IMG/VR virus record: IMGVR_UViG_3300045988_140928 | Span: 1 to 64,000 of that record | Length of the DNA stretch: 64,000 nucleotides | Direction: 5' to 3' (one strand) | Origin: a virus | Shown: one piece after another, positions 1-64,000 of the stretch | Numbering within the stretch: position 1 is the first letter of the stretch | Layout: each line of letters starts with the position of its first letter | Notes under the pieces: generated by a model | What the model was told of the DNA's origin: nothing | Database searches by the model: none | The model's input: the letters and a program-made list of their open reading frames with translations, nothing else | Translations under genes and position numbers: made by a program

Positions 1-45
1 ACACTTTTAGTTAAATATTCAACTACTTTTGTACAAAAAAGTAAA
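1..45 (-). promoter_or_regulatory. partial copy of the repeated sigma-A-like promoter cassette (the -10 and the driven gene lie left of the window)
   Basis: Plus 1..58 is near-identical to 27011..27068 and 53672..53729. Minus-strand -35 TTGAAT is at 17..22. Confidence 0.5.
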
Positions 46-47
46 AT

Positions 48-77
48 AAAAAAGAGAGGTAAGAAATATACCCCTCT
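48..77 (-). terminator. rho-independent terminator after ORF 78..443
   Basis: Minus RNA AGAGGGG-loop-CCTCTCT (7 bp, one G.U) followed by UUUUU. The G.U pair makes the hairpin minus-strand specific. Confidence 0.55.
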
Positions 78-443
78 TTATTGCAAGTGGATGTGTCCTA
101 AAATTGTCGGAATAAAAGCAATTAAAATAGGCAACCAGATCAAAGTCCATGTATTGTTCTTTTGCTGGTTATCCTTTTCTAGTTGCTTACTCTTCTCTAG
201 GGCTTCTTGTGCCTTATCCTGTGCCTTAGCAGAATCGTCTTCCACATCATCAATACGACTATTAAAGTCTCGTTTTAACTCATCAAACTTACGATTAGAT
301 TGATCTATCTTATCATTTAATGACTTAATCTCAGTTTGAATAGACGCATTAGATGATTGCAGATCCATTAACAAGTTAAAGATTGTATCATTGTCTACCT
401 GCATAGTAGATTTACCTTGATTATTGTCTCTACTTTCCGCCAT
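78..443 (-). CDS. coiled-coil protein with C-terminal transmembrane anchor (possibly lysis-associated)
   Basis: The ORF is open to 542, but that would overlap the upstream ORF by 113 nt. The ATG at 441..443 (MAESRDNN) is the likelier start. C-terminus is WTLIWLPILIAFIPTILGHI. Confidence 0.5.
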   Translation of the reverse strand: MAESRDNNQGKSTMQVDNDTIFNLLMDLQSSNASIQTEIKSLNDKIDQSNRKFDELKRDFNSRIDDVEDDSAKAQDKAQEALEKSKQLEKDNQQKNNTWTLIWLPILIAFIPTILGHIHLQ

Positions 444-909
444 TTTCAGGTACTTGGCTAGTAGCTGGTTGACTTGCTTGGATATTCTCTTTTCCTTGTT
501 CTGGTACTGCTGGAGTTGGCTTTTCCACTGTTGCACTGTCACTTTTTAGTTGCTGAGAATCAGTTGGTGTAGTAGGCTGGTTTGTCTCCCCATAAACCTG
601 TTCTAGGTGTTCTTTTTGGGTGAACCAAGAACGTTCAATTTGTGCTTTAATCAAACTTTCGTCAACGTCAGTAATTCCTAAAGCCTTAAGCTGGCTATTA
701 ACAAAATTAAGAGCATATTGGAACTGTTCATTACCAGTAAGCTGTTTTGTTAAACCTAGCTTTTCAGCTTCTACAACTGCCATACTAACTAGGTTTTCAA
801 CTTTGTAAACCTGTTCACCTAGCTTGTGATTGTTAATCAATTGTTGACCGATCCAGCCCATTACAACTGGAATTAATGCGATTGCAATTGCCATCAGTAA
901 ATCGTGCAT
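430..909 (-). CDS. holin-like membrane protein (LL-H-type pattern: N-terminal TM then soluble tail)
   Basis: N-terminal hydrophobic helix LLMAIAIALIPVVMGWI followed by an amphipathic region. It lies at the distal end of the tail module. The family call is from memory only. Confidence 0.45.
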   Translation of the reverse strand: MHDLLMAIAIALIPVVMGWIGQQLINNHKLGEQVYKVENLVSMAVVEAEKLGLTKQLTGNEQFQYALNFVNSQLKALGITDVDESLIKAQIERSWFTQKEHLEQVYGETNQPTTPTDSQQLKSDSATVEKPTPAVPEQGKENIQASQPATSQVPENGGK

Positions 910-981
910 TCTATTCTTCCTCTCTGCTTATTAGGTAAATCTAATCTGTGCTAGTTCTAATATAGGATATTTAGGGTAAAT

Positions 982-1010
982 AAAAAGTACCTAGTCACTA
1001 AACTAAGTAC
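982..1010 (-). terminator. rho-independent terminator after the 1503-aa gene
   Basis: 10-bp hairpin AGTACTTAGT/ACTAGGTACT (one G.U, minus strand only) followed by UUUUU. Confidence 0.6.
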
Positions 1011-1056
1011 TTTCTAATTTATTATTTAATTGTGTATAACGTCATCCAACAAAAGG

Positions 1057-4000
1057 CTATACGTCATACTTAAATACTCCGCTCAGCTTTCTTACCTTGG
1101 GGCTTCTAAAATTACTAGACGCGTGCAAGTTAAGACGGACCTTAAACTGAGTAGCTAAATGATTTTGATCTGTAGCATTAGGAACAGTGGCTTGAAAGAT
1201 ATAACGAGTAAAGTAAGGGCTAACCTGTTTAGTTGAAGTTGGTTTAGAACCGCTAGTAGCGTCCTTATTTAACGTTGTACTCTTACCACCATTTTCTGGG
1301 AAGTTGTACCAAGTATTACCACCATCTACTGAATACATAGGTAGTACATAAGACTCTTCTGCTCCCGGATTAGGAATATAAGCGTCATATTGAATTTTAA
1401 CTTTGTTGAATGCGGCATCGCCTGATTCGTCTAAGTTAATAGATTCATAATGAGCTTTAGTACCAGTAAGGATAGAAGCTAAACTTAATGACTCAGTAGT
1501 TAAGATAGGAGCAATATATCTATCTGTAGTAAATTCTGCCATTAATTGAATAGCGTAGGTGTTTTGGAACAGAGCTAATTCACCATCCAACTGTTGTGGA
1601 TCATTACTTGTTGTAATCTTAGGAACAGTTGTAGTAGTAGTTCCCGGAACAGTAACAACCTTATTATCGTTATTAACAACTAAAGGCTTCCACTGTGCAT
1701 TATTTAAGACTGAGGTAAGATTATTACTACCGTCTAAGTTAATATCTGATTGCTGAATTAACTTAATATACCAGTGCATAGCAGTGTTTTGGTAAGTTAA
1801 GAAGTTAGTTAAAGTAGCTAAGCGGTCAATAGACGAAAGATAAGTATTAGGGGTTGTTTCTTTGTAATCCATATTAGGCCCCATATCAGTCTCTTTATCC
1901 CAAACAGTATTAGCAGATTGGTTAAAGTCAGACATAATAATAGGATCAAAGACAACTTGACCATTATCTAAGAATTCAGCTACATTAACTCTAAATTTCA
2001 AACTAGAAGCACCATCAGCGGTCCAAGTCATACCGTTGTTAGAAATGAATAAGTCACCATTTGAGTTAGGCGCTTTACCTAAAACATCACCAACATTAGC
2101 AGATACAGTGGATGTAATAGTAAAGTTTTGACCGGTAGCTTGTGGGTCATCATTATAAATAGCTTGGTAATTGGTATTATAACCAGTTTCAGACTTACCA
2201 GCACTCATAACGGTTTCACCCTTAGTTGCCTTAAAGACAGTATATTCATTACTATCTGAAATAAGAACAACAGCATAACCCTCATTAGCTTTAAGCGTAA
2301 CTGGGTCATCGAAAGTAATCCGAGTTGCAACACTACCGTCATTACTTGTATGAATTTCTTCTGGGTCAAGGTATTGTTCCGCTCTAACTACTCGGTTAGG
2401 GTATTGAGTATCTCCTAATTCCCTAATTTGAACGATTAGTTGTGGTCTATGAGTTTCATTACTATTAGCACCAGCAGGCTTAGTCATAAAATACAAGTCA
2501 ATAGATGATAATTGTCTAGTTTCTTGTAAGTAGAATGATTGAGCCAACGGGTCCCAAAGGTTAACAGTATAAGTTTGTTTTTCAATAACATTAGTAGTAG
2601 TTCTAAGAGTACCATTAGCAGTGTAATTAGTAGAAGCCACGTCACCACTGTTATTAACAATCTTAACTACCCGAGTACCACAACGAATTGTTCCGCCCGG
2701 GATTACAAAAGTACCGTGGATTTCACCCTTGGTATCAGTCTTAAAGGTTCCCGCCTTAGCTCCTTTGTAACTATCGTTTTCTGGAGTAGGTTCTTGGACT
2801 GGGGTACCATCAATCGTAATCGTGTAACCATCTGTTAAAGGCCTAAAGTTAGTGGCTTTAAAGGTAATCTTCTTACTTCTCATGTACTCAATTAATGAGT
2901 CAGTAGTAGAAGTACCACCGTCACCAATCATCCAACCTGTTTGGCCCAAGGTATTACCAGAACCAGTATCAACAACCCCGTTAAGACCCCCATAGCGCAT
3001 CAATTCTTGACCCGCTTGATCAATAGCGTGTTGTTGTGCAGTACGACCATCATTATACCAGCCCATGCTAGTATCACTCATATGCCTCCACCACTTATTC
3101 ATGTTAATAGTACCTTTATCAACACGCTTAAAATCAGTGGTGGTTTTAGTGTCCATCCAATTATCAATAGCAGGATCAATCGTTAAATTACCATTAGCAG
3201 AGAAAATGTTAAACTCATTAATATTAATTACACCAGTGGCAATAGATTGACTAAGAGCTTCTACTTCATGATAAGGTGGGCGAACTAAATGACCATGTAA
3301 TGAGATATTAGAAAGAGCCTTATTCATGTTAGGTGATAAATCAGCTTTAGCTTGTGCTGGAATAGAAATTTCACCATTCTCGAAATCGTAAGCAACATTA
3401 CTATTAGTATCGTCACGGTTAGCAATAGTAGCAAAACTATCAGCAAAAGCGTCTTTTAATACTACTGGATCTTCTGAACGCTTAACATCAGATTGCATAT
3501 AGTTAAGAGCCATATTATATTCTGCATTATCTAAACGATGTCCCCATTGTTGCAAGGATTCAAAAGTAATCCGAGTAATAGTTTGCATGGTAAAGACTGC
3601 ATTATGTGAATTAGGCTCAATATATACATAACCAAGCTCAAGAGTCAATGGGTCATTTACTACTGGTGGAGTAATAGAATTAAGTGGTCCGGGTTGCCCT
3701 TTAATCACTTTAAATGGATTTGCTTGGTCCATTGTAATTCTAATCATATCAATCCGAGCAGTAAAGTAGCTATAGGTAACATTAACTGTTGAACTAGCGA
3801 CTGGCTTAGCACCTTTCATGTTATCAATATCAATAGAAGTAACGCCATCTTGTACTACTACTCGATAGTCCGTACCCTCTTTAGCATTAATAGAATAATC
3901 ATAAGTAATGTTATAGCCCTGTCCGGGGGTAGGCAAGTCATTAGCATTCGGAAGAGGATTACCCTTAAGGTCAACACCCCAATAAATAGTATTTCCCACA

Positions 4001-5568
4001 TAGGTAAAATCTTTTCCTTCTTCAAATTCTTTTGCAGTATTCCAAATCTTACGAATATAAGTAACATTCTTGCTAGTGAAGTTATCCTTAACGTCACTAC
4101 CTGCCCCACGTGCATGATTAATAGTTTCTCGTGACGTATAAGTAACCCCAGCAACCTTTCGGACCGGTTGATTAATTAATTGGTAAGTTGAGCCATCACC
4201 ACGGTAATAGAAGCCTTCATTAGTTGCAGTACCTAATTGGTTAGCAACGTCAAGTTTAATTGTAGTAGGTTCAGAAGTAGAAATACTATAACCTTGTACA
4301 TAAGCTTGTCCAGCATCAATATCAAGCAAAATCTTGTTTGCATCTGTTGGATCTTGTGCACCTTTAGATGGATCTGCGTTTTTTCTTAAGTGAGCTTCAA
4401 AACCATAAGAACGGAATGAACCAGATTGGTCATAAGTTCGTTTAGCTAAGATTGGTTCCAAATTAGAGTAGTCTGGTTTAATCGCTCTTTGATTAAGAAC
4501 GTTATCTTGGAATACGACAAACGGTGTAGCACTAGCATCTTGGTAAGTAAGAACAACATTATAATGAAGTCGATCTGCTCCAGCTTCACCTTTAGTTACT
4601 GCACCGGGAGTATCGTCAAGCAAAGATGGATCATCACTTGCAGTAACGATATTTTCATCTAGTCTTAAACCGATTTCTTCTCGACCAGTTCCCTTAATAG
4701 AAAAGTCTTGTTGGTCAAATTCCCGTACAGCACCGTTTAAGTAAACCCGACCAGATCTTACAGTATAGTCCTTAATTCGTTCAGTATCAGAAGCAGTACC
4801 TGAGTCTTTAGAATTAATCTTCCAATCAGTAGCTTCATTCCCGTCTTCTATATAAAGCTTATCAATATTAAGCTCCGTAGAATTAGAAGTTGGATCATAA
4901 CCTGCATTAATAGCAAGCTTAAAGCTAACAGAACCAGAAGCTTTAGTACGATATTTAACGACAAATTTATGAGAACCATCGTTAAGGTTAACTTGGTTTC
5001 CATTAGTTAAGACCAAAGCAGAAGCATTGGTTAAGTCTGAAATATTAGAGCTAATAGTATTACCATCTACCGTCCAGCTAATTAAGTCAACTTTACTATC
5101 ATCTGCAACTAAGTTAATCTTGTTTAGATTACCAGAATTCTTACTAATAGTAAAACTTACTACTGCGCCTAAACCATTAGTTACATTACCAGTAAAGTCA
5201 ATAGAAGGAACATCAGTAGGTAAATTACCTTCTGTTGTTACAGTAATTCTACCGTCTCGAACATAACCACCAGTCGAATATTTAGAATTATTAGCAAACA
5301 GACTAGATACTGAGAATGAGTTTGGCATCTTAGTATCTGCTGTCGTTCGGTCTGGTTTTGGAATAATTTCCATCCCAGAGATAATAGCCCCCTCTTGGAA
5401 AAGAGAGTCTCCTAGCATTTCCAGTTGGTTATTTTGGATAGATTGCAATTCGAGCAACTCGCTGGAGAAGGCGGGTCTTCCGGGCCGAAATAAAACCTTA
5501 GAAAATCTTTTAGAAAGATTAAAGTGATTTCCATAAGGTTGTTGACTATCGTCTATTGTACCTGCCAT
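1057..5568 (-). CDS. large tail/baseplate-associated structural protein (adsorption-associated type)
   Basis: 1503-aa uninterrupted ORF. N-terminus VLFRPGRPAFSSELLELQSIQNNQL resembles the conserved start of large myovirus baseplate/tail proteins. Position is distal to the baseplate genes. Confidence 0.75.
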   Translation of the reverse strand: MAGTIDDSQQPYGNHFNLSKRFSKVLFRPGRPAFSSELLELQSIQNNQLEMLGDSLFQEGAIISGMEIIPKPDRTTADTKMPNSFSVSSLFANNSKYSTGGYVRDGRITVTTEGNLPTDVPSIDFTGNVTNGLGAVVSFTISKNSGNLNKINLVADDSKVDLISWTVDGNTISSNISDLTNASALVLTNGNQVNLNDGSHKFVVKYRTKASGSVSFKLAINAGYDPTSNSTELNIDKLYIEDGNEATDWKINSKDSGTASDTERIKDYTVRSGRVYLNGAVREFDQQDFSIKGTGREEIGLRLDENIVTASDDPSLLDDTPGAVTKGEAGADRLHYNVVLTYQDASATPFVVFQDNVLNQRAIKPDYSNLEPILAKRTYDQSGSFRSYGFEAHLRKNADPSKGAQDPTDANKILLDIDAGQAYVQGYSISTSEPTTIKLDVANQLGTATNEGFYYRGDGSTYQLINQPVRKVAGVTYTSRETINHARGAGSDVKDNFTSKNVTYIRKIWNTAKEFEEGKDFTYVGNTIYWGVDLKGNPLPNANDLPTPGQGYNITYDYSINAKEGTDYRVVVQDGVTSIDIDNMKGAKPVASSTVNVTYSYFTARIDMIRITMDQANPFKVIKGQPGPLNSITPPVVNDPLTLELGYVYIEPNSHNAVFTMQTITRITFESLQQWGHRLDNAEYNMALNYMQSDVKRSEDPVVLKDAFADSFATIANRDDTNSNVAYDFENGEISIPAQAKADLSPNMNKALSNISLHGHLVRPPYHEVEALSQSIATGVININEFNIFSANGNLTIDPAIDNWMDTKTTTDFKRVDKGTINMNKWWRHMSDTSMGWYNDGRTAQQHAIDQAGQELMRYGGLNGVVDTGSGNTLGQTGWMIGDGGTSTTDSLIEYMRSKKITFKATNFRPLTDGYTITIDGTPVQEPTPENDSYKGAKAGTFKTDTKGEIHGTFVIPGGTIRCGTRVVKIVNNSGDVASTNYTANGTLRTTTNVIEKQTYTVNLWDPLAQSFYLQETRQLSSIDLYFMTKPAGANSNETHRPQLIVQIRELGDTQYPNRVVRAEQYLDPEEIHTSNDGSVATRITFDDPVTLKANEGYAVVLISDSNEYTVFKATKGETVMSAGKSETGYNTNYQAIYNDDPQATGQNFTITSTVSANVGDVLGKAPNSNGDLFISNNGMTWTADGASSLKFRVNVAEFLDNGQVVFDPIIMSDFNQSANTVWDKETDMGPNMDYKETTPNTYLSSIDRLATLTNFLTYQNTAMHWYIKLIQQSDINLDGSNNLTSVLNNAQWKPLVVNNDNKVVTVPGTTTTTVPKITTSNDPQQLDGELALFQNTYAIQLMAEFTTDRYIAPILTTESLSLASILTGTKAHYESINLDESGDAAFNKVKIQYDAYIPNPGAEESYVLPMYSVDGGNTWYNFPENGGKSTTLNKDATSGSKPTSTKQVSPYFTRYIFQATVPNATDQNHLATQFKVRLNLHASSNFRSPKVRKLSGVFKYDV

Positions 5569-5603
5569 ATACTTTTATCATTCCTTTCTAATCAAACTTT
5601 AAT

Positions 5604-6152
5604 TTAAAAGCGAATCATGTACTTCAATATTTTCCGTTGTGTATTACCGTATGTTTCCATAGGTCTATTTTCATAGAAATACATATTGCCCCAATTAATA
5701 ACATTTTGTTTTTGAGCTTCATGTTTAGATGGTGCATTATCTGCAATTGCTACTTCTTCGGAAACACCAATCTGGGTAAAGCTAAACATAGGGAGTTTAG
5801 CAACATCTAAAGTACCAATTAAACAAACATAATTAGCGGGTTGAAGCACTTGATTATTACTTAATACTTGGTCTGATCTAATGGTTTTCCATTTATTACC
5901 TCTATAAATAACAAAGTCGTCACCGTCAGTAGCACTATCTGGGACGTGTTCATCTGTTTGATAGCATAATACTAACCGATCAACTTTAACCACTGCTAAA
6001 GGATTTTCAATCATTGTAGTACTAGCACTTTCGGGGCTAGGACTAGAAGGATCAGGCCAATCCCTATCTCGACCTAACACAAAATACAAGTCTCGCTTTT
6101 GACTAAAGTCGATTGCTTGTAATACGTGTCCTGTATTTGTTTCAATCGCCAA
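5604..6152 (-). CDS. hypothetical virion protein
   Basis: 182-aa ORF tightly packed in the tail operon. Confidence 0.6.
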   Translation of the reverse strand: MAIETNTGHVLQAIDFSQKRDLYFVLGRDRDWPDPSSPSPESASTTMIENPLAVVKVDRLVLCYQTDEHVPDSATDGDDFVIYRGNKWKTIRSDQVLSNNQVLQPANYVCLIGTLDVAKLPMFSFTQIGVSEEVAIADNAPSKHEAQKQNVINWGNMYFYENRPMETYGNTQRKILKYMIRF

Positions 6153-6154
6153 TC

Positions 6155-6397
6155 CTATTCACCTCTAACTTCTACACTCGTAGTTGATACATAGAGCTGA
6201 ACAGAAGCAGGAGGATTAGGAATGATAATATCAGCAGGTTTTGTAAAGTATTTCTTATGTAAGACTTGAGCTTCTTTTTCATCAATCCAGCCAAAATCTA
6301 CTGCTTTATCAATATACCATTCTTCCTTAAATACTCCCTGTTCATATCCAGCACACATCTGGTTATACCAATAATTATCGTAAAACTCAGCTCTCAT
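6155..6397 (-). CDS. hypothetical protein
   Basis: 80-aa ORF. Its start overlaps the upstream stop at 6397. Confidence 0.5.
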   Translation of the reverse strand: MRAEFYDNYWYNQMCAGYEQGVFKEEWYIDKAVDFGWIDEKEAQVLHKKYFTKPADIIIPNPPASVQLYVSTTSVEVRGE

Positions 6398-6960
6398 TAC
6401 TTATCACTTTCCTTTGTTGGATCTGGTGTATCTGGATTTACTGAATTAATTGCTGTACTAGACTCTGCCTTATCTTCTTGTTCAGCAACGTTAGAGTCAG
6501 CAGTAGCGGGCTGAGCTTGGTCTCCCGCACTAGCTGGGGCATGATTCACTCCATTAAACATATCCATCATATTAGATAGAGAACCACCAGCGGAACTTGC
6601 GGGTGCAGTAGATGAGCTATCAGCAGAACTAGCAGAAGAAGCAGATTGAGCTTGGTTTGGATCTACCGGAATATTATTAGGATTAGTATTGTTATCGTCT
6701 TTAGAAGCTGGAACCAATCCATTTAATTGTGCTTCTAAAGTATTAATCTTCTTAATTAGTGGATCATCACTAGATACAGTCCAACTATTTGTATTCCAAT
6801 CATAACGAATACCCCGATTACCTAAACTAGCGTCTGGCATCGAAGTAACAATCGGTAATTGTACATGAGCATTTTCTGGTACAAATACTGGGTAGTAGTA
6901 ATTACCATTTTCGTCTGGATAATCTGTTGTCATATAGGCTTGTGTAAATTTAACAACCAT
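6397..6960 (-). CDS. hypothetical tail protein with Ser/Ala-rich linker
   Basis: 187-aa ORF with RBS AAAGGAG upstream of the ATG. Low-complexity stretch SASSASSADSSSTAPASSAGG. Confidence 0.6.
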   Translation of the reverse strand: MVVKFTQAYMTTDYPDENGNYYYPVFVPENAHVQLPIVTSMPDASLGNRGIRYDWNTNSWTVSSDDPLIKKINTLEAQLNGLVPASKDDNNTNPNNIPVDPNQAQSASSASSADSSSTAPASSAGGSLSNMMDMFNGVNHAPASAGDQAQPATADSNVAEQEDKAESSTAINSVNPDTPDPTKESDK

Positions 6961-7036
6961 TTATATTGCTCCTTTAATTTATTCTTTCTAATTATAATAG
7001 AAAGTCTCTATTGTCTTTAATTAATATAGTTGAAAT

Positions 7037-7061
7037 TAAAAAGACAGGAATTATCCTGTCT
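7037..7061 (-). terminator. rho-independent terminator
   Basis: AGACAGGA/TCCTGTCT 8-bp stem followed by UUUUU, immediately after the stop at 7063. Confidence 0.65.
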
Positions 7062-7062
7062 C

Positions 7063-8415
7063 TTAATCATCATATCTATCTTGTGTATATGCACCCATCT
7101 TAAATTGACCATCAGTTGATCCCATTCTCATTACACCAACACTATCGTCTTCATAGTCGAAACCGAAGTAATCAACTGAGATAGGGGACTGAGTATCAAA
7201 CATAAACTTTACATACATAATTCCATTGTTATTAAGATATGGTTTTAATGTGTTAAAGCTAAGCTTATATAATTTATACTTAGAGCTTAATTCATAATCA
7301 GAAAACTTTACCCACATATTATTAATGAAATCATATACATAAGGGTGGATTGTTTGCTTGTTACCTAACCCTTTAACTTTCATATAAGTAGCAAGTGTCT
7401 TAATAGGGAATTTATCTAACTTATTAAGAACTGCTTGCTTAGGGGTTCCGCCGGTTAGATTACCACCTAGGAAAGTATAAAAATCAATTCCACCCCCAAT
7501 GCCTAAAGAATTATATTCAAAGTCCTTAGATAGGCTATCAATTCTTGACATCGCATTATAATCTTGTAAAGGTAACCTCTCTACAAATGACTTAGATTGA
7601 CCAGTGTCTAAATTTAGGTTAGGCTGATAATCTTTTAAGACCTTACCTAGCCAAGCCATATTATGAAAACCACCGGGGGTATAATATTCTTTTCCACCAT
7701 TCAAAAGACTATCATTATAAATAAACGGATCGGTTACATGAATAGTTCGATCAAAATTAGGAAGAATATAATTAGCATCTCTTTCAGTAAAACCTATATA
7801 GTCAATATCCTCTGTAATAAAGCTATATTTATCATAAGCCGTAAAATCAATAATTGGTGCTTTAGTATTTAATACGTTAACTAAAGAAGTAATAACCCAG
7901 ATAACCCCAGCAGGTCTAAATAGATTAATAATCTCACTAGCAATACTATTAATAGGTGAGTCAATCTGAACATCAATCACTGCATAACGGTAGTAAGTAG
8001 ATGGATAAAATTTATAAGTATTCCATTTACTAGAATTCCAGATAAACATATCACGATAAGGTTCATAAATATAAATATTACCTACATTAGTGTGTAAATA
8101 ATTAGCTAGAGCCTCTCTAATACTATTAGTAGTACTCCGACTATGCAAAACGTGATGTTTTAACTTCTCACGATAGGTATAATCATTTTCACCACTAAGA
8201 CGCTGTAATCCTAACCAGCTACCCCAATAGTCTAACCAAACACCCCTAGCTGTATCTAAATAAGAATCAATCTTAGTCGAATACATACTGGCTTCTGCCC
8301 GATCTACCTCATATTGTAAAGCATTAATCAAGGCATCATTAACTTCACCAGTTGGCTTACTATATCCTCTTAATGCGCCTTTCCATAAAGGATGTAAGTT
8401 ATTAGCAATACTCAT
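7063..8415 (-). CDS. baseplate/tail protein, N-terminus P2 gpI / XkdU-like
   Basis: 450 aa. It follows the gpJ-like gene. N-terminal pattern LDYWGSWLGLQRLSGE resembles the gpI/DUF2313 family. Confidence 0.55.
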   Translation of the reverse strand: MSIANNLHPLWKGALRGYSKPTGEVNDALINALQYEVDRAEASMYSTKIDSYLDTARGVWLDYWGSWLGLQRLSGENDYTYREKLKHHVLHSRSTTNSIREALANYLHTNVGNIYIYEPYRDMFIWNSSKWNTYKFYPSTYYRYAVIDVQIDSPINSIASEIINLFRPAGVIWVITSLVNVLNTKAPIIDFTAYDKYSFITEDIDYIGFTERDANYILPNFDRTIHVTDPFIYNDSLLNGGKEYYTPGGFHNMAWLGKVLKDYQPNLNLDTGQSKSFVERLPLQDYNAMSRIDSLSKDFEYNSLGIGGGIDFYTFLGGNLTGGTPKQAVLNKLDKFPIKTLATYMKVKGLGNKQTIHPYVYDFINNMWVKFSDYELSSKYKLYKLSFNTLKPYLNNNGIMYVKFMFDTQSPISVDYFGFDYEDDSVGVMRMGSTDGQFKMGAYTQDRYDD

Positions 8416-8427
8416 AACCTACACCTC

Positions 8428-9861
8428 CTATTTACCAATTCCATTAACTAAAACACTTGGTAGAGAATCATCTTGAGGGGCTTTATCATTAATTAAAATA
8501 GTAGGGTCTGCTTCATTACCCTCTTGCTTAAATTTAATATTACAAATAGCTAAACGTAAGATTTCATTAGAATTAGTTCTATATACGTCATCAATATCTA
8601 AACCTTGGGTAATTTCGTCCTGTTCTGGTTGTTTATCTTTTACGATTGAGTCTTTCCAACTAACGCCATCCTGTTCAGCAAGTTTATTAGACTTACGACC
8701 TAAAATACCGTAAGTACCCTCTTGCGTAATATCAGTAGGTCTAAGATAAGGTTGTCTTACTTCTGCACCCTTTACATTAATGATTGTATCATCACTAATT
8801 CCGGGGTTATTTAACATTTCTCGATCTGGATAAACCTTAACATCTACTGTTGTATCAAGTAATCCTAAGTCATCTGTATCCATTACTTTTTGAATAATAT
8901 TAGCTTTATAAAGAGGCTCACCCACTGTAAGGGAATTAATATAGTTAGCTAGATTCTGTTTAATCAAAGCAAGAAAATCATTTGTTTGTAGATCAGAATT
9001 GTCTACCCTAACCGTAATATCAAGAGCAACTACGGATTTATGAGTTGGATAAACCATGACTTTAATACCTGCGGGTTTATAATCTACTAACCGATCAGCA
9101 ATCTGTTGTTTAAGATCATCACTTAGATTACCATTAGCGTCATGAGCATAAACTACCACCGCCCCATATGTAGATTCATAAACATTAGCACCCGCAACCC
9201 CAGATACGCTTTCTGCAATGTATTTTAAGGATTGATTAGTACCTCTTGCTAAAGATTGAATCATTTGTCTAAAACGAACTTTAGCCTGCTGTGGGTTTTC
9301 CTCGTCTTCACCAGTGTTAAATGCTTCTGGGTTATAAACTTCTGCAATTCCACCAATATCAGTTGTACGATCAATTATTCGATCTGGAATATTACCATAA
9401 GAACCAATTACTGTACAGTAAACCGGAATAGTAAAGGACTTCGAACCTTTGGGTACTCGATAGGGAACCATTGTTCTATATACCTGTTCATAATTAGGAT
9501 TAGTAGAATAAAAACGTGTTCCTCGATCTACTACTAGATCTTGTTGTAATGTTCCATTAAGCCGAATAAAAACATCACCAAAAGCATAGGTAGCACTTTT
9601 ATGTGTGAAGCCAAAAGCAGAAGTTACAGCGTCATCAATCGACTTTTGTAAATTCTCTAATGTGTAATAATAAAGTTTTTCAATTTCAATAGCTTCGGCT
9701 TCAATTAAAGTACGAGTAATAGAACCAGTACTAAAGTCATTAATTAAATCAGTATGTGTTCTTACTTGGTCAATTTCAGACTGAATAATTTGACTAGCTT
9801 TCCTAAAAGCAAAACCATTTTTATCTATTTGAGTTGTATCTGCTGAAGTATCAATTGCCAA
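8428..9861 (-). CDS. baseplate wedge protein (gpJ / T4 gp6-like)
   Basis: 477 aa, immediately downstream of the gp25-like gene. Size and synteny are typical of Baseplate_J proteins. Confidence 0.6.
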   Translation of the reverse strand: MAIDTSADTTQIDKNGFAFRKASQIIQSEIDQVRTHTDLINDFSTGSITRTLIEAEAIEIEKLYYYTLENLQKSIDDAVTSAFGFTHKSATYAFGDVFIRLNGTLQQDLVVDRGTRFYSTNPNYEQVYRTMVPYRVPKGSKSFTIPVYCTVIGSYGNIPDRIIDRTTDIGGIAEVYNPEAFNTGEDEENPQQAKVRFRQMIQSLARGTNQSLKYIAESVSGVAGANVYESTYGAVVVYAHDANGNLSDDLKQQIADRLVDYKPAGIKVMVYPTHKSVVALDITVRVDNSDLQTNDFLALIKQNLANYINSLTVGEPLYKANIIQKVMDTDDLGLLDTTVDVKVYPDREMLNNPGISDDTIINVKGAEVRQPYLRPTDITQEGTYGILGRKSNKLAEQDGVSWKDSIVKDKQPEQDEITQGLDIDDVYRTNSNEILRLAICNIKFKQEGNEADPTILINDKAPQDDSLPSVLVNGIGK

Positions 9862-9874
9862 ACCTATTCACTTC

Positions 9875-10582
9875 CTATCTGATTGAAATTTCTCCATTTT
9901 CTGATTGATAAAGATAAAGATTAAACGCTTCTCTTGAACCAATTGGTGTAATATCTGCCGTTAAAAACATCGAAGTATAAGACATCTTAGCAGAAGTCAC
10001 TGTTGCTTTCTTTACTCGTGGATCAGACGTGAGCGTGCGCCTAAGCTCATTTTTAGCGTCCATGAGTAATTGCCTATTCATTTGCTTGCCAAGCATATCA
10101 GGCAAGAGAGAGCCATATTCAGGGTGAAATAAAAGTGTCCCCTTACGAGTTAGGATTCTTAAAATTAAACTCTGCTTTAGATTATCTGTTCCGGTTACTG
10201 TATTAGGTTGGTAACCATCTGAGTCTAAAATTCCAAACGCTTCGTCCATATGGCCGTCTGTGTTAACATTTAGAGCAAGATCCATTCCCATAACCGTATC
10301 ATAGTAAGCTGGCTGATAATGAGCAGTATTAGACTCGATAATCTTATTTTCACTTGCTCTTTGCCATGTATCTTGGTCATTAGGCAACAACATTCGATCC
10401 CCACGAGTTAATAGATGTTCTGGATTTCCCATCTTCTCTTGCGGAGTATCTACAATATATGGATACTCTAAATGATTAAGGTTAACCAACATGTGCCATT
10501 GCTCCATATCTCGATAGAGCTTAAACGCGATAGTTTGAATTGTGTCTCCCTCTTGAATTACGTAATGTTTATAAACACTCAA
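9875..10582 (-). CDS. LysM + gp25/GPW-like baseplate wedge protein
   Basis: N-terminal LysM pattern YVIQEGDTIQTIAFKLY. gp25-like core QSLILRILTRKGTLLFHPEYGSLLPDMLG. Confidence 0.7.
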   Translation of the reverse strand: MSVYKHYVIQEGDTIQTIAFKLYRDMEQWHMLVNLNHLEYPYIVDTPQEKMGNPEHLLTRGDRMLLPNDQDTWQRASENKIIESNTAHYQPAYYDTVMGMDLALNVNTDGHMDEAFGILDSDGYQPNTVTGTDNLKQSLILRILTRKGTLLFHPEYGSLLPDMLGKQMNRQLLMDAKNELRRTLTSDPRVKKATVTSAKMSYTSMFLTADITPIGSREAFNLYLYQSENGEISIR

Positions 10583-10594
10583 AATCTCACCACC

Positions 10595-11137
10595 TTACTT
10601 AGTGTAACCATAATGATTAACAATATAATTAAGCTTATTTTCAATAAATCCTAAGTCAACTTCTAATTGTCTTAACTTAGGGATAAAATCTACATACTCT
10701 GTGTAATCTCCACACCAGTCGGCCATTACTCTTAAATTATAACGAATACGAAGAATATCTTTTTTGCTAATATATTGAATTAAATCTGGTGCATTATCTA
10801 AGTGCCAAGTTAAAGACCTAATTTCAAGATAGACAGCATTTAATAATTTATAAGCTCCCGGCTTATAAGAAAACATCTTTGTATGAGCAAGCTTATTAGT
10901 AAAAGACCTGTCTGCTGGTGTTTTACCAAAGAAAATTGGTAAATAGGATAATGTATAATACTGAAACATTTTAGTTAATTCTGATACCTGTAATTGAGGT
11001 TGATTAGCTAAGCCATTAAAAGTCTTTAATTGTAATTCAGGAATGATTAACCTATTGTCAGACGTAATATCCGGTAAGGAATACAGAAAATATTCGTCTA
11101 ACGTAATAGGATCAAAATAATTATTCTTATCTGCCAT
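10595..11137 (-). CDS. hypothetical baseplate-module protein
   Basis: 180-aa ORF. Its start overlaps the upstream stop at 11137. Confidence 0.55.
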   Translation of the reverse strand: MADKNNYFDPITLDEYFLYSLPDITSDNRLIIPELQLKTFNGLANQPQLQVSELTKMFQYYTLSYLPIFFGKTPADRSFTNKLAHTKMFSYKPGAYKLLNAVYLEIRSLTWHLDNAPDLIQYISKKDILRIRYNLRVMADWCGDYTEYVDFIPKLRQLEVDLGFIENKLNYIVNHYGYTK

Positions 11138-11721
11138 TATCTTATATCCCTTCTTAAATCAGCGATTGCAGAGCTAGTAGCATTACTCATATTACCGTCT
11201 GTCATCCCACCTTCACCCGGTCTACCAATTAAAGTACTAGTACGATCACTGGCGGAGGCTTGATCTGTATTACCAATAACAATCATATTAATTGTATATT
11301 TAACAAGAATCGCCTGTGAAACATCTTGACTAAATTGATAACCAGAGGGTGAAATTGCTACTTTATAAGAATAGTTATCAGTATAATTGTCAAAAACTAA
11401 AACAGGGTGATTATCCTCTGTTCCAGTGGGGTAATTATTTAAATATGTATCTAAAAAAGATTTTAATTGCCATGCTTGATCTATACCTAAACCATGTTGC
11501 CAACCAGTAGTACCAGAAATAGTAATTGACTTTTGACCCATACCGAAATTTTGAACTGTCCCCCAATCCTTAGTATTCATATAAGCAGTACGGGCTTGAG
11601 TTTGTTCTTGAATTGATTGTGGATTGATTGAAAAGTCAAACCTATTTTGTTGCGAACCATCACTATTTAGTACCCTAAAAGCACACCGATCTAGGTAATA
11701 ACGACCATCAGCCATTGCCAT
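11137..11721 (-). CDS. baseplate-module protein (tube-initiator/XkdQ-like pattern)
   Basis: 194 aa with pattern FSINPQSIQEQ...GQKSITISGTTG, upstream of the LysM/gp25 gene. Confidence 0.5.
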   Translation of the reverse strand: MAMADGRYYLDRCAFRVLNSDGSQQNRFDFSINPQSIQEQTQARTAYMNTKDWGTVQNFGMGQKSITISGTTGWQHGLGIDQAWQLKSFLDTYLNNYPTGTEDNHPVLVFDNYTDNYSYKVAISPSGYQFSQDVSQAILVKYTINMIVIGNTDQASASDRTSTLIGRPGEGGMTDGNMSNATSSAIADLRRDIR

Positions 11722-11756
11722 TATATCACCTACTTAATATTTACTGCTTTTAATAT

Positions 11757-11782
11757 AAAAAGGACAGGTGTTTAACCTGCCC
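11757..11782 (-). terminator. rho-independent terminator
   Basis: GGGCAGGT/ACCTGTCC stem (one G.U) followed by UUUUU. Confidence 0.6.
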
Positions 11783-11788
11783 TTACTA

Positions 11789-12268
11789 TTATAAGTTCTT
11801 AATTCGTTCCGTTAATGCTTCTAAGTAAGTTTTCATTCCTGCAAGTTGCTTGTGCAATAACTGAATTTGTTTGAACTTAAGGTCTTTTAACTTTTCTTTA
11901 TCAGTTAAAAACGCTTCTAGCTTCTTAACCTTAGCGTCTAGCTGTTCTTGTTCAGCTTCTAGCTTATCTTTTAACACTTGCTTTTCTCTCCATTCAATCA
12001 GTCCCATTGTTGGGTTATCTTCTAAATCCCTAGAATCTAAATTAATAAGATTTTCCTCAGAACTTTTTCGCTTAAGAATATTTTTATTATAAGTCCTAAA
12101 ATATTCTTCCGGTGTCATAGAACCATGCCCCGGAACATAGATATAAGTATGAGAACCAAAGTTATTAAAATCTTTGTAGTATGAATTTGACTCATAATTT
12201 CCTTTAGGGCCTGTTGGTCCTTTAGGGCAAGCAAACCCATGCTGTCTATCTAATCCGTCCATATACAT
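11789..12268 (-). CDS. hypothetical protein with C-terminal coiled coil
   Basis: 159-aa ORF. Its start overlaps the upstream stop at 12268. Confidence 0.55.
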   Translation of the reverse strand: MYMDGLDRQHGFACPKGPTGPKGNYESNSYYKDFNNFGSHTYIYVPGHGSMTPEEYFRTYNKNILKRKSSEENLINLDSRDLEDNPTMGLIEWREKQVLKDKLEAEQEQLDAKVKKLEAFLTDKEKLKDLKFKQIQLLHKQLAGMKTYLEALTERIKNL

Positions 12269-12504
12269 TATTTCTTATTCTTGGGTAATTTTTCGTCTTT
12301 CTTAGTTAAACTTGCTAATTGGGCTTTTAAGTCCTTATTTTCCTGTTGCAAGTCATTAACTAGCTTTTGATAATTTTTAAGTTGGGCTTTCTTTACTTTA
12401 CTATCCCATTCCAATTCAGATACTTGTTTCTGGTAATCATCAAAAATAGTATTAGCGTCTACATTCATAGGGTTGTTTTGTTGTTCTGTTTGATTATTAT
12501 TCAT
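12268..12504 (-). CDS. small coiled-coil protein
   Basis: 78-aa ORF with RBS TAGGAGAG upstream. Confidence 0.5.
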   Translation of the reverse strand: MNNNQTEQQNNPMNVDANTIFDDYQKQVSELEWDSKVKKAQLKNYQKLVNDLQQENKDLKAQLASLTKKDEKLPKNKK

Positions 12505-12593
12505 ATTATATCTCTCCTATATCCAATTTAAGAGCAGTAGTGTTACCTCAATTGCTCTAGTGCAAGACTTACTCATTAATTAATATACTTGCC

Positions 12594-12968
12594 TTACTTA
12601 AGTTCGTCTCCATAATTATTAACAACACTAGGATCAATTCCATTTTCTTTGGATAATTCTTTTTGTTCTTTAATCGCCCTAGCTCTAAATTTTACTAAAT
12701 TTTTCTCTCGTTCTTCTTTAGTAGCAGGAGCAAGACGAACAGTACCATCATCATTAAATCCAACAATACTATCTTCTCCCCCATAAACAAGAGTTTGGGG
12801 AGTTGAACCGTCTCCTAACAACGTAGTACGCATATTCATTAAAGTATTTCCAGTCTGTTCGTCAATAACCGTTCCGTCTAAAGTAATGCTTTTTTTACTT
12901 TGCACTTGGTTATTATCGTCTAACTCTTGGTGTTCTTCAACACTTTTATTAATTAATAACTTAGACAC
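12594..12968 (-). CDS. hypothetical protein
   Basis: 124 aa. GTG start preceded by GGAGGAAG. Confidence 0.55.
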   Translation of the reverse strand: MSKLLINKSVEEHQELDDNNQVQSKKSITLDGTVIDEQTGNTLMNMRTTLLGDGSTPQTLVYGGEDSIVGFNDDGTVRLAPATKEEREKNLVKFRARAIKEQKELSKENGIDPSVVNNYGDELK

Positions 12969-12999
12969 TTAAATCTTCCTCCATCTATATGATATTTTT

Positions 13000-13008
13000 A
13001 TTATAACA
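13000..13008 (-). promoter_or_regulatory. extended -10 promoter element TGTTATAAT
   Basis: Minus-strand TGtTATAAT lies directly after the stop of the 1871-aa gene and upstream of the 12968 start. No good -35. Confidence 0.35.
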
Positions 13009-13023
13009 CAAAGCCAACAAATT

Positions 13024-16000
13024 TTAGACACCTCTATGGCCTACATCTGTATTTGTCCCTTGTGCTTCACCATTTGAGCTATCAACTCCTCTAGGTACAC
13101 CATGATTCCACCAAGAAGATAATTGGTAACACCAACCATCCATAAAAGTGATAATAAACTGGTCATACATAGCGATTCCCTTTACTCTACCGCCGGTATT
13201 ATAAATAGCAGGAACAGTTTCAGCCCAACGATACTGATCTTGATCAAAATAAACCCAACCTATCTTTAGTCCACCCCATCTGTGACCGGGATCTTGATTT
13301 CTATTTACTCTAGGTACATAAAAATTAAACACACCATTAGGATCAAACGGTACATTAAATACCTCATCACCCTGATTATTGTAAACTCTCCATATTCCAG
13401 CACCTACCTGAGCATGTATATTACCGAAATTATCCATTGACATCCCATTTTGGTTAGTATCTCCCGAGAAATAAATACATTGTCGAGTAGCTAAACCATT
13501 AGGATTACCACTACCATCAGTAGAACTATTATTATTACCAATAGAGAACCCAATACCGTCTGCATTTATAGTAGTCCAATAAGGCATTGGACTCTGTCCA
13601 TCAGTACTTACAGCAAAAGAAAGGTACCTACTATTATATTCAGAGGTAGTCTGCACTCCAATATTGTCTTCATGGATAATAATTGATCCGTTAGCCGATA
13701 TTGCAAGGTCTCGATAACTTCCACCCGCAGTAGGAACATAATAGCCTTGGTCATCAAGAATATCGCCCTCTGGAATTATTGCCATCTCGTCAATTTGAAT
13801 CTTCCATGTATGGTTGGCTAGAGGCTCTCTGGAGTCTTTTATAAATCCTTTTTGCAATACTCCTAAATAATAAGTAGTAGCTAAATCTAAATCCTTAGTC
13901 GATAATTCAGCATACAAATTATAATAGGACAATCCCCCAACACCAGTTAAAACCTTCTTAGATGTCATTTTAATTTTAATATTATTTTTTACATTATTAA
14001 AAGTTTTTCCATCAAAGTCTACATGGTAGGTATCGTTTTCATTAATTCTTCCGGTAGTTAATACAACATACAAGTCATGATAGCCTCCAGCCACTGTAGT
14101 ATTATCCGAAGTATCATAGCTACCATAGGTACAAACAATACCAAAGTTAAACTTAATTCGCCCTATCTTAGACTTATACTTTTGTACAATATCATTAATT
14201 GTTGCTATCTCAGTATATTTATATCCGTCATATAATCCATAACCATTATATTCAGACTTACTAATATCATTCATATAGACAATACTTAATTCATTAGAAT
14301 TAACAGGATACTCTACCATTCCCCCTTGATGACCATATAGATAAGGGATTGGATATTCATAACCTTTACCATACCCGAAAGATCCAGACAAAGTATTACG
14401 GTCAAATGCTTCATGAGTAATGTTCACATAGGGACCATCAACCCCTTTATTAGATCCAATCCGAGCAATGGTAGAAAAGTCTTGAGGAAAGACAGTATGT
14501 ACACTAATATTACCAGAATCTTCAATAAGGAATGACGGCGTATAGATAGACCCAGAAATTGGATAGTAAGATCCATTAGAGTACTCACGAGTAGAAGTCA
14601 TAAATTCAGATGATTGAATCCGGTTACCAATAATATTATTACCCTCGATTAAATTACCTTTAATAATATTACCGTCTGTAATACTAGCCCCCTTTATCAG
14701 GGCTTGATTAGATACGTCATCCTTACGATTACCAGTAATTTTAATTGAGTTTGCAGTAACATTACCAAAACCATCTACGCTAAAAGCACCACCACTAGCA
14801 GAGATTTTAGAGCCATCATTACCGTTTAGAACAATATTACTACCAGTAATAGATCCACTAAAGAATCCCTTATTAGTAGTAAAGGTACCATCGTCTTTAA
14901 TCATGGTAGTAGTCTCACCTTTACTATTAACAATCTTCAGGCCACCGTCTCTAACAGTAATACCATTAGGGCCTACTACTACACTACCATTATAGGATTC
15001 AATTAAACCAGTAACTTTTAGTGAACCTTGTAAATTAAGATTATTACCAGTAAAGTTTACCCCCGAAATATTACCAGCAACAAGATTACCCTTCATAGTT
15101 AAATTACCATTCGGATCAACTTTAAATACATTGTCACTCTTATTATTAATAACAAACCCTGCATCTTTGTTAAGAGTAAAGTTCATATTATTAGCAACAG
15201 CAGTAAAACCATGTTCAGGGGTAATAATCATACCTGCATAATCAGTGCCTTTCATTACAGCACCTTCAAGTTTCCTATCTGTAGCTTTAATTAAAGAACG
15301 ATAACTAGTATCACTAGCAACGTAAGGGGTAGCAACACTACCTTTTTCAATCTTAACTTTACAAAACTTAATCGTACCAGCAGTAATATGGTCAAATCTA
15401 ATTTGTAAAATATAAGTACCTAGAGCTGTAGGGAATGGATCTAAGGTAGCAGTTCCTTTAAGGGTAACCTCATAATTACTATTCTGAGTAATACTATTAA
15501 TATTACATTGAGGATAAACAGCATGATTCCAATCATTATTAGAAAGAACAGACTGAAGAATCATAGTAGGATTATTACCCTTAATACCACTGAAACTTAA
15601 ATGGACTGAATAAGTAATAGTATCACCCTTACTAAAGGTATCACTATCTAATACATAACGAGAAAGCTCAATACACTTATTAGAGTCACCAATATAGGCA
15701 TTAGAAGCTGGAACAGTCCAATCACTATCAGAAGTTAAGGCGAGGTTTACACCTCCACCAGTACCTAGAATCTGAGACTCTAGCCCCTCTTTACTAATCT
15801 TTAATTGTGTATCTACATACTTAGTAGCACTAGCTAAAGCACCATTAGCTTTACCATCAGCATAAGTTTGTGCATTGGCTAAGGCGCTATTGGCTTTACC
15901 ATCAGCATATTGTTGCGCATTAGCTAAGGCGCTATTGGCTTTACTCTCTGCGTAAGTTTGTGCATCAGTCAAGGCATCATTTGCCTTAGTGTCTGCATAC

Positions 16001-18639
16001 CCTTTAGCAGTATTAAGATTATCATTTAAAGCTTTATCAGTAGCCGTCTTATTATCAGTAACAACCTTATTTACAGCCTCTATTTTACCATTGTAATCTG
16101 CCTGAACATTCTCGTTATCAGCTTTTAACTTATTATCTAATTCAACAAGAGTCCCATTAGTTCTCCTTAAGTCATTTTGTAAGCTTTCAATATCACGAGA
16201 AGCTACTACTTGATCACTAGATAGCATTTTAACCCATTGCTTATTCTCCCACTTATATGGAGTATAAGTATAGCTACCATCTGCACTACGTTCTAGCTTA
16301 TACCAAGTACTACCAGACGCAATTGTTCCAGTAGGAGCAGAAGCTTGATAATAGGAACGAGGTAAGTTTTGTAATGACTCTTGTACAGCTTTAATATCCT
16401 GCATACCGGGACTGATCCAAGAACCACCATCATAAACCCTAATTTGATAAGTTCCGTCTGCATTCTTTTGGAACCAAATGTCATTAATCTGTGGGTTAGC
16501 GGGTTGTTCATAACCTTGGTAAACGGAATTCTTGCTATCTGCTGTTTGACCAATTTTCCGGTTTAATTGGCTATTAGCCAAGTTTTGGAATTTGTCGATC
16601 GCATTATTACAATCTACTGTAAGCTTTTCTACAATATTATGATCAAATGTAGTAGTAGCAGTCATATCTTGAAATAATGGAGCTAATCCATTTACTAATG
16701 AGTTATACTTCGTTTGCAAGTCTTTTGCGACTGGATCATTGCTTAACCCTACTTGTTTAGCATAGTCTAAACTAGCTTCTGCACTAGACTTAATTGCCCG
16801 TACAATGTTAATTAAAACAGCTTTCTTGCTGGGAGTATAAGCGTCTGGATTATCTGCGTCCAACCCCTCAATATTAACCCCTGAATTTTTGCCATTACCT
16901 TTAACAATAATCTTACCGTCTGCAATCGTACCTAGCTTATCTGTAATATCTCCTAATTCACCAATAATTAATTTATCAGCAGTAAGAGTCTTAGCAGAAA
17001 TACTATCACCCTCAAGATTACGAACTCTAATCTTATGAGCGTCTAATAACTCCCCCTCCATGTGGTTAAAGGAAAGGTGATCAACTTTTTCGTCAGAAAC
17101 TGCAAGGTCTTCAATTTGAGCAGTCCCAACAGCCATATAAGCTAATTTACCCCGGGTAACAGCCAAGTCTTCAATCTGTGAGCTACCAACCGCTTCGTAT
17201 GCAATTTTAGCGTTATCAATAGCCCCGTCTTCAATCATTGCAGATTTAATAATACCATTAGCAATGTAAGTTTCAGTATTAATTGCTAAATACTTACCCG
17301 GAATATAATGATCTCCTTGTGGAAAAGCAGAAGCATAATAAATAATATGGCGTTTAATATCTTCACCAATCTTTTTAGCATCTTCTCCAGCTTTTTCTGC
17401 ACTAAGACCAGCTTGCTTGGCATCTTCACCGGCTTGCTTAGCTTTATCGCCTGCGTCTTTAGCGTCTTTACCTGCTTGGATAACTCGCTTATCAAAATCC
17501 TCCCACTCTTTAGTAGTAGTTAGGTCTTTAGAAATAGCGTCTGCTACTTCTTTACTGTGCTCCCTTACAGAGTCAGTAATACTTGCATTTAGTGGCTTAT
17601 CATTTAAATAAACACCATCTGATTTAACAGTAAGACTAGTATTACCACCAGAAAAGCCTTGATCTACAGCCTGCATAAGAATGGATTGATCTTTACCGAT
17701 ATTAAGTTCTACATACTTTTTAGCTACATCAAAGTCAGGATTGTAGACATCTTGTCCCTTATCACCAGACTTAATAGAGGATAAGTCATTATAGTGCTTA
17801 AGAGTAAACCCATCTTTACGAGAACCCTCTAATACAGAAACGTCACCCTCTGAATTGGAACCCATAAGAACAATTTGAATATCACCTTTAGGACTAACAT
17901 AAAAACGAGTACGATGATCGTCACCATCGCCGTCTGGATTATCCTCATGAACCAATAACCAGCTACCAGCTTCTTCTTTTAATGGATTAGTTGTTTCTCC
18001 GTCATGATTAAAGAAACCAACAGATTCATAATCAGTCCAGAGCTGATCATACTGATTAGCTGTTTCATCGTCTAAAATTAAAAACGAATGACCATTTAAT
18101 GCTTCTGCAATCGTACCAGAACCAGAACGGTAGCTAGTTTGCATTGACGGATAAACCTTTTGCTCAGCTAATCCAGTTTCAGCAATTCCAGAATCATTAT
18201 CATCACCAGTCTCGAACATAGAAGGTGAAATCATTTCATAGTCTGGGGCCGAGTCGGGGTAGACACCAATTACAATTGGGTTAGAACGATGTCCATTAAT
18301 ATAAGCAATTGCAATAAGGTCTCCAACCTTAACCGGACGGTAATGACCAAAAACTTGACCATCTGGTTTACGCCCAAAGAAGTCAACAGGGATAGGGGCG
18401 GAACCCGAACCATCTCCACCCTGCTCTTGTACAATAGAAACAGTATTAGTTAATTTAAAATCTAATTTACCTTGTTTATAATAAACTTTTGTTACCTTAG
18501 CTAAAGTAATAAATGAATTATCATTTGTTCCGTTTAAATTCCGAAAGCTAACATCTCCACCTAAAGAAGACTGCTTTCTAAACGGTTGATTTTGTGAGGG
18601 TATATTGATCTTTTGACCCACAAAAAATCCCCCTTTCAT
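13024..18639 (-). CDS. giant baseplate spike / tail-fibre fusion protein
   Basis: 1871 aa. N-terminal gpV/gp5-type OB pattern VGDLIAIAYINGHRSNPIVIGVYPD. Also coiled coils, 15-aa fibre repeats, and a jelly-roll ending KVKIEKGSVATPY typical of RBP/CBM modules. Confidence 0.8.
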   Translation of the reverse strand: MKGGFFVGQKINIPSQNQPFRKQSSLGGDVSFRNLNGTNDNSFITLAKVTKVYYKQGKLDFKLTNTVSIVQEQGGDGSGSAPIPVDFFGRKPDGQVFGHYRPVKVGDLIAIAYINGHRSNPIVIGVYPDSAPDYEMISPSMFETGDDNDSGIAETGLAEQKVYPSMQTSYRSGSGTIAEALNGHSFLILDDETANQYDQLWTDYESVGFFNHDGETTNPLKEEAGSWLLVHEDNPDGDGDDHRTRFYVSPKGDIQIVLMGSNSEGDVSVLEGSRKDGFTLKHYNDLSSIKSGDKGQDVYNPDFDVAKKYVELNIGKDQSILMQAVDQGFSGGNTSLTVKSDGVYLNDKPLNASITDSVREHSKEVADAISKDLTTTKEWEDFDKRVIQAGKDAKDAGDKAKQAGEDAKQAGLSAEKAGEDAKKIGEDIKRHIIYYASAFPQGDHYIPGKYLAINTETYIANGIIKSAMIEDGAIDNAKIAYEAVGSSQIEDLAVTRGKLAYMAVGTAQIEDLAVSDEKVDHLSFNHMEGELLDAHKIRVRNLEGDSISAKTLTADKLIIGELGDITDKLGTIADGKIIVKGNGKNSGVNIEGLDADNPDAYTPSKKAVLINIVRAIKSSAEASLDYAKQVGLSNDPVAKDLQTKYNSLVNGLAPLFQDMTATTTFDHNIVEKLTVDCNNAIDKFQNLANSQLNRKIGQTADSKNSVYQGYEQPANPQINDIWFQKNADGTYQIRVYDGGSWISPGMQDIKAVQESLQNLPRSYYQASAPTGTIASGSTWYKLERSADGSYTYTPYKWENKQWVKMLSSDQVVASRDIESLQNDLRRTNGTLVELDNKLKADNENVQADYNGKIEAVNKVVTDNKTATDKALNDNLNTAKGYADTKANDALTDAQTYAESKANSALANAQQYADGKANSALANAQTYADGKANGALASATKYVDTQLKISKEGLESQILGTGGGVNLALTSDSDWTVPASNAYIGDSNKCIELSRYVLDSDTFSKGDTITYSVHLSFSGIKGNNPTMILQSVLSNNDWNHAVYPQCNINSITQNSNYEVTLKGTATLDPFPTALGTYILQIRFDHITAGTIKFCKVKIEKGSVATPYVASDTSYRSLIKATDRKLEGAVMKGTDYAGMIITPEHGFTAVANNMNFTLNKDAGFVINNKSDNVFKVDPNGNLTMKGNLVAGNISGVNFTGNNLNLQGSLKVTGLIESYNGSVVVGPNGITVRDGGLKIVNSKGETTTMIKDDGTFTTNKGFFSGSITGSNIVLNGNDGSKISASGGAFSVDGFGNVTANSIKITGNRKDDVSNQALIKGASITDGNIIKGNLIEGNNIIGNRIQSSEFMTSTREYSNGSYYPISGSIYTPSFLIEDSGNISVHTVFPQDFSTIARIGSNKGVDGPYVNITHEAFDRNTLSGSFGYGKGYEYPIPYLYGHQGGMVEYPVNSNELSIVYMNDISKSEYNGYGLYDGYKYTEIATINDIVQKYKSKIGRIKFNFGIVCTYGSYDTSDNTTVAGGYHDLYVVLTTGRINENDTYHVDFDGKTFNNVKNNIKIKMTSKKVLTGVGGLSYYNLYAELSTKDLDLATTYYLGVLQKGFIKDSREPLANHTWKIQIDEMAIIPEGDILDDQGYYVPTAGGSYRDLAISANGSIIIHEDNIGVQTTSEYNSRYLSFAVSTDGQSPMPYWTTINADGIGFSIGNNNSSTDGSGNPNGLATRQCIYFSGDTNQNGMSMDNFGNIHAQVGAGIWRVYNNQGDEVFNVPFDPNGVFNFYVPRVNRNQDPGHRWGGLKIGWVYFDQDQYRWAETVPAIYNTGGRVKGIAMYDQFIITFMDGWCYQLSSWWNHGVPRGVDSSNGEAQGTNTDVGHRGV
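15820..15999 (-). repeat. four tandem 45-bp (15-aa) repeats inside the spike/fibre gene
   Basis: The translation reads YA(D/E)xKANxALxxAxx four times (YADTKANDALTDAQT / YAESKANSALANAQQ / YADGKANSALANAQT / YADGKANGALASATK). Confidence 0.85.
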
Positions 18640-18706
18640 TATCCTACATTATATAGCAAACTTACTTTTATTCTATCTTTAATGTAGTTCTGAAAGAGGA
18701 AATATT

Positions 18707-19687
18707 CTATTTAAGTTTTACATAGTCGTCATCATAATTTTTAACAGACCAGTGGATATTAACCTTCTTATTAAAAAGCCCTGTAAAGATACCACGGTAG
18801 TAATCTTCTGTAGACTTACGAAGATCAATAGTATTGCTCCATATCTCTGCATGATCAATATCCCGCTTAAATTGATTAAGCTTTCGATCGTAATAGAAGT
18901 ATTTAGATTTAAACATCTCATTTAAAATATATCTACGATTAGTAAGCAGTTGTTTAATCTTCTTACGTTCACCCCGCTTAGTATAAGTCTTAATATCATT
19001 TAAACCATGCAATAAACCATAAAAATCATTAAAATCATAATAATCATAATAATCTAAATCTTCACACATACCACGAAATAGATCTATACATTGAATTAAG
19101 TAATCTCTATTTAAAGATAAGTTATTATAGGTATTATCTAGCCAAAATTCGTCTATAGTATTATAAACTGATTGAGCAATTATACCCTTTAAGTCCCACT
19201 TATAGCGACCCGTATTAGCCATAGGATTAAAATATTTTAGTACTAGACCAAGATTAATTTCGTCTACTCTCGACAACTGATCTAAAGAATTAACATCCGT
19301 ATAATACTTTAATTTCACGTTATGGTTAGGAGTTAAAGACTCAATTACAATATCATTAGGATAAGGAGAGGGAATATGAAATCCTAATCTCCAACTATAG
19401 TCATCTACTCCTACATTCTTAATTCCGATACTTTCTAACCTTTTCTTAAATTCAGCTCCCAAAGCCTCTCTCATTGCCTTTTCATTATCATTAAACAAAC
19501 CATCGTCTAAAACTAAGGAGTCATGGCTAGGATCATATAAGGATAAGTCCTTAGTAAGATTACCTACATACAAGAAATTAAATAGATCGAAAATATTATC
19601 AAACTTATTTAATAATTTCTTCTTTTTAGCTAACTCTTCTTCTACTTTATCTACATTGTCTAAATAGTTTTTAATTACTTTTTCCAT
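18707..19687 (-). CDS. hypothetical protein (Tyr/Asn/Asp-rich)
   Basis: 326-aa ORF starting 3 nt after the stop of the Zn-ribbon ORF. Confidence 0.55.
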   Translation of the reverse strand: MEKVIKNYLDNVDKVEEELAKKKKLLNKFDNIFDLFNFLYVGNLTKDLSLYDPSHDSLVLDDGLFNDNEKAMREALGAEFKKRLESIGIKNVGVDDYSWRLGFHIPSPYPNDIVIESLTPNHNVKLKYYTDVNSLDQLSRVDEINLGLVLKYFNPMANTGRYKWDLKGIIAQSVYNTIDEFWLDNTYNNLSLNRDYLIQCIDLFRGMCEDLDYYDYYDFNDFYGLLHGLNDIKTYTKRGERKKIKQLLTNRRYILNEMFKSKYFYYDRKLNQFKRDIDHAEIWSNTIDLRKSTEDYYRGIFTGLFNKKVNIHWSVKNYDDDYVKLK

Positions 19688-19689
19688 AT

Positions 19690-20310
19690 TTACTTAACCT
19701 TTCTAGTGGCGTTAATTGCACATACCGGACACTTATGTTTACTAGTCATAAAACTAGCTGGAGTAGCCATCCATACGGTTCCACACTTCTTATGTTTAAA
19801 TGTAACACGTTGATGATAACCTTTGTATTCAGATAAGACTTCAAATTCTTCTCCGTGAGGTAAATCTCTAACCCGTTTCTTAAATTCCTCAGTAGTTAAT
19901 GTTTGCTTCTTAGAGCGGATTTTAATAGCACATACAGGACAACGAGCAGTCCCTACTCCAAAGACGCTAGGAAGAGTCTTAAAGACAGTTCCGCACTTCT
20001 TATGCTTATAACGAATTGGTGTACGATTCTTTGTGTAGTCGTCTAACACTTCATATTCATTATTAGTCAGTTCCTTTACGTATTGTCGATACTCTGCTGG
20101 CGTATAACGTGGACGACCACTGCAATAGGGACAATGAGGTCTTTGATAAAAACTCAGAGGATAAACATATAACACATGACCACATTTATTATGTTTGATA
20201 TGAATTTTAACTATTCCTTTTTGATAAGGATCTAATACCGTATACTCATCACCTACAAGATTATGTAATTCTTGTCGATATTCTTTATCAGTTTTTCTTC
20301 TCATGTTCAA
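19690..20310 (-). CDS. triple Zn-ribbon protein, a nuclease-less member of the HE-like family
   Basis: Three tandem modules of pattern EY..VL..Y....t....HK.CG..f...P..F......CP.C. No FDF...EYDG..H nuclease core. Confidence 0.65.
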   Translation of the reverse strand: MNMRRKTDKEYRQELHNLVGDEYTVLDPYQKGIVKIHIKHNKCGHVLYVYPLSFYQRPHCPYCSGRPRYTPAEYRQYVKELTNNEYEVLDDYTKNRTPIRYKHKKCGTVFKTLPSVFGVGTARCPVCAIKIRSKKQTLTTEEFKKRVRDLPHGEEFEVLSEYKGYHQRVTFKHKKCGTVWMATPASFMTSKHKCPVCAINATRKVK

Positions 20311-20329
20311 CAGCTCCTTTACAACTATT

Positions 20330-20358
20330 ATAATACAATAGATTAGTTAGGCTGTCAA
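20330..20358 (-). promoter_or_regulatory. sigma-A-type promoter TTGACA-17-TATTAT
   Basis: -35 at 20353..20358, -10 at 20330..20335, then RBS AAAGGAG before the ATG at 20310. Confidence 0.55.
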
Positions 20359-20369
20359 TGATAAATACT

Positions 20370-20390
20370 AAAAAAGAAGAAACTTCTTTT
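20370..20390 (-). terminator. weak rho-independent terminator
   Basis: AAGAAG-UUU-CUUCUU followed by UUUU. Confidence 0.4.
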
Positions 20391-20399
20391 ATTTAATTG

Positions 20400-20888
20400 T
20401 TAATCTGTAAAGTAAAACATTGGTAACATTTTCTTAGCTTTATGATGTTTATTATACTTAATACACCCCCGTCTTAGGTCTTCCAGCTCCTCAATAGCTC
20501 CATTGTTATTATTAAATTCTCGTATAGCGTCTGAATAGGTCTCACTGTTTTCTTCACTATAGTCTAGGATAGTTTCTAATTCGTCCTGCTTACTGTACAG
20601 AAAGTCCATTAAATAAGACGTAAGCCCTAGATAATTATTAATAATATTAGTAACTTCTTTTCCCATAGGGGCGTTATTACTCTGGATAAAATTAAACAAA
20701 TCATCAAGAAATGGTGGGTAATGATAAGCTAAGCTTACTCTATCTGCGGAGTCCAGCTTTTTTGTACTCCAGGTATCTTCTCCTGTAAGACTAAAGATTT
20801 TCTCTCTGTCATTATCCAGACCTAAGTAAATTTCTGGTTGTGTTCTAAGGTCTATAAAACCTTTAGCTAAAGATAAAACTAACCCCAT
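20400..20888 (-). CDS. hypothetical protein
   Basis: 162 aa. Its start is 2 nt after the stop of the HE/Mom-like ORF, so the two are probably co-transcribed. Confidence 0.55.
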   Translation of the reverse strand: MGLVLSLAKGFIDLRTQPEIYLGLDNDREKIFSLTGEDTWSTKKLDSADRVSLAYHYPPFLDDLFNFIQSNNAPMGKEVTNIINNYLGLTSYLMDFLYSKQDELETILDYSEENSETYSDAIREFNNNNGAIEELEDLRRGCIKYNKHHKAKKMLPMFYFTD

Positions 20889-20890
20889 TA

Positions 20891-22747
20891 TTATACCTCT
20901 TTATCTTTCTTTAAATGTTTAGCTAATTTAGATTCTTTCCAAATCTTACCAGTTTTTCGATCTCTAATCAAGCGTTCTTCTGTATCACCTACTGAGTAAT
21001 GAACACTATCTTGTTTAGGGTAAGGTTCAATATCAAACTTTAAGGTCTTACGAGCTTGCTTCTTAAATATTTTTGAACCTAAGAACATGATATAACGATA
21101 CTTGATAGGACTAATTATCATATATCTATAATAATGCCCTTTCTCCCACACGCCACCATGCTTACCATAACCATTCCAAGAATATTCACGATGTTTAGTA
21201 GTTCCACAGTATAAAAAGTTAGTAGCTTGATAAATTGCTCCTGTATGGTGCATACCTTGATCAGCAAAAGAAATAATAAACCAATTACCATCTTGTTCTT
21301 GCTTTAACTGTCTTAAAGTCCACGAAACAAACTTAGACGTAATATTCTTTAAGTTTTGACTTACCTCGTCTTTAATGTATAGTCGGGATAATTCTAGGGT
21401 ATTGTCTTTAGTGGCTAAAGGCGAAATAGACTGAGCAAGACTAATTCTAGGTCTGGTATATGTTACCATACCTGCTAAACTTCCCCTATAATATAAACCA
21501 TAGCAATAAGAAGTAGTAACTCTACGATGTAAATAATGGTATTTAATCATTAGTTCGTCTAACTCACTGCTATCTACCTTTCTAAATTCAACGTCACTAG
21601 ACTTATCTACTAAAGGTAAAAGATAATAATCTAACGTATCCTTAATATTTTCATTATATTTAATCCTAATTAAGTTAATACCATTTTTCTTACAATAGTT
21701 ATCTTTCATCCTATCGTGTTTCTTTTGCAGTTCATAGCGCTCTTTACCTCCGAATAAGTCAATAGGCTTAAAGTGCTGTTGACCATCATACTCAACAGCA
21801 GTATTGAATTGAGGTAGCCAAAAATCAAAATGAAGATTTTTCTTATCTATTAAATCTGGAATTAAATAACCATAAGAGTAACTAAGCTTATGGTTGGCTA
21901 AATAATTCATAATTGCCTGTTCACCATTAGAAGAACCACAATTAGGACACAAACCCCTATTAGCGCTAAGTTGTCCCCATGTAGTCTTAAACACAGTACC
22001 ACATGCACTATGTCTTACATAAATAGGGCTTTGATTATTTTTATAATCACCACTTACGTATGTATAACGACCGTCAGCAACCTTTGAAATACGTTGTTTA
22101 ACTTCGTCTAAGGATAATCTACATCTGTCACCTGTTGCCTTATTAGCACAAAATTTACAACGATAACCATGTATAAAGCTATAGTCTCTAACCCAATATT
22201 CATTTCCACATTCTCTATGTAGTAAATGTAACCACAATCCTTCCTTTTTAGTTCTCTTAGTTCCTAATAATTCATATTTGCCTTTTCCTAAATCTTTAAC
22301 CTCTTTAATTACTTTATTAGGTGTTTTAGGAGCATTTCCTGCACAATTAGGACACCCTTTGCCTTTTAATAGATTAACTGGAAGGGGCGTCCATTCACCC
22401 TTTGAGCCATAGCCACATACAAGACACTTCGCTTTTGTCTTCTTAAAAATACCATGTATAGGCTCAAGTAAAATAATATCATCATTAGGGCGAACTTTAT
22501 GTAGTCTATTCTTAAACTCTTCGTCTGTTAACATACGACTATTAGATCTTTTCCTCATACTACAGTGCTTGCATTTTGCTTTACCTCTAAAAATATTATC
22601 GGGAATTAAAGTTCCAGTAGTACCACAAACTAAATGTTTATACTTAACAGGTGTCTTCATATCCTTATAAGGAGGATAAAAAACATAACTAGAACCTAGC
22701 ATACGTTGTGCCCTATAATTAAATTCGTCAAAAGTTAATTTTTTCAA
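20891..22747 (-). CDS. fusion protein: 4 Zn-ribbon modules + Vsr/DUF559-like PD-(D/E)XK nuclease + Mom-like (GNAT-fold) domain
   Basis: 618 aa. Nuclease core HFDFWLP..AVEYDGQQHF..RMKDNYC..INLIRIKY. C-terminal motifs YHYLHR, LELSRLYI, ISFADQGMHHTGAIYQATNFLYCGTT. TTG start with RBS GAAGGGG. Confidence 0.7.
   Translation of the reverse strand: MKKLTFDEFNYRAQRMLGSSYVFYPPYKDMKTPVKYKHLVCGTTGTLIPDNIFRGKAKCKHCSMRKRSNSRMLTDEEFKNRLHKVRPNDDIILLEPIHGIFKKTKAKCLVCGYGSKGEWTPLPVNLLKGKGCPNCAGNAPKTPNKVIKEVKDLGKGKYELLGTKRTKKEGLWLHLLHRECGNEYWVRDYSFIHGYRCKFCANKATGDRCRLSLDEVKQRISKVADGRYTYVSGDYKNNQSPIYVRHSACGTVFKTTWGQLSANRGLCPNCGSSNGEQAIMNYLANHKLSYSYGYLIPDLIDKKNLHFDFWLPQFNTAVEYDGQQHFKPIDLFGGKERYELQKKHDRMKDNYCKKNGINLIRIKYNENIKDTLDYYLLPLVDKSSDVEFRKVDSSELDELMIKYHYLHRRVTTSYCYGLYYRGSLAGMVTYTRPRISLAQSISPLATKDNTLELSRLYIKDEVSQNLKNITSKFVSWTLRQLKQEQDGNWFIISFADQGMHHTGAIYQATNFLYCGTTKHREYSWNGYGKHGGVWEKGHYYRYMIISPIKYRYIMFLGSKIFKKQARKTLKFDIEPYPKQDSVHYSVGDTEERLIRDRKTGKIWKESKLAKHLKKDKEV
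20950..21600 (-). repeat. dispersed direct repeat, about 650 bp (Mom-like segment, copy 1)
   Basis: About 85-90% nucleotide identity by eye to 54310..54955. An example shared stretch is gggtaaggttcaatatcaaactttaaggtcttacgagcttgcttcttaaa. Confidence 0.8.
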
Positions 22748-22770
22748 TGATACCCCTTCTTTCTTATATA

Positions 22771-22799
22771 ATTATACCTTCTATTAATTCATTATTCAA
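22771..22799 (-). promoter_or_regulatory. consensus sigma-A promoter TTGAAT-17-TATAAT for the HE/Mom-like gene
   Basis: -35 at 22794..22799, -10 at 22771..22776, spacer 17 nt. Confidence 0.65.
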
Positions 22800-22834
22800 G
22801 AGTACATCCTATAAAAAGAAATAAACTATATAAA

Positions 22835-22877
22835 ATAACGTATACCGTTAGTCGAATTAAACTAAAGTATACGTTAT
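22835..22877 (-). terminator. terminator hairpin after the split tube-like gene
   Basis: Perfect 11-bp stem ATAACGTATAC/GTATACGTTAT with a 21-nt loop, followed by UUUUAUAU. Confidence 0.55.
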
Positions 22878-22918
22878 CACTTTTAACTATTTAATAGATT
22901 TAATACATCCTATAAGAA

Positions 22919-23213
22919 TTATGATTGTGAACCCGCTGAAGAGCTGAGGTATAGAAACTCAATAGATTCAGACACAATTTGCGAAGCTCTATAGCTGGTA
23001 TTGTAACTGGAGGCACTACATCCATAAAACGCTTCGGCCACCATTTTAGTAACACTATCCATTACAGAAATAGTTAAAACATCAGCTTGCAAAATGTCTT
23101 CTCCCAGATGGGCTATATCCATTTGTTTAGAAGCAAGGTTATCTCGCACCATACGAAATCTTTCTAGTGTAAGAGAACCCGTATATTTGAGGTATACGTG
23201 TTCACGTGGCATA
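22919..23213 (-). CDS. tail-tube-like protein, exon 3
   Basis: The frame stays open when joined to exon 2 (AT + T gives Ile, then MPREHVYLKYTGSLTLER...). The spliced product is 144 aa. Confidence 0.65.
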
Positions 23214-23455
23214 CATTATATTAACTACTTATTTCCAAGTAGATTAGATTATATCTTCCTCTTTATAAGAGGTTCTACATTACCTTAACTTAATAAGAAC
23301 TTAATCGTTAGTCATTTATTTTAGAACGGTTGGTCAACTCTGCCTACTTCTAGGTTTAGTCTTTCTTACTAGCTTATTTAATTCAGTTATTCAGCTTTAC
23401 CCGTTTAGTAGAATTTTTAAATTAACATTACTGTTAATCACCACTATGCTAGTTA
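23214..23455 (-). ncRNA. group I intron, ORF-less (242 nt, IA-like)
   Basis: - P1: CCAU|U with AGUGG, giving a U.G at the splice site
- P2: AUUAAC/GUUAAU
- P3: UUCUAC/GUAGAA
- P8: CCUCUU/AAGAGG
- J8/7-P7: AAGAUAUAAUC
- P9: CUACUU/AAGUAG
- The intron ends in G. Confidence 0.8.
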
Positions 23456-23569
23456 ATGGATCCGATTTCGTATACTCCTTCGGTACCGTAACTTCTGTTA
23501 GCTGTCAAACTTTGAGCACGTGCAATCAAGTGGTTCTTAGCCATGATATAAATTCGGTTACCAGTATTA
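23456..23569 (-). CDS. tail-tube-like protein, exon 2
   Basis: 114 nt encoding (V)NTGNRIYIMAKNHLIARAQSLTANRSYGTEGVYEIGS(I), bounded by an intron-terminal G upstream and a U.G splice site downstream. Confidence 0.65.
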
Positions 23570-23828
23570 CAAAAATTATATTTATATTTTAATATAAAAT
23601 TAGACTATATCTTACTCTTTAATAAGAGTCTTCCTCATTACACCATAAGGCTCTTATCTAATAAATTATTAGAACTTTAGTCGTTAGTCTTTTATTTTAG
23701 AACGGTTGGTCAACTCTACCCCTAGTAGATTACAGGGCTTAGTCTTTCTTACTAGCTTATTCTCTTTTATTACTACTATTTATTTAGCTATACCCGTTTA
23801 GAGGAAATTTTGAAACAGCTAATACTTA
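23570..23828 (-). ncRNA. group I intron, ORF-less (259 nt, IA-like)
   Basis: - P1: AACGGU with GCUGUU, giving a U.G at the splice site
- P3: UUCCUC/GAGGAA
- P7: GACUA/UAGUC
- P7.1: UCUAAUAA/UUAUUAGA
- P8: ACUCUU/AAGAGU
- S element: AAGAUAUAGUC
- The intron ends in G. Confidence 0.8.
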
Positions 23829-23854
23829 ACCGTTTGTCCGGCTACAGTTGCCAA
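23829..23854 (-). CDS. tail-tube-like protein, exon 1 (TTG start)
   Basis: RBS GAAAGGAG, 10 nt, then TTG GCA ACT GTA GCC GGA CAA ACG GT. An in-frame TAA lies immediately upstream. The exon ends in U. Confidence 0.55.
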
Positions 23855-23930
23855 TTATCGACAACTCCTTTCTAATTAGAAAACAAATAATATTAAGATA
23901 TATCTTAGTGGTCATTAATTAATATAGACT

Positions 23931-23964
23931 CAAACAAAAAGAGGTGTCTAATTTAATAGGCACC
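23931..23964 (-). terminator. terminator hairpin after HE-like gene
   Basis: GGUGCCUA/UAGACACC (one mismatch) followed by CUUUUUGUUUG. It overlaps the TAG stop. Confidence 0.5.
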
Positions 23965-24965
23965 TAATTAATATACTTTTCTAATACTCTTTTTATCTCT
24001 CTATAGGTAGTTACAGTATATGGAATTCTAATTAATTTAATATTATGCTCTCTACAATATTGATCTTTTTTTCTATCATTATGTACCTGCTTTCTAAAAG
24101 CTTCATCTCCACCAAAATAACTTCGAGGTTTAAAATGCTGAATACCATCATACTCTATAGCCGAATTAGATTCAGGAAGATAAAAGTCAAAATGCAGTTT
24201 ATTGGGAAGTATATATCCATAAATAAAACTAATATTAGTACGAACTAACCAACTCTTTACTAGAGATTCTCCTCTTGATATATGCTCACATCTACATCTA
24301 TTACCACGTAAAAAATGGTCAGGTCTAACACTATACACACGACCACAAGTCATATGCTTAATTTTAATAGGATTACTACTACCTGTATATTTTCCAATAA
24401 CTTTGTACTCCCCATCCGTAAGATCATAGACTTCCTTCTTAAATTGACTTGTAGACTTTCTCCTTTTACTAGCTAAAGCCTTTCTTTGTTTAATCTGTGC
24501 AATAGACAAACCATTAATTAAATGCTTCTCCTGCTCACGTTTTAATTGATACCTGTGATTCTCTCTTTCTAAACTTTCACAGATCGAACAATGAATCCCA
24601 TTCTGCTTAAAAGACTTAGGTGTGATTAAATAAGAGTGGTTACAACTACGATGAATCAAGCGCACCTTAACCGTATTACCTTGATAAGGAGTAAGTGGAT
24701 CTAAGTACCATTGATTATTAGTTTTAATTTTAATCAACTGCTCAAATGTTTGAGTTGCTCTATGATGATTCGCTGAACAGTAGGGACAGCGTTTGCCTGC
24801 TAGAAAATTATGAGGCGAAACTGAATAAACCCTACCACACTTATTATGCTCCATTAATAACTTGGTATGAGCATTAACATATGTATTAGACTTTACTGTG
24901 TACTCGTTACCTACTAAATTGTAAACTTCCTGCTTAAATTCTTCTATTGTTTTTCTTCTACTCAT
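23964..24965 (-). CDS. free-standing HE-like protein (Zn-ribbon modules + Vsr/DUF559-like nuclease)
   Basis: 333 aa. Core HFDFYLPESNSAIEYDGIQHF..RKKDQYC..IKLIRIPY. RBS TAGGAGG. Confidence 0.7.
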   Translation of the reverse strand: MSRRKTIEEFKQEVYNLVGNEYTVKSNTYVNAHTKLLMEHNKCGRVYSVSPHNFLAGKRCPYCSANHHRATQTFEQLIKIKTNNQWYLDPLTPYQGNTVKVRLIHRSCNHSYLITPKSFKQNGIHCSICESLERENHRYQLKREQEKHLINGLSIAQIKQRKALASKRRKSTSQFKKEVYDLTDGEYKVIGKYTGSSNPIKIKHMTCGRVYSVRPDHFLRGNRCRCEHISRGESLVKSWLVRTNISFIYGYILPNKLHFDFYLPESNSAIEYDGIQHFKPRSYFGGDEAFRKQVHNDRKKDQYCREHNIKLIRIPYTVTTYREIKRVLEKYIN

Positions 24966-25022
24966 TTTAAAACCTCCTATACAAGTTAATTATAACTTCA
25001 TCAGGTATGATCTACAATATAC

Positions 25023-25060
25023 AAAACAAAAAGAGCACCTACCCGATCGGATAAGCACTC
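25023..25060 (-). terminator. rho-independent terminator in the leader of the HE-like gene
   Basis: 12-bp stem with four G.U pairs, so it forms only in minus-strand RNA. Followed by UUUUUGUUUU. Confidence 0.65.
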
Positions 25061-25156
25061 TTTTTATCAACTAATTTTAATAAAGGAGGTAATGTAGAAC
25101 AATTATCGAGTCTCTGCCAGTCAAACTAAATAATTCATTAACATAACCATGACTCT

Positions 25157-25167
25157 AGTATAGCACA
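25157..25167 (-). promoter_or_regulatory. extended -10 element TGTGCTATACT
   Basis: TGcTATACT on the minus strand. Poor -35. Confidence 0.35.
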
Positions 25168-25194
25168 CAATAATTAAAATACAATAGCTAAAGT

Positions 25195-25223
25195 AAAAAA
25201 AAAAAACAGGGACAAACCCTGCC
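25195..25223 (-). terminator. rho-independent terminator (CAGGG/CCCUG + U12)
   Basis: 5-bp GC stem followed by a run of 12 U. Confidence 0.65.
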
Positions 25224-25372
25224 AAAGAAAAACAAACAAAGAATTCAGATCAAAGTTTGAAATAGTCGGTGAAATCAATTATGAAATTACTAATTGGACA
25301 GTAAAAATATAATTATAGCTATCAAGTTGCTTATACACCAACAATTCTCAAGATCCTTACTGAATTAAGGAA
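25195..25372 (-). ncRNA. candidate small non-coding RNA, about 175 nt
   Basis: It is bracketed by a perfect TTGACA-17-TATAAT promoter and the U12 terminator. The longest ORF is 14 codons and has no RBS. Confidence 0.4.
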
Positions 25373-25379
25373 CATTATT

Positions 25380-25408
25380 ATTATAAAACATACACACTGG
25401 ATTGTCAA
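25380..25408 (-). promoter_or_regulatory. consensus sigma-A promoter TTGACA-17-TATAAT
   Basis: -35 at 25403..25408, -10 at 25380..25385. Confidence 0.7.
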
Positions 25409-25414
25409 CCTTTA

Positions 25415-25966
25415 TTAAAGATTATCCACATTATCTAGTGTTTTATCTTTATCAAGATAAACCATTCTAGGACTAATTGAAACATCGCTTACACCAAGAT
25501 TAGAGTCTTTTAATTTCTGAACAAACTCTATAGCATCTTCTTCATTAGCAAAAACATCTACTTCATCATATGATCCATAAGCATCAGCATAAATATATTT
25601 AACAACATAAACAACAGGACGATTAAACCCATTAACCCGCAGATGTCTACGAGGATCATCATTCTCTAAATCAGTACCTATACGCTGTTCAATATTTACT
25701 AATCTATCACTATAGTTGTCAAAGAACTTTTCACTCTTTTGATCTAGACTCGAAAGAACATCCCACAATTTACTTATTTCAGCTTTTATTGAGTCTATAT
25801 CATTAGATGATTGATTCTCAGGTAAATTAACCTCTTTAGGCTCAATCTTAACCCTTATAGGGTCAAGATTAATTCTATTACGATCCGAGGAAGCAAAGAT
25901 AGTAATAAATAAAATAACCAGACCAATAACGATACCAATAATCAAACTATAGCCATTAATAACCAT
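25415..25966 (-). CDS. membrane-anchored hypothetical protein
   Basis: 183 aa. N-terminal TM segment INGYSLIIGIVIGLVILFITIF. RBS AAGGAG. Confidence 0.6.
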   Translation of the reverse strand: MVINGYSLIIGIVIGLVILFITIFASSDRNRINLDPIRVKIEPKEVNLPENQSSNDIDSIKAEISKLWDVLSSLDQKSEKFFDNYSDRLVNIEQRIGTDLENDDPRRHLRVNGFNRPVVYVVKYIYADAYGSYDEVDVFANEEDAIEFVQKLKDSNLGVSDVSISPRMVYLDKDKTLDNVDNL

Positions 25967-25978
25967 TAATCTTTCTCC

Positions 25979-26122
25979 TTAAGAATCCCAGATAACTGCA
26001 ATAAATAGTATTAATAAAGCTAAGAACTCAATGCAAAAACCTACTGTAAAGTTATTACAAAATAATATAATACTAAACCCAATAAAGATACACAAAGCCA
26101 TTAGGGTAAATACAATCTTCAT
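25979..26122 (-). CDS. 47-aa hydrophobic (two-TM) peptide, not in the ORF track
   Basis: MKIVFTLMALCIFIGFSIILFCNNFTVGFCIEFLALLILFIAVIWDS. It fills the gap between two ORFs and starts 7 nt after the upstream stop. Confidence 0.4.
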   Translation of the reverse strand: MKIVFTLMALCIFIGFSIILFCNNFTVGFCIEFLALLILFIAVIWDS

Positions 26123-26129
26123 ATAAAGA

Positions 26130-26354
26130 TTATGCTTCTTCATTATCATACTCCTTATACGTAATCAAAACACTTTTCTTTGGATAAGAACAGTATTGAA
26201 CACTAACTACATCCTTATCTTTAATAAATTCATTAACTTCTTCTTCCAAAGTATAAAGATGGGTAATGTTACCTTTTTCTATATCTTCCCATGTAGGAGC
26301 ACAACTAGGAACTTCTTCTATAATCTTAACTTTAAAAGTTGGTTTATAAGACAT
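26130..26354 (-). CDS. hypothetical protein
   Basis: 74-aa ORF. Confidence 0.5.
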   Translation of the reverse strand: MSYKPTFKVKIIEEVPSCAPTWEDIEKGNITHLYTLEEEVNEFIKDKDVVSVQYCSYPKKSVLITYKEYDNEEA

Positions 26355-26459
26355 CTTAATACTATCTACTAAAGCGTCCGTATGGATGGAATTAAAAAAA
26401 TTCTTCTACATCTTTTTGATTAAATTTTACGTCCTCAATGCTTCTTGGCTTTTGTTTAC

Positions 26460-26972
26460 TCATGATAATTTTCTCCCACAAAACATGCAATATTTAGAAT
26501 CAATATCTTGTACCTCCTCTGGTTCAATAAGACTACCCCTATAAATAATCAATCTTATAATATCGTCGTCAGTCTTATACCTCATATAGCTACCTTCATT
26601 TATTCCTATCTTCTTACCCTCGCCATTAATCATGGAACAATAAGGACAATTATAATGATTATCTATTTTAGATACAGCCTTAACAGTATCAATCAAACAT
26701 TGCAAATAGCTATAGTAGGAATCAAAAGGAGTATCAAGGTCTAAAACATAATCTTCACCATGCCGTTCAGGTGGATATACATAAGGATGGTAAACAATTT
26801 TCGTTTCATCATCAGTTTTAATACTATAAGCCTCATTCTCCATAGGGTCAATAATGATTTCCCAACCTAATTCCTGTAACTGCTGAAACTTAACCAAAGT
26901 TTTCTTAATTGTTTCTGGATCATATTTCTTATTAATATCTTCTACTAAATCTGATGTAGTACCTTTCTTCAT
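26460..26972 (-). CDS. hypothetical protein with C-terminal CxxC...CxxC Zn-ribbon
   Basis: The start is set at the ATG at 26970..26972 (MKKGTTSDL), preceded by the conserved leader GGAAAGGAAG. CPYC...CMFCG. Confidence 0.6.
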   Translation of the reverse strand: MKKGTTSDLVEDINKKYDPETIKKTLVKFQQLQELGWEIIIDPMENEAYSIKTDDETKIVYHPYVYPPERHGEDYVLDLDTPFDSYYSYLQCLIDTVKAVSKIDNHYNCPYCSMINGEGKKIGINEGSYMRYKTDDDIIRLIIYRGSLIEPEEVQDIDSKYCMFCGRKLS

Positions 26973-27045
26973 TATTATACTTCCTTTCCTTAACTTATGT
27001 TTTAAGTATAACACTTTTAGTTAAATATTCAACTACTTTTGTACA
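26973..27045 (-). promoter_or_regulatory. repeated promoter cassette with conserved leader
   Basis: -35 TTGAAT at 27027..27032, 16-nt spacer with TG, -10 TATACT at 27005..27010. Leader is TAAAACATAAGTTAAGGAAAGGAAGTA. Confidence 0.65.
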
Positions 27046-27147
27046 AAAAGATAAAATAAAAAAGAGAGTTAAAATAACTCCCTTAAAAAGGACTGGCGCA
27101 CCAACTCGCCATCAATATAATACCATATAGATCAACTTCTATCAACA

Positions 27148-27891
27148 CTATTCACAATAAGGAGTAGCTAAATCGCCCTCTTCCATTTTCACATTAGCAA
27201 TATAAAGCGAACCACCGGGATATAACCTAGTATTGGTATATGATTGAAACCACCATTGAAGATCAGTATTAGGATCAGCATCTACAGGAGCAACAAAACT
27301 TAAGCAATATTGTCTCCAATCTTTGTTAATTTTATTTACTTGAATTAATGGCTGTCCATCATTCTTATTAGTCGTATAAACCCCATAAAAGCAAAAAGGA
27401 TATTCGATCCAACCGTCATTCCATGTATCTGGGTGTCCTTCATAAAAACCTGAAAACTCTTGATAACATAAATAAAAGCTAATTGTATATACATTGCCTT
27501 TCTTAAGAGGGAGATAACCATAATATCTAAGGCCCTGAACCCATGGGTAACCATCTGGAGTTGTATAAAAATGGTAAACACCAGTCTTAATATCTTTATT
27601 ATTATATAATCTTTCCCCTGAAGGAACTATAGTACCTACAGACCCAAAATTACCCCATTTATTATCATTACCAGTCCCAGATAAATTAGAAAAGTCCTTA
27701 GTGTTCTTAAACATATTAGGGTTAGTAAGAATAGTTACATGATCCATCAACCCATCCATATCATTTAAAGTTAAAGTATTATTCTTATCTAAGTTAGCAA
27801 CTTTTCTAAACTTATCACCTAATGACTTTAATTGACCTCCTATAGTAGTTTGTCTAGGTGTATTAAAATCTTGATTATGATATTCAAGCAT
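27148..27891 (-). CDS. stand-alone CBM/RBP-head-like jelly-roll protein
   Basis: 247 aa. The ending YIANVKMEEGDLATPY parallels KVKIEKGSVATPY in the 1871-aa fibre. Confidence 0.55.
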   Translation of the reverse strand: MLEYHNQDFNTPRQTTIGGQLKSLGDKFRKVANLDKNNTLTLNDMDGLMDHVTILTNPNMFKNTKDFSNLSGTGNDNKWGNFGSVGTIVPSGERLYNNKDIKTGVYHFYTTPDGYPWVQGLRYYGYLPLKKGNVYTISFYLCYQEFSGFYEGHPDTWNDGWIEYPFCFYGVYTTNKNDGQPLIQVNKINKDWRQYCLSFVAPVDADPNTDLQWWFQSYTNTRLYPGGSLYIANVKMEEGDLATPYCE

Positions 27892-27898
27892 AATAAAA

Positions 27899-27931
27899 AC
27901 TCCTTATACTTTTTTATTCAGTATAAAGAGT
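27899..27931 (-). promoter_or_regulatory. hairpin that sequesters the RBS of ORF 27148..27891 and also acts as a terminator-like structure after lemA
   Basis: ACUCUUUAUAC pairs with GUAUAAGGAGU (one G.U). The 3' arm contains the SD AAGGAG (27900..27905) and is followed by UUUUAUU then ATG. Confidence 0.45.
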
Positions 27932-27956
27932 TTGTTTTTTTTTTCTTTTTATATAG

Positions 27957-28529
27957 CTAATTATCTAAGTTAACCTTAGGCGCTGTCTGAGCATTCTTAT
28001 CAGCTTGGTAGTAAGAAATAGGTTTAGCACCTTTCATATTAGCTACAATTGAGGAAGGAAAATTAACAATCAATTGATTATAAGCACGAACATCACTAAT
28101 GTAGTTTTGACGTTCTGTAGCAATACGATTTTCTGTTCCTTCTAATTGAGTCATTAATACTTGAACATTTTTATTAGACTCTAACTTAGGATAACGTTCA
28201 TGGATTACGTTAATTAATACACCAGTAGATTGATTAAGTTGACTATCAGCTTTCATCTTTTCTTTAGGAGTATTAGCAGAATTATAAGCTTCACGGGCTT
28301 TGGCAATATCACCAAAAACCTTTTGTTCTTGTTTCATTGATCCTTTTACACTAGCCGTAAGATTAGGGATTAAGTCATAGCGTCTTTGCATAACGTTTTC
28401 AACTTGACTCCATTGTTGTTCACAATCTTGCTTTTGGTTATTAATATAATTGCTAATTCCTACAAACCAAAGACCAATAATGACAACTACACCAATTACA
28501 CTCCATAAAATAATATTAGACTTTTTCAT
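27957..28529 (-). CDS. lemA: LemA family membrane protein
   Basis: N-terminal TM, then WSQVENVMQRRYDLIPNL...ERYPKLESNKNV..LEGTENRIATERQNY...YNQLIVNFP. This matches the LemA pattern. Confidence 0.8.
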   Translation of the reverse strand: MKKSNIILWSVIGVVVIIGLWFVGISNYINNQKQDCEQQWSQVENVMQRRYDLIPNLTASVKGSMKQEQKVFGDIAKAREAYNSANTPKEKMKADSQLNQSTGVLINVIHERYPKLESNKNVQVLMTQLEGTENRIATERQNYISDVRAYNQLIVNFPSSIVANMKGAKPISYYQADKNAQTAPKVNLDN

Positions 28530-28543
28530 GTTTAAACCTCACT

Positions 28544-28909
28544 TTACCAACTTCCGTCTGCTCCTCCACCACCAGATAAACCCCCATCTCCACCAAAGGA
28601 GTCAAATGAATCTGGACTAAAAGTACCAAAATCATCATAAGGATCTGACAAAGGATCATTATAATAACCATAAGAAGAACTAGAATAACTAGACTTATTT
28701 ACATGCGGGGTTAATTCCTCGTCTTCGTCATCTAATAAAGTATTGGAATATTCACCTACATGCTCCTGATAACTCATAGCCATTGTATATTGAGTATCTA
28801 AAGGAAGCCTAACAAAATCAGCCCTAAGATCTGGATGTTCAATTAAAAATGTATTTACATAATTTTGTTTCCATGTACTGTCTGTAGGATAACCAAACTT
28901 ATTATTCAT
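28544..28909 (-). CDS. acidic protein with Gly-rich C-terminal tail ending GGGGADGSW
   Basis: The start is set at the ATG at 28907..28909, with RBS AAAGGGG. The tail motif matches the C-terminus of the adjacent TPM protein. Confidence 0.55.
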   Translation of the reverse strand: MNNKFGYPTDSTWKQNYVNTFLIEHPDLRADFVRLPLDTQYTMAMSYQEHVGEYSNTLLDDEDEELTPHVNKSSYSSSSYGYYNDPLSDPYDDFGTFSPDSFDSFGGDGGLSGGGGADGSW

Positions 28910-28926
28910 TACAATACCCCTTTCTA

Positions 28927-29688
28927 TTACCAACCACCGGTAGCACCACCGCCACCGGAAAAGCCACCGAAACCGCCGAAGTCTCCCCCGCTAGAAAAAC
29001 CAGAATCGGAACTAGACCCAGAACCAGAGAATAAACCTCCAGAACCAGATCCGCTATCGTCACTCCAAACACAAATTGCAATAATGAACCACACAATACC
29101 TAAAGCTAGAATACTAAAAATAATAGCTAACCATATCTTATTCTTATTATGCTGTTCTACTTTATTAGCAGATCTTAAATTCTTCTGGTCTTTAATGATT
29201 TTAGCAGAAGCACGCTTAACTACTGTCATTACCCCAGCATTAAAATCATCTTGTTTAAAATCCTTTTTAACATCTGGAGTTAATAACTTATATAAATAAG
29301 CGTCTGGCAACACGCTTTCAATTCCATAACCAGTTTGCATTCTAAATTTATGATCTTTAGTAGCAATTAAAAATAACACACCATTATCATAACCAGAACG
29401 ACCAAACTTATACTTATTGAAAAGCGCCTGTGCCTGATCTTCTATATCATCATACTTACTACTTACATGCTTTTCAGTAATTACAGCAATTTGTGGATGA
29501 CCTTTAATCTTAGCCATATCATCAGTATTAACCTTATCAATATATCGTTCAGTCTTTGCTGATAACACATTAGCATTATCTTGTACATTTTGAGTATCTG
29601 CATAGGCTGTAGTTGATAAAGCACCTAAAAAGGCAATAGTTAATCCAGCTAGTAACCACTTTCCCCACTTAACCTTGATTAGCAACAA
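28927..29688 (-). CDS. TPM-domain (YgcG-like) membrane protein
   Basis: Signal peptide, then TPM pattern VQDNANVLS...PQIAVITEK...DNGVLFLIATKDHKFRMQTGYGIE, then a TM segment and a Gly-rich tail ending GGGGATGGW. Confidence 0.75.
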   Translation of the reverse strand: MLLIKVKWGKWLLAGLTIAFLGALSTTAYADTQNVQDNANVLSAKTERYIDKVNTDDMAKIKGHPQIAVITEKHVSSKYDDIEDQAQALFNKYKFGRSGYDNGVLFLIATKDHKFRMQTGYGIESVLPDAYLYKLLTPDVKKDFKQDDFNAGVMTVVKRASAKIIKDQKNLRSANKVEQHNKNKIWLAIIFSILALGIVWFIIAICVWSDDSGSGSGGLFSGSGSSSDSGFSSGGDFGGFGGFSGGGGATGGW

Positions 29689-29713
29689 CTTCTTTCAATT
29701 TTAAACTAAAATT

Positions 29714-29722
29714 ATTATATCA
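29714..29722 (-). promoter_or_regulatory. extended -10 promoter TGATATAAT for the TPM/LemA module
   Basis: TGaTATAAT lies just downstream of the strong terminator. Poor -35. Confidence 0.45.
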
Positions 29723-29744
29723 CAACTTAGCTACAAAACTAGGC

Positions 29745-29776
29745 AAAAAAAAAAATAGAGAATTTAATTCCTCTAT
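29745..29776 (-). terminator. rho-independent terminator after the tail lysin gene
   Basis: AUAGAG/CUCUAU stem followed by U11. It overlaps the TAG stop. Confidence 0.7.
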
Positions 29777-32700
29777 TTCTTAGGTCTACCCCACCAAGTA
29801 GCAGTATCAGTACCAAATCCCTGTGAGTATGGCTCTTCTGCAATGTTTTCAGTAGCGTTCATATCAATAACTTTAGTATCACCACCATGCCAATCTTCTT
29901 CAAGAATACCCATGTGAGGGTTAGCATCATTAACTACCATATCTCCTGCTTTTGCATCTTTTGAATCAATAGGTTCCAAAATAGACTTACATGAAAATGT
30001 AGTAAATGGTGTATCACCAACCGAATAACCACATGATTTAGCACAATACCAACTAAAAGAACTACAGTCTGCGTGCCCATTTTCCTTCGGGCTACCGATA
30101 GACCCGAAGTCGGACCTATTAGGTTGTGAATAAGTCCAACCCTTTGTTTTAACCTGTTGAGCAAACTTAACTATATCATTATTAGATGTTCCCCCACTAT
30201 CTCCACCACTATCTTTACTTGCATTAGAAATAGCAGTAGCAAGATTCTGTTCACCAAAGTAACCACCTAGGAAACGAGTAAACTTACCCTTAAAACTCCA
30301 TGGCTCAGTAAATCTACGGTAGAAATCATCCATTTCGGATCTTAAAGGAACACCACGGGTTACATTTAAAGTAACCTGTAGTCCATTCGCATAACTCCAG
30401 CTAGTAGTTACACCCTCGCAGTAAAATTCCCACCAAACACCAGAGGGATCATCATAAAACATTACCCGTTCACCAATCCAATCTACCATTGGTGTAGAAA
30501 GCGATCCTAAAGTAATTGTACCAGAATAAAACTTAGCATTATCAGCATACCAATCAAATAATTTTTGAGTATACCTTAAAAATAAGAAAGGTACAGATTG
30601 CTGACCACTATCTGGGGAACCATTAACGCCATCGTGTCCTTGATCAAAAGGAACCGAATTCATAATTCTATCGTAATCAGCTTCACTAGGTTTACCACCA
30701 TTAGCAAGTGCAGACTGTACAATCTCCCAAGCCTGCTCCGGCCCTATTGTATAGCCCATCTCGTCAATTAGCTCACCGGCCGCTTTTTCGGGATCTTTAG
30801 CCATTCGGTCATAGCTCTTTAAGTATTTAGAATTCTTAGAAATAGCAGTATTAGTAGGTGTGTAATTAGGCATCATAACACTAAGGTAACTAGTACGATT
30901 AAAATGATTACGCATAGTCCAGAGCGTATTAGCGTCTTCTTGGCTAATACCTAATCCTGAAACAGAACGAGCAAAATCATAAGCATTACCAGAAGCTTTA
31001 AGAGCTTCATTTACTGCATTATATTGAGCCGAACCACCGGCTTCTTTAGGAATTGAAATATCTTCACCATTAGCCTTACGACCACTTGTATAATAGAAAG
31101 CGTCAACTACAGATGTGTAATAAGGCTTATGCAACATAGCTTCTTCTTGCGTCCAGCCTTTCATAGCTTCACTATCAGCATTAGTAGTTCCTGCCTGTAC
31201 TTGTGAAAGCGGGTCTTCTTGCTTATTACCATTAAAATAATCAACCTGTACATTCATTAACTTATAACCATAACGATGGATAAGATCCATATTAGTCAAA
31301 GGTGCCATGTTTCCTGTAAAACCACCGTCATACTGATCTATCCCCATACCTTGTGTAGGCGTAAGCTTAAAGATCGAAGCCTGCTCTTGGTCATTATTTT
31401 GGATATTAACACTCATAATATCACCGGGAGCAATTTCGTTTACAGGTAGTCCCATCCAGTTTTCAGGATCAAATGGTGTAGGACGATAATTGAAGGTAGC
31501 TAGTCCACGATCATGAGTCCAGTACATTTCATTAAAAGGCTTAGCAGAAACGTCTTTAATAAATTGTAAAATAGAACCATTATAATTCAAAAATGGATTA
31601 CTAGGTCCTGCATCTGGATAAGACTCATCTAAGTTCTCATAGATGTAAAACTCCATTAAGTTCTGAATTGGTAGCTCCCCGTCTTCCGATACTTGCATAG
31701 GAATATTTAACCAATTAACTTGATTATTAGTTTCTGGATTATCATTCTTTCCTGTCTGATCTGTGTCCGAATCTTGGTCTGATCCATCAGCGGTATTACC
31801 ATTTTTATCTGGCAAAGAATCAAGATAAGCCTGATACTGATCTTGTGTCATTGGTTGTCCCATAAAGTCATTAACTACACCTGCTTTAACTGGAGTAGCC
31901 CGATCAGTAATATCTCTACCACCTTGACCGTTTAAATAATCATAGGTGTTTACCCCACCTTGATTTTGTAAAACAAACCGATTAATAATCTGCTTAATAA
32001 TATTAGCAGAAGTATGTTGTTTAAAACCAATTCCAGTCTTTTCATCATCGGGGAGCAATTGATAACCATTAAGATTGGATTGTAAATCAGAAAAAGTAGA
32101 TAACTGAATATTACTCATAATCTTAGCCATACCCTGACCTACAACCGTATAGGTTTCTTGTGCTCCATTATAATTAGCGTTACGAGTTAGATTAGAAATC
32201 AACCCCGTATAAATACATTTATCAAATTGACGATACTGAGGATCGGGCAAGATATAGTCTACTCTAATTAAGTCATTAACAGCAAACAGTGAAGACCAAT
32301 CATGACTATTACCTAAAATCATAGTCAAGGTTGGAATATCATTTTGCATATCATTTTGCACTTGAACTGAAATTAGATCAGCAATTAATTTATCTTGTGT
32401 ATCATCTGGAATTTGATGAGAAACAGAACGAGGTACTAAAGGATAGGTACCGGAGATAGTTGCTACTGTTACTTGTAAATAACCAGACGTTGAAATTGAA
32501 CCATACTTAGCAATATCCCCCGGACGGTGATCTATATGAGTAGGATAGCGAGGAGTAGGATCTCTTTTTAAATTCAAAGACTCCTGCATTATCTGTTTAT
32601 AATTTTCATCAGCCTTTGAAATATCGCTATCATCTCCACCTTTGGAAGATCCAGACTTATGACCTTTATTCTTATAAGCGTCTGATACTCCACCATAAGC

Positions 32701-32829
32701 GCCTACGTCAATATGTGATTTAATCTGTTTATGATCTAATGCTTGACCAGCAGATTTAGAATCAACATGAAAAGGTTTCTTCTTCTTACTTGCTACTTGT
32801 CGATAAGCACCAATATCTATTTTTGGCAA
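29773..32829 (-). CDS. tail-associated lysin / baseplate hub protein with C-terminal NlpC/P60-type peptidase
   Basis: TTG start at 32827..32829 after GAGGTG. The C-terminus has DCSSFSWYC...GDMVVNDANPHMGIL (Cys/His peptidase pattern). Confidence 0.75.
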   Translation of the reverse strand: MPKIDIGAYRQVASKKKKPFHVDSKSAGQALDHKQIKSHIDVGAYGGVSDAYKNKGHKSGSSKGGDDSDISKADENYKQIMQESLNLKRDPTPRYPTHIDHRPGDIAKYGSISTSGYLQVTVATISGTYPLVPRSVSHQIPDDTQDKLIADLISVQVQNDMQNDIPTLTMILGNSHDWSSLFAVNDLIRVDYILPDPQYRQFDKCIYTGLISNLTRNANYNGAQETYTVVGQGMAKIMSNIQLSTFSDLQSNLNGYQLLPDDEKTGIGFKQHTSANIIKQIINRFVLQNQGGVNTYDYLNGQGGRDITDRATPVKAGVVNDFMGQPMTQDQYQAYLDSLPDKNGNTADGSDQDSDTDQTGKNDNPETNNQVNWLNIPMQVSEDGELPIQNLMEFYIYENLDESYPDAGPSNPFLNYNGSILQFIKDVSAKPFNEMYWTHDRGLATFNYRPTPFDPENWMGLPVNEIAPGDIMSVNIQNNDQEQASIFKLTPTQGMGIDQYDGGFTGNMAPLTNMDLIHRYGYKLMNVQVDYFNGNKQEDPLSQVQAGTTNADSEAMKGWTQEEAMLHKPYYTSVVDAFYYTSGRKANGEDISIPKEAGGSAQYNAVNEALKASGNAYDFARSVSGLGISQEDANTLWTMRNHFNRTSYLSVMMPNYTPTNTAISKNSKYLKSYDRMAKDPEKAAGELIDEMGYTIGPEQAWEIVQSALANGGKPSEADYDRIMNSVPFDQGHDGVNGSPDSGQQSVPFLFLRYTQKLFDWYADNAKFYSGTITLGSLSTPMVDWIGERVMFYDDPSGVWWEFYCEGVTTSWSYANGLQVTLNVTRGVPLRSEMDDFYRRFTEPWSFKGKFTRFLGGYFGEQNLATAISNASKDSGGDSGGTSNNDIVKFAQQVKTKGWTYSQPNRSDFGSIGSPKENGHADCSSFSWYCAKSCGYSVGDTPFTTFSCKSILEPIDSKDAKAGDMVVNDANPHMGILEEDWHGGDTKVIDMNATENIAEEPYSQGFGTDTATWWGRPKK

Positions 32830-32943
32830 TATTTTCACCTCTTTATTTAGTTTTAATATAAAGCAAAATCCCCTATGCACGTCTGAAACATAGAGGATTT
32901 TTGGGTGTGTATTAATAAATGTTCAGTTGAATTATAACTTCAT

Positions 32944-35900
32944 TTAAACTAGAAGTCCAGAAGTTTCATTAGCAAAGAATGTTTGTTGATTACTCATTGC
33001 CTGTTGACTATCATACTGACTTAACATTTCTCTTACCTTATTAGCTACTGTTTGAGCTAATGTATCTGGGTCATCAGTTCCACCATTGATAGTAAGATTA
33101 ATATTATAACTTGGATTAATAGTAGTTGATTTACCATTAGACTCAGAAACTCCCGGATTAACTACCTTTTTACCAAAAATACCAGCTAAGTCGTCTAAAG
33201 TAGAAAGTCCACTAAAGTAGTGACCTGCATTCAATGGAACATAAGCTTCTGTTCCAGCTTCACCATAAACGTCACTACCATTATTAGTAGATGGATGGTC
33301 TGTGATTAAAGGACTACCAGAGGCATATTGACGAATACCACCTGTAGCATACTGCTTAGCAAATCTATCCATTCCCCCAGCATACTCAGCAGGTGAAGTG
33401 GTAAAGTACCCTTTGCTATGTAATTGATTAGCCCAGTCATTAACAGACTTAATACTACTGTTAATACCCATCTTTTGTAGAGTAGAAGCATAAGCATTAG
33501 CAAAGTCGTCTAAACTATCAAAGTCCGCATAATTACCACTACCGTCTGGTTGATGTGAGCCAGCCTTTGCGCCTTTTTGACCAGCATAAACAATTCCACC
33601 ATAATTGTTTTTACCAGCCATGTGAGTACCACCGCCGGTTTCATGCATCAACTGTGCATAAACGAGTTTAGGGTCTACTCCAAGCTTTTTACCAATCGCC
33701 TTAGCAACACTCCGAATAGCCTTTTCTCCCTCACCAGAAGTTCCAGATATATCAGAGTCGTCCCCATCTTTCTTGGAACTAGAATCGCCACCATTTTTAA
33801 TAGATTTAGCAGATTGAACTACTCGCATAGCATGATCAAGCATTTTATCGTAACCACGTAAAATACGCCATGCTTCTGATTTTTCACTGTTCTTCTTAGA
33901 GGAAGCCTTAGCTTTACCTCCGAAAAAGTCGTCCATTAAACCTAGTCCAGCAACACCAAGAGCAACCCCCGGTAAGAAACGCTTACCATTCTTAACAATC
34001 CCTCTTAAAATTCCACCAGACTTATTATACTTACTTGCAGTTTTACGAGCACCTCTAAGTGATTGCCCTTTAGCTTTATTAATAGCCTTATCCTTAGATT
34101 TACCTACCTTACCCCCAAGGAAACCACCAAACTTATCACCTAGCCAACCACCGGCCACACTACCAGCTACAGCACCAACAGCAGTACCAGCACCGGGGAA
34201 AATTGAACCAATTAATCCGCCGACAACACCCCCAGCAACACTACCAGCAGATGACCCTAAACTAGACCCAACAGCTTTTCTACGGGCTTTAGTACCTTTC
34301 TTAGTAGTTGCAACAGAGGTGGCTAAGTCTAAACCACCAAAAACTAAATCACCAACACCCGGTAATCCAGCCTTAGCACCACGAACTAAACCTCTTAATT
34401 TACTAGACTTTAAAATACCAGAAGCAGTAGCCCTAATACCTGAACGGGAAACTGACTTAGCACCTGTTTTAACAGCCTGCTCTCCAGCCTTTGCAGTTAC
34501 TTTCTCAGCTTCTTTTTCTACAGGTGACTTTCCTCTCTTAAAGATACTATCTAAAATACCAGCTCCTGCACCGCCAGCACCTCCAGAGCCACCCCTACCT
34601 CTTAGTTTATCAAGAGCGTAGATACTCATAAGATTTCCTGCACCGGCACCAATAGCACCAGCAAAACCAGAGACTAATGGAGAAAAACCACCACCAGCTT
34701 TATAAGCTTTAGCAATAATACCACGTAAACCGTCTAAAGCTTGGCTAGCTTTCATAGCAGAATCAGCTAATGCAGAATTATACTTTTGAAGTTGCGAAGC
34801 ACCTGTATTATCATAATTCTGATCTGCTGTTCCACCTTTTTTACTAGCGTTAGATGATTTTTCTAATTTATCAATATGTTTCTTATCTAGCTTACCTGAG
34901 TCTGCAAGTTTAATCCACTGCTCAACAGTCTCAGCAGGTACACCCGTAGCAAGACTCAAGTTGGAAGCCGCAATCCTACGACTACCATAACTGTTTTCAG
35001 CATTTTGTAAAATACCTTTCATCTTCCAAGGCTGTTTTTGAAAATTCTGCATATCAAAAACCATATTAGCAGAACCTTCTACACCCGTATAACGACTAGG
35101 ATTCGACTGAGCAAAAAGTTGCCTCATCATTGGGTTATTATAGTTACCTAGTCCTTGAGCTAACTGCATAGTATTCTGAGCACCTTGTGTACCTTGGAAC
35201 TGTGCCCCACCACTAGCAATAGAACCTTGGAAACCTGCTAAGTTCTTTTCATCACGAGCAGTAAGACCTTGATTACTTGCGTTTTGGATCAACATAGACA
35301 ACCCTTGTTGCTGTTCAGTAGCCTTAGCACTCATACCAGAATTAATAATAGAATTAGTAATTGCATTACCAACACTACTCATTTGACTAGAATTTAAGTT
35401 AGCACTATTACCAACAGTCTGCTCTAACCCTAAAGTACTCTGTGTATTAGCCCCTGTAATACGAGATTGTCTAGCCCACGTCTGAGCAACACCAGCAACG
35501 TCTCTAACGCTTCCTACATTACCAGTAGTAGATGTATAAGCATTAGCAAACTGACCCATTTCTGCGCCATTATAACCATATCTATAGCCGTAGTCACCCA
35601 AAGTATTAAGAACTTCACCATCTCTACCACCATTAGCGTAAGCAGTAGATTTAATATCATCAAAACTAGAAAGCCTTAAACTATTACCTTGAGCATAAGC
35701 ACTACCAATAGAAGCACCTCCGGCAGAAAGAGCACCCCTTAAAATAGTATACTTACGCTTATTAAGCTGACCCATAAATGAATTAGGGTCATCGCCAATG
35801 GTCACACCTTGAGTATCATTTAAGCGATTGTTAAAAGACTCAAGATTTTTTTCAGCAGTTCTTAGTTCCTCTTCTTGTTTCTTAAACCGGTCATTAACCT

Positions 35901-36696
35901 TTTCTAGGTGTTTAACCTGTTCGTCTAAAGCTCTAGCATAGCGAACCTGTTCAGTAGTTGCACCCGGAGCAGAAGCAACGCTATTAGCTTCTTCAGCTTG
36001 GCTTTGTAAATTATGATAATAACTAGCAAAACGAGCAATATCACCAGTAGGAGAATTAAAACGATCTCGTTGATCATGCAAACGCTCTTGAATAGATTCC
36101 GAGGAAGCTTTGTATTGTTGGTAACGATTATATGAAATATAACCAGATTTTCTACCAACATCTAAATTTCCCATTTCACGTTTAAGAGAACTAGCTAAGT
36201 TATGAATATCAGAACGACTTTCTCTAGCTAAACTTTCATAGTGGAGATTTTGTTGACTAAAGTCTCCCCGCTCCCCACGAATAGTAGCACTCTCATCTCT
36301 AAATGCCCGAGAAGTGGTTGTACGAGCATTAAAGATAGAGTCGAGTTTAGTACTATTATTACCAGATCTTAACTCTCTTAAGCTATTAACAACTAAATCT
36401 AATTTAGGAGCTAAAGTATTAAGACTTTCCTCTAATTTAGGCCCGCTTTGAGTTGCTTTAGCTTGATTAAGAGCGTTATCTAAAGCAGACTTAACTTCGT
36501 CTAATCGTCCAAAACCATTTTGAACCCCAGCTAACTGCTTATTACTAATCTGACCATTATTATCCTGTACAGTACTAAATACCCGATTAATTTTTTGTTG
36601 GGTAGAACTAACTAAATCTTCAATTTCCCGAAGACTAGCCTTGGCAGGATCAACATCAGCCGTAACTTTAATATTTGTATCTTCTTGCTTGCTCAC
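32944..36696 (-). CDS. tape-measure-like protein 2 with glucosaminidase-type domain
   Basis: 1250 aa. The N-terminal 600 aa or so are paralogous to the upstream TMP. Gly-rich TM block. AQLMHETGGGTHMAGKNNYGGI pattern. Confidence 0.75.
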   Translation of the reverse strand: MSKQEDTNIKVTADVDPAKASLREIEDLVSSTQQKINRVFSTVQDNNGQISNKQLAGVQNGFGRLDEVKSALDNALNQAKATQSGPKLEESLNTLAPKLDLVVNSLRELRSGNNSTKLDSIFNARTTTSRAFRDESATIRGERGDFSQQNLHYESLARESRSDIHNLASSLKREMGNLDVGRKSGYISYNRYQQYKASSESIQERLHDQRDRFNSPTGDIARFASYYHNLQSQAEEANSVASAPGATTEQVRYARALDEQVKHLEKVNDRFKKQEEELRTAEKNLESFNNRLNDTQGVTIGDDPNSFMGQLNKRKYTILRGALSAGGASIGSAYAQGNSLRLSSFDDIKSTAYANGGRDGEVLNTLGDYGYRYGYNGAEMGQFANAYTSTTGNVGSVRDVAGVAQTWARQSRITGANTQSTLGLEQTVGNSANLNSSQMSSVGNAITNSIINSGMSAKATEQQQGLSMLIQNASNQGLTARDEKNLAGFQGSIASGGAQFQGTQGAQNTMQLAQGLGNYNNPMMRQLFAQSNPSRYTGVEGSANMVFDMQNFQKQPWKMKGILQNAENSYGSRRIAASNLSLATGVPAETVEQWIKLADSGKLDKKHIDKLEKSSNASKKGGTADQNYDNTGASQLQKYNSALADSAMKASQALDGLRGIIAKAYKAGGGFSPLVSGFAGAIGAGAGNLMSIYALDKLRGRGGSGGAGGAGAGILDSIFKRGKSPVEKEAEKVTAKAGEQAVKTGAKSVSRSGIRATASGILKSSKLRGLVRGAKAGLPGVGDLVFGGLDLATSVATTKKGTKARRKAVGSSLGSSAGSVAGGVVGGLIGSIFPGAGTAVGAVAGSVAGGWLGDKFGGFLGGKVGKSKDKAINKAKGQSLRGARKTASKYNKSGGILRGIVKNGKRFLPGVALGVAGLGLMDDFFGGKAKASSKKNSEKSEAWRILRGYDKMLDHAMRVVQSAKSIKNGGDSSSKKDGDDSDISGTSGEGEKAIRSVAKAIGKKLGVDPKLVYAQLMHETGGGTHMAGKNNYGGIVYAGQKGAKAGSHQPDGSGNYADFDSLDDFANAYASTLQKMGINSSIKSVNDWANQLHSKGYFTTSPAEYAGGMDRFAKQYATGGIRQYASGSPLITDHPSTNNGSDVYGEAGTEAYVPLNAGHYFSGLSTLDDLAGIFGKKVVNPGVSESNGKSTTINPSYNINLTINGGTDDPDTLAQTVANKVREMLSQYDSQQAMSNQQTFFANETSGLLV

Positions 36697-36704
36697 TTAA
36701 TCAC

Positions 36705-39700
36705 CTACCCAACTTCATTACTATAATAGCTTGCATATTGTTCTGTTTTTTTAGATTGCAACCAAAGATTAAATTCATTATTAATTGTTTGATCTACAAT
36801 CTGCTGTAAATTAATAATTCGACTACGATTAATATTTACATTAACATTAACTTTTCCACGATTTCTCTGAACTTTAATATAGTTTTGAGACTTTCTAATA
36901 TTCTGTCTAAACAGCGTTTGTAATTCTAATGGGTGTTGTAAACTCATACTAAATTGATTACTAGTAGACCGGGCCACACGTGTACTATACGTGTCTCCAG
37001 TAGCATGGTAACGAATACCACCAGTAGCATTAGTTTTAATAGGATTACCAGTAGGACCCCATCCACCACCATAGTGAATATCTCTAGCCCAATTAGAATC
37101 ATTAAACAAAGCAAGCAATTGGTCATAACCAGATTTAATATTAGTATGACCTTTAACTGCATAATGTTCAAAAGTTGAAGGAACATATTGTAACAGACCT
37201 TGAGCCGGGTGACCATTAGCGGAGTTAATATCACTAATCTGCTGAGTAATAGTAGGATCTCCACCAGACTCAGCCTTAATCATGGAAACAATCATATTAA
37301 CCTGTTCGTCTGATACACTATGCCCCATTGCTTTGGCGGCTTTTTTAATATCATCTTTCCACTCTTCTGGAGGCTTAGCAGAATCTCCCCCTGAGTCACT
37401 ACCTACATCATCACTAGAGCTAGAACTACTACCAGACTCTTTAGCTTTACGCAAGAAAATATCCCAGTAAGTATTAAGATAGTCAATTAAACGCCACTCT
37501 GACCTATGAAGTCGCTTGTATTTATTTTGAACTTGCTTAGCTAACTTACTAACAGTCATACTAGAGGTTTTATGCTCTTTCTTACTATTAGATCTTTCTT
37601 TTTTATCTGACTTAGTGGGGTTGACTGTAGAAGCATGAGCTTTATTATCGTTCTTATAGCTATCATATAGTGCATAAGCTCCCATACCTACCCCGATTAA
37701 AGCGCCAACTTTTCCTACTCTCCTAATAGGAACTTTAGAACGTGAGATACCCCTAGAATTAATTTTAAGGCTATTTTTAGAGGCTTTACTTGCTTTAGTA
37801 CCAGATACATTAGAATTATGATTACCCGCCTTAGAGGGTTTTACAATTGAAATTACAGTATCTTTTAAATTACTACCTCTACCTTTAACAACAGATAGAG
37901 TATCTTTAAATCCCCTACTCTTAATACTACCCTTTAACTTCTGATAACCTTTCTTACCATAACCACCATAGATTAGGCCTACACCAAGATCACCAAGCAT
38001 AGATACACCCATAGCTGTTCCTGCCCCAGAAAAAAGATTACTTACCCAGAAAGTCTTATTTATCCAATTAAGCTTATGAGTAAAATGGTTCAAAGCATGA
38101 GAAGCTTTAATCTCGCTTTCTTGGATAGCCTTTTGCTGTTGCTGAATTGTTTTAGCACCAGTCTTATCATACTTATCCTTATTACCTTTACCATTCCCTT
38201 TAATAATCTTATTAACATTCTTCTTAGTAAACTTACCTTTTTGGTAAAGCTCTACTAAGTCTTTAGCTTGTTGTGGAGAAAGATTACCACCATTATCTTT
38301 TGATAACTGATAAAGGTTAGCAGAGGCAATAGTAGTGACACCTTTCTTAGTACGAGCTTGAGTCTTAGCACCTCTTACAAGATTATCAATAGCAGTTTTG
38401 TATTTATAAGGATGCTTAGAAGCGTCCTGCATATCAAAAATAGCCTGAGCATAACCCTCTCTTGTTTGGTAGGCTGGATTATTACCAGTAAACAATCTAA
38501 GAGAGGCTACGTTACTAGGCTGAAAAGCTGAGACCAAACCAGCATAAGCTTGCGCTCCCTGTTGCCCTTGTAATTCAGACTTACCTGTTTGAGCCATAAT
38601 TCCTTGAAAACCAGCAAGTTCCTTTTGATCCCTAGTAGTTAAAGTGCTACCAGAAGTGGTAAAAGCTGTTTGATACATATTAGCCAAAGCCTGCTGTTGT
38701 TCATTAGCTTTAGCCTGCATTTTAGAATTAGTAATCTCATTTTGAATTGCATTAGCTAAACTACTAAATTCCTTAGTACCTGCTAATGAAGTCATAGCAC
38801 TTACGTATTCTAAATTCTGTGTAGTAGAGTCATTAGCACCAGAATAGCGAGATAATCCAGCCCAAGACTTAGTTACATCTTTAATCTGATTTTGACTTAA
38901 ATTAGCATTTCCTGTAGCGGAGGTATAGTTATTAAGATATGTTCCCATCTCATCTAAACCATAACCCATACTATAACCTGCGTCTGCTAAAGTATTCTCT
39001 ACTTTATTTTCTCCTAAACCAGAAGCATAAGCAGTTGACTTAACATTATCAAAGTTATTTAGGATAAGATTATTTCCTGTATTGTAAGCACGGATTGTGC
39101 TACCAACAGCCCCGACAATAGCAGAGCGAGTAAAAATTCTCTTATGAGTATTAAAAAAGCCTTTTAGCGAATCCTTAGCAGGAAGAACGACTGTCTCTGT
39201 AGTCTGTTTATCATGTAACTTAGTACTAGAAAGATTAATTCTAGCACCGGTATTATTAAGTGTATTAGCTAGATCATTTAAAGTCTGGTCTACCTTCCTC
39301 ATCTTAACAATCTGTTCATCTAGTGCAGAACGTTTAGTAATATCTTCCTTACTACCATTACCAGATTGAATACGATTATTAAGAACATTTCGTTCCTTAG
39401 TCAACTGTTGTAACTGACCATCATATCTATTTTTTAATTCTTGGTATTGGTTACTATAAATATCATATTCATTAGACTGCGTTTGATTTTGATCTTGATA
39501 TTTCTGCCAGCGTTCATAGGTAACAGCCCCATTATGAACACCACGATCCCAACGCCTTTCTAGTATCTTACTTCGATTACTTAATTTTCCTACACTATCT
39601 TTTAAATCAGTTAAGTCATGTTGAAAGTCGGAATTAAGCTTATCAAAATCACTAGTTCTAAAAGCTCTTGACGAAGTAACTCTATAATTATTTACTTGAT

Positions 39701-40037
39701 TAAACTTATAAGAAGAAAAGAGTTGATTAGACTCCTCACTAGCGTCTGTCAACTCTTTTAATTCGTCTAAATACTTACTGATCTGGTCTGTAGAATTAAC
39801 AAGTCTTGCTTGGTCTAATTGTTCATTAGCCTGTTGTTTTTTATCATTAATTGCTTGTACAAGACCAGATAAATGACTTTGTAAGTTAGTTAGATCTTTG
39901 TCACTTACAGTATTGTTATTATCTTGACCTCGCTGATAGACCCGATCAATTTCTTTATTTAATCTGTTTAATTGACTAGCAAGAGATTTAAAACGACCAT
40001 CGCCAATATCAAGCTTTACTGTATATTGTGACATCAA
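36705..40037 (-). CDS. tape-measure protein 1 with C-terminal lytic transglycosylase (SLT) domain
   Basis: 1110 aa, helical and Gln/Asn-rich, downstream of the chaperone pair. SLT pattern KAESGGDPT...AQGLLQYVPSTF. Confidence 0.8.
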   Translation of the reverse strand: MMSQYTVKLDIGDGRFKSLASQLNRLNKEIDRVYQRGQDNNNTVSDKDLTNLQSHLSGLVQAINDKKQQANEQLDQARLVNSTDQISKYLDELKELTDASEESNQLFSSYKFNQVNNYRVTSSRAFRTSDFDKLNSDFQHDLTDLKDSVGKLSNRSKILERRWDRGVHNGAVTYERWQKYQDQNQTQSNEYDIYSNQYQELKNRYDGQLQQLTKERNVLNNRIQSGNGSKEDITKRSALDEQIVKMRKVDQTLNDLANTLNNTGARINLSSTKLHDKQTTETVVLPAKDSLKGFFNTHKRIFTRSAIVGAVGSTIRAYNTGNNLILNNFDNVKSTAYASGLGENKVENTLADAGYSMGYGLDEMGTYLNNYTSATGNANLSQNQIKDVTKSWAGLSRYSGANDSTTQNLEYVSAMTSLAGTKEFSSLANAIQNEITNSKMQAKANEQQQALANMYQTAFTTSGSTLTTRDQKELAGFQGIMAQTGKSELQGQQGAQAYAGLVSAFQPSNVASLRLFTGNNPAYQTREGYAQAIFDMQDASKHPYKYKTAIDNLVRGAKTQARTKKGVTTIASANLYQLSKDNGGNLSPQQAKDLVELYQKGKFTKKNVNKIIKGNGKGNKDKYDKTGAKTIQQQQKAIQESEIKASHALNHFTHKLNWINKTFWVSNLFSGAGTAMGVSMLGDLGVGLIYGGYGKKGYQKLKGSIKSRGFKDTLSVVKGRGSNLKDTVISIVKPSKAGNHNSNVSGTKASKASKNSLKINSRGISRSKVPIRRVGKVGALIGVGMGAYALYDSYKNDNKAHASTVNPTKSDKKERSNSKKEHKTSSMTVSKLAKQVQNKYKRLHRSEWRLIDYLNTYWDIFLRKAKESGSSSSSSDDVGSDSGGDSAKPPEEWKDDIKKAAKAMGHSVSDEQVNMIVSMIKAESGGDPTITQQISDINSANGHPAQGLLQYVPSTFEHYAVKGHTNIKSGYDQLLALFNDSNWARDIHYGGGWGPTGNPIKTNATGGIRYHATGDTYSTRVARSTSNQFSMSLQHPLELQTLFRQNIRKSQNYIKVQRNRGKVNVNVNINRSRIINLQQIVDQTINNEFNLWLQSKKTEQYASYYSNEVG

Positions 40038-40042
40038 TTCAC

Positions 40043-40525
40043 CTACTCATCATCAAATTCATAATTATTAGACTTCTCTATTAATTTTCTCCAGTTATCG
40101 TCTACTTGAGCTTCTGCATTACGTTGCTTCAATTCATGCTCTTCAATAGCTTGCTTAATCTTAAAATCAAGAACCTCATCATAGTTTTCACTAACACCTT
40201 GTCGAGCATCTTCTTTAGCCTTAAGTTTAAGCGTTTGCTTATAAATATCGTCTAAGTCGTCACCCTGTTCAAGAAGCTCAACATTTTCGTTAGAGTAGAA
40301 CTTCTTTTCAAAGCTCTTATCTTCTACACGAGATACCTCTTTTTCACCTTTAGCTTGACGTTCGGCTTCTTTTACGTCTTCATTCATAGACGCAATAATA
40401 AATTCCCGCTGAGCAAAAGTAAGAGACTTTAATAGGGGGTCATTAGGAAGCACTTTAAAGAACTTCATAATAGCCCACATATTTCGACCAGACGTAGAAC
40501 GAACTAAAGTTTCAATTCCACCCAA
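40043..40525 (-). CDS. tail assembly chaperone extension ORF (T-like), probably expressed by frameshift from 40584..41216
   Basis: There is no RBS before the TTG. Its frame is open upstream to 40612, overlapping the end of the upstream ORF in the +1 frame. Confidence 0.55.
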   Translation of the reverse strand: MGGIETLVRSTSGRNMWAIMKFFKVLPNDPLLKSLTFAQREFIIASMNEDVKEAERQAKGEKEVSRVEDKSFEKKFYSNENVELLEQGDDLDDIYKQTLKLKAKEDARQGVSENYDEVLDFKIKQAIEEHELKQRNAEAQVDDNWRKLIEKSNNYEFDDE

Positions 40526-40583
40526 GCGATTTAAGGCTGGAGAAAGATTGATATTCCAATCTGGATGTTCTTTTATATCTTTT

Positions 40584-41216
40584 CTACTGGAGCTGGTCTT
40601 GCAGAAAAAAGTCTAGCCATTCCTCGTAATCACGGAATACATCTAAAAGAATATCTACTCGATACGTCTTATCTACATCAGTAAACCAGTTAGGTACATT
40701 GTCACCAACCACACGGAAATAGCCAATAGCTAAGTATAGATCTTGTAAACCAGCCAAGAAACCAGCACCTCGCCCAGAAGTAAGATCAACAAACTCCTGT
40801 TGAATTTCAGCTTGTTCCATTACACTAGGTGCGTGCATTTTAACTACAAATTCACGCTTTTGTCCTTTAGCAGTAGAAACTGTATACTTCTTAACAAAAT
40901 GGTAGTCATCGTTATTTTGAATAACAGAGGACAAAGCCTCTTGTTCCTTTTGATAATCACTTACTTGTTGCTTACTCTCTACTTGGTCTTTTAAATCTGC
41001 CTTATCCCGTTTTAAAGCTTGAAGTCTTTCTTCAAGCTGTTTAATTCTTACATCATCAGAAACAGGCTCTTGTTTCTTTTCTTCTTTAGATTGTTTTTCT
41101 TCTACAGGTTGAGCTTCCCCACCACGTGGTGCTATCCCTGTATGTTCTCGCACTTCACGTTGTTGTGCTTGTGCTTTCTTCATTTCAGCTAAGATTTCTT
41201 CTTTTGTTTTAGCCAT
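40584..41216 (-). CDS. tail assembly chaperone (G-like)
   Basis: 210 aa, positioned just upstream of the tape-measure genes. Lys/Glu-rich N-terminus and acidic helical C-terminus. Confidence 0.6.
   Translation of the reverse strand: MAKTKEEILAEMKKAQAQQREVREHTGIAPRGGEAQPVEEKQSKEEKKQEPVSDDVRIKQLEERLQALKRDKADLKDQVESKQQVSDYQKEQEALSSVIQNNDDYHFVKKYTVSTAKGQKREFVVKMHAPSVMEQAEIQQEFVDLTSGRGAGFLAGLQDLYLAIGYFRVVGDNVPNWFTDVDKTYRVDILLDVFRDYEEWLDFFLQDQLQ
40602..40613 (-). other. candidate +1 slippery site GAC UUU UUU CUG
   Basis: The U6 run lies inside the only window (40587..40612) where both frames are open. Confidence 0.4.
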
Positions 41217-41252
41217 TTTATATCCTCGCTTTCAGTCAATATTTAATATATG

Positions 41253-41285
41253 AAAAACCCCATACCAAGTTAATGATACAGGGTT
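41253..41285 (-). terminator. terminator after HE-like gene
   Basis: 11-bp stem with three G.U pairs (minus strand only) followed by UUUUU. Confidence 0.5.
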
Positions 41286-41313
41286 ATAATTTAATTAATT
41301 ATTTTATTGTAGA

Positions 41314-42459
41314 TCAGTCTGCATAATGAGTCTGAACATGGTTTTGAGCCTCGATCTTATCTAGGGTTTCCGATACCAATTTGCTAATACTTGATAAAGT
41401 ATCGTAAGTGTATTTTATCCTTAAAAGATTAATATTATTATCTAAACAAAATTGATCTTTTATTCTATCGTGTTTAACTAAGTCTGTAGAATAAAATTTA
41501 GAACCTCTATCAAAATGCTGTTTACCATCATATTCTATACATAAATTATAGTCTGGTAAATAAAAATCAAAGGGAAGCCTACGCTTATCTCTACACCCGT
41601 CAAACTTAAATTCTCTACAATACTCGATACTTAACTTATCCAATACCTTAGCAACCATAGAATTACCGTGACTAGATCCATGTTGAAAACACCAAGGGCA
41701 ACGGTGACCACTACCTATAAAATCATAAGGAATCATACTAAAACTCTTCCTACATATTTTATGCTTAAAAACAACTTTAGTCTTAGCATTTTTATATTTA
41801 CTCAATACTGTATAGTCACCATCAGTTAAGTTACATACAGTCTCTTCAAATTCTTGCTGTGTCCTTCTATGCTTTCCAAAACATCGAGGGCATCTTTCTC
41901 CTCCTAAGAAAGCAGTAGGACTAACCATATACACATTCCCACAAGAAAAATGTTTAACCTTGACCTTTGTATGTGAATTTTTATATACACTTAATAATTT
42001 ATAATCATCTTTTGCAACATAATAGAAGTCATGTTCAAACTGCTTAGGTGTTTTTCTAACTCCCCCTTTGCATCGAGGACATCTAGCACCCCGCAAAAAA
42101 GCACTAGGTGATACCTCATATTCATTCCCACACTTATTATGTTTCATCAAAATTTTAGTATTACTACCTACATATTCACCTAAAATAGAATATTCATTTC
42201 CTACTAAATTATATACCCTATCTCTAAATTCATCTGTAGTAAGTCTACACTTGATTCCTTTTTCTTTATCTGAGCAATAAAGACAAGTAGCTCCCCTATA
42301 AATATTACTAGGAAACATTAAGTTAATATGACCACATTTTAAATGCTTAACCCTAACTCTCGTAGTTGAGTTAACATACTTATCCAAAATAGCGTAATCG
42401 GAACCTAAAGCTCTAGTTGCCCTCTGAAGAAATTCTTCATTAGTTAATTTCCTAGACAT
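41314..42459 (-). CDS. free-standing HE-like protein (4 Zn-ribbon modules + Vsr/DUF559-like nuclease)
   Basis: 381 aa. Core LPFDFYLPDYNLCIEYDGKQHF..RIKDQFC..INLLRIKY. The C-terminus IEAQNHVQTHYAD duplicates the sheath C-terminus. Confidence 0.7.
   Translation of the reverse strand: MSRKLTNEEFLQRATRALGSDYAILDKYVNSTTRVRVKHLKCGHINLMFPSNIYRGATCLYCSDKEKGIKCRLTTDEFRDRVYNLVGNEYSILGEYVGSNTKILMKHNKCGNEYEVSPSAFLRGARCPRCKGGVRKTPKQFEHDFYYVAKDDYKLLSVYKNSHTKVKVKHFSCGNVYMVSPTAFLGGERCPRCFGKHRRTQQEFEETVCNLTDGDYTVLSKYKNAKTKVVFKHKICRKSFSMIPYDFIGSGHRCPWCFQHGSSHGNSMVAKVLDKLSIEYCREFKFDGCRDKRRLPFDFYLPDYNLCIEYDGKQHFDRGSKFYSTDLVKHDRIKDQFCLDNNINLLRIKYTYDTLSSISKLVSETLDKIEAQNHVQTHYAD
41317..41355 (-). repeat. direct repeat B (copy of the sheath gene 3' end)
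   Basis: ATCGAGGCTCAAAACCATGTTCAGACTCATTATGCAGAC compared with 42576..42614. The differences are mostly synonymous. Confidence 0.7.
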
Positions 42460-42491
42460 TCCCCATCACCTAACCTTACATAGTTAAGCAT

Positions 42492-42520
42492 AGAATAACC
42501 CTACAAAGTAAAGAAGTCAA
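42492..42520 (-). promoter_or_regulatory. promoter TTGACT-17-TATTCT for the HE-like gene
   Basis: -35 at 42515..42520, -10 at 42492..42497. Confidence 0.45.
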
Positions 42521-42569
42521 AAGAAAAAAAAAAGAAAAGGACTTAATATCCCCTTCTATTTATCCTAAA

Positions 42570-44513
42570 TTACATATCTGCATAGTGAGTCTGGACTCTT
42601 GAGTTGGCTTCAATCCCAGCCACAGTCTCCGTGTCTGGGTTAATTCCGTTCCCTTCAATTCCACTGTAATCAGAGTTAGAACCACCATTACCACCAGCAC
42701 TTGATACAAAGTTAGTATAAGTACCAGCAACGTAGATAGTTCGTAGTCCACGTGATGGAGCACAGGAGAATGAAACATAAGCTTGATTACCATTGATTAC
42801 TGTTTGGATTGATGTAGCATCATAACTAGCTAACATACCATCAGAAACACGTTGTTTCAAGAATGCTTCAATAAAAGTATTAATCAAACCACTTGTAATT
42901 TGATGTACCGGCATACCAATGAAGTTGTCTTCAAGGTAATAACGCAAGTCATCAAATAAGAAGTCTGTAATTTCCTGTAATGAAACAACATTCTTAGTAG
43001 GTTCGTTAGTAGAGTTATAAGTAGTTACGTCTTCTACAATAGTAAATCCACCGGACGTATTTCTACGTACTTGGTTTTCAATAGCGATAACACCATTAGC
43101 GTCTAATTGGTCCAGTTCGTCACCATCAAAGTTTTGATCTAAACTTACTAAGTTAAGATGCTTATAAGTAACTGGTGTACCAATAGGTAAACTAGAAGCA
43201 ATACCAGCAACATAAGAAGCCATGAGGTAAGCAGGAATATGAACTTCCTTACCAGACAAATTAGTGTAAGTACCAGAGTTAGCAACAAGAGCTACACGGT
43301 TGGATTGCAGACCTAGCTGACGGTTAATTGCATAATTGAAATCTTCGTTATAGCCACCACCTACAAATGACATGTAGTTATAACCTAAAATGTTTTCTTC
43401 ACTAAGGAATTCAGCTAATTCAGCATGAACGTTTTCTTCAGCTGTTAATGGAACAATGTAGTAAACATTCTTACCATGTACATTCTTAAATTTATCAGCC
43501 CATGAAATAGGTACTTGACCATCGTCTCCACCAGAAAGGTATTCATTAGCAAAAATTTGAATATCTTTCTTAACTGGAGTAGCAGTAATAGTAGCACCAT
43601 CAGCAGTAGGAGTAGCCTTAACTTCTGTAGGTGCACCTAATGAATTAATGCTTACTGAAATGTAAGGGTCCATTCGAGTAGATAACTTCAAATCACCGTA
43701 AACACTAGTAACAGTAGTAGGTTCTTCTTCCGTACCAATCAATACGTAGTCGTCACCCGGTGTTAAATCTAAGTCTGCCGTGTTAATACGGGCACAAGTC
43801 TTCAAAACTGTCGATTGAAAGCCCGGTGTTGCATTAATAGCAGACAAAAGCTTTTGAACCTGATCAAATGAAACTTTAGTAAGGTCCAATTCACGTACTA
43901 CTTGCATATTCTTAGGATCATCACCCATAGCTAGGATAAACTTATTAGCACGAGCAACATTACCTACAACTTTATAACCGTAGTACTTTGCAGTAGCTTG
44001 GCGACCTCCATGGTAAATGCCAAAGATATTACCAATGTTAGTGTAGTTCTTAGCGTACATTTGTGGTTCATATTCTACCCGTAAAGTATAACCCTGTGAT
44101 AAAGCGTCCCGAGTAAATGAAACCCCAATCTTATTAGCACTAGCACCAAAAACTTTAGAAGTAATAGTGATGGGGCCTTCTTCTAGTGAAGCTTGCGTAG
44201 CATTTTCAACCCGCATAGCGTAAACCTTACCACCATTTTGGTAGTAATCACCAGTTGGATTCCAGATTAATTCCATTGCCTTTACTAAGTCACCAGAACC
44301 AAAAATCTTTCGAGCACTGGCAGATGACTTAATTTCATAAACATTATTAGGATTACCTTCTGTTGCTGAACCTAGCAAAAAGATATTCTTTTCTGAGTCT
44401 GAAGATTGGTTAGTTAAGGCTGAGTCATCATAACTTGTTTCAACATGAGGACGTGAATTATAAAACTTTGGATAGATTCGCTTCATAGTATCAGATGAAG
44501 GAATTAATGCCAT
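42570..44513 (-). CDS. tail sheath protein
   Basis: The start is set at the ATG at 44511..44513 (MALIPSS). The N-terminal pattern FLLGSATEGNPNNVYEI...GDLVKAMELIWNP resembles SPO1-like/Twort-like sheath proteins. 647 aa. Confidence 0.8.
   Translation of the reverse strand: MALIPSSDTMKRIYPKFYNSRPHVETSYDDSALTNQSSDSEKNIFLLGSATEGNPNNVYEIKSSASARKIFGSGDLVKAMELIWNPTGDYYQNGGKVYAMRVENATQASLEEGPITITSKVFGASANKIGVSFTRDALSQGYTLRVEYEPQMYAKNYTNIGNIFGIYHGGRQATAKYYGYKVVGNVARANKFILAMGDDPKNMQVVRELDLTKVSFDQVQKLLSAINATPGFQSTVLKTCARINTADLDLTPGDDYVLIGTEEEPTTVTSVYGDLKLSTRMDPYISVSINSLGAPTEVKATPTADGATITATPVKKDIQIFANEYLSGGDDGQVPISWADKFKNVHGKNVYYIVPLTAEENVHAELAEFLSEENILGYNYMSFVGGGYNEDFNYAINRQLGLQSNRVALVANSGTYTNLSGKEVHIPAYLMASYVAGIASSLPIGTPVTYKHLNLVSLDQNFDGDELDQLDANGVIAIENQVRRNTSGGFTIVEDVTTYNSTNEPTKNVVSLQEITDFLFDDLRYYLEDNFIGMPVHQITSGLINTFIEAFLKQRVSDGMLASYDATSIQTVINGNQAYVSFSCAPSRGLRTIYVAGTYTNFVSSAGGNGGSNSDYSGIEGNGINPDTETVAGIEANSRVQTHYADM
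42576..42614 (-). repeat. direct repeat A (sheath gene 3' end)
   Basis: ATTGAAGCCAACTCAAGAGTCCAGACTCACTATGCAGAT encodes IEANSRVQTHYAD. Confidence 0.7.
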
Positions 44514-44542
44514 TTTATCCCGTTCCTTTCTACTTAACAATA

Positions 44543-44752
44543 TTAACCATTAATATAATGGTCTAGTTCTTCAAGATATACATGTGGATCGTATACAAAA
44601 AGCATATCCTTAGAACGCATTAAGTTACTAAATCCAGCAAGCTGTATATCAGTTAATTTTCGATACTTAGCCATTCCCTTAACTGTAGACAAAAAGTCTT
44701 CCAAAGAGTAAAGGGCTAGCTTTTGAGCTTTCTTCACCAATCTATTCACCAC
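44543..44752 (-). CDS. hypothetical small virion-module protein
   Basis: 69-aa ORF overlapping the upstream gene by 11 nt. Confidence 0.5.
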   Translation of the reverse strand: MVNRLVKKAQKLALYSLEDFLSTVKGMAKYRKLTDIQLAGFSNLMRSKDMLFVYDPHVYLEELDHYING

Positions 44753-45587
44753 CTAAAATAATCTTATCTAATGTTTGATTCATATTCTGTTTAATCGTTT
44801 GGGTTACATGATAATTTACAGTTAAACGGCGATAGTACAATTGTTGACCACCAAGACTATTTTCTGCTGTACTTACGTCTTGAACCATATCCATACCATT
44901 TAACTCAACACTAGGCAAAAAGACAGCGCCGTTATCCTCTAATGACTTTCGCAAATAGGTTTCAATATAAACAAATATTCCAGAAAGACAACGAATAGTA
45001 TTTGTATTATTGGAGATAAAATCTATTGTTACAGCTTCTATGGTATTTATACCTATTGGATAAGACTGACCTGTATTTTCTTCTTTAATTATATAGAACA
45101 GATCAAATTTAGAATCTTTATTATAGATAGGTAAATAGGGAATATAGACCTTATTGTCCCTTACTTCATATACATTAGTTTGCGGAATTGAGTAAACACT
45201 TTTAATAGGTTTACTAGGTTGTAAATAAGCTTGTTTACCATCAACAACCACAGGTAATTTTTCATGGGTTAAATTCCCGTTATCATTAGAAACTAAATTA
45301 CCTTGGTAATTACCTAATACTGCGTTATCCTCGTCTTCCTGTGATCCCTTAAACTGTGCTAATAAAAAAGCTGTTTTAGGGGGTGTCTGGGGAAAAGCAA
45401 AATAAAGAGGAATTTCAACCCCATGATTACCCTTTCCAATTCCGTATGTATTAATAAAGTTATCTACAATTTTGTCGGGAAGTTGGCTAAGTATTTCCTG
45501 TTTTATAATATAGGGATTAGCAAGTATACCTTTTAAGAGGGAATTAACCTCATCGACTATATGCTGATCTACTAATTCAATACTCAT
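44742..45587 (-). CDS. neck/tail-completion module protein (family not recognised)
   Basis: 281 aa, positioned between the connector genes and the sheath. Confidence 0.55.
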   Translation of the reverse strand: MSIELVDQHIVDEVNSLLKGILANPYIIKQEILSQLPDKIVDNFINTYGIGKGNHGVEIPLYFAFPQTPPKTAFLLAQFKGSQEDEDNAVLGNYQGNLVSNDNGNLTHEKLPVVVDGKQAYLQPSKPIKSVYSIPQTNVYEVRDNKVYIPYLPIYNKDSKFDLFYIIKEENTGQSYPIGINTIEAVTIDFISNNTNTIRCLSGIFVYIETYLRKSLEDNGAVFLPSVELNGMDMVQDVSTAENSLGGQQLYYRRLTVNYHVTQTIKQNMNQTLDKIILGGE

Positions 45588-46300
45588 TAACTATTCTCAC
45601 CTGCCTTATTGTATCTATCTATAATTTGTTCAATTGCCTGCTGTACAACTTTAGCGACCTCTTGTGCTTGTTGTTCATTTTCTGTTTCTTGATTAATTTT
45701 TGCATTCATACCCGATTTTGAGGTGACCCATGAATTAGGATCTGACTTATCTGAAACAGTACGGAATGATATATACTGTCCTCTTGTAGCTGAACTACCA
45801 AACCGTTCACGAGTAACGCTAGTAGACTTCCACTGATAAGCAATTGGACTACTATTAACTCCTCCAGCATTAGATAAAATCTTTTGAAACCTAGCTATAT
45901 TCTCATCTGCACTAGAAGTAGTACCAAACTCAGTATGACTAATTGTGTCCCATAGTCTACGACCAAAAGCTTGACGATATTCCGTTGCACGATTTGAAAT
46001 TGGTATTCTAATATACCAACCCCCATCTTTAGTAGGCTTAGCCTTAGGCGAACGAGCAAAAGCCTGTTTTAAATCATAAAACCCTACATTCTCATTATTA
46101 GCATCATTCAGAATTCGATAAGCCACAGACACACTAGATCCACTATCTCTAACTGCAAGATTACCAAAAGTCTTTTTTAATTCATTAGCTAAACCTTTAG
46201 TATAGGACTCAGTAATCTGCTTTTCGTCTATCTGCTTATTAAAGAAATCATGGAGACCTCTAATAGACTCATTACTAATTAAATCTGATATTTGAGCCAT
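45587..46300 (-). CDS. neck/head-completion module protein (family not recognised)
   Basis: 237 aa, translationally coupled to its neighbours. Confidence 0.55.
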   Translation of the reverse strand: MAQISDLISNESIRGLHDFFNKQIDEKQITESYTKGLANELKKTFGNLAVRDSGSSVSVAYRILNDANNENVGFYDLKQAFARSPKAKPTKDGGWYIRIPISNRATEYRQAFGRRLWDTISHTEFGTTSSADENIARFQKILSNAGGVNSSPIAYQWKSTSVTRERFGSSATRGQYISFRTVSDKSDPNSWVTSKSGMNAKINQETENEQQAQEVAKVVQQAIEQIIDRYNKAGENS

Positions 46301-46303
46301 TAC

Positions 46304-47335
46304 TTAGCCCCCTAAGAAGTCGTCAAACTCATTCAATGTTGGGTCCTTAATTACAGACTGATTCTTACCGTCTGAGGTTGCCAAGTTAACATTAGAGAAG
46401 TAAAGATTTTCTCTTCTAATTAGTAATGTAGGAGGCATCCTAAAAATCTGGTGCTTACCAATTACAATCTGTGCTCCATCACGATTTACTACCTGAGGAT
46501 AAGAACGTAACTGAGCCTGTTTAATATTCTTAGGAACAATACTACTCATATCATTAGGATTAACATATTCATTACCTAATTGATCATCTTCATTAATAAC
46601 AGTCTCGTCTTCATTAACTGCACGGGTACCATTACCTAAAGCCCATAGTTTTTGATTAAGCTTATAATATTGTTGATAACGTAATTCTTTAATCATTGAG
46701 ACAACATAAAAACGCTTAATAACTTCTAATGATAAAGTAATAACTCTACCTAATAAGCTTTCGTCCTTAATCTCTAATTGATTACCTTCATTAATTAGTA
46801 AGGAACTATCAACATCATCAATAGATTTCAATTCTCCATTTTCAATATAATAAGCTTCATTAATAGACGCTACATCAAAGGGTAAAAATAGACCATCTTG
46901 TAAGCGTTCATTAGTCACATTAAATGTATAAGAGTCATTAGTCGTCCACCCAGTAACTGTAATTCTGTCGCCCGGTTTAATTCCTTGTTCAATTCCATTT
47001 ACAGTAACTTGTGGCGTTGCTTTACTAGTACCTAAATTATCCATACCAGTAGGATTTAGACTAAAATTCTTTTCATCACCTTGAATTGCCATATCAATTG
47101 TTCTTGGATGTAAATAAATCCAACCTTGACCATGACAAACAGGACAATTAGGCTGAGGTTGACCTGTCTGCTCATCTAAACAAGGACAATGATAAGCCTG
47201 CTCCCAAACAACGTTAACTGCGTGTTGCTGAATTAATTGAACTACCCTATCAATATCAAGAGGATTCATATTATTCTTAGCTGGGTAAAACGGATTAGCA
47301 GACTCTACTTTTTCATGCAAAGGATTATCAGCCAT
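46304..47335 (-). CDS. virion connector-module protein with Zn-ribbon (CPC...CPVCHGQGW)
   Basis: 343 aa with RBS AAGTAGGTGA. Confidence 0.55.
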   Translation of the reverse strand: MADNPLHEKVESANPFYPAKNNMNPLDIDRVVQLIQQHAVNVVWEQAYHCPCLDEQTGQPQPNCPVCHGQGWIYLHPRTIDMAIQGDEKNFSLNPTGMDNLGTSKATPQVTVNGIEQGIKPGDRITVTGWTTNDSYTFNVTNERLQDGLFLPFDVASINEAYYIENGELKSIDDVDSSLLINEGNQLEIKDESLLGRVITLSLEVIKRFYVVSMIKELRYQQYYKLNQKLWALGNGTRAVNEDETVINEDDQLGNEYVNPNDMSSIVPKNIKQAQLRSYPQVVNRDGAQIVIGKHQIFRMPPTLLIRRENLYFSNVNLATSDGKNQSVIKDPTLNEFDDFLGG

Positions 47336-47391
47336 TGTAATTTCACCTACTTTCTATTTATCCTCTTTAATATAGGTTGAATTTAAAACAC

Positions 47392-47419
47392 AAAAAAGAC
47401 ACCTAAATTAATAGGTGCC
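47392..47419 (-). terminator. terminator hairpin homologous to the one at 23943..23964
   Basis: GGCACC-UAUUAAUUUA-GGUGUC followed by U6. Arm changes relative to 23943..23964 are compensatory. Confidence 0.55.
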
Positions 47420-47540
47420 TTAAAAACCCAAAAGTAGTATATAGGTGTAAATGTATTAAGCCAAAATCGAAATGAATTAATGAACCTACAAATACTATAG
47501 TAGCATATTAATTTTAACTGTCAACACGTTTAACAGTAAA

Positions 47541-48638
47541 TTATAAAACAGCCTTTAAGAACTTCTTAATACCTTGGGGTGTATTAATTTTATAAGGAAT
47601 TCTAATTAAATAAATACCATGTGACTGACAATACCAGTCCTTTATGTGGTCACGTAACTTAGCCTCTCTAAAGTCATCTACTGTTCGCTGAAAATGATTT
47701 CTTTGAAAATGCTGTATACCATCGTATTCAATAGCAACCCCTATCTTGGGTAACCAAAAATCAAAAGGTAGTGTTCTTTTATATCTACACTGCTCAAATC
47801 TCTTTTGTATTTCATAAGCTATCCCCATCTTATCTAATACAGACTTAATATATTTCTCTCCAGTAGACTCATTACAATAAGGGCAACCAGTATTATTCTT
47901 AAGCAACCCAGTAGGTTGTGCTATAAATGTATGACCACAGATATTATGCTTAAACAATAGACGCTTTTGAGGTTTATAATCTTCTACTAAAGTATATTCA
48001 CCATGATAAATTTTGTTTAACTTATAATTATATTCGTCCTTAGTATATACATGATAAGTCTGGCACCTAGGACAACCCTTTAAATAATAAAAAGAATGGG
48101 GAGTTATCATCCATACATAGCCACATCTATTACACTGACACCTTATTCTTACTTCGTTACCTTGATAAGAATCCAAAAACTTAAACTGCCCATTATTTTT
48201 ACTTTCAACTCTCCTATAAAAATCATCTGAGGGGACTGATACTGCATGATTACAATAGGGACAACCAGTACCCCTAAAAAGATTATGAGCAATCGGATGA
48301 AAGATACGTCCACATTTTAGACACTTAACATCTAACCGTTCGTTAGCAAAAGTATACTTACTTAATACTACATACCTTCCATGATTAACTTTAGCAATCT
48401 TCTTATTAAAGTCTTCCTGTGTATAGGTCTGTTTCAAAACTCTACTTACTAACCCACACTTAGGGCAACGTTGTCTCCGTAAAAATGAATTAGGTGTCAT
48501 ATAAAATACATTACCACAGTCTATATGATAAAAAGCAACCTTAATCTTACTATTTTTATATGTAGTTAATGGAATAAACTCTTCACCTACTAAATTCTGA
48601 ACTTCCTCAGTAAATTCTTCATTAGTTTTTCTTCTCAT
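47541..48638 (-). CDS. free-standing HE-like protein (Zn-ribbon modules + Vsr/DUF559-like nuclease)
   Basis: The start is set at MRRKTNEEF. Core LPFDFWLPKIGVAIEYDGIQHF..KLRDHIKDWYC..IYLIRIPY. Confidence 0.7.
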   Translation of the reverse strand: MRRKTNEEFTEEVQNLVGEEFIPLTTYKNSKIKVAFYHIDCGNVFYMTPNSFLRRQRCPKCGLVSRVLKQTYTQEDFNKKIAKVNHGRYVVLSKYTFANERLDVKCLKCGRIFHPIAHNLFRGTGCPYCNHAVSVPSDDFYRRVESKNNGQFKFLDSYQGNEVRIRCQCNRCGYVWMITPHSFYYLKGCPRCQTYHVYTKDEYNYKLNKIYHGEYTLVEDYKPQKRLLFKHNICGHTFIAQPTGLLKNNTGCPYCNESTGEKYIKSVLDKMGIAYEIQKRFEQCRYKRTLPFDFWLPKIGVAIEYDGIQHFQRNHFQRTVDDFREAKLRDHIKDWYCQSHGIYLIRIPYKINTPQGIKKFLKAVL

Positions 48639-48699
48639 AACTTCCATACCTTTCAAATATTTCGATATAACTAAAATAAATAGGAATAATCCCATTTAT

Positions 48700-48727
48700 A
48701 TTATACCCCCAGAGACTAAATAAGCAA
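48700..48727 (-). promoter_or_regulatory. promoter TTGCTT-16-TATAAT for the HE-like gene
   Basis: -35 at 48722..48727, -10 at 48700..48705. Confidence 0.5.
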
Positions 48728-48753
48728 CCAACTCATAAAAAGAAATAATGAGG

Positions 48754-49734
48754 TTAAGAAAGAAATCCAATCTCAGGATTGCCGTAATAAGAGAGTAAGC
48801 GTTGTTCTATAGGTTTCATATCTCGAACCATCTGGTCTACTTCGGCAGTGGCGGCTGAGTTTTCAGCAGAAGCTGTAGTATTAAGACTAGTAGATATACC
48901 GTCCACTGAAACACTGTATGACGCAATACCCGCCCCAACAATATTTCTTGACCACTTCTCCAAAATTTCTACAGCACCTAACTTAGCAATATACGAAAGC
49001 ATATCAGGCTGAATCATCCAGTCATAATTAACCCCGTCTTTACCAGTATGTGGCATCATACCAGCAACATAAGTTACACCTAGCATTTGAGGCGCAAATT
49101 CCATTTGAGTAAAAGGACTAGGAGTCATTCCATATGGAGAATTAATTAAAGGATAAATAGTAGGGTTAATAGTAGTATTCAATCCTTGCATTAACACCGA
49201 AGGAGATACTTGTAATTGACCTGTACGATTAGTTACTTTAATCCATTCGTCTGGAATGTGCATAATATCTTGATTATTATAGTAAAGCAATAAGTCCTTA
49301 ACACTTAGAATAGGTCTCATTGTTGTATGTAGATAAGCAAAAGCATTAAAATCTGAACGATGATAATCTAAACGATCTACTTGTAAACGAGGGACAATTG
49401 CCACGTCAAAAATCTTTTCAGCTTGTGCAACCACCCGATTTAAAATCATCTTATAAAAACTATCTGGATAAGGTTCATTAGTAACAGGATCTACTAAGTC
49501 TCTTTCCATACCCATAAGTTCATTTTTAATTAAGTCAATATTAATACCTAAAGAGTCTAATGTTACATCTTCATAGTCACTGCCTAGAGCATAATCTGGA
49601 TTACCATTATAAGTCTGGATTGCTCCGGGCTGTTTTTGAATTTGAAAATAATTTCTTATATCTTCTTTCGACAAAATTTTAACCTGCCTTTCTGTTGAAG
49701 GTTTACCTAATTGTAATATAAAAAGACTACTCAT
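48754..49734 (-). CDS. virion morphogenesis protein (family not recognised)
   Basis: The ORF is open to 49866, but that portion overlaps the upstream gene by 113 nt. The first non-overlapping ATG is at 49734 (MSSLFILQ). Confidence 0.55.
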   Translation of the reverse strand: MSSLFILQLGKPSTERQVKILSKEDIRNYFQIQKQPGAIQTYNGNPDYALGSDYEDVTLDSLGINIDLIKNELMGMERDLVDPVTNEPYPDSFYKMILNRVVAQAEKIFDVAIVPRLQVDRLDYHRSDFNAFAYLHTTMRPILSVKDLLLYYNNQDIMHIPDEWIKVTNRTGQLQVSPSVLMQGLNTTINPTIYPLINSPYGMTPSPFTQMEFAPQMLGVTYVAGMMPHTGKDGVNYDWMIQPDMLSYIAKLGAVEILEKWSRNIVGAGIASYSVSVDGISTSLNTTASAENSAATAEVDQMVRDMKPIEQRLLSYYGNPEIGFLS

Positions 49735-49753
49735 TTGAGCAGTCTTTAATAAC

Positions 49754-51994
49754 CTAATTAAATTTAATAATAGGACCATCAACTTGATACAATTGCTTAA
49801 CCAACTTTGGGGTAAACTCAGTTTCATTATTCTCAATACAGAACTTATACCAAGGTTCAGCTCCATAATGCCATGAGGTCTTTTCTCTACCTTTATTATA
49901 CTGATCTAAAGCTTGGCGCAACTCTTTTGCCTTTAAGTAAAAAGGTGATTTCCACTTTAATAATTTGTTCTGACCATAAAGAACTAATCCTTCTCGTAAA
50001 GGATATTTTTCATTATAATCTTTAATCATTTCCTCTAGTTCAGCTTTATTCTTAGCAACGCCAATCTTAGTTTCGTCATTAATAACTTGCATTAATTTAG
50101 CACGGGCTGGATTATCAGCTTGTAATAATGAGTCTACTACCTTCCCTTGTGTATTATTAGTAATTACTGCTAAAGGAATTGCAGTCTTCTCTGTATACAA
50201 CTCAATATGAGGATTGTTAATTGGATCTATGATTTCAAAAACAACAGTCGTATTCTGATTAGCAAGATCAGAAAAATACTCATTCTTAAGAAATTCCCAA
50301 TACGTTTGGTGACGTGTATTAGGGAAAGGAATATCTTTTAAAACCTGTTCCCCAAACAAAGAATAAGTATAGTCACCGGCTTTTGAATAACATTTAACCT
50401 GTTTAAATTTTTTATCATAGAAAGTATATACAGGAAAACCATTCCACTTACGGGCTACCTCTACTGGATATTTAATAGTGCCTAAACTGTCTTGGGAACC
50501 CCGCTCATCAATAGCAAAGAATTTATCAAACCCACGTCCAATAATTTGATTATCACGAGAAAACAACCCACGTGCTTTAATTCGTTCATTGTTAAACTTA
50601 TTCTTAATAAAGATTTTAGAGTTAAAGTTATTAGCAACAATATCATGATCTAAAGAGGACTGTTTAATATCATGGTCATCAGACAACTTTTCAATTAGAG
50701 ACTTAGTATCAATCCGATCAATTTCATGTGGAATAATCTTATCTTTAGTTAAAGTAACCCAACGAAACTTATCTTCTGCTGTTAAATTAATACTATTATT
50801 TAGTACAAAATGATTAAATTGATTACGATGACCATGAATATTGAATGATAAAGGGTCTTTATAAGTACTCCATATTTTATCAACATCTCGATCATAAGGA
50901 TTATGTGTCTCATTATCTGGAACACCCATTACAAACTCTTCTTCATTAGCTAAGCCTAAAAAATTCGCAGAAGGCTCTAAACCAGCGTGAGTAATATAAA
51001 AACGCTTACGATCCCAGATAAAATAAAGATAGTCTAAAAATTTGTCTTCCATCTTATCAATTCGGCGATCAAGTTCTTTTTCTCCATACTTACTAAGTAA
51101 AACATCTAAAGTTTGGTGACCAAACTGACCAGTCTTTCTTCTTTGATTACGCCAAATCTCCCATGACAATTCATGATTTCCTCGCAAAAAGAATAAGTTA
51201 CTACCCGACAACTCACTAGTAATAAAATCAAATACCTTATCAGAAGCTGAACCACGATCTAAATAATCACCAACAAAAACATAAGCAGTTCCCGACTCAT
51301 GATTATCGAATACCTTTTCTAAAGCACTCATATCACCATGCACATCACCAATTATTTGAATCTTTTTAAACCGCTTATCAAAATCCAAAGGGCTAATATC
51401 TTGATCTAATCCATTATAAATAATACCGAATATATCGTTGTCATTAGACCCAACACTTAGAGGGGGATAGACCTCGGCAGATCTAGGTATGTTTCCACCA
51501 TTATCTAAATAACGATCAACAAACTTCTTAATAGTAGATATTTCAACTCTCTTATAAAAGCTTCTCTTATTATTATAATTACTTAATTGAGCAATTACTT
51601 GATCATACCAATCCTCACCGTACTTATGCTTGCAACGCTTAATCAGATCAGCCATAAAATCAATTACTATAACTTTATAATGATATTTCTTTACTAATTT
51701 ATTAATAGGTGACCAAGCTTTTTTGTATAACATAGTAGAGTCAAATACAGTTGTCATTCCATGCTTCATTCTATTTTCTAGCATCTCATAAGCAGTATTA
51801 AATACTTCTTTATTATATGATTGAGAAATAGATTGATCTAATCCATCTTGACCATTAATGGCAATTGTCTCTGGACTAGCATAAAGCATTCTAATATTAT
51901 CAACCTCAATCGTATAAGGTCCTAAATCATTTTGTTTAATCCAATATGACTTTCCTGAACCGGGTGCCCCTAAAGTAACAATTAATTTTCTCAT
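49754..51994 (-). CDS. Pnkp-like RNA repair protein: P-loop kinase + metallophosphoesterase + ligase/nucleotidyltransferase domain
   Basis: - Kinase: GAPGSGKS.
- Phosphoesterase: GDVHGD, GDYLDRG, GNHE, HGH.
- Ligase: KWNG (motif I), EGLVLY (IV), LLKWKS (V).
- Start ATG at 51992..51994 after GGGAGG. Confidence 0.7.
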   Translation of the reverse strand: MRKLIVTLGAPGSGKSYWIKQNDLGPYTIEVDNIRMLYASPETIAINGQDGLDQSISQSYNKEVFNTAYEMLENRMKHGMTTVFDSTMLYKKAWSPINKLVKKYHYKVIVIDFMADLIKRCKHKYGEDWYDQVIAQLSNYNNKRSFYKRVEISTIKKFVDRYLDNGGNIPRSAEVYPPLSVGSNDNDIFGIIYNGLDQDISPLDFDKRFKKIQIIGDVHGDMSALEKVFDNHESGTAYVFVGDYLDRGSASDKVFDFITSELSGSNLFFLRGNHELSWEIWRNQRRKTGQFGHQTLDVLLSKYGEKELDRRIDKMEDKFLDYLYFIWDRKRFYITHAGLEPSANFLGLANEEEFVMGVPDNETHNPYDRDVDKIWSTYKDPLSFNIHGHRNQFNHFVLNNSINLTAEDKFRWVTLTKDKIIPHEIDRIDTKSLIEKLSDDHDIKQSSLDHDIVANNFNSKIFIKNKFNNERIKARGLFSRDNQIIGRGFDKFFAIDERGSQDSLGTIKYPVEVARKWNGFPVYTFYDKKFKQVKCYSKAGDYTYSLFGEQVLKDIPFPNTRHQTYWEFLKNEYFSDLANQNTTVVFEIIDPINNPHIELYTEKTAIPLAVITNNTQGKVVDSLLQADNPARAKLMQVINDETKIGVAKNKAELEEMIKDYNEKYPLREGLVLYGQNKLLKWKSPFYLKAKELRQALDQYNKGREKTSWHYGAEPWYKFCIENNETEFTPKLVKQLYQVDGPIIKFN

Positions 51995-51995
51995 T

Positions 51996-52721
51996 TCATA
52001 ACCTCCCATCTACAATAGCAAAAGGGTCAATTAAAGACGTAGGCAAGTCATTAGTTATACCATCTCCAATATAATAGCCAATAAAGTCGTCAACTGGAGT
52101 CACGTCTTTTGTATAGTCTGGTCTAGTAGCTAATAATTCGACATGACGAGGATTATTACTCTCTACTAACCGATGTTTTACATAGTTACTAATAGGATAA
52201 ATTCGATAGAGTAAATCGGTTCTAACTTGTCCTAGAGTTAAGAAATTATCAACCCAGAAATTCTTCTGCTTTTTAGTATGCTTATCGTTAGAAAGTAAAT
52301 CCTCTTGTAATTCTCTAAAAGTCCAAAGACCAGTTTCACGACCCTTTAGCTCTTCAATCAAAAATCCAAAGAATTGGTCTGCTAAATAACCTTCGGGATC
52401 AGCAATCTTAGAATTACGGTCTGGATAGAGAGTTTCCTTATAATTCTTTTCGGGACTATAAAGACGAGTAATAGTCTCAGCGTCATAAGTATGGTATTTA
52501 TGAACATTAACCCGATCTAAATAAACCTTAGGGTAAACACCAATAAAGCCCCGTTTATAAGCACGAGACATACAAATATTACAGAGCTTTTCATCTTTAT
52601 ATTCCCGTACATCTTTTACATCTGGATTAGCATTATAGTTTTCACGACACAAAGAATGATTATGATCCTCTGGATCAACTATGTGCCATTTCTTTTGTAT
52701 ACCTAATCGAAAAATTTTCAT
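51996..52721 (-). CDS. hypothetical protein, translationally coupled to the Pnkp-like gene
   Basis: 241 aa. ATGA-type overlaps at both ends. Confidence 0.55.
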   Translation of the reverse strand: MKIFRLGIQKKWHIVDPEDHNHSLCRENYNANPDVKDVREYKDEKLCNICMSRAYKRGFIGVYPKVYLDRVNVHKYHTYDAETITRLYSPEKNYKETLYPDRNSKIADPEGYLADQFFGFLIEELKGRETGLWTFRELQEDLLSNDKHTKKQKNFWVDNFLTLGQVRTDLLYRIYPISNYVKHRLVESNNPRHVELLATRPDYTKDVTPVDDFIGYYIGDGITNDLPTSLIDPFAIVDGRL

Positions 52722-52936
52722 AACAATTTAGCCCTCAACTTTTCAATATACTTATTATGTTGTTCGGTCATTTCATTAGCATAATCAGTCAACTCCCGTT
52801 CTAGCAACATTCTAGTTTGCTCTTTAATCATTTTCATTTTAACATCCAATGTAACAATAGATTCCTCGTTACCATCAGAGTCAAGAGTTAACATAGTCTT
52901 AATAAAATCAAAATAATCTTTATATTTCTTTTCCAT
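52718..52936 (-). CDS. hypothetical small protein
   Basis: The start is set at the ATG at 52934..52936 (MEKKYKDY), 9 nt after AAGGAG. Confidence 0.5.
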   Translation of the reverse strand: MEKKYKDYFDFIKTMLTLDSDGNEESIVTLDVKMKMIKEQTRMLLERELTDYANEMTEQHNKYIEKLRAKLL

Positions 52937-52949
52937 ACTTAATAACTCC

Positions 52950-53297
52950 TTAATAAGATAACGTAGGTAAATTAATAAAATCAACTTTAACATCTTTTGG
53001 GGGTTCACTAATTGCTTTAACACAAGCTTTTAAAATTTCTTGCATTCCATCCCACTTAGCAACGTACTCTTCTGAAATATCCCAAACCCATTCATTGTGA
53101 GTTGTATTAAAGGCTTGTCTAAGAGGACTGGCATAAATATAATACTTAAAATTTAAATTAATAAAACCAACACTACAATAAGAAAGCTGACTAATCTCAC
53201 TAACTTTATCAAGTATATACTTCTTATCCTTACCCTCAAAATATTTAGTTACGTCAACACCCACAGGATTTTCATAGTTGAATGGCTCTACACTCAT
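52950..53297 (-). CDS. hypothetical protein
   Basis: 115 aa, preceded by the conserved cassette leader. Confidence 0.55.
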   Translation of the reverse strand: MSVEPFNYENPVGVDVTKYFEGKDKKYILDKVSEISQLSYCSVGFINLNFKYYIYASPLRQAFNTTHNEWVWDISEEYVAKWDGMQEILKACVKAISEPPKDVKVDFINLPTLSY

Positions 53298-53360
53298 TAT
53301 TATACTTCCTTTCCTTAACTTATGTTTTCAACATAACACTTTTAGCTAAATATTCAACTT
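53298..53360 (-). promoter_or_regulatory. degenerate copy of the repeated promoter cassette
   Basis: Same leader and -35 TTGAAT (53352..53357). The -10 is weakened to TATGTT. Confidence 0.45.
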
Positions 53361-53395
53361 TCTAGCATAACTATTTCTACTATTGATATGCTATC

Positions 53396-53632
53396 CTACT
53401 TGTTTTTTAATTCTTCTCGTGTTTTAGCAGTTTCTTTATCATTTTCAGCGTCTTCATTACTCTGTTCATTTGATGAATTATCAAACTCAATATCAGTGCC
53501 GAAACAATTAAGTACAAAACACGTAAGCACTCCAGAGATAATTGCCATTAGTATTGAATACCCAAACCAAGCACCCATTACAAATTGAATTACCGAAATA
53601 TAACCAGCCGTTGAAGTCTTAATCATTCTCAT
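53396..53632 (-). CDS. small membrane protein with acidic tail
   Basis: 78 aa, with hydrophobic stretches in the first 45 residues, preceded by the cassette leader. Confidence 0.55.
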   Translation of the reverse strand: MRMIKTSTAGYISVIQFVMGAWFGYSILMAIISGVLTCFVLNCFGTDIEFDNSSNEQSNEDAENDKETAKTREELKNK

Positions 53633-53700
53633 TTTAATTACTTCCTTTCCTTAACTTATGTTTTAAGTATAACACTTTTAGTTAAATATTCAACTACTTT
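53633..53700 (-). promoter_or_regulatory. repeated promoter cassette with conserved leader
   Basis: -35 TTGAAT at 53688..53693, -10 TATACT at 53666..53671, with TG upstream. Confidence 0.65.
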
Positions 53701-53718
53701 TGTACAAAAAAGTAAAAT

Positions 53719-53739
53719 AAAAAAGACTGAATAACAGTC
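53719..53739 (-). terminator. terminator after the HE/Mom-like gene
   Basis: GACUG/CAGUC stem followed by UUUUUU. Confidence 0.45.
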
Positions 53740-53751
53740 ATTTACTCTAAA

Positions 53752-56115
53752 CTAACTAATTAAGTATGTAGCTAAAGGTTGGTAAGCAGTCTTATAATGC
53801 TTAACTATATCCTTAGGACTAGGAATATCAATTGTATGGCCTTTAACCTCTCTACGGTTAACATCAATGGCCTTATGAATAGAAGAACGACTAGCACCTA
53901 CAATCTTTCTAACTTTAGTCATTCCCTCTACCCAGTTACCATCAACAATAAAGTCATGATTATACTTAGTACTCTTCTTAGCTTTTTCTACTAATTTTTT
54001 AGCAACCTCTGAGGTGTAATCATCTGGTCTACAAAAGACAAATCCACCAAGAGATCCTTTTTTATCCTCTAAACAATGCTTAATGTTACGTTCACCTACA
54101 CCTAAAATTTCTGCACATGACCTAATAGACTCAAATTGGAATACTTGTAAAGTCTTAGTACTAATAGCATAGACAGGAGCAAAATGCTTATTAACTTTTT
54201 TAACAACCTTAGGCTTAATAGGTTTAGCTACTTCCTCATTATCACCATTCCAGTCATAATTAGGAAATGCTTTAAGCAATTCAGTCTCTGTATAAACTTT
54301 ATTTTCTTGACGATCGCGGATTAAACGTTCTTCTGTATCGCCTACTGAGTAATGAATACTGTCTTGCTTAGGGTAAGGTTCAATATCAAACTTTAAGGTC
54401 TTACGAGCTTGCTTCTTAAAGGTTTTTGAACCTAAGAACATAATGTAACGATACTTAATTGAACGTAAAATAAAGAAACGGTAATGATGTCCTTTAACCC
54501 ATTTACCACCTTTCTTATCTGGCCCATTATAGCAGAAAATACCAGAATCTGTAGTTCCACAGTATAAGAAATTAGTAGCTTGATAGATTGCTCCAGTATG
54601 GTGCATTCCTTGATCAGCAAAAGAGATAATAAACCAATTGCCTTCTTGTTCTTTCTTTAACTGTCTTAAAGTCCATGAAACAAACCTAGAGGTAATATTC
54701 TTTAAGTTTTGACTTACTTCGTCTTTAATGTATAGTCGGGATAATTCTAGGGTGTTATCTTTATTGGCTAAAGGTGAAATTGAGAAAGCTAAGGATTTGC
54801 GAACGTGAGTATATGTAACCATTCCTACTAGTTGATTTTGGTAATACATTCCATAAGCATACTTACAAGCTACTACCCGGTGCAGGTAATGGTACTTAAC
54901 CATTAATTCATGTAATTCACTACTATCAACTTTCCTAAAGCTAACATCACTAAATTCATCTACTTTATTCATAGTTAAATCTAACCCCCTGCTTTTTAAA
55001 TAATTCATTATTTGTTCTTCTGTACTTTCAGTATAAGGTATTCTGATAAGTTCAATATTATGATCTTTACAATATTTATCCTTTAAATTATCTCTATACT
55101 GCCTATTTTTATAGCTATCTCGCTTATCAAACATTCTATTAGGCTTATAATGTTGTTCACCGTCATATTCTATGCAAAGGTTGTAATCTGGTAAATAAAA
55201 GTCAAAAGGTAATTTACGATTACTATGTGGATTTATACAATCCTCAAATCGTTTTTGAGGAATTGACTTAACCCCTCTTTTATTTAATATTCGTTCAACC
55301 ATTAATTCACCCTTAGAACGATTACAATAGGGACAACGCTCACCCCCAAGAAAGCTATAAGGGGTCATTTTAAATACTCTATTACATTTATTATGCCTAA
55401 TTAATATCTTGGTTTTACTATTTTTATATTTACCTAAAACAGTATATTCTTTATCTACTTGTTGATATACTTCCCGTTTAAATTGACTATCACTCTTTTT
55501 AGCGTTGCCATAACAATATGGGCATCTCTGACCCATTAAGAATTTAGGAGGTTTTACTTGATATACTTTTCCACATTTTAAGTGTTTAATAGTAACGTCT
55601 GTTCTAGCATTAACATAAGGAGTTATTAATTGATACTCTCCTCTATTTTCCCTCTTAACTTTATCTTCAAATTCAAGCTTACTCTTAATATTACGTACCC
55701 TACCACCCCTCTTATAACGACAAGCTGGGCATCTCTGACCTACGGTTAAGAATAAATAAGCAGACATCTTAAAAATATTACCACAATCATTATGTCTAAA
55801 AGTAAGCTTACTATCAGCATTAACATATGTATCACTTAAAAGAGTATAGTGGTTACCAACCTGCTCTCTAACTTCTTTAAGAATTTGACTATAGGTTTTC
55901 TTCTCATGGTGGTTTGACTCACAAGTAGGGCATCTAGTGCCTCTTAAAAAGTTGTTAGGAACTACTTCCCACTCAGTGTTACACTTATTATGTTTCATTA
56001 ATATTTTAGTTTTACTATTCTTATATTCACCTAAAACAGTGTATTCGTTACCTACTAAACCATATACGTCTTGCTTAAACTCTTTAGTTGTTTTTCTTCT
56101 AGTAGACCTTACCAT
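53752..56115 (-). CDS. fusion protein: Zn-ribbon modules + Vsr/DUF559-like nuclease + Mom-like domain + two NUMOD-like HTH modules
   Basis: Start ATG at 56113..56115 after AAGGAGG. Motifs: LPFDFYLPDYNLCIEYDGEQHY; YHYLHR..ISFADQGMHHTGAIYQATNFLYCGTT; C-terminal FESIRSCAEILGVGERNIKHCL and GMTKVRKIVGASRSSIHKAI. Confidence 0.7.
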   Translation of the reverse strand: MVRSTRRKTTKEFKQDVYGLVGNEYTVLGEYKNSKTKILMKHNKCNTEWEVVPNNFLRGTRCPTCESNHHEKKTYSQILKEVREQVGNHYTLLSDTYVNADSKLTFRHNDCGNIFKMSAYLFLTVGQRCPACRYKRGGRVRNIKSKLEFEDKVKRENRGEYQLITPYVNARTDVTIKHLKCGKVYQVKPPKFLMGQRCPYCYGNAKKSDSQFKREVYQQVDKEYTVLGKYKNSKTKILIRHNKCNRVFKMTPYSFLGGERCPYCNRSKGELMVERILNKRGVKSIPQKRFEDCINPHSNRKLPFDFYLPDYNLCIEYDGEQHYKPNRMFDKRDSYKNRQYRDNLKDKYCKDHNIELIRIPYTESTEEQIMNYLKSRGLDLTMNKVDEFSDVSFRKVDSSELHELMVKYHYLHRVVACKYAYGMYYQNQLVGMVTYTHVRKSLAFSISPLANKDNTLELSRLYIKDEVSQNLKNITSRFVSWTLRQLKKEQEGNWFIISFADQGMHHTGAIYQATNFLYCGTTDSGIFCYNGPDKKGGKWVKGHHYRFFILRSIKYRYIMFLGSKTFKKQARKTLKFDIEPYPKQDSIHYSVGDTEERLIRDRQENKVYTETELLKAFPNYDWNGDNEEVAKPIKPKVVKKVNKHFAPVYAISTKTLQVFQFESIRSCAEILGVGERNIKHCLEDKKGSLGGFVFCRPDDYTSEVAKKLVEKAKKSTKYNHDFIVDGNWVEGMTKVRKIVGASRSSIHKAIDVNRREVKGHTIDIPSPKDIVKHYKTAYQPLATYLIS
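54310..54955 (-). repeat. dispersed direct repeat, about 650 bp (Mom-like segment, copy 2)
   Basis: Matches 20950..21600. Confidence 0.8.
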
Positions 56116-56198
56116 TACTACTACCTCCTTACAAGTATTACTATACACCATAGTAAGTTAAATGTAAAGATGGTATATCAAATAATACAAATCAATAT

Positions 56199-56232
56199 AA
56201 AAAGACGTAAGAACTTAATCATACGTCTTTTT
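56199..56232 (-). terminator. strong terminator after the major capsid gene
   Basis: AAAAAGACGUA...UACGUCUUUUU, a hairpin flanked by A and U tracts. Confidence 0.7.
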
Positions 56233-56251
56233 ATACTTTATTAAATTCTAG

Positions 56252-57769
56252 CTAGTCGATTACACTAGAGGGAATTGACTTAGCTGTTGAGTTGTATAAT
56301 GTGTTATGGAGCAAAGCTACCCGCTTAGGGAAGATCAAAGCTAAACTTCCGTACCAGAGGTAAGCTTGATTTGTTGCAGTGCTGGTAATTGCGAGCGGGA
56401 ATTTAGTGATTGGCGCAAATTCAAGATAACGTACTGTAGTTGGACGATTTTCAATAATGAATACGTCACCAGTACCCGGAATAGTTTCGTTGTTATCTTC
56501 GAATACGATAGTACCGTCACCGGCCATCTTAGAGATAGCTACCCGACCTACAAGCCAGAATTGGTCATCACCCGGAACATCTGACTTTCTGTAAATTGCT
56601 ACATAATCAGGAATGTTAGCAACCATACGATTAAGAGTTGCAGTAATCTTAACAGTATCAGTAGGGTTCTTAACTTGAACCTTAACTTCATCAGAAGGTA
56701 ATGAGTCTTGTTGGCCTACAGCAACTACACGGTAAGTCAAGTCAACACCAACAGACTTGTTAAGAACAACTTTACCATCCTTGTCCTTCTTGTCGTCTGC
56801 CATAAACATACCAGCATCACCAGTAACAACTTCTGCCTTAACAGTTGGAGCTACTGGAGCGTCTTGATCTACAGCACCGTCCATATCAAGCTTCTTATCA
56901 AGGTCCATAATAGTTGAACCATGAAGAGCAATGTTACCACGAGCTGAAATGAACCGTTGAATATCAAGACCAACTTGCATACCAGCACCAGCTGAATTAG
57001 GTTGTAAGATACGTTGTGCGCCAAGGTGTTCGTTAACAAAATCAGCCTTAATACCTACAGGCATGTAAGCATCAGTTGGTGTACCATAACCTTGAGCAAT
57101 CTTAACAGCGGCTAAGTTAAGTGCTTGTGGCGTAAGAGAAGAACCACGCATATCAATCTTGTTATGTTCGTCCATTAACTTTTCAAGACCGTCAAACTCA
57201 AGACCTTCACCGTCTTGTTGAGCCAAGTCTGAGTCACCATAGAAAGTAGCATATTCAATAGCCTTAGCAATGTTGTTAATAGCTGAGATTTCCAACAGGA
57301 TGTTGGTATCAACAGTTGTATTAGCCCATTGCATTGCGAATGAACTACCCTTAGTGTCTACAAGGAACTTAACGTTAACAGTCTTTTGCCGTGCATGAGG
57401 TTCGTTAGAACGAAGCTTAGCAATTTCTGGTTGGAACATTTGGTGTCCTGTACGACCATGTGAGTAGTAAACAGTATACTTTTGAACTGTTTGGTTAACA
57501 GGTACCTTAGCAAGATCCTTATAGATTGTGTAATCTTCGTCTCCATAAGTAGAGATGTTAAGTTCTGGATCTAAAGCTTCCATACGATAAGCGGCACCAT
57601 CTGGTTGTGTTTCTGGTGTAATACCAGTACCAGCAGTAAAGGCTTTAACAACCCGGTCTGCCTTATCATTATTTAAAGACTTATTTAACTTGTCTTCTTG
57701 ATCTTTCTTAAAAACAGACTTTACTACAGTCTTTTTCTTTAATTCTGGCAAAATTTTCATCCTTTCCAT
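56252..57769 (-). CDS. major capsid protein
   Basis: 505 aa. Supported by position after the protease and scaffold-like genes, a strong downstream terminator, and the N-terminal pro-region motif TGITPETQPDGAAYRMEAL. Confidence 0.75.
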   Translation of the reverse strand: MERMKILPELKKKTVVKSVFKKDQEDKLNKSLNNDKADRVVKAFTAGTGITPETQPDGAAYRMEALDPELNISTYGDEDYTIYKDLAKVPVNQTVQKYTVYYSHGRTGHQMFQPEIAKLRSNEPHARQKTVNVKFLVDTKGSSFAMQWANTTVDTNILLEISAINNIAKAIEYATFYGDSDLAQQDGEGLEFDGLEKLMDEHNKIDMRGSSLTPQALNLAAVKIAQGYGTPTDAYMPVGIKADFVNEHLGAQRILQPNSAGAGMQVGLDIQRFISARGNIALHGSTIMDLDKKLDMDGAVDQDAPVAPTVKAEVVTGDAGMFMADDKKDKDGKVVLNKSVGVDLTYRVVAVGQQDSLPSDEVKVQVKNPTDTVKITATLNRMVANIPDYVAIYRKSDVPGDDQFWLVGRVAISKMAGDGTIVFEDNNETIPGTGDVFIIENRPTTVRYLEFAPITKFPLAITSTATNQAYLWYGSLALIFPKRVALLHNTLYNSTAKSIPSSVID

Positions 57770-57782
57770 TTTACCATTCGTT

Positions 57783-57801
57783 GTCTATATCTAATATAGA
57801 C
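57783..57801. other. perfect palindrome GTCTATAT-CTA-ATATAGAC upstream of the capsid gene
   Basis: 8-bp arms, located 14 nt upstream of the capsid ATG on the minus strand. Confidence 0.6.
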
Positions 57802-57826
57802 ATAAGTATGGTTTTTTAATTAAAAA

Positions 57827-58945
57827 CTAAATTTCGTTATATCTTTCAATAAAACTATCGGGAACTGTAGCACCTTTAAGTCCTCGAGTATCAGCTAAAA
57901 GACTCTTTAAAGCCCGCTTACGTTCCAAGTTAACGCCACTTTGTACACCGTCAAAGCCAAGCAATGACTTAGCAATTACATTTTCAAGAGCTTCCTTAGT
58001 AACGCCTTCTTCTTTAGGTGCTTCTACTGACTTGTCAACTGTATCTGCTTCTTCTGAACCAGTAGCAACTGCCTTACCAGTAGGGATTGACTTTTCAGCC
58101 TTATCTTCTTCTGCTGGTTCTTCAACTGATTTTTCAGCTTCATCAGCAGGTTCGTCCACAGACTTCTTAGCTTTATCTTCCTTGTCGTCTTTAGCTCCAC
58201 TGTCTGCACTATCTTCTGGTTCTTGGTTATCATCAGCAGACTTCTTAGCCTTATCCTTTTTATCAGCAGATTCTTCTACGCCAGCATCATCACCGGACTT
58301 TTCAACAGACTTTTCAGCTTGATCTTCAATAGGATCTTGCTTAGCTAAGAATGACTTAGCAATTTCCATAGAAGCCTCTGCTAATTCCTTATAAGACTTT
58401 TGCATTTCAGCCATAGTATCAACAGACTTAGTTAATGCGTCAATTACAGCATTAGTATCAAATGACTTAGAAGCTTCTTCGTGTCCCTTAGGGTCCTCAA
58501 CATCAGCTAATTCTTTATGCTGTTTAGCCTTAGTTTCTTCGGTCTTAGCGTCTGTGTTCTTTTCTACAACAGGTTCGTTTTCTGATTTTTCAGCTTCGTC
58601 AACCGACTTAGTTGACTTATCATCTTTATTACATACGCACTTGCTTAAAGGCTTGCCACACTTCTTGCAAGTTTCTTCGTCTTCTGACTTCTTAGCCTTA
58701 TCAGCAGATTCTTCTACATCATCATCGTCAACGTCTTTGGTTACCTTTTCATTATCGTCTGAAATAGTAGCTTGGTTAACATGCTTTTCAGCTTCATCTG
58801 TAGACTTAGTTGCTTCTTCTTGTGCTTTTACGTCTGAATCAGTCTTTTCAACCTCAGCAGACTTTTCTACCGTATCTTCTGTAGAAGCTAATGACTTACG
58901 AGCTTTATCAATAGCTTCCATAGCATTCTTTAATTTATCAGGCAA
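57827..58945 (-). CDS. acidic repeat-rich protein (scaffold-like) with Cys cluster
   Basis: 372 aa, highly Glu/Asp/Lys-rich, with repeated AEKS / ADKAKKS units. Contains CKKCGKPLSKCVC. It lies between the protease and capsid genes. Confidence 0.6.
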   Translation of the reverse strand: MPDKLKNAMEAIDKARKSLASTEDTVEKSAEVEKTDSDVKAQEEATKSTDEAEKHVNQATISDDNEKVTKDVDDDDVEESADKAKKSEDEETCKKCGKPLSKCVCNKDDKSTKSVDEAEKSENEPVVEKNTDAKTEETKAKQHKELADVEDPKGHEEASKSFDTNAVIDALTKSVDTMAEMQKSYKELAEASMEIAKSFLAKQDPIEDQAEKSVEKSGDDAGVEESADKKDKAKKSADDNQEPEDSADSGAKDDKEDKAKKSVDEPADEAEKSVEEPAEEDKAEKSIPTGKAVATGSEEADTVDKSVEAPKEEGVTKEALENVIAKSLLGFDGVQSGVNLERKRALKSLLADTRGLKGATVPDSFIERYNEI

Positions 58946-58957
58946 AATTAATCCTCC

Positions 58958-59881
58958 TTAGTCATCATCAGTGATGTCGTCCGCACCACTTAAAATTCTT
59001 TCTAATCTATTAGTAGTTAAATTATTAGTATTGATTGCATGAACAACAGCTTGTGAATCGTTATAAGAAAGACCCTCGAACAATTGTAAGAACAAAATCA
59101 TTACATCGTCTCCTGTGTCCTTATGAGCTAAAATATCAGCTACTGAATTAGCAACTGGTCTTAATCCAATTTTACGAGCCTGTTTCATGTTCTCCGCTAA
59201 ACTAACCAATTGACCAGAAAGAGCTTCTGTTCTAAATGCTCCACCATCAGTCTGAGTACTAGGAGTAATCCCATGACCAGCAGTTAGAGCTTTATTTGTC
59301 TTATCTAATTTTACAGTCATACTTAGCATTGGCTTAGAATCTGTAGTATCTGGAGTCTTAGAAGGCTCTTTATCATCTTCTAGACCAAAAATAGATTTAG
59401 AAACCAATTCCCAAGTAGCATGAGTATTAGCTGGATTCTTAGTTACAGCCACACCAGTAATTTGAACTTGTCTAATGATAGAGTCGTCACTAGCATCTCG
59501 CTCTAAAACATTACCCTCAATTGAAAAGCCAAGTTGTCGATCAATATGATTATCTTTAATATTATGGTAAAGCTTAATAATATCTTGTACCTGTGGCATA
59601 TTCTTGAAAAGCTTAGCTTCAAGGAACAAACCTTTAGAATCCACATATGTATTTTCTGTTGGTACTCCGATTACTTGGTCACGATCATGTTCAAAGTCTA
59701 CTCAAACAAATCCTGAACTCTTCAAATAACTAGCGTCAATACCAGCAGGATCAATCGCTTCGCCCTGTAAATCAACATCTGGAGTAGAGGCATAACCCTT
59801 CACTAAGTAAGTATTGTCTTCGTCTCCAGACTTTTCAACTTTATCAAAAGGTAAAAATACGTTAAATGATTTATTTAGGAT
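58958..59881 (-). CDS. prohead protease (HK97/S78-like) interrupted by an in-frame TGA and lacking a canonical start
   Basis: One frame reads KILNKSFNVFLPFDKVEKSG..GYASTPDVDLQGEAIDPAG..SSGFV-TGA-VDFEHDRDQVIG..LGFSIEG..KNPAN. The TGA is at 59702..59704. The only start-like codon after RBS GGTGGTGA is ATC at 59879..59881. Confidence 0.6.
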
Positions 59882-59945
59882 TTTTAATCACCACCCATCT
59901 ACTTAGAATACATAAACTTTTCTGTTTAATAATATAGGAAACTAG

Positions 59946-61535
59946 CTAATCTGTATTCCCTACGTTAGTATCTTCTGGATTCTTAGGGTCTTGTTTATTA
60001 GGATCTTCCTTAGCATCTGGTTTCTTATCTAATGACTGTTCGTGTCCCGGCTTATAATCATTCTGGTGTTGTTGTTCTGCATTAGCTTCTGGATTCATCT
60101 TATCTTGAATAGCTAACCATTGAATAAGGTTATCAGAGTTACCCGGAATATCCGGTATATCAAGCTTAGGAAGATGCATTAACGCTCTCGCCTCTGAAAT
60201 TGTCATTCCATTCTTAAGCTTTAATGCTAATTCGTCTTGCAATTGCTTTTCCTTACCTTGGTCACTTGGACTAAAGACAAACATATAATCAGAGTCAACA
60301 TAGCGTAAGATCTTATCAGTCATTAGACGTTCAATATACTTCATAACAGGCTCTAACCCATTATTACGTGAAGCGTCAATTTTGGTCCTAGTAGTATTAC
60401 CCTCGTTTAAAGTACTACCACCAGTCTTACCATTAGCTCCTCCACGATTAGGAAAGTTGATCTCATCTGGCTGAATATTAAAATCAGCACAGATAATATT
60501 ATTAAGATAATTAAGGAAATTAATAAATTCCATATCCTTAGATGATTGTGTCATATTCACATATTTAGCATCATGAGCTTGGATAATGGGAATCTTCCAC
60601 GAACCATTAATTCCTTGTGCTGGAGTTAAATTACGCCTTAGAGCGTCTAAATTAGATTGAGATGTACCAGAACCATCACCCGGATCTAAAAGCAACAGAC
60701 CACGAGTCATACCACCTTGACTAAAGAAACGAGCATTGAACTGTTCTACATTAATGTGGTATTGAATATGTTCCATACCAGCTTCTACAGGAGAAAAACC
60801 ATAACCACCTGAATAAGGCTTATCTTGACTCCAATAAGTAGAGAATACTAATTCCTTACTGTTAAAATAGATTCTATCTTTATCACTAGCATTACTATTA
60901 ACTACCTGCACAAAAGATTTAGGCTTATCAATACTAGTGGGGTATTTATCAATTAAAACCGTAGAAGCGTCTACGTGGTTAAAATGATTTAATTTGTTAG
61001 AACGTTTACTCTCATAAACCCGTTCAATATTAACTTGGTCAAACACATAAAAGTCATAAATAATCTTAGCCAAGAAAGTAGGGAAATCATCTCGCCAATC
61101 TAATTGATCTTTACCTGTATAAAAGATAAAGTCCTCTAACCTTTTAGCAACATTCTTTTCATGTGTTGTCATATCACTAAGTTGCTTACCCTTTTTAACT
61201 ACTCTAAACCCATTATCGTCACTAGAAAGACGGGCAGGAGTAGCAAAGTTTAAGATCTGATTAGTTCTAGTTCTAATAATTGCTTGAACTAAAAGATCAT
61301 CTGCATAAGCTCTTAGTTGATCTTTCTTTCTTAAATAATAATCTTGATTAATCTTTTCACGCTGGGGATTTTGGCGACTATGACTGTCTACACCAATTTG
61401 AATATAAGCATTATCAACCCGCTGATCTGATTTCCCAGCTCTAAAACTTTTAGCAACTTCTTGCTTATTCAATTGTTCAAGATCAATATAATCATCAGCG
61501 TTATCAGAGCCGAACCAGCGATCTAAAAAACTCAT
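59946..61535 (-). CDS. portal protein
   Basis: 529 aa, positioned between the terminase and protease genes, with an acidic C-terminal tail. Confidence 0.7.
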   Translation of the reverse strand: MSFLDRWFGSDNADDYIDLEQLNKQEVAKSFRAGKSDQRVDNAYIQIGVDSHSRQNPQREKINQDYYLRKKDQLRAYADDLLVQAIIRTRTNQILNFATPARLSSDDNGFRVVKKGKQLSDMTTHEKNVAKRLEDFIFYTGKDQLDWRDDFPTFLAKIIYDFYVFDQVNIERVYESKRSNKLNHFNHVDASTVLIDKYPTSIDKPKSFVQVVNSNASDKDRIYFNSKELVFSTYWSQDKPYSGGYGFSPVEAGMEHIQYHINVEQFNARFFSQGGMTRGLLLLDPGDGSGTSQSNLDALRRNLTPAQGINGSWKIPIIQAHDAKYVNMTQSSKDMEFINFLNYLNNIICADFNIQPDEINFPNRGGANGKTGGSTLNEGNTTRTKIDASRNNGLEPVMKYIERLMTDKILRYVDSDYMFVFSPSDQGKEKQLQDELALKLKNGMTISEARALMHLPKLDIPDIPGNSDNLIQWLAIQDKMNPEANAEQQHQNDYKPGHEQSLDKKPDAKEDPNKQDPKNPEDTNVGNTD

Positions 61536-61601
61536 ATAATCTTCACCCCTTTACTTAAAATATACATTAAAGCACCTACAATTCTCTTTATAATATAGCT
61601 G

Positions 61602-61638
61602 AAAAAGACCTCTACTAGCTTTTACACTAGTAGAGGTC
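61602..61638 (-). terminator. terminator after the terminase gene
   Basis: Perfect 12-bp stem GACCUCUACUAG/CUAGUAGAGGUC followed by UUUUU. Confidence 0.7.
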
Positions 61639-61648
61639 TTCTACTTAA

Positions 61649-62911
61649 TTAGAACTCGGTTTCATTCCTAATCTCATATTCACGTTGTATATCAGTCTGC
61701 TCTGGAGTAAAGATGTCATTATCAAGATAATCAATCTGAGTTGACTTTCTACGCTTCATTGCGTCCTCTTTCATTAACTTATCAAGCCCAGCCATAGCAT
61801 ATACCATTGACTGGAAATAATGATCTGGGCCTTTACGTAAGATAACCTTACTATACTCAATTAAATGTGTTTGCTGATTTTCTTTTTCATCAGTACGAAT
61901 AACAACATTTTTACCATGGGTAATAAGCTTTCTAACTTCTGAGTCATTCTGAGAACCAGACCAGAAATGAATATCGCCACGTTTAATATTACCCATAAGA
62001 ATAACATTTTGAGTAAGCTTATCCAAAGTAACGGTGGAATCCGTATCATTAAAGTGTGCATTAAAATCACCATTAGTCTTTGCAGACCTAACAACAACCC
62101 CGTATACACGCTGAATACCATAATAAGCCATCATCTTTTGTACATAATTACCAGAAAATCCTAAATCAGGACAAATAATATCAGGTTGATACTGATTTAT
62201 CTTTCTCATGACTAAATTTAAGTCTTCTTCAATATGTTCTACACCAGTTGATCTAGGAATTTGAGTAAGATCCATAAGGTCAATTTGACCATTACCTCTC
62301 ATACCTAAAGTAACAATTGAATGCACGTGCTCTCCCCAATCAACACCAATAGATACATACTTGTAATTACTTCTATCGTCTGGCTTATTATAACTACTAT
62401 CAATATGAGTTAAAACGTCCTCATCTCTAAAGGTTGCACCTTTATCTTCATAAGGCATCCCAAGCGAGTAATTATAGAAGAACTGCTTGGAAGGTGCTCT
62501 CATTTCCTCTTCCTTCAGTTTATCCGCCGTGATCCACACTGCATCCATTTGTGAAATAGCATAACCATGCCTACGCCCTGAACCGGGACGAGTTACAACC
62601 CATCTTGCATCGTACCATCTATCCAGCAATTTTCCACATTTCTGACAAACAAACTGAAAAGTACCCGGCTGTACAACTCTAGCGTCTGTATCTATACCAT
62701 CTTTATTTACTTGTTTTACATTCTTCTCATAGTCAAGAACCTGTTCAAAACCACAATGAGGACAAGTATGTACCCAACGTCTCTGGTCTGATTGTAAAAA
62801 CAGACGATGTATCCCGTAATTTTGTACTGTAGGCGTTGACCATCTACTTACAATCTTATAGGGTGAAGACTGCATAGACTGGATTGCTGACTGCTCTGCT
62901 AAAGGATTTAA
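61649..62911 (-). CDS. terminase large subunit, 3' exon (the 5' exon lies beyond the window)
   Basis: Begins LNPLAEQS directly after the intron-terminal G at 62912. Zn-ribbon CPHCG...CQKCG as in gpA-type terminases. Nuclease-type VSIGVDWGEHVHS. Confidence 0.75.
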   Translation of the reverse strand, partial: LNPLAEQSAIQSMQSSPYKIVSRWSTPTVQNYGIHRLFLQSDQRRWVHTCPHCGFEQVLDYEKNVKQVNKDGIDTDARVVQPGTFQFVCQKCGKLLDRWYDARWVVTRPGSGRRHGYAISQMDAVWITADKLKEEEMRAPSKQFFYNYSLGMPYEDKGATFRDEDVLTHIDSSYNKPDDRSNYKYVSIGVDWGEHVHSIVTLGMRGNGQIDLMDLTQIPRSTGVEHIEEDLNLVMRKINQYQPDIICPDLGFSGNYVQKMMAYYGIQRVYGVVVRSAKTNGDFNAHFNDTDSTVTLDKLTQNVILMGNIKRGDIHFWSGSQNDSEVRKLITHGKNVVIRTDEKENQQTHLIEYSKVILRKGPDHYFQSMVYAMAGLDKLMKEDAMKRRKSTQIDYLDNDIFTPEQTDIQREYEIRNETEF

Positions 62912-64000
62912 CAATTATATTAACTACTTATTTCTAAGTAGATTAGACTATATCTTTATCCTACTAGGATATTCCCTATATAGTCGTTAGACCTGTTTTA
63001 ACTTGGTACGGGATTAGCCTGCCTTACTTAAATTATAAGGTTTAGCTTCTCTTATCACCTTATTACGGTAAGCCCGTTTAGGGGATATTTATTTAACAGA
63101 TATTACTATCTGTGACCGCTTAAATGCTTAGTTAAAATTGATTTTATTTGTTTCTTAGTCGTAATAGTATATGGAATACGAATTAAAGTAATATCATTAT
63201 TTTTACAATAGGTGTCCTTAAGATAATCTCGATATACTAAACTTTTATAATTATCTATACCACCCCAAAAACTAATAGGCTTATAATGTTGTTCTCCATC
63301 ATATTCAATTGCTATCTTTTTATTAGGAAACCAAAAGTCAAAATGAAGATTATTCTTATACTTTAAATCTGGAATAATATACCCATAAGTAAAATCATTT
63401 CCCTCAGAATAATGGAAATCTTGGGTTAAAGACGATAATATTAATCTTTCACCGTAACTTGATCGTTCATGTAAAGCACAATAAGGGCAACCTGTATGGT
63501 TATATTGAATATCACCATACCTAGCTTCATACACAGTATTGCATACTAAATGCTTAATCTTAATATGTTGGCGATTGCCTTTATACTCATCATCTTTAGT
63601 TAGCACTACATATTCACTACCTAGAATATCTTTAATATTCTCCCTTACCTGAGATAAAGGAGTCCTTTGATTAATTCCAATCTTAGGTGAACGATCTACA
63701 TAGGAACATTTTAGGCATCCATGACCCCTCAAAAAATCAGCAGGACGTGTCATATAAATATTACCACATCTATTATGCTTAACTTTTACTAAAGTATCTG
63801 AATTTTTATATATAGATAATACGATATACTCATTACCCCACTGTTTCTTAACTCTACTTAAAAATTCGCTATTAGTCATAGTTCTTAATTTAACTCTGTG
63901 TTCCTTAGCACATTCAGGACAACGCTGACCATTCAAAAAGCTATTAGGATTCATCATAAAATGATGATTGCATTTAAGATGAATAAACTCTACCTTAGTT
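62912..64000 (-). mobile_element. group I intron (3' part) carrying an HE-like ORF, inserted in the terminase gene
   Basis: The core lies downstream of the ORF: CUAAACGGG (P3/P4 region), P7 GACUAUA/UAUAGUC, P8 AUCCU/AGGAU, S element AAGAUAUAGUC (62946..62956), P9 CUACUU/AAGUAG, terminal G at 62912. Confidence 0.8.
63106..64000 (-). CDS. intron-encoded HE-like protein (Zn-ribbon modules + Vsr/DUF559-like nuclease), 5'-truncated by the window edge
   Basis: The frame stays open to position 64000 (..LKVEFIHLKCNHHFMMNPNSFLNGQRCPEC). Core HFDFWFPNKKIAIEYDGEQHY..RDYLKDTYC..ITLIRIPY. Confidence 0.7.
   Translation of the reverse strand, partial: TKVEFIHLKCNHHFMMNPNSFLNGQRCPECAKEHRVKLRTMTNSEFLSRVKKQWGNEYIVLSIYKNSDTLVKVKHNRCGNIYMTRPADFLRGHGCLKCSYVDRSPKIGINQRTPLSQVRENIKDILGSEYVVLTKDDEYKGNRQHIKIKHLVCNTVYEARYGDIQYNHTGCPYCALHERSSYGERLILSSLTQDFHYSEGNDFTYGYIIPDLKYKNNLHFDFWFPNKKIAIEYDGEQHYKPISFWGGIDNYKSLVYRDYLKDTYCKNNDITLIRIPYTITTKKQIKSILTKHLSGHR

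Follow-up and report, generated by a model that had tools for sequence, protein, structure and literature searches.

The 618-aa open reading frame (ORF) copy 1 joins four Zn ribbons, a Hef-type nuclease and a Mom-family domain in one polypeptide. It is best explained, with about an even chance of being right, as a free-standing Hef-type homing endonuclease (HE) that carries Mom as an anti-restriction cargo, forming a small 'HEG island'. The window, the whole 64,000-nt stretch of IMG/VR record IMGVR_UViG_3300045988_140928 analyzed herein, comes from a Lactobacillus-type phage of an uncultured, non-jumbo Herelleviridae lineage with Gram-positive hosts. The copy 1 fusion is real and is kept by strong purifying selection on all three modules. 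The pairing of a nuclease with Mom is already known in other phages, where it was noted in passing as a prediction. Four features of these Herelleviridae appear new. The fused form interconverts with a translationally coupled two-gene form; at the locus behind the capsid gene, one nuclease module is exchanged for another, and the exchange breaks off at the initiation codon of Mom; at the locus behind the tail-tube gene, nuclease and Mom vary as one unit; and Mom is additionally joined to HNH and ParB_N modules.

Copy 1 is read on the minus strand from 22747 to 20891, and its three parts follow each other without a stop codon, as the earlier note described. The start codon is TTG, as it is in four related contigs. 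Upstream lies a promoter-like TTGAAT-17-TATAAT (22771..22799, minus strand); a GAAGGGG ribosome-binding site comes between it and the TTG. This sequence had been taken as the gene's own promoter. It is present, but the pattern is not above chance: 10 promoter-like sites were found in the AT-rich stretch against 14.1 expected, with no enrichment, so the match alone proves nothing. No internal start codon or ribosome-binding site was found before Mom. This indicates that the Mom of copy 1 is made solely as a fusion.

An assembly or frameshift artefact joining two genes was considered, since at the other locus the two halves are encoded by separate, overlapping genes in close relatives. A stop or frameshift at the junction had also been raised as a concern in the earlier note. 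The artefact is effectively refuted. An identical protein is encoded on ENA contig ERZ505483 NODE_622, and 615-aa fused ORFs with 91% identity to copy 1 are found on four IMG/VR contigs, so that five independent contigs, taken from different samples, carry the fusion. The same architecture recurs, down to 40% identity, in about 35 metagenomic protein clusters, and neither an ATG nor an SD is left over at the copy 1 junction. The whole ORF is under selection: when copy 1 was compared with L017-L020 (dS 0.6-0.97), dN/dS was 0.06-0.08 for the Zn ribbons, 0.06-0.08 for the nuclease and 0.03-0.05 for Mom. The recurrence on independent contigs means that the junction needs no resequencing. The NCBIfam search of copy 1 gave no match, and neither did megablast of the copy 1 gene against isolate phages. 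No isolate-phage record covers at least 80% of the copy 1 protein. The PADLOC defence-system models matched none of copy 1, copy 2 (the second fused ORF of the window) and the neighboring ORF g162.

The Zn-ribbon array (21944..22747, minus strand; residues 1-268) is composed of four treble-clef modules, assigned to phrog_559/681, with AF2 pLDDT mostly >85. The four tandem modules reported previously were located by their [H/C]xxC...CxxC motifs at residues 38-62, 108-135, 177-200 and 246-270. The phrog_559 match to copy 1 was 7e-82, and CapR/DUF4379 Pfam matches were found in the paralogues. The array is presumed to be a DNA-recognition array.

The nuclease core (21602..21943, minus strand; residues 269-382; AF2 pLDDT 92.4) is of the EDxHD (Hef) type and probably Vsr-like. 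It matches the 'homing endonuclease' family phrog_9084 at 1.3e-27. The residues E276, D308, E319, Q324, H325, D345 and K348 never vary among the fused proteins (34/34), and in 53 nuclease-only relatives their conservation is 90% or higher. Among them, E276, D308, H325 and D345 form the composite E, D, x, H, D motif, and these would map onto I-Bth0305I according to the family description (PMC3239194). Taylor et al. 2011 listed the Hef-type phage enzymes in the EDxHD family (PMC3239194). Both I-Bth0305I and copy 1 place an N-terminal DNA-binding region before a C-terminal nuclease; however, I-Bth0305I is intron-encoded, uses NUMOD2/HTH modules rather than Zn ribbons, and has no Mom. The core had earlier been called a Vsr/DUF559-type PD-(D/E)XK nuclease. 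The quoted motifs are present, but Pfam DUF559 has no match in copy 1, and Hef-type/EDxHD describes the core better. Only sub-threshold DUF2726, DUF5889 and DUF7255 were returned by Pfam for the nuclease. Foldseek was weak: it listed mitoribosomal proteins (E 5.6e-3), 1vsr (E 0.13, probability 0.85) and, lower, TnsA and AF1548; 3r3p was absent from its top matches. When the nuclease module was searched against PDB chains by sequence and by profile, Zn-ribbon noise came up but no detectable match to any chain. With such a weak fold search, the Vsr-like assignment rests on the motifs and the literature.

By tblastn, copy 1 matches I-MsaI, the AR9/PBS1 Hef-like proteins and others, with E down to 8e-44. 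The nuclease-only Hef-type proteins (I-MsaI of Staphylococcus phage MSA6, AR9/PBS1, LfeInf, 3-521) share the same core and Zn array, at 30-33% over residues 1-~375. Most of those from Herelleviridae and relatives (phrog_559/9084) stop shortly after the nuclease and have no complete Mom. As a separate observation, the matches in P1048, PBS1 and Streptococcus phage 94 continue to copy 1 residue 448-456.

The Mom-family GNAT domain (20948..21601, minus strand; residues 383-600) is followed by the C-terminal end (20891..20947, minus strand; residues 601-618 and the stop), which closes an extension past the PYPK terminus of Mu Mom. The third part had earlier been assigned to the Mom family, and Pfam, PHROG, phmmer and Foldseek all agree. 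Pfam PF25680 (Mom) matched residues 387-578 over profile positions 3-202/202, scoring 106.9 bits (E 1.4e-30) where the cut-off is 27.1. The 'Mom-like' phrog_1384 matched copy 1 at 4e-42, and phmmer of copy 1 against Mu Mom (PDB 8bv8) gave 1e-9. With an AF2 pLDDT of 89, the domain had 8bv8 as its top Foldseek match (E 1.6e-10, TM 0.73), above generic GNATs. Compared with the standalone Mu Mom of 231 aa, copy 1 is fused to an endonuclease, is ~21% identical and has an extra ~40-aa C-terminal extension; an extension beyond PYPK is common to standalone members of the copy 1 Mom subfamily.

The GNAT fold is shared with Mu Mom, and H404, Y405, R455, S471, D496 and Y506 align with Mu H58, Y59, R111, S124, D149 and Y159. 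Mu Mom requires residues including R111, S124, D149 and R151 for activity, as well as its HTH-like insertion, and it is a tight dimer whose dimerisation is required (PMC13219725). Gly498 is found at the position of the essential Mu R151, and a Gly is also present in copy 2 and in the standalone P0090 and P0103. The HTH-like insertion (Mu ~175-209) is present, ~15 residues shorter and modelled as beta-rich, with W181 not conserved. The Gly at the R151 position and the shorter insertion are not taken as adaptations to fusion, as standalone subfamily members have both. R151G bears on whether the domain works exactly like Mu Mom, not on its membership in the Mom family. Together with the shorter insertion, it suggests that the donor substrate, and even the acceptor, could differ from those of Mu Mom. 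The chemistry of Mom, the transfer of glycine from Gly-tRNA to adenine N6 in dsDNA, was elucidated in 2026 (Silva et al. 2026, PMC13219725). The product is N6-carbamoylmethyl-dA in dsDNA, formed in a Gly-tRNA-dependent way, and the study, which searched for homologues using a profile from Mom-domain-only sequences, mentions no fusions (PMC13219725).

The Mom-like domain might instead not modify DNA, and either acylate a protein, a tRNA or a small molecule or dimerise the Vsr-like monomers for a double-strand break. The Gly of the subfamily and the tight, obligatory dimer of Mu Mom fit this explanation. The dimerisation of I-Bth0305I appears linked to its catalytic activity (PMC3239194), and GNAT substrates are not predictable from the fold alone (PMC13219725). 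However, the six Mu residues listed above are all kept, and dN/dS is lower in Mom than in either of the other two modules; this exceeds the needs of a structural role. Moreover, nuclease-only paralogues function without Mom, and standalone subfamily members exist. A role other than DNA modification is very improbable.

The shortened insertion also bears on a domesticated scaffold, in which no homing breaks would be made; the Zn ribbons and the nuclease fold would bind DNA, deliver or stimulate Mom, and offset the shortening of the insertion that is essential in Mu. P0011, a Zn-Mom protein without a nuclease, and types C and B, which bear only the NUMOD-like tail of an HNH endonuclease, fit such a scaffold. 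We consider it unlikely, because the conserved nuclease residues are invariant in all 34 fused proteins, the nuclease itself is under purifying selection, the short insertion is common to standalone Moms, and the cassette turnover with sharp breakpoints described below is of the kind that active homing produces.

The earlier note knew of no described architecture joining an HE-type scaffold to a base-modifying domain. Such pairings are on record, however: in jumbo phages, Iyer et al. 2021 (Viruses 13:63) reported fusions of Mom with nucleases of the REase fold and suggested that they act like a restriction-modification system (PMC7824862), and isolate phages have annotated homologues. Compared by description, the proteins of Iyer et al. 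and copy 1 both have a REase-fold nuclease and Mom in one phage polypeptide. That class and the isolate Hef-like proteins are known from computational prediction. Searching with the Zn-nuclease-Mom protein P0082 brought up 116 isolate-phage records in which the match spans at least 80% of the query, and the listed matches are mostly annotated as 'Hef-like homing endonuclease' or 'homing endonuclease'. Three isolate proteins were inspected, namely Tenacibaculum PTm5 ORF-301, Pseudomonas PA5oct EST35_0312 and Salmonella SB28 gp53. Similarly to copy 1, they have the order of Zn ribbons, REase/Vsr-like nuclease and Mom-like GNAT, and the annotation in their records makes no mention of a Mom-like domain. 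ORF-301 passes the Pfam Mom threshold; the PA5oct and SB28 proteins are below it but align to Mom with most key residues kept. Homology between copy 1 and ORF-301 is continuous across the nuclease-Mom junction (E 5e-9, residues 201-456). The Zn-nuclease-Mom architecture is old and widespread outside the Herelleviridae lineage.

The isolate Hef-like genes occupy typical HE sites, downstream of a capsid gene in PTm5 and splitting the DNA polymerase gene in PA5oct. PA5oct has five places matching P0082, and the loci vary among the three phages. As with copies 1 and 2, there are several copies per genome, and R111, S124, D149 and Y159 are mostly kept. The isolate Mom-like domains differ in being divergent, with NH instead of HY and without the PYPK C-terminus. 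They cover the Pfam profile from 3 to ~150 of 202 at 28-31 bits or sub-threshold, whereas copy 1 is full-length at 107 bits. The overall identity between copy 1, from a non-jumbo herellevirus, and the isolate proteins is ~22-25%.

Mom is also fused to an HNH endonuclease (P0116, P0036) and to ParB_N (P0162), and these fusions arose independently. Standalone Moms of the copy 1 subfamily exist, and one lies directly beside a fused copy. Orf128 of LP65, a related Lactobacillus Herelleviridae phage with a 50% identical capsid protein, is standalone and 35% identical over 96% of the Mom domain (TM 0.87). The standalone Mom-like proteins of LP65, Staphylococcus Alsa, phiSA_BS1 and Listeria LP-0xx belong to the same Mom family as single-domain proteins with no endonuclease attached.

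These relatives bear on whether copy 1 is a single-chain analogue of a restriction-modification system. The Zn array would address both domains, Mom would mark self sites, and the nuclease would cut unmarked DNA of the host or of a superinfecting phage, with momylation as the basis of self and non-self, as methylation is in Type IIG enzymes. This is the published prediction for Mom-REase fusions (PMC7824862). It agrees with the deeply conserved nuclease-to-Mom order with homology through the junction, with the independent fusions to HNH and ParB_N nucleases, with the obligate fusion of copy 1, and with purifying selection on every module. The existence of standalone subfamily Moms argues against it, as does the fact that HEs normally escape self-cleavage when insertion, a nearby intron or a polymorphism alters the target. 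On the balance that includes the two loci below, such an analogue is possible, but we lean against it.

The copy 1 locus lies in a tail-tube neighborhood. The nuclease-plus-Mom block behaves as a variable cassette, whose limits are the tail-tube stop codon and the beginning of g162. Its left boundary is tail-tube exon 2 (22919..23212, minus strand; 97 aa). On the other side, g162 (20400..20888, minus strand), a 162-aa ORF of unassigned function, abuts the copy 1 stop codon. Identity drops after the tail-tube stop and recovers at the g162 start. In L015, an unrelated nuclease-only HE (34% identical) is found between the same flanks, with g162 90% identical; g162 is present in the window and L015 and absent from L017-L019. 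A Mom-less HE at the copy 1 site speaks against a restriction-modification analogue, and so do four nuclease-only Hef-type paralogues without Mom in the window (23964..24965, 333 aa; 41314..42459, 381 aa; 47541..48695, 384 aa; 63106..63957, 283 aa; all minus strand). These paralogues do terminate soon after LIRIPY, as stated previously.

The 333-aa paralogue is free-standing; it was considered as intron-encoded and rejected, as tail-tube exon 1 at ~23595-23452 puts the HE upstream of the gene. The ~240-nt intron-like insert near copy 1 (23213-23451) has no ORF inside. Rfam at the gathering threshold found nothing in the window, and near the tail-tube gene there was nothing better than sub-threshold group I intron matches. 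An AT-rich inverted repeat after the tail-tube gene was not called by the terminator scan. Neither copy was found to be intron-encoded: copy 1 follows the tail-tube stop codon and copy 2 follows the capsid gene.

Copy 2 (53752..56151, minus strand) is a 799-aa fused ORF directly downstream of the major head protein gene, with four Zn ribbons, a nuclease, Mom and a NUMOD-like DNA-binding tail. Its Zn-ribbon and nuclease module (54970..56151, minus strand; residues 1-394) is replaceable between related genomes. The Mom-tail (53755..54969, minus strand; residues 395-799) comprises Mom at 401-615 and a NUMOD1/I-HmuI-like tail at 631-799. In relatives, the Mom-tail is a separate resident gene, and its ancestral ATG (Met395) is kept in copy 2. 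L003-L005 and L008-L011 encode the Zn-nuclease separately, as a 378-aa gene that shares the bases ATGA with the Mom-tail gene; an SD lies just upstream. In L002 and the window, the forms are fused and retain the same ACTATGA string. A programmed frameshift was set aside for the split forms; the ATGA overlap with an upstream SD is an ordinary translational-coupling signature.

The breakpoints at this locus are the 3' end of the capsid gene and the Mom ATG. Nucleotide identity is ~92% in the capsid gene, 45-60% in the nuclease module and 90-97% from the Mom ATG on. At the amino acid level, the Mom-tail of the relatives is 88-96% identical (dN/dS 0.06-0.12), the Zn-nuclease 38-65% and the flanks 88-98%. 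At the copy 2 locus, the nuclease module is exchanged for distant paralogues, while the Mom-tail is orthologous and equally constrained whether fused or split. This result indicates that fusion is not required for Mom function, and it weakens an obligate single-chain mechanism. A co-adapted restriction-modification pair would be expected to move jointly. Conversely, the two copies in this one genome have Moms that are 80% identical and DNA-binding arrays that are 30% identical, and similar Moms with different arrays count in favor of the analogue.

At both loci, mobile-gene behavior was found, with replacement, sharp breakpoints and conserved flanks. Both copies lie among late structural genes, copy 1 just downstream of the tail tube and copy 2 of the capsid. 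These positions fit post-replicative modification, and the position of copy 1 suggests late expression, as for Mu Mom. As a mobile endonuclease with a Mom cargo, copy 1 would be a bifunctional protein. Its nuclease half would cleave cassette-free related genomes at a specific site, which would help it to spread and to compete when phages co-infect a cell. The Mom half would act late in infection. By analogy with Mu, it may use an aminoacyl-tRNA (Gly-tRNA-Gly) for N6 acylation of adenines in phage dsDNA, and the bulky adenine adduct would block host restriction enzymes. Endonuclease genes would insert immediately 5' of mom, either ATGA-overlapping or in frame. Mom would contribute an advantage that selection can act on, along with a homology arm, and mobility would come from the endonuclease; the fusion would secure co-inheritance and co-expression while being mechanistically dispensable.

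The old spread of the architecture, the HNH and ParB_N fusions, and the similar Moms with different arrays hint at functional cooperation, by targeting or self-protection, beyond hitch-hiking. Mom may protect the phage's own DNA. The earlier note suggested that modification could be targeted, to protect the phage from its own nuclease or to evade restriction; this is plausible and had already been proposed for the jumbo-phage Mom-REase fusions (PMC7824862). The specific form, in which the Zn array (and in copy 2 also the NUMOD tail) addresses a tRNA-dependent aminoacyl transferase to specific sequences and a momylated own site serves as a self mark against cassette-less competitors, is rather doubtful. 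If true, each fusion would be a DNA hypermodification enzyme targeted by sequence, and a homing endonuclease and a GNAT would together make up an analogue of restriction-modification that module exchange could re-target.

In this lineage, nature itself has set up the comparison: one and the same Mom is found free, translationally coupled, fused to an endonuclease, or joined to other endonuclease types, and the endonuclease module is demonstrably swapped between genomes. This raises the questions of whether the DNA-modification enzymes of homing endonucleases are mere cargo or self-protection, and whether the DNA-binding array can re-target the Mom enzyme. Should targeting prove true, programmable placement of bulky adenine adducts on DNA would follow; if false, the case still shows clearly how an anti-restriction cargo gene can stabilise a selfish endonuclease.

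Type IIG/IIC enzymes (MmeI, BcgI) also combine nuclease, modification and DNA-recognition modules in one polypeptide. They use SAM-dependent methyltransferases and are host defence systems, whereas copy 1, likewise a single polypeptide, has a predicted tRNA-dependent GNAT and belongs to a phage mobile element. In HEG islands, HE genes flank the cargo, can replace one another at a given site and reshuffle their repetitive DNA-binding domains, and the cargo supplies homology arms (Barth et al. 2023, PMC10448857). This pattern fits the capsid-HE-Mom-(HNH)-tail arrangement as well as the copy 2 locus breakpoints. The cargo of HEG islands, however, consists of essential core genes and is unfused; here, it is an accessory DNA-modification enzyme that is often in frame with the endonuclease. 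The same HE family also runs in frame into a portal fragment in L005.

The fused reading frame of copy 1 runs from 22747 to 20891 on the minus strand and comprises 618 codons with a TTG start. The three-part ORF described in the earlier note was recovered in full: four Zn-type [H/C]xxC...CxxC modules (residues 38-62, 108-135, 177-200, and 246-270), a nuclease core carrying the motifs quoted there, and a C-terminal domain. The C-terminal domain matched the entire Pfam Mom profile over residues 387-578 (E 1.4e-30), scoring 106.9 bits where the family cut-off is 27.1 bits, and likewise matched phrog_1384, "Mom-like DNA modification protein" (4e-42). When PDB sequences were searched by phmmer, Mu Mom (8bv8) was the sole match for this domain (E 1e-9). 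The AlphaFold2 model of copy 1, predicted with 63 homologues as input, had a mean pLDDT of 89.2 and a pTM of 0.45, so the single domains are modeled confidently and their arrangement relative to one another is loose. The best PDB match of the model was again Mu Mom (E 1.6e-10, TM 0.73), with generic GNATs ranking lower. The Mom-family assignment of the third part, for which the earlier note had suggested a profile search and a structure prediction, is therefore borne out by both.

Mu Mom residues H58, Y59, R111, S124, D149, and Y159 correspond to H404, Y405, R455, S471, D496, and Y506 of copy 1. In contrast, Gly498 occupies the place of the essential R151 of Mu Mom, W181 is missing, and the HTH-like insertion is shorter than that of Mu. 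These three differences are common to standalone Moms of the same subfamily; adaptation to the fusion was therefore excluded as their explanation. A non-DNA or purely structural role of the Mom domain is considered very improbable.

The copy 1 nuclease groups with endonucleases annotated as Hef-like/I-MsaI in phages of Staphylococcus, Bacillus (AR9/PBS1), Lactobacillus, and others. Hef-type enzymes have been assigned to the Vsr-like "EDxHD" homing endonuclease family (Taylor et al. 2011, PMC3239194), and the invariant E/D/H/D residues of copy 1 appear to fit this pattern. No detectably related PDB sequence was found for the nuclease; its model (residues 205-385, pLDDT 92.4) matched E. coli Vsr weakly (E 0.13). 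E276, D308, E319, Q324, H325, D345, and K348, which represent every position conserved to 90% or more among 53 nuclease-only relatives, are all kept in 34 of 34 fused proteins. A domesticated scaffold that does not cut DNA is regarded as improbable.

The claim that the joining of nuclease and Mom is a real fusion holds. An ENA contig encodes a protein identical to copy 1, and on four IMG/VR contigs there are 615-aa fused ORFs, which share 91% identity with copy 1 and likewise start with TTG. A database search gave about 35 clusters, all metagenomic, that have the Zn-nuclease-Mom layout at identities as low as 40%. Between copy 1 and the four close relatives, dS is large (0.6-0.97), and dN/dS is 0.06-0.08 in the Zn array, 0.06-0.08 in the nuclease, and 0.03-0.05 in Mom. 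Both halves are thus intact and under selection. An assembly or frameshift artefact joining separate genes has a negligible probability, since the same fused ORF lies on independent contigs, the layout recurs in these clusters, and every module is under purifying selection. The nuclease-Mom junction of copy 1 contains neither an internal ATG nor a Shine-Dalgarno sequence, so Mom would be producible solely as part of the fusion.

The gene was also said to have its own promoter. The TTGAAT-17-TATAAT pattern is present at 22799..22771, but it is given little weight because such patterns are not more frequent than in shuffled sequence (10 observed, 14.1 expected). Upstream of the promoter-like site, after the tail-tube stop, an AT-rich inverted repeat occupies 22835-22877 on the minus strand. 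Its 11-nt arms (ATAACGTATAC ... GTATACGTTAT) enclose a 21-nt loop, and a T-rich run comes next; no terminator was called there by the scan.

An exhaustive search with the Mom domain (E up to 1e-3) returned 1,473 representative clusters, mostly standalone proteins of 200-260 aa. Mom proteins of at least 345 aa make up about 22 of the best 150 and about half of the 16 closest. Further architectures with Mom include NUMOD4-HNH_3-NUMOD-like-Mom with a complete N-terminal HNH endonuclease (P0116), ParB_N-Mom (P0162), Zn-Mom without nuclease (P0011), fusions to additional Zn-ribbon arrays, and several Mom proteins of 410-610 aa with extensions that Pfam leaves unassigned (P0183, P0198, P0209, P0220, P0225, and P0246). 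P0082, a cluster of 264 member sequences, has the layout Zn-DUF723-REase_MTES_1575-Mom. Matches that span 80% or more of it occur in 116 isolate-phage records, which come from phages of Tenacibaculum, Vibrio, Salmonella, Klebsiella, and Aeromonas and from PA5oct-like Pseudomonas phages. These matches are mostly annotated as "Hef-like homing endonuclease" or "homing endonuclease".

Three isolate-phage proteins were inspected. PTm5 ORF-301 is located just 3' of the capsid gene, PA5oct EST35_0312 interrupts the DNA polymerase gene, and SB28 gp53 is flanked by tail genes. PTm5 ORF-301, like P0082, passed the Pfam Mom threshold, whereas the PA5oct and SB28 proteins missed it. All three align to Mom with most key residues retained; NH replaces HY, and the C-terminus is shorter. 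The alignment of copy 1 with PTm5 ORF-301 is unbroken over the nuclease-Mom junction (E 5e-9), and structural relatives near full length are present in BFVD. The tblastn matches of copy 1 in Lactococcus phage P1048, Bacillus phage PBS1, and Streptococcus phage 94 reach residue 448-456 and so take in about 70 residues of the Mom domain; a Mom-like segment, partial or divergent, may be present in these endonucleases.

The earlier note knew of no described architecture of this type. However, Iyer et al. (2021, PMC7824862) had already reported such fusions in jumbo phages and suggested the function proposed in that note, in the form of a restriction-modification-like role. No experimental work on nuclease-Mom fusions was found in the literature. 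In the Mom mechanism paper (Silva et al. 2026, PMC13219725), the homologue-mining profile was derived from "sequences only containing Mom domains", and fusions are unmentioned. The observation is confirmed and its first interpretation partly supported: the nuclease-Mom kind is already known; here its Mom domain is canonical and complete in length, and its evolutionary dynamics are unusually clear. The finding is not very surprising to a specialist, and it offers a good test system for why endonucleases and Mom enzymes associate, now that the Mom chemistry is known.

The window comes from the genome of an uncultured member of the Herelleviridae. Its major head protein shares 65% identity with the one of Lactobacillus phage LfeInf and 56% with those of phages of Lactobacillus plantarum. 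Hef-type endonuclease genes are densely packed in it: two have a fused Mom, four are paralogues with the nuclease alone, and one is a remnant reduced to the Zn part. Copy 1 lies immediately 3' of the tail-tube gene. Copy 2 (53752..56151, minus strand, 799 aa) lies immediately 3' of the major head protein gene and bears an additional C-terminal NUMOD1/I-HmuI-like DNA-binding tail. The two copies are 80% identical in Mom, 30% in the Zn arrays, and 36% in the nucleases.

At the copy 2 locus, relatives with capsid proteins 96-98% identical to that of the window were compared. The cassette is present in all of them, mostly as two genes: a 378-aa Zn-nuclease gene ends in an ATGA overlap with the start codon of the Mom-tail gene that follows, and GAAGGTGG lies shortly before the overlap, which is classic translational coupling. 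In copy 2 and in one relative (L002), there is a single frame, and the ACTATGA string is still retained. Nucleotide identity between genomes is about 92% in the capsid gene, 45-60% in the Zn-nuclease module, and 90-97% from the Mom start codon onward. Whether fused or split, Mom-tail is orthologous (88-96% amino acid identity, dN/dS 0.06-0.12), while the nuclease modules are 38-65% identical with saturated dS. This indicates that Mom-tail is the resident at this locus and that the endonuclease module is an interchangeable cassette, swapped with its breakpoint at the Mom start codon. The fused and coupled forms interconvert, and the state is set by the endonuclease allele present. Downstream of Mom, the relatives have the tail alone or a complete HNH/NUMOD4 endonuclease plus tail, so that Mom is bordered by remnants of two endonuclease types. 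In the Mom-domain tree the architectures interleave, with Mom-tail and Mom-HNH-tail nested among Zn-nuclease-Mom-tail.

At the copy 1 locus, nuclease and Mom vary as one block. In L015, a contig with the same flanks, the site is taken by an unrelated endonuclease (34% identical) of the nuclease-only type, the Mom segment is missing, and identity to the window returns to 92% precisely at the start of g162, a 162-aa ORF (20400-20888, minus strand) that abuts the copy 1 stop codon. Between the copy 1 orthologues of L017 and L019, dS is 0.05 in the nuclease and 0.47 in the Zn array; this roughly tenfold gap indicates recent intragenic recombination. In L005 (461-3124), and likewise in L010 and L011, the portal gene is in three pieces. 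The L005 Hef-type endonuclease ORF (358 aa) continues in frame into the final 55 portal residues, and portal residues 475-498 are duplicated. This endonuclease family has thus fused in frame to a host gene here as well, and such elements habitually run on into the gene that follows them. L021/L022 (387-5261) carry, in sequence, tail-tube exons, a fused HE-Mom (684 aa), directly after it a standalone Mom (229 aa, 68% identical to that of the window), an 80-aa ORF, and a D12-class adenine methyltransferase. A Dam-type methylase and two Mom genes are therefore neighbours.

The favoured reading, which could equally well prove right or wrong, is a mobile endonuclease with Mom as cargo. The nuclease would cut site-specifically and spread the cassette; Mom would act late in infection on adenine N6 of phage DNA via aminoacyl-tRNA, with escape from host restriction as the payoff; and the fusion would keep both halves inherited and expressed together. 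The reading agrees with the "HEG island" concept (Barth et al. 2023, PMC10448857). The main rival, possible and held tentatively, is a restriction-modification-like system: through a DNA address common to both halves, Mom would shield the phage from its own nuclease. The ancient, conserved fusion, the independent fusions of Mom to other nucleases, the seemingly obligate fusion in copy 1, and the different DNA-binding arrays of the two copies speak for it; the free exchange of the nuclease beside an unchanged Mom, the presence of four paralogues lacking Mom in this genome, and the standalone Moms of the same subfamily speak against it. As for a possible target of the copy 1 endonuclease, the Phi812-type tail-tube gene (22919-23595, minus strand) has a 48-aa exon 1 (~23595-23452) and a 97-aa exon 2 (23212-22919), separated by an ORF-less insert of ~240 nt (about 23213-23451). 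Rfam group I intron matches nearby are sub-threshold only (23225-23332, E 0.03; 23581-23736, E 0.002). The tail-tube gene of L015 is uninterrupted, without the insert. One may speculate that an intron-less tail-tube allele is the target of the copy 1 endonuclease ("collaborative homing").

Among the other ORFs of the window, g162, without a match in PHROG or PADLOC, shares 90% identity with its L015 counterpart, which comes after the Mom-less endonuclease. It is cleanly missing from L017-L019; it is apparently an indel-polymorphic gene and possibly belongs to the cassette. A Zn-only ORF (19690-20310, minus strand, 206 aa) has Zn-ribbon modules (DUF4379) throughout and no nuclease, and is kept at the same position in relatives with 204-222 aa; possibly this is an endonuclease that has decayed, or a DNA-binding protein with an endonuclease as its ancestor. 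A 751-aa kinase-phosphatase-ligase (49754-52009, minus strand; phrog_8238 RNA ligase, polynucleotide kinase, and phosphoesterase matches) looks, from its domains, like an RNA repair enzyme, and it may deserve attention given that Mom relies on charged tRNA. In the comparison of copy 2 loci it was detected in the window alone, and the equivalent stretch in L002-L005 has ORFs of 97 and 306 aa instead.

Follow-up and report, generated by a model that had tools for sequence, protein, structure and literature searches.

A Herelleviridae tail tube gene carrying two predicted ORF-less group I introns of one family

A tail tube gene split into three exons

Positions 22919..23854 (minus strand) of the 64,000-nucleotide stretch of DNA analyzed here (the window), which belongs to an uncultured Lactobacillus-type phage, very probably constitute, judging from the sequence, a tail-tube gene into which two ORF-less group I introns of a single family are inserted. 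The gene consists of three exons and two introns, and all of the coordinates given for them in a preliminary description of this DNA were correct. The elements of the gene, all on the minus strand, are as follows.

23865..23872, minus strand: ribosome-binding site GAAAGGAG, read from the sequence, 10 nt upstream of the TTG start
23829..23854, minus strand: exon 1, TTG start, 26 nt (8 complete codons and 2 nt), last base U
23570..23828, minus strand: intron 1, predicted ORF-less group I intron, 259 nt, phase 2 in codon 9
23456..23569, minus strand: exon 2, 114 nt (equal to 38 codons), last base U
23214..23455, minus strand: intron 2, predicted ORF-less group I intron, 242 nt, phase 2 in codon 47
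22919..23213, minus strand: exon 3, 295 nt, with the TAA stop codon at 22921..22919 included

When the exons (23854..23829, 23569..23456 and 23213..22919) were joined, they formed a 435-nt frame encoding a product of 144 aa. The exon structure was established by comparison with the contig L006, a syntenic metagenomic relative that possesses the same flanking genes as the window and an uninterrupted tube gene of 435 nt. The spliced frame aligned with this intact gene base for base, ungapped over all 435 nt (84% at the nucleotide and 94% at the amino acid level), and the extra DNA of the window was located exactly at nt 26 and nt 140; the proposal of three exons, two ORF-less inserts and a restored reading frame was thereby borne out. 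Exon 1 was collinear with nt 1-26 of the L006 gene, and exon 2 matched residues 10-47 at 100% in a tblastn search. The motif and spacing of the ribosome-binding site were the same in L006, L012, L015, L016, L019 and L021, and a TTG start codon is also used by gp009 of Lactobacillus phage LfeInf. The window and L006 differed at 55 codons, 46 of them synonymously and 9 non-synonymously, indicating that the joined frame is under purifying selection across all three exons.

A one-base slide of either junction would produce an identical mRNA but breaks the terminal-G rule, as the intron would then end in U. Translation of the unspliced RNA would meet a stop codon after three codons of intron 1, as it would after two codons of intron 2, and therefore unspliced RNA cannot yield the tube protein. 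The predicted junction-spanning peptides of the spliced product are ..QTVNTGN.. (QTVNTGNR) and ..EIGSIMPRE.. (SYGTEGVYEIGSIMPR).

Tail tube product and gene order

The 144-aa product matched the tail tube protein PDB 8q01_A (E 1.4e-42) and phrog_985 (E 2.7e-58), in both cases over residues 1-140 and hence across both junctions, which upheld the earlier suggestion of a tube protein. Further, tblastn of the product found matches in 757 phage records, many with a tail tube annotation, and homologues with as much as 94% identity to the product have a precomputed match to Pfam PF26461 (Phi812_tail_tube); only a spurious weak match was obtained with a local Pfam copy that apparently holds no PF26461 model. 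These sequence matches identify the predicted product as a Herelleviridae tail tube protein.

As the preliminary description had stated, no tube gene follows the sheath gene (42570..44540); the next genes are a homing-endonuclease-like gene, the tail chaperones and the tape-measure protein. A search for a second tube gene within the 64-kb window found none. The tube gene is about 19 kb away from the sheath gene, and in this respect the preliminary view of a displaced gene was right; however, the displacement is not peculiar to this genome, as sheath (gp031) and tube (gp009) are likewise split, about 12.5 kb apart, in the cultured phage LfeInf. The separation of tube and sheath is a lineage trait common to the window phage and LfeInf.

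Anatomy of the two introns

The elements of intron 1, all on the minus strand, are listed below; the names of helices between the P4 strands are provisional in both introns, because this region does not fit the Rfam consensus.

23813..23835: P1 hairpin, 10 bp, exon AAACGGU and intron UAA pairing with UUAGCUGUUU
23820..23825: P10 guide GUAUUA, pairing with the exon 2 start UAAUAC (23569..23564)
23631..23806: core overall
23806..23801 / 23636..23631: P3
23797..23794 / 23705..23702: P4
23790..23786 / 23757..23753: first hairpin at the P5 position
23744..23741 / 23715..23712, enclosing 23737..23734 / 23723..23720: second hairpin at the P5 position
23701..23699 / 23690..23688: P6
23682..23678: P7 5' strand (P7, GACUA/UAGUC)
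23581..23629: 3' core overall
23629..23624 / 23619..23614: P8
23613..23603: J8/7 and P7 3' strand, AAGAUAUAGUC
23598..23581: P9 hairpin
23570: terminal G

The corresponding elements of intron 2, also on the minus strand, are as follows.

23441..23459: P1, exon CCAU and intron UA pairing with UAGUGG, splice-site pair U23456·G23444
23449..23445: P10 guide GCAUA, pairing with the exon 3 start UAUGC (23213..23209)
23225..23439: helices overall
23439..23433 / 23426..23420: P2
23413..23408 / 23278..23273: P3
23404..23401 / 23329..23326: P4
23396..23393 / 23374..23371: first hairpin at the P5 position
23361..23358 / 23339..23336 (inner 23354..23351 / 23346..23343): second hairpin at the P5 position
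23306..23302 / 23251..23247: P7, GAUUA/UAAUC
23298..23294 / 23287..23283: P7.1
23272..23267 / 23263..23258: P8
23242..23237 / 23230..23225: P9
23214: terminal G

In both introns, one contiguous guide sequence pairs with both flanking exons, forming P1 and P10. The 5' exons end in a U paired with G in P1 and the introns end in G, as had been described; both features were seen in the sequence, and the U·G pair in P1, a guide that forms both P1 and P10, and the terminal G (omega G) are criteria of group I introns. The splice-site pair of intron 1 is U23829·G23819, where exon AAACGGU pairs with guide GCUGUUU. In L012, the exon is AGUCAGU and the guide GCUGACU, so that three positions are altered and the pairing is retained; the P10 of L012 (GUGUUA/UAACAC) likewise represents a compensatory change relative to the window. 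In intron 2, exon CCAU lies on guide GUGG, giving four exon base pairs only.

The group I S element reported for both introns was confirmed as the conserved elements AAGATATAGTC (23613..23603) in intron 1 and AAGATATAATC (23257..23247) in intron 2, and the P3, P7 and P8 pairs listed previously were all present and fully paired. Intron 1 possesses no P2, and the segment from P7 to P3' forms two small hairpins in it (P7.1 and P7.2), whereas intron 2 possesses P2 and one hairpin at that position, and the sibling intron in the terminase gene of the window has none there. Extra P7.1/P7.2 helices at this place are a criterion of the phage-type subgroup IA, and an assignment of the tube introns to it would be tentative. 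Between the P4 strands, two hairpins are found instead of a single P5, departing from the Rfam consensus, and P6 has only 2-3 bp. The two inner hairpins may represent a split P5.

Fold support and group I assignment

RNAalifold applied to 21 family members recovered P3, P4, P6, P8, P9 and the two inner hairpins, and 17 of the 33 pairs in this structure were compensatory. When the P7 pseudoknot was added, 94.3% of cells were paired, compared with 28-45% with slid partners, and none of 500 shuffles reached the observed value. In this P3/P7 pseudoknot model of the 21 members, two-sided changes occurred in 20 of 36 pairs (125 cells, a count that overstates the number of independent events, as the alignment includes close relatives). 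Covariation thus supports the predicted P3-P4-P6-P7-P8 core with its P3/P7 pseudoknot. Further, J8/7 (AAGAUAUA) agrees with the Rfam consensus and with the introns of phage Twort, and P7 would be the guanosine-binding helix. Minimum-free-energy folds of the single introns were no better than those of shuffled sequences (z -1.5 and -0.4). Note that a weak signal of this kind is expected for AT-rich pseudoknotted RNAs.

Two alternative pairings, P4 as ACGGG/CCUGU and a P7 5' strand from the upstream GACUA repeat, were rejected, as the pairing was broken in other family members. A hairpin predicted by RNAalifold inside J8/7 (AGAU/AUAG) was dropped, as it competes with P7.

The Rfam covariance model Intron_gpI (RF00028), which had been put forward as a check, did not reach its curated gathering threshold of 50 bits anywhere in the window. 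In a local search, specific matches below this threshold fell in both gaps and on the correct strand, intron 1 scoring 24.4 bits (E 0.001) and intron 2 20.6 bits (E 0.015), and the alignment of the tube introns was sensible for the 3' half only (P8, J8/7, P7' and P9). When an E-value threshold was applied over the 64 kb, intron 1 and the terminase intron alone were reported; the latter reached 44.3 bits. We therefore based the group I assignment on splice-site rules, guide pairing and family covariation and not on the Rfam score, and by these signs both inserts are, as predicted RNAs, ORF-less group I introns.

Intron family and polymorphism

The two introns are probably sibling copies of one small ribozyme family. 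Their central domain is almost identical, and their P3, P7 and P8 helices differ by matched, compensatory changes. The same family appears to be present in the terminase gene of the window phage and, in its relatives, in the DNA polymerase gene and at further positions in terminase; the guide sequence of every copy seemingly fits the site that the copy occupies. One ribozyme core was found at at least seven sites, of which two are in the tube gene, two in DNA polymerase and three or more in terminase.

Intron 1 was present in L012, L015, L016, L019, L021 and L024 and absent from L006, L020 and LfeInf. Intron 2 was present in L008, L010, L019, L020, L021 and L024 and absent from L006, L012, L015, L016 and LfeInf. 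All four states (both introns, either one or neither) were thus found in independent assemblies, and the tube introns have probably been gained or lost independently in related phages. A core at at least seven sites, with site-matched guides and every presence/absence state, could serve as a natural series for examining the spread of ORF-less introns.

Among the 120 homologue clusters listed, 45 were N-terminally truncated ORFs of 127 residues and 3 were exon-3 ORFs of 97 residues. Intron 1 was carried in 3/3 of the 127-residue cases checked, and the 97-aa ORF called in other assemblies (P0110, P0111 and P0113) consists of exon 3 only. Gene callers turn the interrupted genes into truncated ones, and therefore annotation of this clade is systematically wrong at the tube gene; the curated Rfam threshold also misses the tube-intron family.

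Flanking endonuclease-like genes and possible intron movement

The tube gene is directly flanked on both sides by endonuclease-like genes.

23964..24965, minus strand: upstream free-standing homing-endonuclease-like gene, 333 aa
20891..22747, minus strand: downstream homing-endonuclease-like gene with a fused Mom-like domain, 618 aa (PF25680 Mom, 1.4e-30)

The upstream protein contains treble-clef zinc-finger repeats, with a nuclease-like module at its C terminus. It matched phrog_559 (1e-81), phrog_9084 'homing endonuclease' (1e-29) and Twort ORF018 'intron encoded nuclease' (E 2e-9); its Pfam matches (DUF4379/CapR) were weak, and a PDB sequence search gave no meaningful match. The downstream gene is a paralogue of the upstream gene (29% identity, E 2e-41).

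In collaborative homing, an enzyme cuts the intron-less allele at the insertion site and repair copies the intron in (PMC3984707). Mobilization of the ORF-less introns in trans by the flanking free-standing genes in this way is conceivable but rather unlikely. The position of the genes would fit, as would the homologue that comes after Twort orf142 and the presence/absence polymorphism of the tube introns. Further, synonymous differences between alleles with and without the introns cluster around both sites, and L016 is the same as the window up to coding nt 113 and then diverges, beside the intron 2 site. These clustered substitutions, however, may equally reflect the needs of P1/P10 pairing or ordinary recombination, and the nuclease activity of the flanking proteins and their target sites are only putative. 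Moreover, a correlation between the endonuclease-like genes and the introns was sought across related contigs and none was found: L006, L013 and L014 keep the flanking genes yet have no introns, whereas L015, L016 and L008-L011 have introns and lack one or both genes.

Proposed splicing and its alternatives

The anatomy suggests how the two introns would be removed by catalytic self-splicing. The introns would fold into ribozymes in the late transcript, and the guide near the intron 5' end would pair with the end of the upstream exon (P1, with U·G at the cleavage site) and also with the beginning of the downstream exon (P10). A free guanosine held by P7 would then attack after the U, the freed exon end would attack after the last G of the intron, and ligation of the exons would restore the 144-codon frame.

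The sibling introns are 114 nt apart in one transcript. If the 5' half of intron 1 paired with the 3' half of intron 2, the P3 of this hybrid would contain two mismatches and its P7 one. As phase 2 applies to both introns and exon 2 spans exactly 38 codons, direct joining of exon 1 to exon 3 would give an in-frame product of 106 residues. Exon skipping has been reported for Twort orf142 (PMC11878797). It is an unlikely but imaginable reading that the P3/P7/P8 differences prevent cross-folding and that skipping of exon 2 could give a regulated or tolerated second product.

It is likewise unlikely that the introns are spliced in vivo but not autonomously, the atypical P4-P6 region needing a maturase-like factor of the phage or host. 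The two short hairpins at the P5 position, the P6 of only 2-3 bp and the weak predicted stability of these very AT-rich introns would agree with such a need, and several nucleic-acid-binding homing-endonuclease-like paralogues are encoded nearby. On the other hand, the core strands are close to those of the Twort orf142 ribozymes, which reportedly self-splice in vitro. Further, no maturase-type protein was identified, and the introns occur in L015 and L016, which are without flanking endonuclease-like genes.

If the inserts were dead intron remnants or other repeats, the tube gene would be a pseudogene and the protein would come from a gene outside the 64-kb window. The Rfam scores below threshold and the visibility of only 64 kb of a roughly 145-kb genome leave some room for this, and in L008-L011 (four contigs) the last base of intron 2 is A and not G, suggesting that some copies may decay. 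We regard it as very improbable for the window, whose introns retain an intact U·G pair, terminal G and set of core strands. Compensatory changes keep the ribozyme helices paired, guide sequences track exon changes, and the exons of intron-bearing alleles show strong purifying selection (46 versus 9); almost all of the 757 phage records have one tube locus only. An assembly or chimera artefact, for which one might point to the repeated nature of the intron copies and the frequent breaks of related contigs at them, has a negligible chance of explaining the split gene, given that the same inserts were found at the same bases in ENA, Logan and IMG/VR data from independent samples and assemblers and that both junctions follow splice rules and restore the frame. 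Self-splicing group I introns in the tube gene remain our preferred reading.

Comparison with known systems

The closest cultured homologue of the product is gp009 of Lactobacillus phage LfeInf (Hopescreekvirus; 76.6% identity), whose gene is intron-less and which is annotated only as 'virion structural protein'. No megablast-level DNA similarity was detected between LfeInf and the window, 24 kb of the window matched no cultured phage in a megablast search, and a literature search on introns in LfeInf found nothing relevant. The tube protein of phi812/K-type Staphylococcus phages (PDB 8q01, PF26461) is homologous over its full length (142 versus 144 residues); its gene is uninterrupted and directly follows the sheath gene, whereas the window gene is split and lies about 19 kb away.

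The closest cultured sequence relatives of the introns themselves are the terminase introns of Lactobacillus phage LP65 and Aerococcus phage vB_AviM_AVP, the 5' halves of which match the family HMM at E about 1e-18. Unlike the window introns, these reside in the large terminase gene and not in the tube gene, and carry an endonuclease ORF inside. In database records they appear as unannotated gaps between gene fragments.

Phage introns are found mostly in DNA-metabolism and terminase genes (PMC11878797), and a virion structural gene is therefore a less usual host. The precedent is orf142 of phage Twort, which is a tail-tube gene (PMC11878797) containing three group I introns (Landthaler and Shub 1999, as cited in PMC11878797); the crystal structure of its orf142-I2 ribozyme is credited to Golden 2005 in PMC3984707. 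The preliminary description had called the window gene reminiscent of orf142, and the resemblance proved to go further: the two genes are orthologous (55.6% identity over residues 1-117), and the intron sites differ. In both phages, a late gene of roughly 143 codons contains several small ORF-less group I introns, and an endonuclease-like gene lies immediately downstream of orf142, as in the window. J6/7-P7 (CUAACGACUA) and J8/7-P7' (GAUAUAGUC) of the window introns are near-identical to those of the Twort introns, and the HMM built from the window intron family detected 3/3 of the latter.

The two systems differ in several respects. The Twort phage and the window phage belong to different host clades and genera. 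The Twort introns score 64-101 bits with RF00028, compared with 21-24 bits for the window introns, and have a canonical P4-P5-P6, whereas the P5 position of the window introns is split into two hairpins. The exons of orf142, reconstructed from the genome sequence, are 345, 41, 23 and 20 nt (142 codons plus stop), so that its introns follow nt 345, 386 and 409, in the last 27 codons, whereas those of the window follow nt 26 and 140; no window intron shares a homologous codon position with orf142. The arrangement of a split tube gene is thus known from Twort orf142, but the two insertion sites found here are different ones, and the distinct group I sites in the roughly 143-codon tail-tube gene of Herelleviridae add up to five, three in Twort and two in the window.

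A tail tube gene in three exons

A tail-tube-like gene with two inserts had been proposed on the minus strand of the window in the preliminary description. The layout is as follows.

Features of the window tube gene
23854, minus: TTG start codon, with GAAAGGAG ten bases upstream
23854..23829, minus: exon 1, 26 nt
23828..23570, minus: intron 1 (insert), 259 nt
23569..23456, minus: exon 2, 114 nt
23455..23214, minus: intron 2 (insert), 242 nt
23213..22919, minus: exon 3, 295 nt, with TAA at its end

The joined exons gave a 435-nt frame encoding the 144-residue protein quoted originally, and neither insert was filled by an ORF of at least 30 codons in the orientation of the tube gene. The strongest sequence evidence for the predicted junctions is the intron-less allele of L006, a 145.9-kb metagenomic contig in which the tube gene is uninterrupted (435 nt) and has the same neighbours as in the window (an endonuclease-like gene upstream and a gene for a 618-residue endonuclease-like/Mom protein downstream). 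The spliced window sequence was collinear with this gene base for base with 0 gaps (84% nucleotide and 94% amino acid identity), confirming the proposed three-exon layout and its junctions, and blastn placed the extra window DNA precisely at the positions following nt 26 and nt 140. Further, 46 of the 55 differing codons were synonymous, indicating that the joined frame is under selection across all three exons. Sliding either junction by one base leaves the mRNA unchanged; only the junctions originally chosen place U at the 5' exon end and G at the intron end.

The spliced protein gave a full-length match to phrog_985 (E 2.7e-58) and, over residues 1-140, matched PDB 8q01_A, the solved tail tube of phi812-type Staphylococcus phages (E 1.4e-42), bearing out the suspected tail-tube identity. 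The latter alignment was unbroken over both junctions (QTVNTGN vs QTVHTGN; EIGSIMPREHVYL vs EIGSIMPQEHVYL). Pfam PF26461 (Phi812_tail_tube) was detected on metagenomic homologues. The 757 phage records matched by tblastn were almost without exception Herelleviridae-type phages that infect Firmicutes; the best match was gp009 of the cultured Lactobacillus phage LfeInf (76.6% identity). No second tube homologue was found within the 64-kb window. The TTG start position reads ATC in three relatives (L013 ~2977, L014 ~730, L024 ~8897), in which gene callers begin at GTG, codon 9, and give 136-aa forms; ATC may itself serve there as a rare, non-canonical start.

The sheath gene (42570..44540; phrog_279, 4e-100) was followed by an endonuclease-like gene, tail chaperones and a tape-measure/lysin protein, with no tube gene there, as the preliminary description had noted. 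This displacement is genuine, but it is a lineage trait, because the tube and sheath genes of LfeInf are likewise separated. The endonuclease-like gene directly after the sheath (41314..42459) occupies the slot of the tube gene in related phages.

The inserts have the features of group I introns

The two inserts are very probably spliced group I introns. A local scan with the Rfam model Intron_gpI, suggested earlier as a check, gave 24.4 bits (E 0.001) for intron 1 and 20.6 bits (E 0.015) for intron 2, both short of the gathering score, and the alignment was sensible only in the 3' half. We therefore tested the defining group I features directly.

P1 of intron 1 joins the exon end AAACGGU to GCUGUUU and has U·G at the predicted cleavage site; GUAUUA, beside the P1 guide, pairs with the six opening bases of exon 2 (UAAUAC; P10). 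In intron 2, the exon-end CCAU pairs with GUGG (P1) and the adjacent GCAUA with UAUGC of exon 3 (P10). The U·G pair described in P1 was found in both introns. In L012, a diverged relative (76% protein identity), the exon flanks are AGUCAGU and UAACAC and the guide is GUGUUA followed by GCUGACU; judged by these sequences, the guide changed in step with the exons, and both predicted pairings (P1 and P10) were kept.

We gathered 21 members of the intron family through an IMG/VR motif scan and look-ups of homologous proteins (7 copies of tube intron 1, 6 of tube intron 2, the rest in terminase and DNA polymerase genes) and aligned them with ordinary MAFFT, fitted to no structure. RNAalifold, unaided, recovered P3, P4, two inner hairpins, P6, P8 and P9, with compensatory pairs at 17 of 33. 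When P7 was added to this fold as a pseudoknot and one competing hairpin was removed, 94.3% of 751 cells were paired, and sliding the partners by 1-3 columns lowered this to 28-45%. Two-sided changes occurred in 20 of the 36 pairs (125 cells) and 0 of 500 shuffles matched the observed covariation; the cell counts are inflated, many of the 21 sequences being closely related, but the compensatory changes nonetheless fall between clearly distinct lineages and sites. Every P3, P7 and P8 pair listed previously proved correct. P4 (ACGG/CCGU), an abutting 3-bp P6, J3/4 (UAA) and J6/7 lie at group I consensus positions. Between the P4 strands, where helix naming is provisional, two covariation-supported hairpins stand in place of the single P5 of the consensus, which probably accounts for the low Rfam scores.

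On the standard group I pathway, which we infer for both tube introns, each intron would fold within the late transcript, and a P7-bound guanosine would attack just 3' of the U in the U·G pair. The exon released in this way would next attack just 3' of the intron's terminal G, and ligation of the exons would follow. Translation of unspliced RNA is predicted to stop after ...QTVKY out of exon 1 and, where exon 2 runs into intron 2, after ...GSIN; such early in-frame stops are on record for group I introns of phages (PMC3984707).

Intron distribution and mobility

All four intron states were found in independent assemblies.

Intron states of the tube gene in the window, related contigs (L numbers) and LfeInf
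Both introns: window, L010, L019, L021, L024
Intron 1 only: L012, L015, L016, L025
Intron 2 only: L020
Neither intron: L006, L013, L014, LfeInf

Substitutions between intron-plus and intron-minus alleles were clustered around both insertion sites, and the L016 coding sequence equals that of the window through nt 113 and differs from there on. The clustering is consistent with recombination or co-conversion, and is no proof of homing. The flanking endonuclease-like genes are mutual paralogues (E 2e-41) related to Twort ORF018, the gene after the three-intron orf142 of that Staphylococcus phage. Their presence did not correlate with that of the tube introns across the compared contigs, and we therefore consider mobilisation of the introns in trans by these genes unlikely.

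Group I splicing requires G as the last base of the intron. Intron 2 ends in A, not G (..AATATAATA followed by TATGCC), in four contigs, each from a different sample (L008 ~399, L009 ~33, L010 ~483, L011 ~33), and otherwise appears intact; such copies may be defective, or their splicing may be unusual.

The window holds five free-standing endonuclease-like paralogues that share treble-clef zinc-finger repeats; of these, four have in addition a C-terminal nuclease-like module (phrog_559, phrog_9084).

Endonuclease-like paralogues of the window
19690..20310, minus: endonuclease-like gene
20891..22747, minus: 618-aa gene, endonuclease-like N-terminal part fused to a Mom-like DNA-modification domain (PF25680, 1.4e-30; phrog_1384, 4e-42), a fusion also found in L006 and L012
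23964..24965, minus: endonuclease-like gene
41314..42459, minus: endonuclease-like gene
63106..63957, minus: 283-aa endonuclease-like ORF, ending just before P2 of the terminase intron and apparently inside its 5' part

The terminase intron, a third copy of the tube-intron family in the window, interrupts the large terminase gene (62915..63145, minus; RF00028 44.3 bits, cut-off 50), the 5' exon of which lies beyond the window end. Large terminase genes of relatives have at least three family insertion sites (L017 2184..2855; L018 4328..5048; L023 7658..7964), two of them only about 140 nt apart in one gene. The DNA polymerase I gene of the related IMG/VR contig L022 carries two tandem copies (3961..4461, minus) and appears also to contain an intein bearing an endonuclease domain (CLDGDT...SHNT). 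In one relative, L015, the tube gene has an IS605 OrfB/TnpB (Cas12f-like) gene (1..886) some 2 kb upstream.

Comparison with known systems

The feature originally described is real and its interpretation correct, and the tube introns belong to a family overlooked by both standard models and gene callers. Among 120 listed homologue clusters, 45 were N-terminally truncated ORFs of 127 residues and 3 were exon-3 ORFs of 97 residues (clusters concerned: P0010, P0035-P0109, P0110-P0113), and intron 1 was present in 3 of the 3 127-residue cases checked. The introns make these ORFs gene-calling artefacts.

The strands CUAACGACUA (J6/7-P7) and AAGAUAUAGUC (J8/7-P7') are close to those of the Twort orf142 introns, all three of which were detected by the family HMM (E 1e-4 to 0.04), as were the terminase introns of Lactobacillus phage LP65 and Aerococcus phage vB_AviM_AVP (E about 1e-18). 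According to a 2019 paper, group I introns had until then been proven in only one Lactobacillus phage, JCL1032 (PMC6669764). In the literature searched, of which coverage was incomplete, we found no report of introns at the window tube-gene sites. Twort orf142 is described as the tail tube gene (PMC11878797). Its exons, rebuilt from the genome (345 + 41 + 23 + 20 nt, 142 codons and a stop), place its introns after nt 345, 386 and 409, unlike the two of the window (nt 26 and 140). In IMG/VR, Staphylococcus-type matches break at residues 111-118, the Twort region, and introns at the two N-terminal sites were confined to the clade of the window (>90% protein identity). Group I introns in a Herelleviridae tail-tube gene were thus already known from Twort, which makes the finding for the most part unsurprising; the two insertion sites described here are new.

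Follow-up and report, generated by a model that had tools for sequence, protein, structure and literature searches.

At the locus directly downstream of its major capsid gene, a metagenomic phage carries one long reading frame in which a putative homing endonuclease runs into a Mom-type DNA modification domain and ends in a helix-turn-helix (HTH) tail. Is this composite a genuine gene kept by selection, and how did its parts come to be joined? The DNA analysed (the window) is 64,000 nucleotides long and comprises positions 1 to 64,000 of IMG/VR virus record IMGVR_UViG_3300045988_140928. The locus is laid out as follows, in the direction of transcription.

56252..57769, minus strand: major capsid gene, directly upstream; conserved landmark of the insertion site
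56140..56168, minus strand: sigma-70-like promoter match TTTACA-17-TATAGT; weak, suggestive only
56124..56130, minus strand: Shine-Dalgarno AAGGAGG, 8 nt ahead of ATG 56115; read from the sequence
53752..56115, minus strand: composite ORF, 787 aa plus stop; defined by the ORF listing, Pfam/PHROG domains and choice of start by Shine-Dalgarno
55321..56115, minus strand: four tandem treble-clef Zn-ribbon repeats, aa 1-265; DUF4379 and CapR matches
54973..55320, minus strand: Vsr-like PD-(D/E)XK nuclease, aa 266-381; EDxHD-type pattern
54241..54972, minus strand: Mom-type GNAT domain, aa 382-625; PF25680
54970..54972, minus strand: internal ATG (Met382), preceded by AGGGGG-N12
54175..54240, minus strand: Lys/Pro-rich linker, aa 626-647; low confidence, AF2 pLDDT below 50
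53755..54174, minus strand: C-terminal DNA-binding tail, aa 648-787; two beta-beta-helix-turn-helix modules
54070-54135, minus strand: HTH1 of the tail, from AF2 secondary structure
53866-53925, minus strand: HTH2 of the tail, from AF2 secondary structure
53725..53739, minus strand: terminator-like hairpin with T-run, 13 nt past the ORF stop

The limits given for the ORF in the initial annotation, 53752-56115, are right. The ATG at 56115 follows a perfect Shine-Dalgarno (AAGGAGG-N8) and is equivalent to the start Met of orthologue P0003; the stop codon occupies 53752-53754 on the minus strand. The longest form of the ORF starts at 56151 (799 aa), and this start was ruled out since its ATG has no ribosome-binding site and would fall in the spacer of the promoter-like match at 56140..56168. 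Promoter-like matches across the region are as frequent as expected from shuffling, the scan being at chance level, and three terminator-like hairpins were found against 0.9 expected. The capsid gene ends 136 nt upstream of the start ATG, so the ORF does sit directly after it, as had been proposed. The capsid product is 65% identical to the major head protein of LfeInf, and the source phage is a Lactobacillus-type myovirus. A near-identity DNA search with positions 53000-58000 against isolate phages returned no match; the phage is known only from metagenomes. The window holds no tRNA genes and hence no phage tRNA-Gly. An assembly chimera was ruled out, since five independent assemblies (L001, L008, L009, L010 and L019) have this fusion in common. 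dN/dS against the L008 orthologue is 0.05-0.18 in every module, and all four modules of the ORF are under purifying selection.

The order of domains claimed at the outset, Zn-ribbons followed by a Vsr-like core and Mom, was recovered in full, every family by HMM and/or fold comparison. The Zn-ribbons form four H-C-C-C repeats with CPxC at aa 62, 129, 198 and 261 and the near-invariant pairs H42/C45, H108/C111 and H178/C181; AF2 models the region at a pLDDT of about 90, and the array is predicted to be the endonuclease's DNA-binding part. NUMOD2/HTH repeats were not found N-terminally, their place being taken by the four DUF4379/CapR repeats. The following domain, which contains LPFDFYLPDYNLCIEYDGEQHY, has a Vsr fold: its model (pLDDT 90) matches 1vsr/1cw0 in Foldseek with prob 1.0 and TMt 0.53-0.55, and also the Vsr-like domains of AbaSI and PvuRts1I. 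Motif residues E270, D305, E316, H322 and D342 fit the five-position EDxHD pattern defined previously (PMC3239194) and, by motif alignment, would correspond to Vsr D51/H69/D97. Together with K345 they are invariant across 28 diverse homologues, and the motif is kept in all six nuclease-bearing paralogues of the window. Such strong conservation of the nuclease is predicted by a domesticated function as well as by a selfish one and in that respect speaks against the homing-cassette reading favoured below. Nuclease profiles built from 9 and 28 sequences did not reach I-Bth0305I (3R3P) among PDB sequences and found only AbaSI (E=0.15) and the endonuclease-like protein 3HRL (E=0.09); 3R3P was likewise absent from the Foldseek top 50 for this domain. 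The SAKe designer Kelch proteins at the top of the PDB profile matches are spurious, reflecting repeats of a YDGxxH-like string.

The assignment of the central domain to Mom is clear-cut. It scores 107.2 bits against PF25680 (cut-off 27.1, E=1.2e-30) over profile positions 3-202 of 202, and its best PDB match by sequence is 8BV8 (E=3e-10). Foldseek with the AF2 model (pLDDT 83) retrieves 8bv8_B (E=4e-11, TMt 0.73) and 8bv8_A (E=1e-10, TMt 0.67), generic GNATs ranking behind at E around 1e-5. Of the residues essential or important in Mu Mom (H58, Y59, R111, S124, D149, R151 and Y159; PMC13219725), 6/7 are kept, with H409, Y410, R460, S476, D501 and Y511 standing for Mu H58, Y59, R111, S124, D149 and Y159. 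Across 110 family members the equivalents of H58, Y59, R111 and Y159 are invariant, that of S124 is kept in 107 and that of D149 in 106; the position of R151, Gly in the window Mom, is variable, Gly being commonest. The HTH-like insertion (residues ~175-209), which Mu Mom needs for activity (PMC13219725), is 30 aa here versus 42 aa in Mu, 12 aa shorter and with no W181 equivalent, in a family where its length spans 5-64 aa. dN/dS for the domain is 0.05-0.09. The resident Mom gene is probably active and anti-restriction.

C-terminal to Mom, the extension with two HTH modules described earlier is present and measures ~180 aa, both of the strings picked out in it falling on HTH units of a confident AF2 model. 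Its likeness to homing-endonuclease DNA-binding modules also stands: the isolated tail matches the I-HmuI NUMOD-like family PF22083 at 28.1 bits (GA 27). A tail profile gave no match against the PDB, I-HmuI structures included, and no profile match to NUMOD4 or HNH was obtained in the window protein; relatives P0010 and P0034 carry both NUMOD4 and HNH_3. The 22-aa linker sits where relatives P0010/L015 have a NUMOD4 plus HNH core of ~115 aa, and the tail is 86-96% identical to those of P0003/P0010. By this comparison the tail is recognizable as the remnant of an I-HmuI-like HNH endonuclease after loss of the NUMOD4/HNH core. It is not a decaying pseudogene remnant, dN/dS being 0.06-0.12 against five orthologues, nor is it a free add-on. 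The shortened HTH-like insertion of Mom and the want of a profile link to the 3R3P or I-HmuI structures are two further points against the reading favoured below.

How the modules came together is best appreciated from phages whose capsids are 96-97% identical and which show differing gene arrangements at this one site. In the L016-18 allele an endonuclease gene of 378 aa overlaps, through ATGA, a Mom-HTH gene of 405 aa; in L015 and L002-4 the endonuclease is accompanied by a Mom-NUMOD4/HNH-HTH gene of 502 aa; and in L019, L008 and the window the parts form an in-frame fusion. Across these alleles Mom (90-94% identical) and the tail (86-96%) are constant, and the endonuclease ahead of them falls below 45% identity or is mosaic; compared with L001, for example, identity is 90% in Zn-ribbons 1-2 and only 38% in the Vsr domain. 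At the same site, a phage that is more diverged carries an endonuclease, 147 aa, and then a stand-alone Mom-HTH gene (388 aa), by which the insertion site and the endonuclease-Mom partnership are older than the group of close relatives. More widely, Mom has endonuclease modules of three kinds as partners, and these are intermingled on its tree. An empty allele (capsid then Mom, with no endonuclease) was not found, and hence no homing target site can be defined; this, along with the seamless fusions described below, also speaks against the favoured reading. Three candidates were rejected. LfeInf, the closest isolate by capsid, is not usable as an empty site: its genes are ordered differently, and neither an endonuclease nor Mom follows the capsid gene. 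In Lactococcus AM1-type phages a tblastn match extending into Mom residues 404-469 belongs to a 136-aa ORF with no Pfam match and was not taken for a Mom remnant. In Listeria LP-026 Mom stands alone and Zn-ribbon-like sequence follows it within an unannotated gap, which is adjacency and not fusion. The fused form occurs in no isolate of a 50,697-record phage collection.

The split alleles explain the internal Met at the start of the Mom part. It had been suggested that a separate Mom product might be made from it, a suggestion strongly backed by the relatives, whose 405-aa and 502-aa genes start there. In L002-4, L015-18 and L020 the stand-alone gene starts at its equivalent, and the internal ATG is kept in all six fused orthologues of the locus. 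In the split alleles the ATG of the Mom gene overlaps the endonuclease stop (ATGA) and has its own Shine-Dalgarno (AAGGTGG-N9). Met382 is the ancestral Mom start codon, because the stand-alone Mom genes of relatives with 96-97% identical capsids begin there.

The same genome carries a second fusion elsewhere.

20891..22747, minus strand: copy 1, a Zn-ribbon/Vsr-Mom fusion of 618 aa; paralogue with neither HTH tail nor junction Met

Its Mom scores 106.9 bits against PF25680. The initial annotation held that the N-terminal halves of the two copies have diverged and that their Mom halves are nearly identical. The first part is correct, the Zn-ribbon and nuclease parts being 30-35% identical; the second is not, since the Mom halves share 79% aa and 77% nt identity and are near-identical only in tracts at aa ~447-521 and ~553-590, which connect the two copies in the manner of gene conversion. 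The window contains seven Zn/Vsr paralogues, five of them without Mom, and phage L013 has three endonuclease-Mom fusions within 8 kb. Paralogues in such number, triple fusions and gene-conversion-like tracts are typical of homing-endonuclease genes. A further ~27 Zn/Vsr-Mom fusions, more distantly related, are seamless. In these and in copy 1 the fused protein itself has to be functional because there is no junction Met, and the covalent link may thus be functional and not incidental.

The explanation towards which we lean, at somewhat better than even confidence, is that a homing-endonuclease cassette became fused in frame to a resident Mom-type modification gene, giving a genuine, selected composite. 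It builds on the recognized domains with intact catalytic residues, the purifying selection, the allelic variation at one site and the recurrent, multi-copy fusions. An unlikely alternative is that nuclease and Mom make up one restriction-modification-like system of self/non-self discrimination with shared Zn-ribbon/HTH targeting, in which momylated phage DNA would withstand the Vsr-like nucleases that the phage itself encodes and unmodified host or rival-phage DNA would be cut; such a protein would be a functional analogue of single-chain Type IIG/IIL enzymes, acting through aminoacyl-tRNA-dependent adenine hypermodification. Nearly the whole of the nearest Mom clade is covalently tied to nuclease modules, in three architectures, and the seamless fusions, copy 1 among them, offer no separate start for Mom. 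Nuclease and Mom residues are both invariant under strong purifying selection, and genomes with several fusions combine diverged DNA-binding/nuclease halves with conserved Mom halves. However, in the closest relatives the two are separate genes of which the endonuclease changes from allele to allele as Mom stays constant, for which selfish turnover is the better fit, and five of the seven Zn/Vsr paralogues have no Mom to partner. We hold it still more doubtful that the link has made these proteins single-chain phage restriction-hypermodification enzymes, in which one Zn-ribbon/HTH scaffold directs either adenine hypermodification (self) or Vsr-type cleavage (non-self); the several fusions per genome would then represent different specificities.

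The in-frame junction could instead be a neutral accident of an endonuclease allele swap, the 90-kDa fusion having no role of its own and the working proteins being the endonuclease (possibly scarce or inactive) and a Mom-HTH protein initiated at the internal ATG. Retention of this ATG in every fused orthologue, its use as the start of the stand-alone genes, the purine-rich AGGGGG/AAGGGG upstream of it and the stand-alone Mom-HTH of the diverged relative are all as this would predict. Nonetheless, the Shine-Dalgarno-like element is weaker and farther away (N12) than the AAGGTGG-N9 of the split alleles, at least five assemblies have the fused arrangement and dN/dS is low across its junction, and fusions without the Met are common elsewhere, even in the same genome; we regard an accident as improbable. 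Least credible of all, and very improbable in our judgement, is a catalytically dead Mom-like domain whose sole use to the endonuclease is in target specificity, through added DNA binding or base flipping. Gly at the position of Mu's essential R151 and the shortening of an insertion required in Mu Mom would agree with this, and Vsr-like nucleases fused to base-flipping reader domains are known (AbaSI/PvuRts1I). Yet the catalytic residues that are invariant in the family are all kept, R151 and the insertion length both vary widely among its members, the Mom-HTH unit also exists as a stand-alone gene without a nuclease, and the dN/dS of the domain is typical of an enzyme.

For the favoured reading, a homing cassette joined to a resident Mom gene, we infer the enzymatic activities, the homing and the protein products as follows. 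An I-HmuI-like HNH endonuclease would earlier have fused to the 3′ end of Mom and then had its NUMOD4/HNH core deleted, leaving Mom plus the two-HTH tail as the resident unit. To this a free-standing homing-endonuclease gene was presumably joined in frame, its four Zn-ribbons and Vsr-like (EDxHD-type) nuclease constituting the mobile, quickly swapped part. Expression of the composite gene would coincide with that of the late structural genes. The Mom domain may, like Mu Mom, move glycine from Gly-tRNA(Gly) to adenine N6 in double-stranded phage DNA, the carbamoylmethyl-adenine product conferring restriction resistance; the HTH tail may aid Mom's grip on DNA. During co-infection the nuclease half could cut related phage genomes that do not have its own allele, and recombinational repair would copy the endonuclease plus the Mom gene next to it, driver and cargo being united by their in-frame junction. 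The kept internal ATG likely gives a shorter Mom-HTH product too.

Each half has a studied counterpart. Mu Mom is a tRNA(Gly)-dependent GNAT making N6-carbamoylmethyl-adenine; its chemistry, the transfer of glycine from charged tRNA to DNA adenine, was resolved in 2026 in a study that mined Mom-only sequences, and the homologues studied are Mom-only (PMC13219725). The window Mom shares with it (8BV8; PF25680) the GNAT fold, catalytic equivalents, an insertion at the same place and a phage origin, and both are presumably late and anti-restriction; it differs in being only about 21% identical, in carrying a covalently attached nuclease N-terminally and an HTH tail C-terminally, in having two copies in the window genome and in showing no evident Com/C-type regulation. 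I-Bth0305I, of the phage 'Hef' type, likewise has a Vsr-fold nuclease C-terminal to a modular DNA-binding region (PMC3239194), with the same E...D...x...H...D conservation, and is free-standing, variable in presence and multi-copy. Whereas its DNA-binding region consists of two NUMOD2 HTH repeats, that of the window protein is four treble-clef Zn-ribbons (DUF4379/CapR); the window gene moreover lies outside introns, has a Mom domain downstream and has no sequence-profile link to 3R3P. In the I-HmuI-type HNH endonucleases of SPO1-like phages, NUMOD4 and HNH precede a NUMOD-like HTH region, the part matched by the window tail through PF22083. That tail has orthologues, at 86-87% identity, in relatives whose Mom is followed by a complete NUMOD4 + HNH_3 + HTH set; in the window protein NUMOD4 and the HNH core are gone and the tail survives under purifying selection. 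As in Type IIG/IIL restriction-modification enzymes (MmeI) and AbaSI/PvuRts1I, a nuclease and a base-flipping or modifying domain share one polypeptide. This is analogy only, since the modification domain is non-homologous and aminoacyl-tRNA dependent, not SAM-dependent. A further parallel is the T-even homing endonuclease SegB, which amplifies anti-defence genes (PMC13096335). In both cases a free-standing endonuclease lies beside an anti-defence gene and probably spreads or duplicates this cargo, of which one genome has several copies; at the window locus, however, the link is a translational fusion and the nuclease is Vsr-like, not GIY-YIG.

In myoviruses of Firmicutes there is thus a clade of Mom enzymes tied to Zn-ribbon/Vsr modules, to HNH modules in two orientations or to orphan HTH tails, sometimes with two or three such enzymes in the same genome. 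PHROG/RefSeq-style labelling as 'HNH endonuclease' masks the Mom domain, which calls for caution in annotation. If the restriction-hypermodification reading were true, these proteins would be a new class of self/non-self enzymes and would reveal a new route to homing-endonuclease self-immunity. The locus is an instance from nature in which a selfish nuclease has captured an anti-restriction gene or been captured by it. Its allelic series is fully traceable, from overlapping separate genes to an in-frame fusion, the HNH core being either there or deleted, and the alleles are a ready experimental series for asking whether fusion alters Mom targeting or nuclease self-immunity.

The gene under study, on the minus strand, stops at 53752 and in its longest form encodes 799 aa from 56151. 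We place its start at 56115 (787 aa plus stop), since AAGGAGG-N8 precedes the ATG there, nothing comparable lies before the upstream ATG, and orthologue P0003 starts at the equivalent Met. The extent of 53752-56115 proposed in the initial annotation is therefore correct, and residues are numbered in the 787-aa frame. Two elements flank the gene:

56168-56140, upstream flank: promoter-like TTTACA-17-TATAGT, from a scan that was overall no better than chance
53739-53725, downstream flank: hairpin and T-run

The window is of low GC (~35%) with nearly all genes on the minus strand, and its source is a Herelleviridae-type myovirus. In its major capsid protein (56252-57769) the phage shares 65% identity with Lactobacillus phage LfeInf and 56% with L. 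plantarum phages; isolate phages gave no DNA-level match to window region 53000-58000. A scaffold-like position, flanked by protease-region genes and the capsid gene, is occupied by 57827-58945 (minus), which encodes a highly acidic, Lys/Glu/Asp-rich protein of 372 aa with one CKKCGKPLSKCVC motif and no PHROG match.

The order of Zn-ribbons, Vsr-like core and Mom is confirmed by Pfam, structure modelling and conservation. Residues 1-265 are DUF4379/CapR treble-clef Zn-ribbons (Pfam), with four repeats of H...C...CPxC. Sequence matches to the nuclease domain (residues 266-381) are weak only (DUF5889, DUF2726). The N-terminal half gave a confident AF2 structure model (pLDDT 90.4), in which Foldseek matches the nuclease domain to E. 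coli Vsr (1vsr and 1cw0, prob 1.0, TMt 0.53-0.55); AbaSI and PvuRts1I are matched too, in their Vsr-like domains. E270, D305, E316, G319, H322, D342 and K345 are invariant across 28 diverse homologues, and the domain shows the E-D-x-H-D signature of five positions by which Vsr-like 'EDxHD' homing endonucleases are defined (PMC3239194). No link to I-Bth0305I emerged from sequence-profile searches, and Zn-ribbons make up the DNA-binding region, whereas that family has NUMOD2 repeats. We therefore name it an EDxHD-type, Vsr-like nuclease and not a proven family member.

Residues 382-625 form a Mom domain (PF25680, 107 bits), for which Mu Mom (8BV8) is both the sole PDB sequence match (E=3e-10) and the best fold match (E=4e-11, TMt 0.73). 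Mu Mom moves glycine from Gly-tRNA(Gly) onto N6 of adenine in double-stranded DNA, with H58, Y59, R111, S124, D149, R151 and Y159 important or essential (PMC13219725). Six of these seven are conserved in the window protein. Among 110 family members the positions of H58, Y59, R111 and Y159 are invariant and those of S124 and D149 ~97% conserved, while that of R151 is variable, Gly being commonest. The HTH-like insertion has 30 aa here versus 42 in Mu (family range 5-64). Four genes downstream, 49754-52009 (minus) encodes a 751-aa polynucleotide kinase/ATPase, metallophosphatase and T4-type RNA ligase fusion (PHROG 8238, E=5e-99). This is a tRNA-repair-type enzyme, possibly of interest because Mom uses charged tRNA; the 64-kb window holds no tRNA genes.

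Scanned alone, the tail (residues 648-787) scores 28.1 bits as I-HmuI_NUMOD-like, against a threshold of 27, and in the AF2 model both strings singled out by the initial annotation coincide with helix-turn-helix units, each following two short strands. The tail fits the I-HmuI architecture (NUMOD4-HNH-HTH). The two NUMOD-like modules thus stand, but the account of their origin is corrected: in the most economical reading Mom once had an HNH endonuclease fused behind it, whose catalytic core has since been lost, a polarity that we infer.

The genomic context of relatives settles the history of the locus. A search of 5.8 billion proteins returned full-length orthologues (P0001, 90% identity; P0002-6, 65-74%), many Zn-ribbon/Vsr-Mom fusions, and ~500-aa proteins that start exactly at the window's internal Met and comprise Mom, NUMOD4 plus HNH_3, and the same HTH tail. 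Among IMG/VR contigs, seven (L015-L021) encode a capsid protein with 96-97% identity to the window's; one of them, L021, ends within the capsid gene and is uninformative here. Relatives are arranged at the post-capsid site as follows (HE, Zn-ribbon/Vsr-like endonuclease gene):

L002-L004: capsid, 147-aa HTH-only ORF, HE (378 aa), Mom-HNH-HTH (502 aa)
L015: HE, Mom-HNH-HTH
L016-L018: HE (378 aa), stand-alone Mom-HTH (405 aa)
L020: 147-aa ORF, HE, Mom
L019: in-frame fusion as in the window
L001, L008, L009, L010: further fused alleles
L012 (more diverged phage): capsid, HE (373 aa), 147-aa ORF, stand-alone Mom-HTH (388 aa)

In L002-L004 the endonuclease and Mom genes overlap in CTATGA, with an AAGGTGG Shine-Dalgarno 9 nt before the Mom ATG. 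Across alleles Mom (90-94%) and tail (86-96%) are constant, while the endonuclease ahead of them has been exchanged or is mosaic; Mom-HTH is thus the resident part of the locus and the endonuclease the swappable one. Judged from these arrangements, Mom originally started at what is now the internal Met of the window ORF. An empty site did not turn up among the loci compared. L001 (8001-10166) is 90% identical to the window protein in Zn-ribbons 1-2 and 93% in Mom but only 38% in the Vsr domain, which is closer to the motif of copy 1, the paralogous fusion; this indicates that endonuclease paralogues have recombined within the ORF.

An ORF of 147-152 aa recurs at this hot spot (L002 6428-6871, L020 4748-5191, L012 5557-6000, L013 6230-6688), with weak NUMOD1/I-HmuI NUMOD-like matches and no nuclease domain in L002 and L013 and no Pfam match in L012; it resembles a further DNA-binding tail orphaned from an endonuclease. 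L012 also carries a TnpB/IS605 OrfB (Cas12f-like) gene (1497-2663) between the scaffold-like and capsid genes, just upstream of the endonuclease/Mom site.

Seven Zn-ribbon endonuclease paralogues lie in the window, six keeping the FDF...IEYDGxQH nuclease motif and two fused to Mom:

19690-20310, minus: Zn-ribbons only, no nuclease, adjoining copy 1; a probable degenerate copy
20891-22747, minus: copy 1 (618 aa), same domain order, no tail
23964-24965, minus: nuclease motif, no Mom
41314-42459, minus: nuclease motif, no Mom
47541-48695, minus: nuclease motif, no Mom
53752-56115, minus: copy 2, the gene under study
63106-63957, minus: nuclease motif, no Mom

The N-terminal halves of the two fusions have indeed diverged (30% identity in the Zn-ribbons, 35% in the nuclease), but to call their Mom halves nearly identical was an overstatement (79% amino acid, 77% nucleotide). 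Near-identical DNA tracts cover residues ~447-521 (~54568-54753 in copy 2, ~21215-21400 in copy 1) and ~553-590, with uninterrupted identity over 35 and 53 nt, against ~77% elsewhere. Identical residues share codons at 49/59 positions inside the tracts (83%) versus 73/120 outside (61%; p=0.003), a modest signal that suggests intragenomic gene conversion.

A Mom-domain search of 1.84 billion representatives gave 1528 families, most of them stand-alone (200-260 aa), but fusions predominate in the nearest clade. Architectures include Zn/Vsr-Mom, Mom-NUMOD4/HNH-HTH, NUMOD4/HNH/HTH-Mom, Mom-HTH and ParB_N-Mom. Nuclease partners are interspersed in the Mom tree, where the two copies from the window form sister branches and each branch has orthologues of its own. 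A 92.6-kb contig of a different phage has an 8-kb cluster that again begins right after the capsid gene and flanks a tail-tube gene:

L013 4781-12565 (= L014 7001-14785), ERZ28614708 scaffold_36: three Zn/Vsr-Mom fusions (479, 554, 542 aa), Mom-less endonuclease (306 aa), NUMOD-HTH-only ORF (152 aa)

Isolate phages (50,697 records) have only stand-alone Mom-like genes (≤36% identity). PHROG 559/681 annotate such proteins 'HNH endonuclease', a misnomer for the Vsr-type half that hides the Mom domain. In Lactococcus phage AM1 (L007, NC_049854) a 136-aa hypothetical ORF (4123-4533) comes directly after a Zn/Vsr endonuclease gene; a tblastn match continues into Mom residues 404-469, no Pfam match was found, and the ORF may represent part of a Mom gene, or the match may extend there by chance. 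Every part of the fusion gene belongs to known families. We found no Mom-endonuclease fusion in the literature searched, and the combination, with its traceable allelic series, is undescribed as far as the searched collections and literature show.

With five orthologues as reference, the Zn-ribbons have a dN/dS of 0.06-0.26, Mom one of 0.05-0.09 and the tail one of 0.06-0.12, and the Vsr domain gives 0.08 (L008); by this measure no module is decaying. We lean towards a free-standing Vsr-like homing-endonuclease gene that lies directly before a resident late Mom-HTH gene and, in this allele, is joined to it in frame. That the junction is instead incidental read-through with independent products seems unlikely to us. 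Conservation of the junction Met is confined to the window ORF's orthologue group; copy 1 and ~27 more distant Zn/Vsr-Mom fusions are seamless, lacking it, and there a fused nuclease-Mom protein must therefore be functional. In the window a Shine-Dalgarno-like AGGGGG lies 12 nt from Met382, weaker than the sites of split alleles, which makes it plausible that 90-kDa and 47-kDa products are both made. The separate Mom-like product envisaged by the initial annotation agrees with relatives' ~500-aa and 405-aa Mom proteins, which start at that position.

A functional coupling of nuclease and Mom, akin to restriction-modification, is favoured by the clade-wide and seamless fusions; split alleles and Mom-less paralogues count against it, and we regard it as doubtful. 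A catalytically dead Mom serving as a DNA-binding module is contradicted by residue conservation and by stand-alone Mom-HTH genes, and is most improbable. Corrected for Mom identity and tail origin, the initial annotation was essentially right. In the reading we favour, of an endonuclease joined to a resident Mom-HTH gene, Mom would probably let phage DNA escape restriction by momylating it, the tail would assist DNA binding, and the nuclease would spread the linked cassette between co-infecting relatives, a conceptual neighbour being the SegB-type endonucleases that amplify anti-defence loci (PMC13096335).
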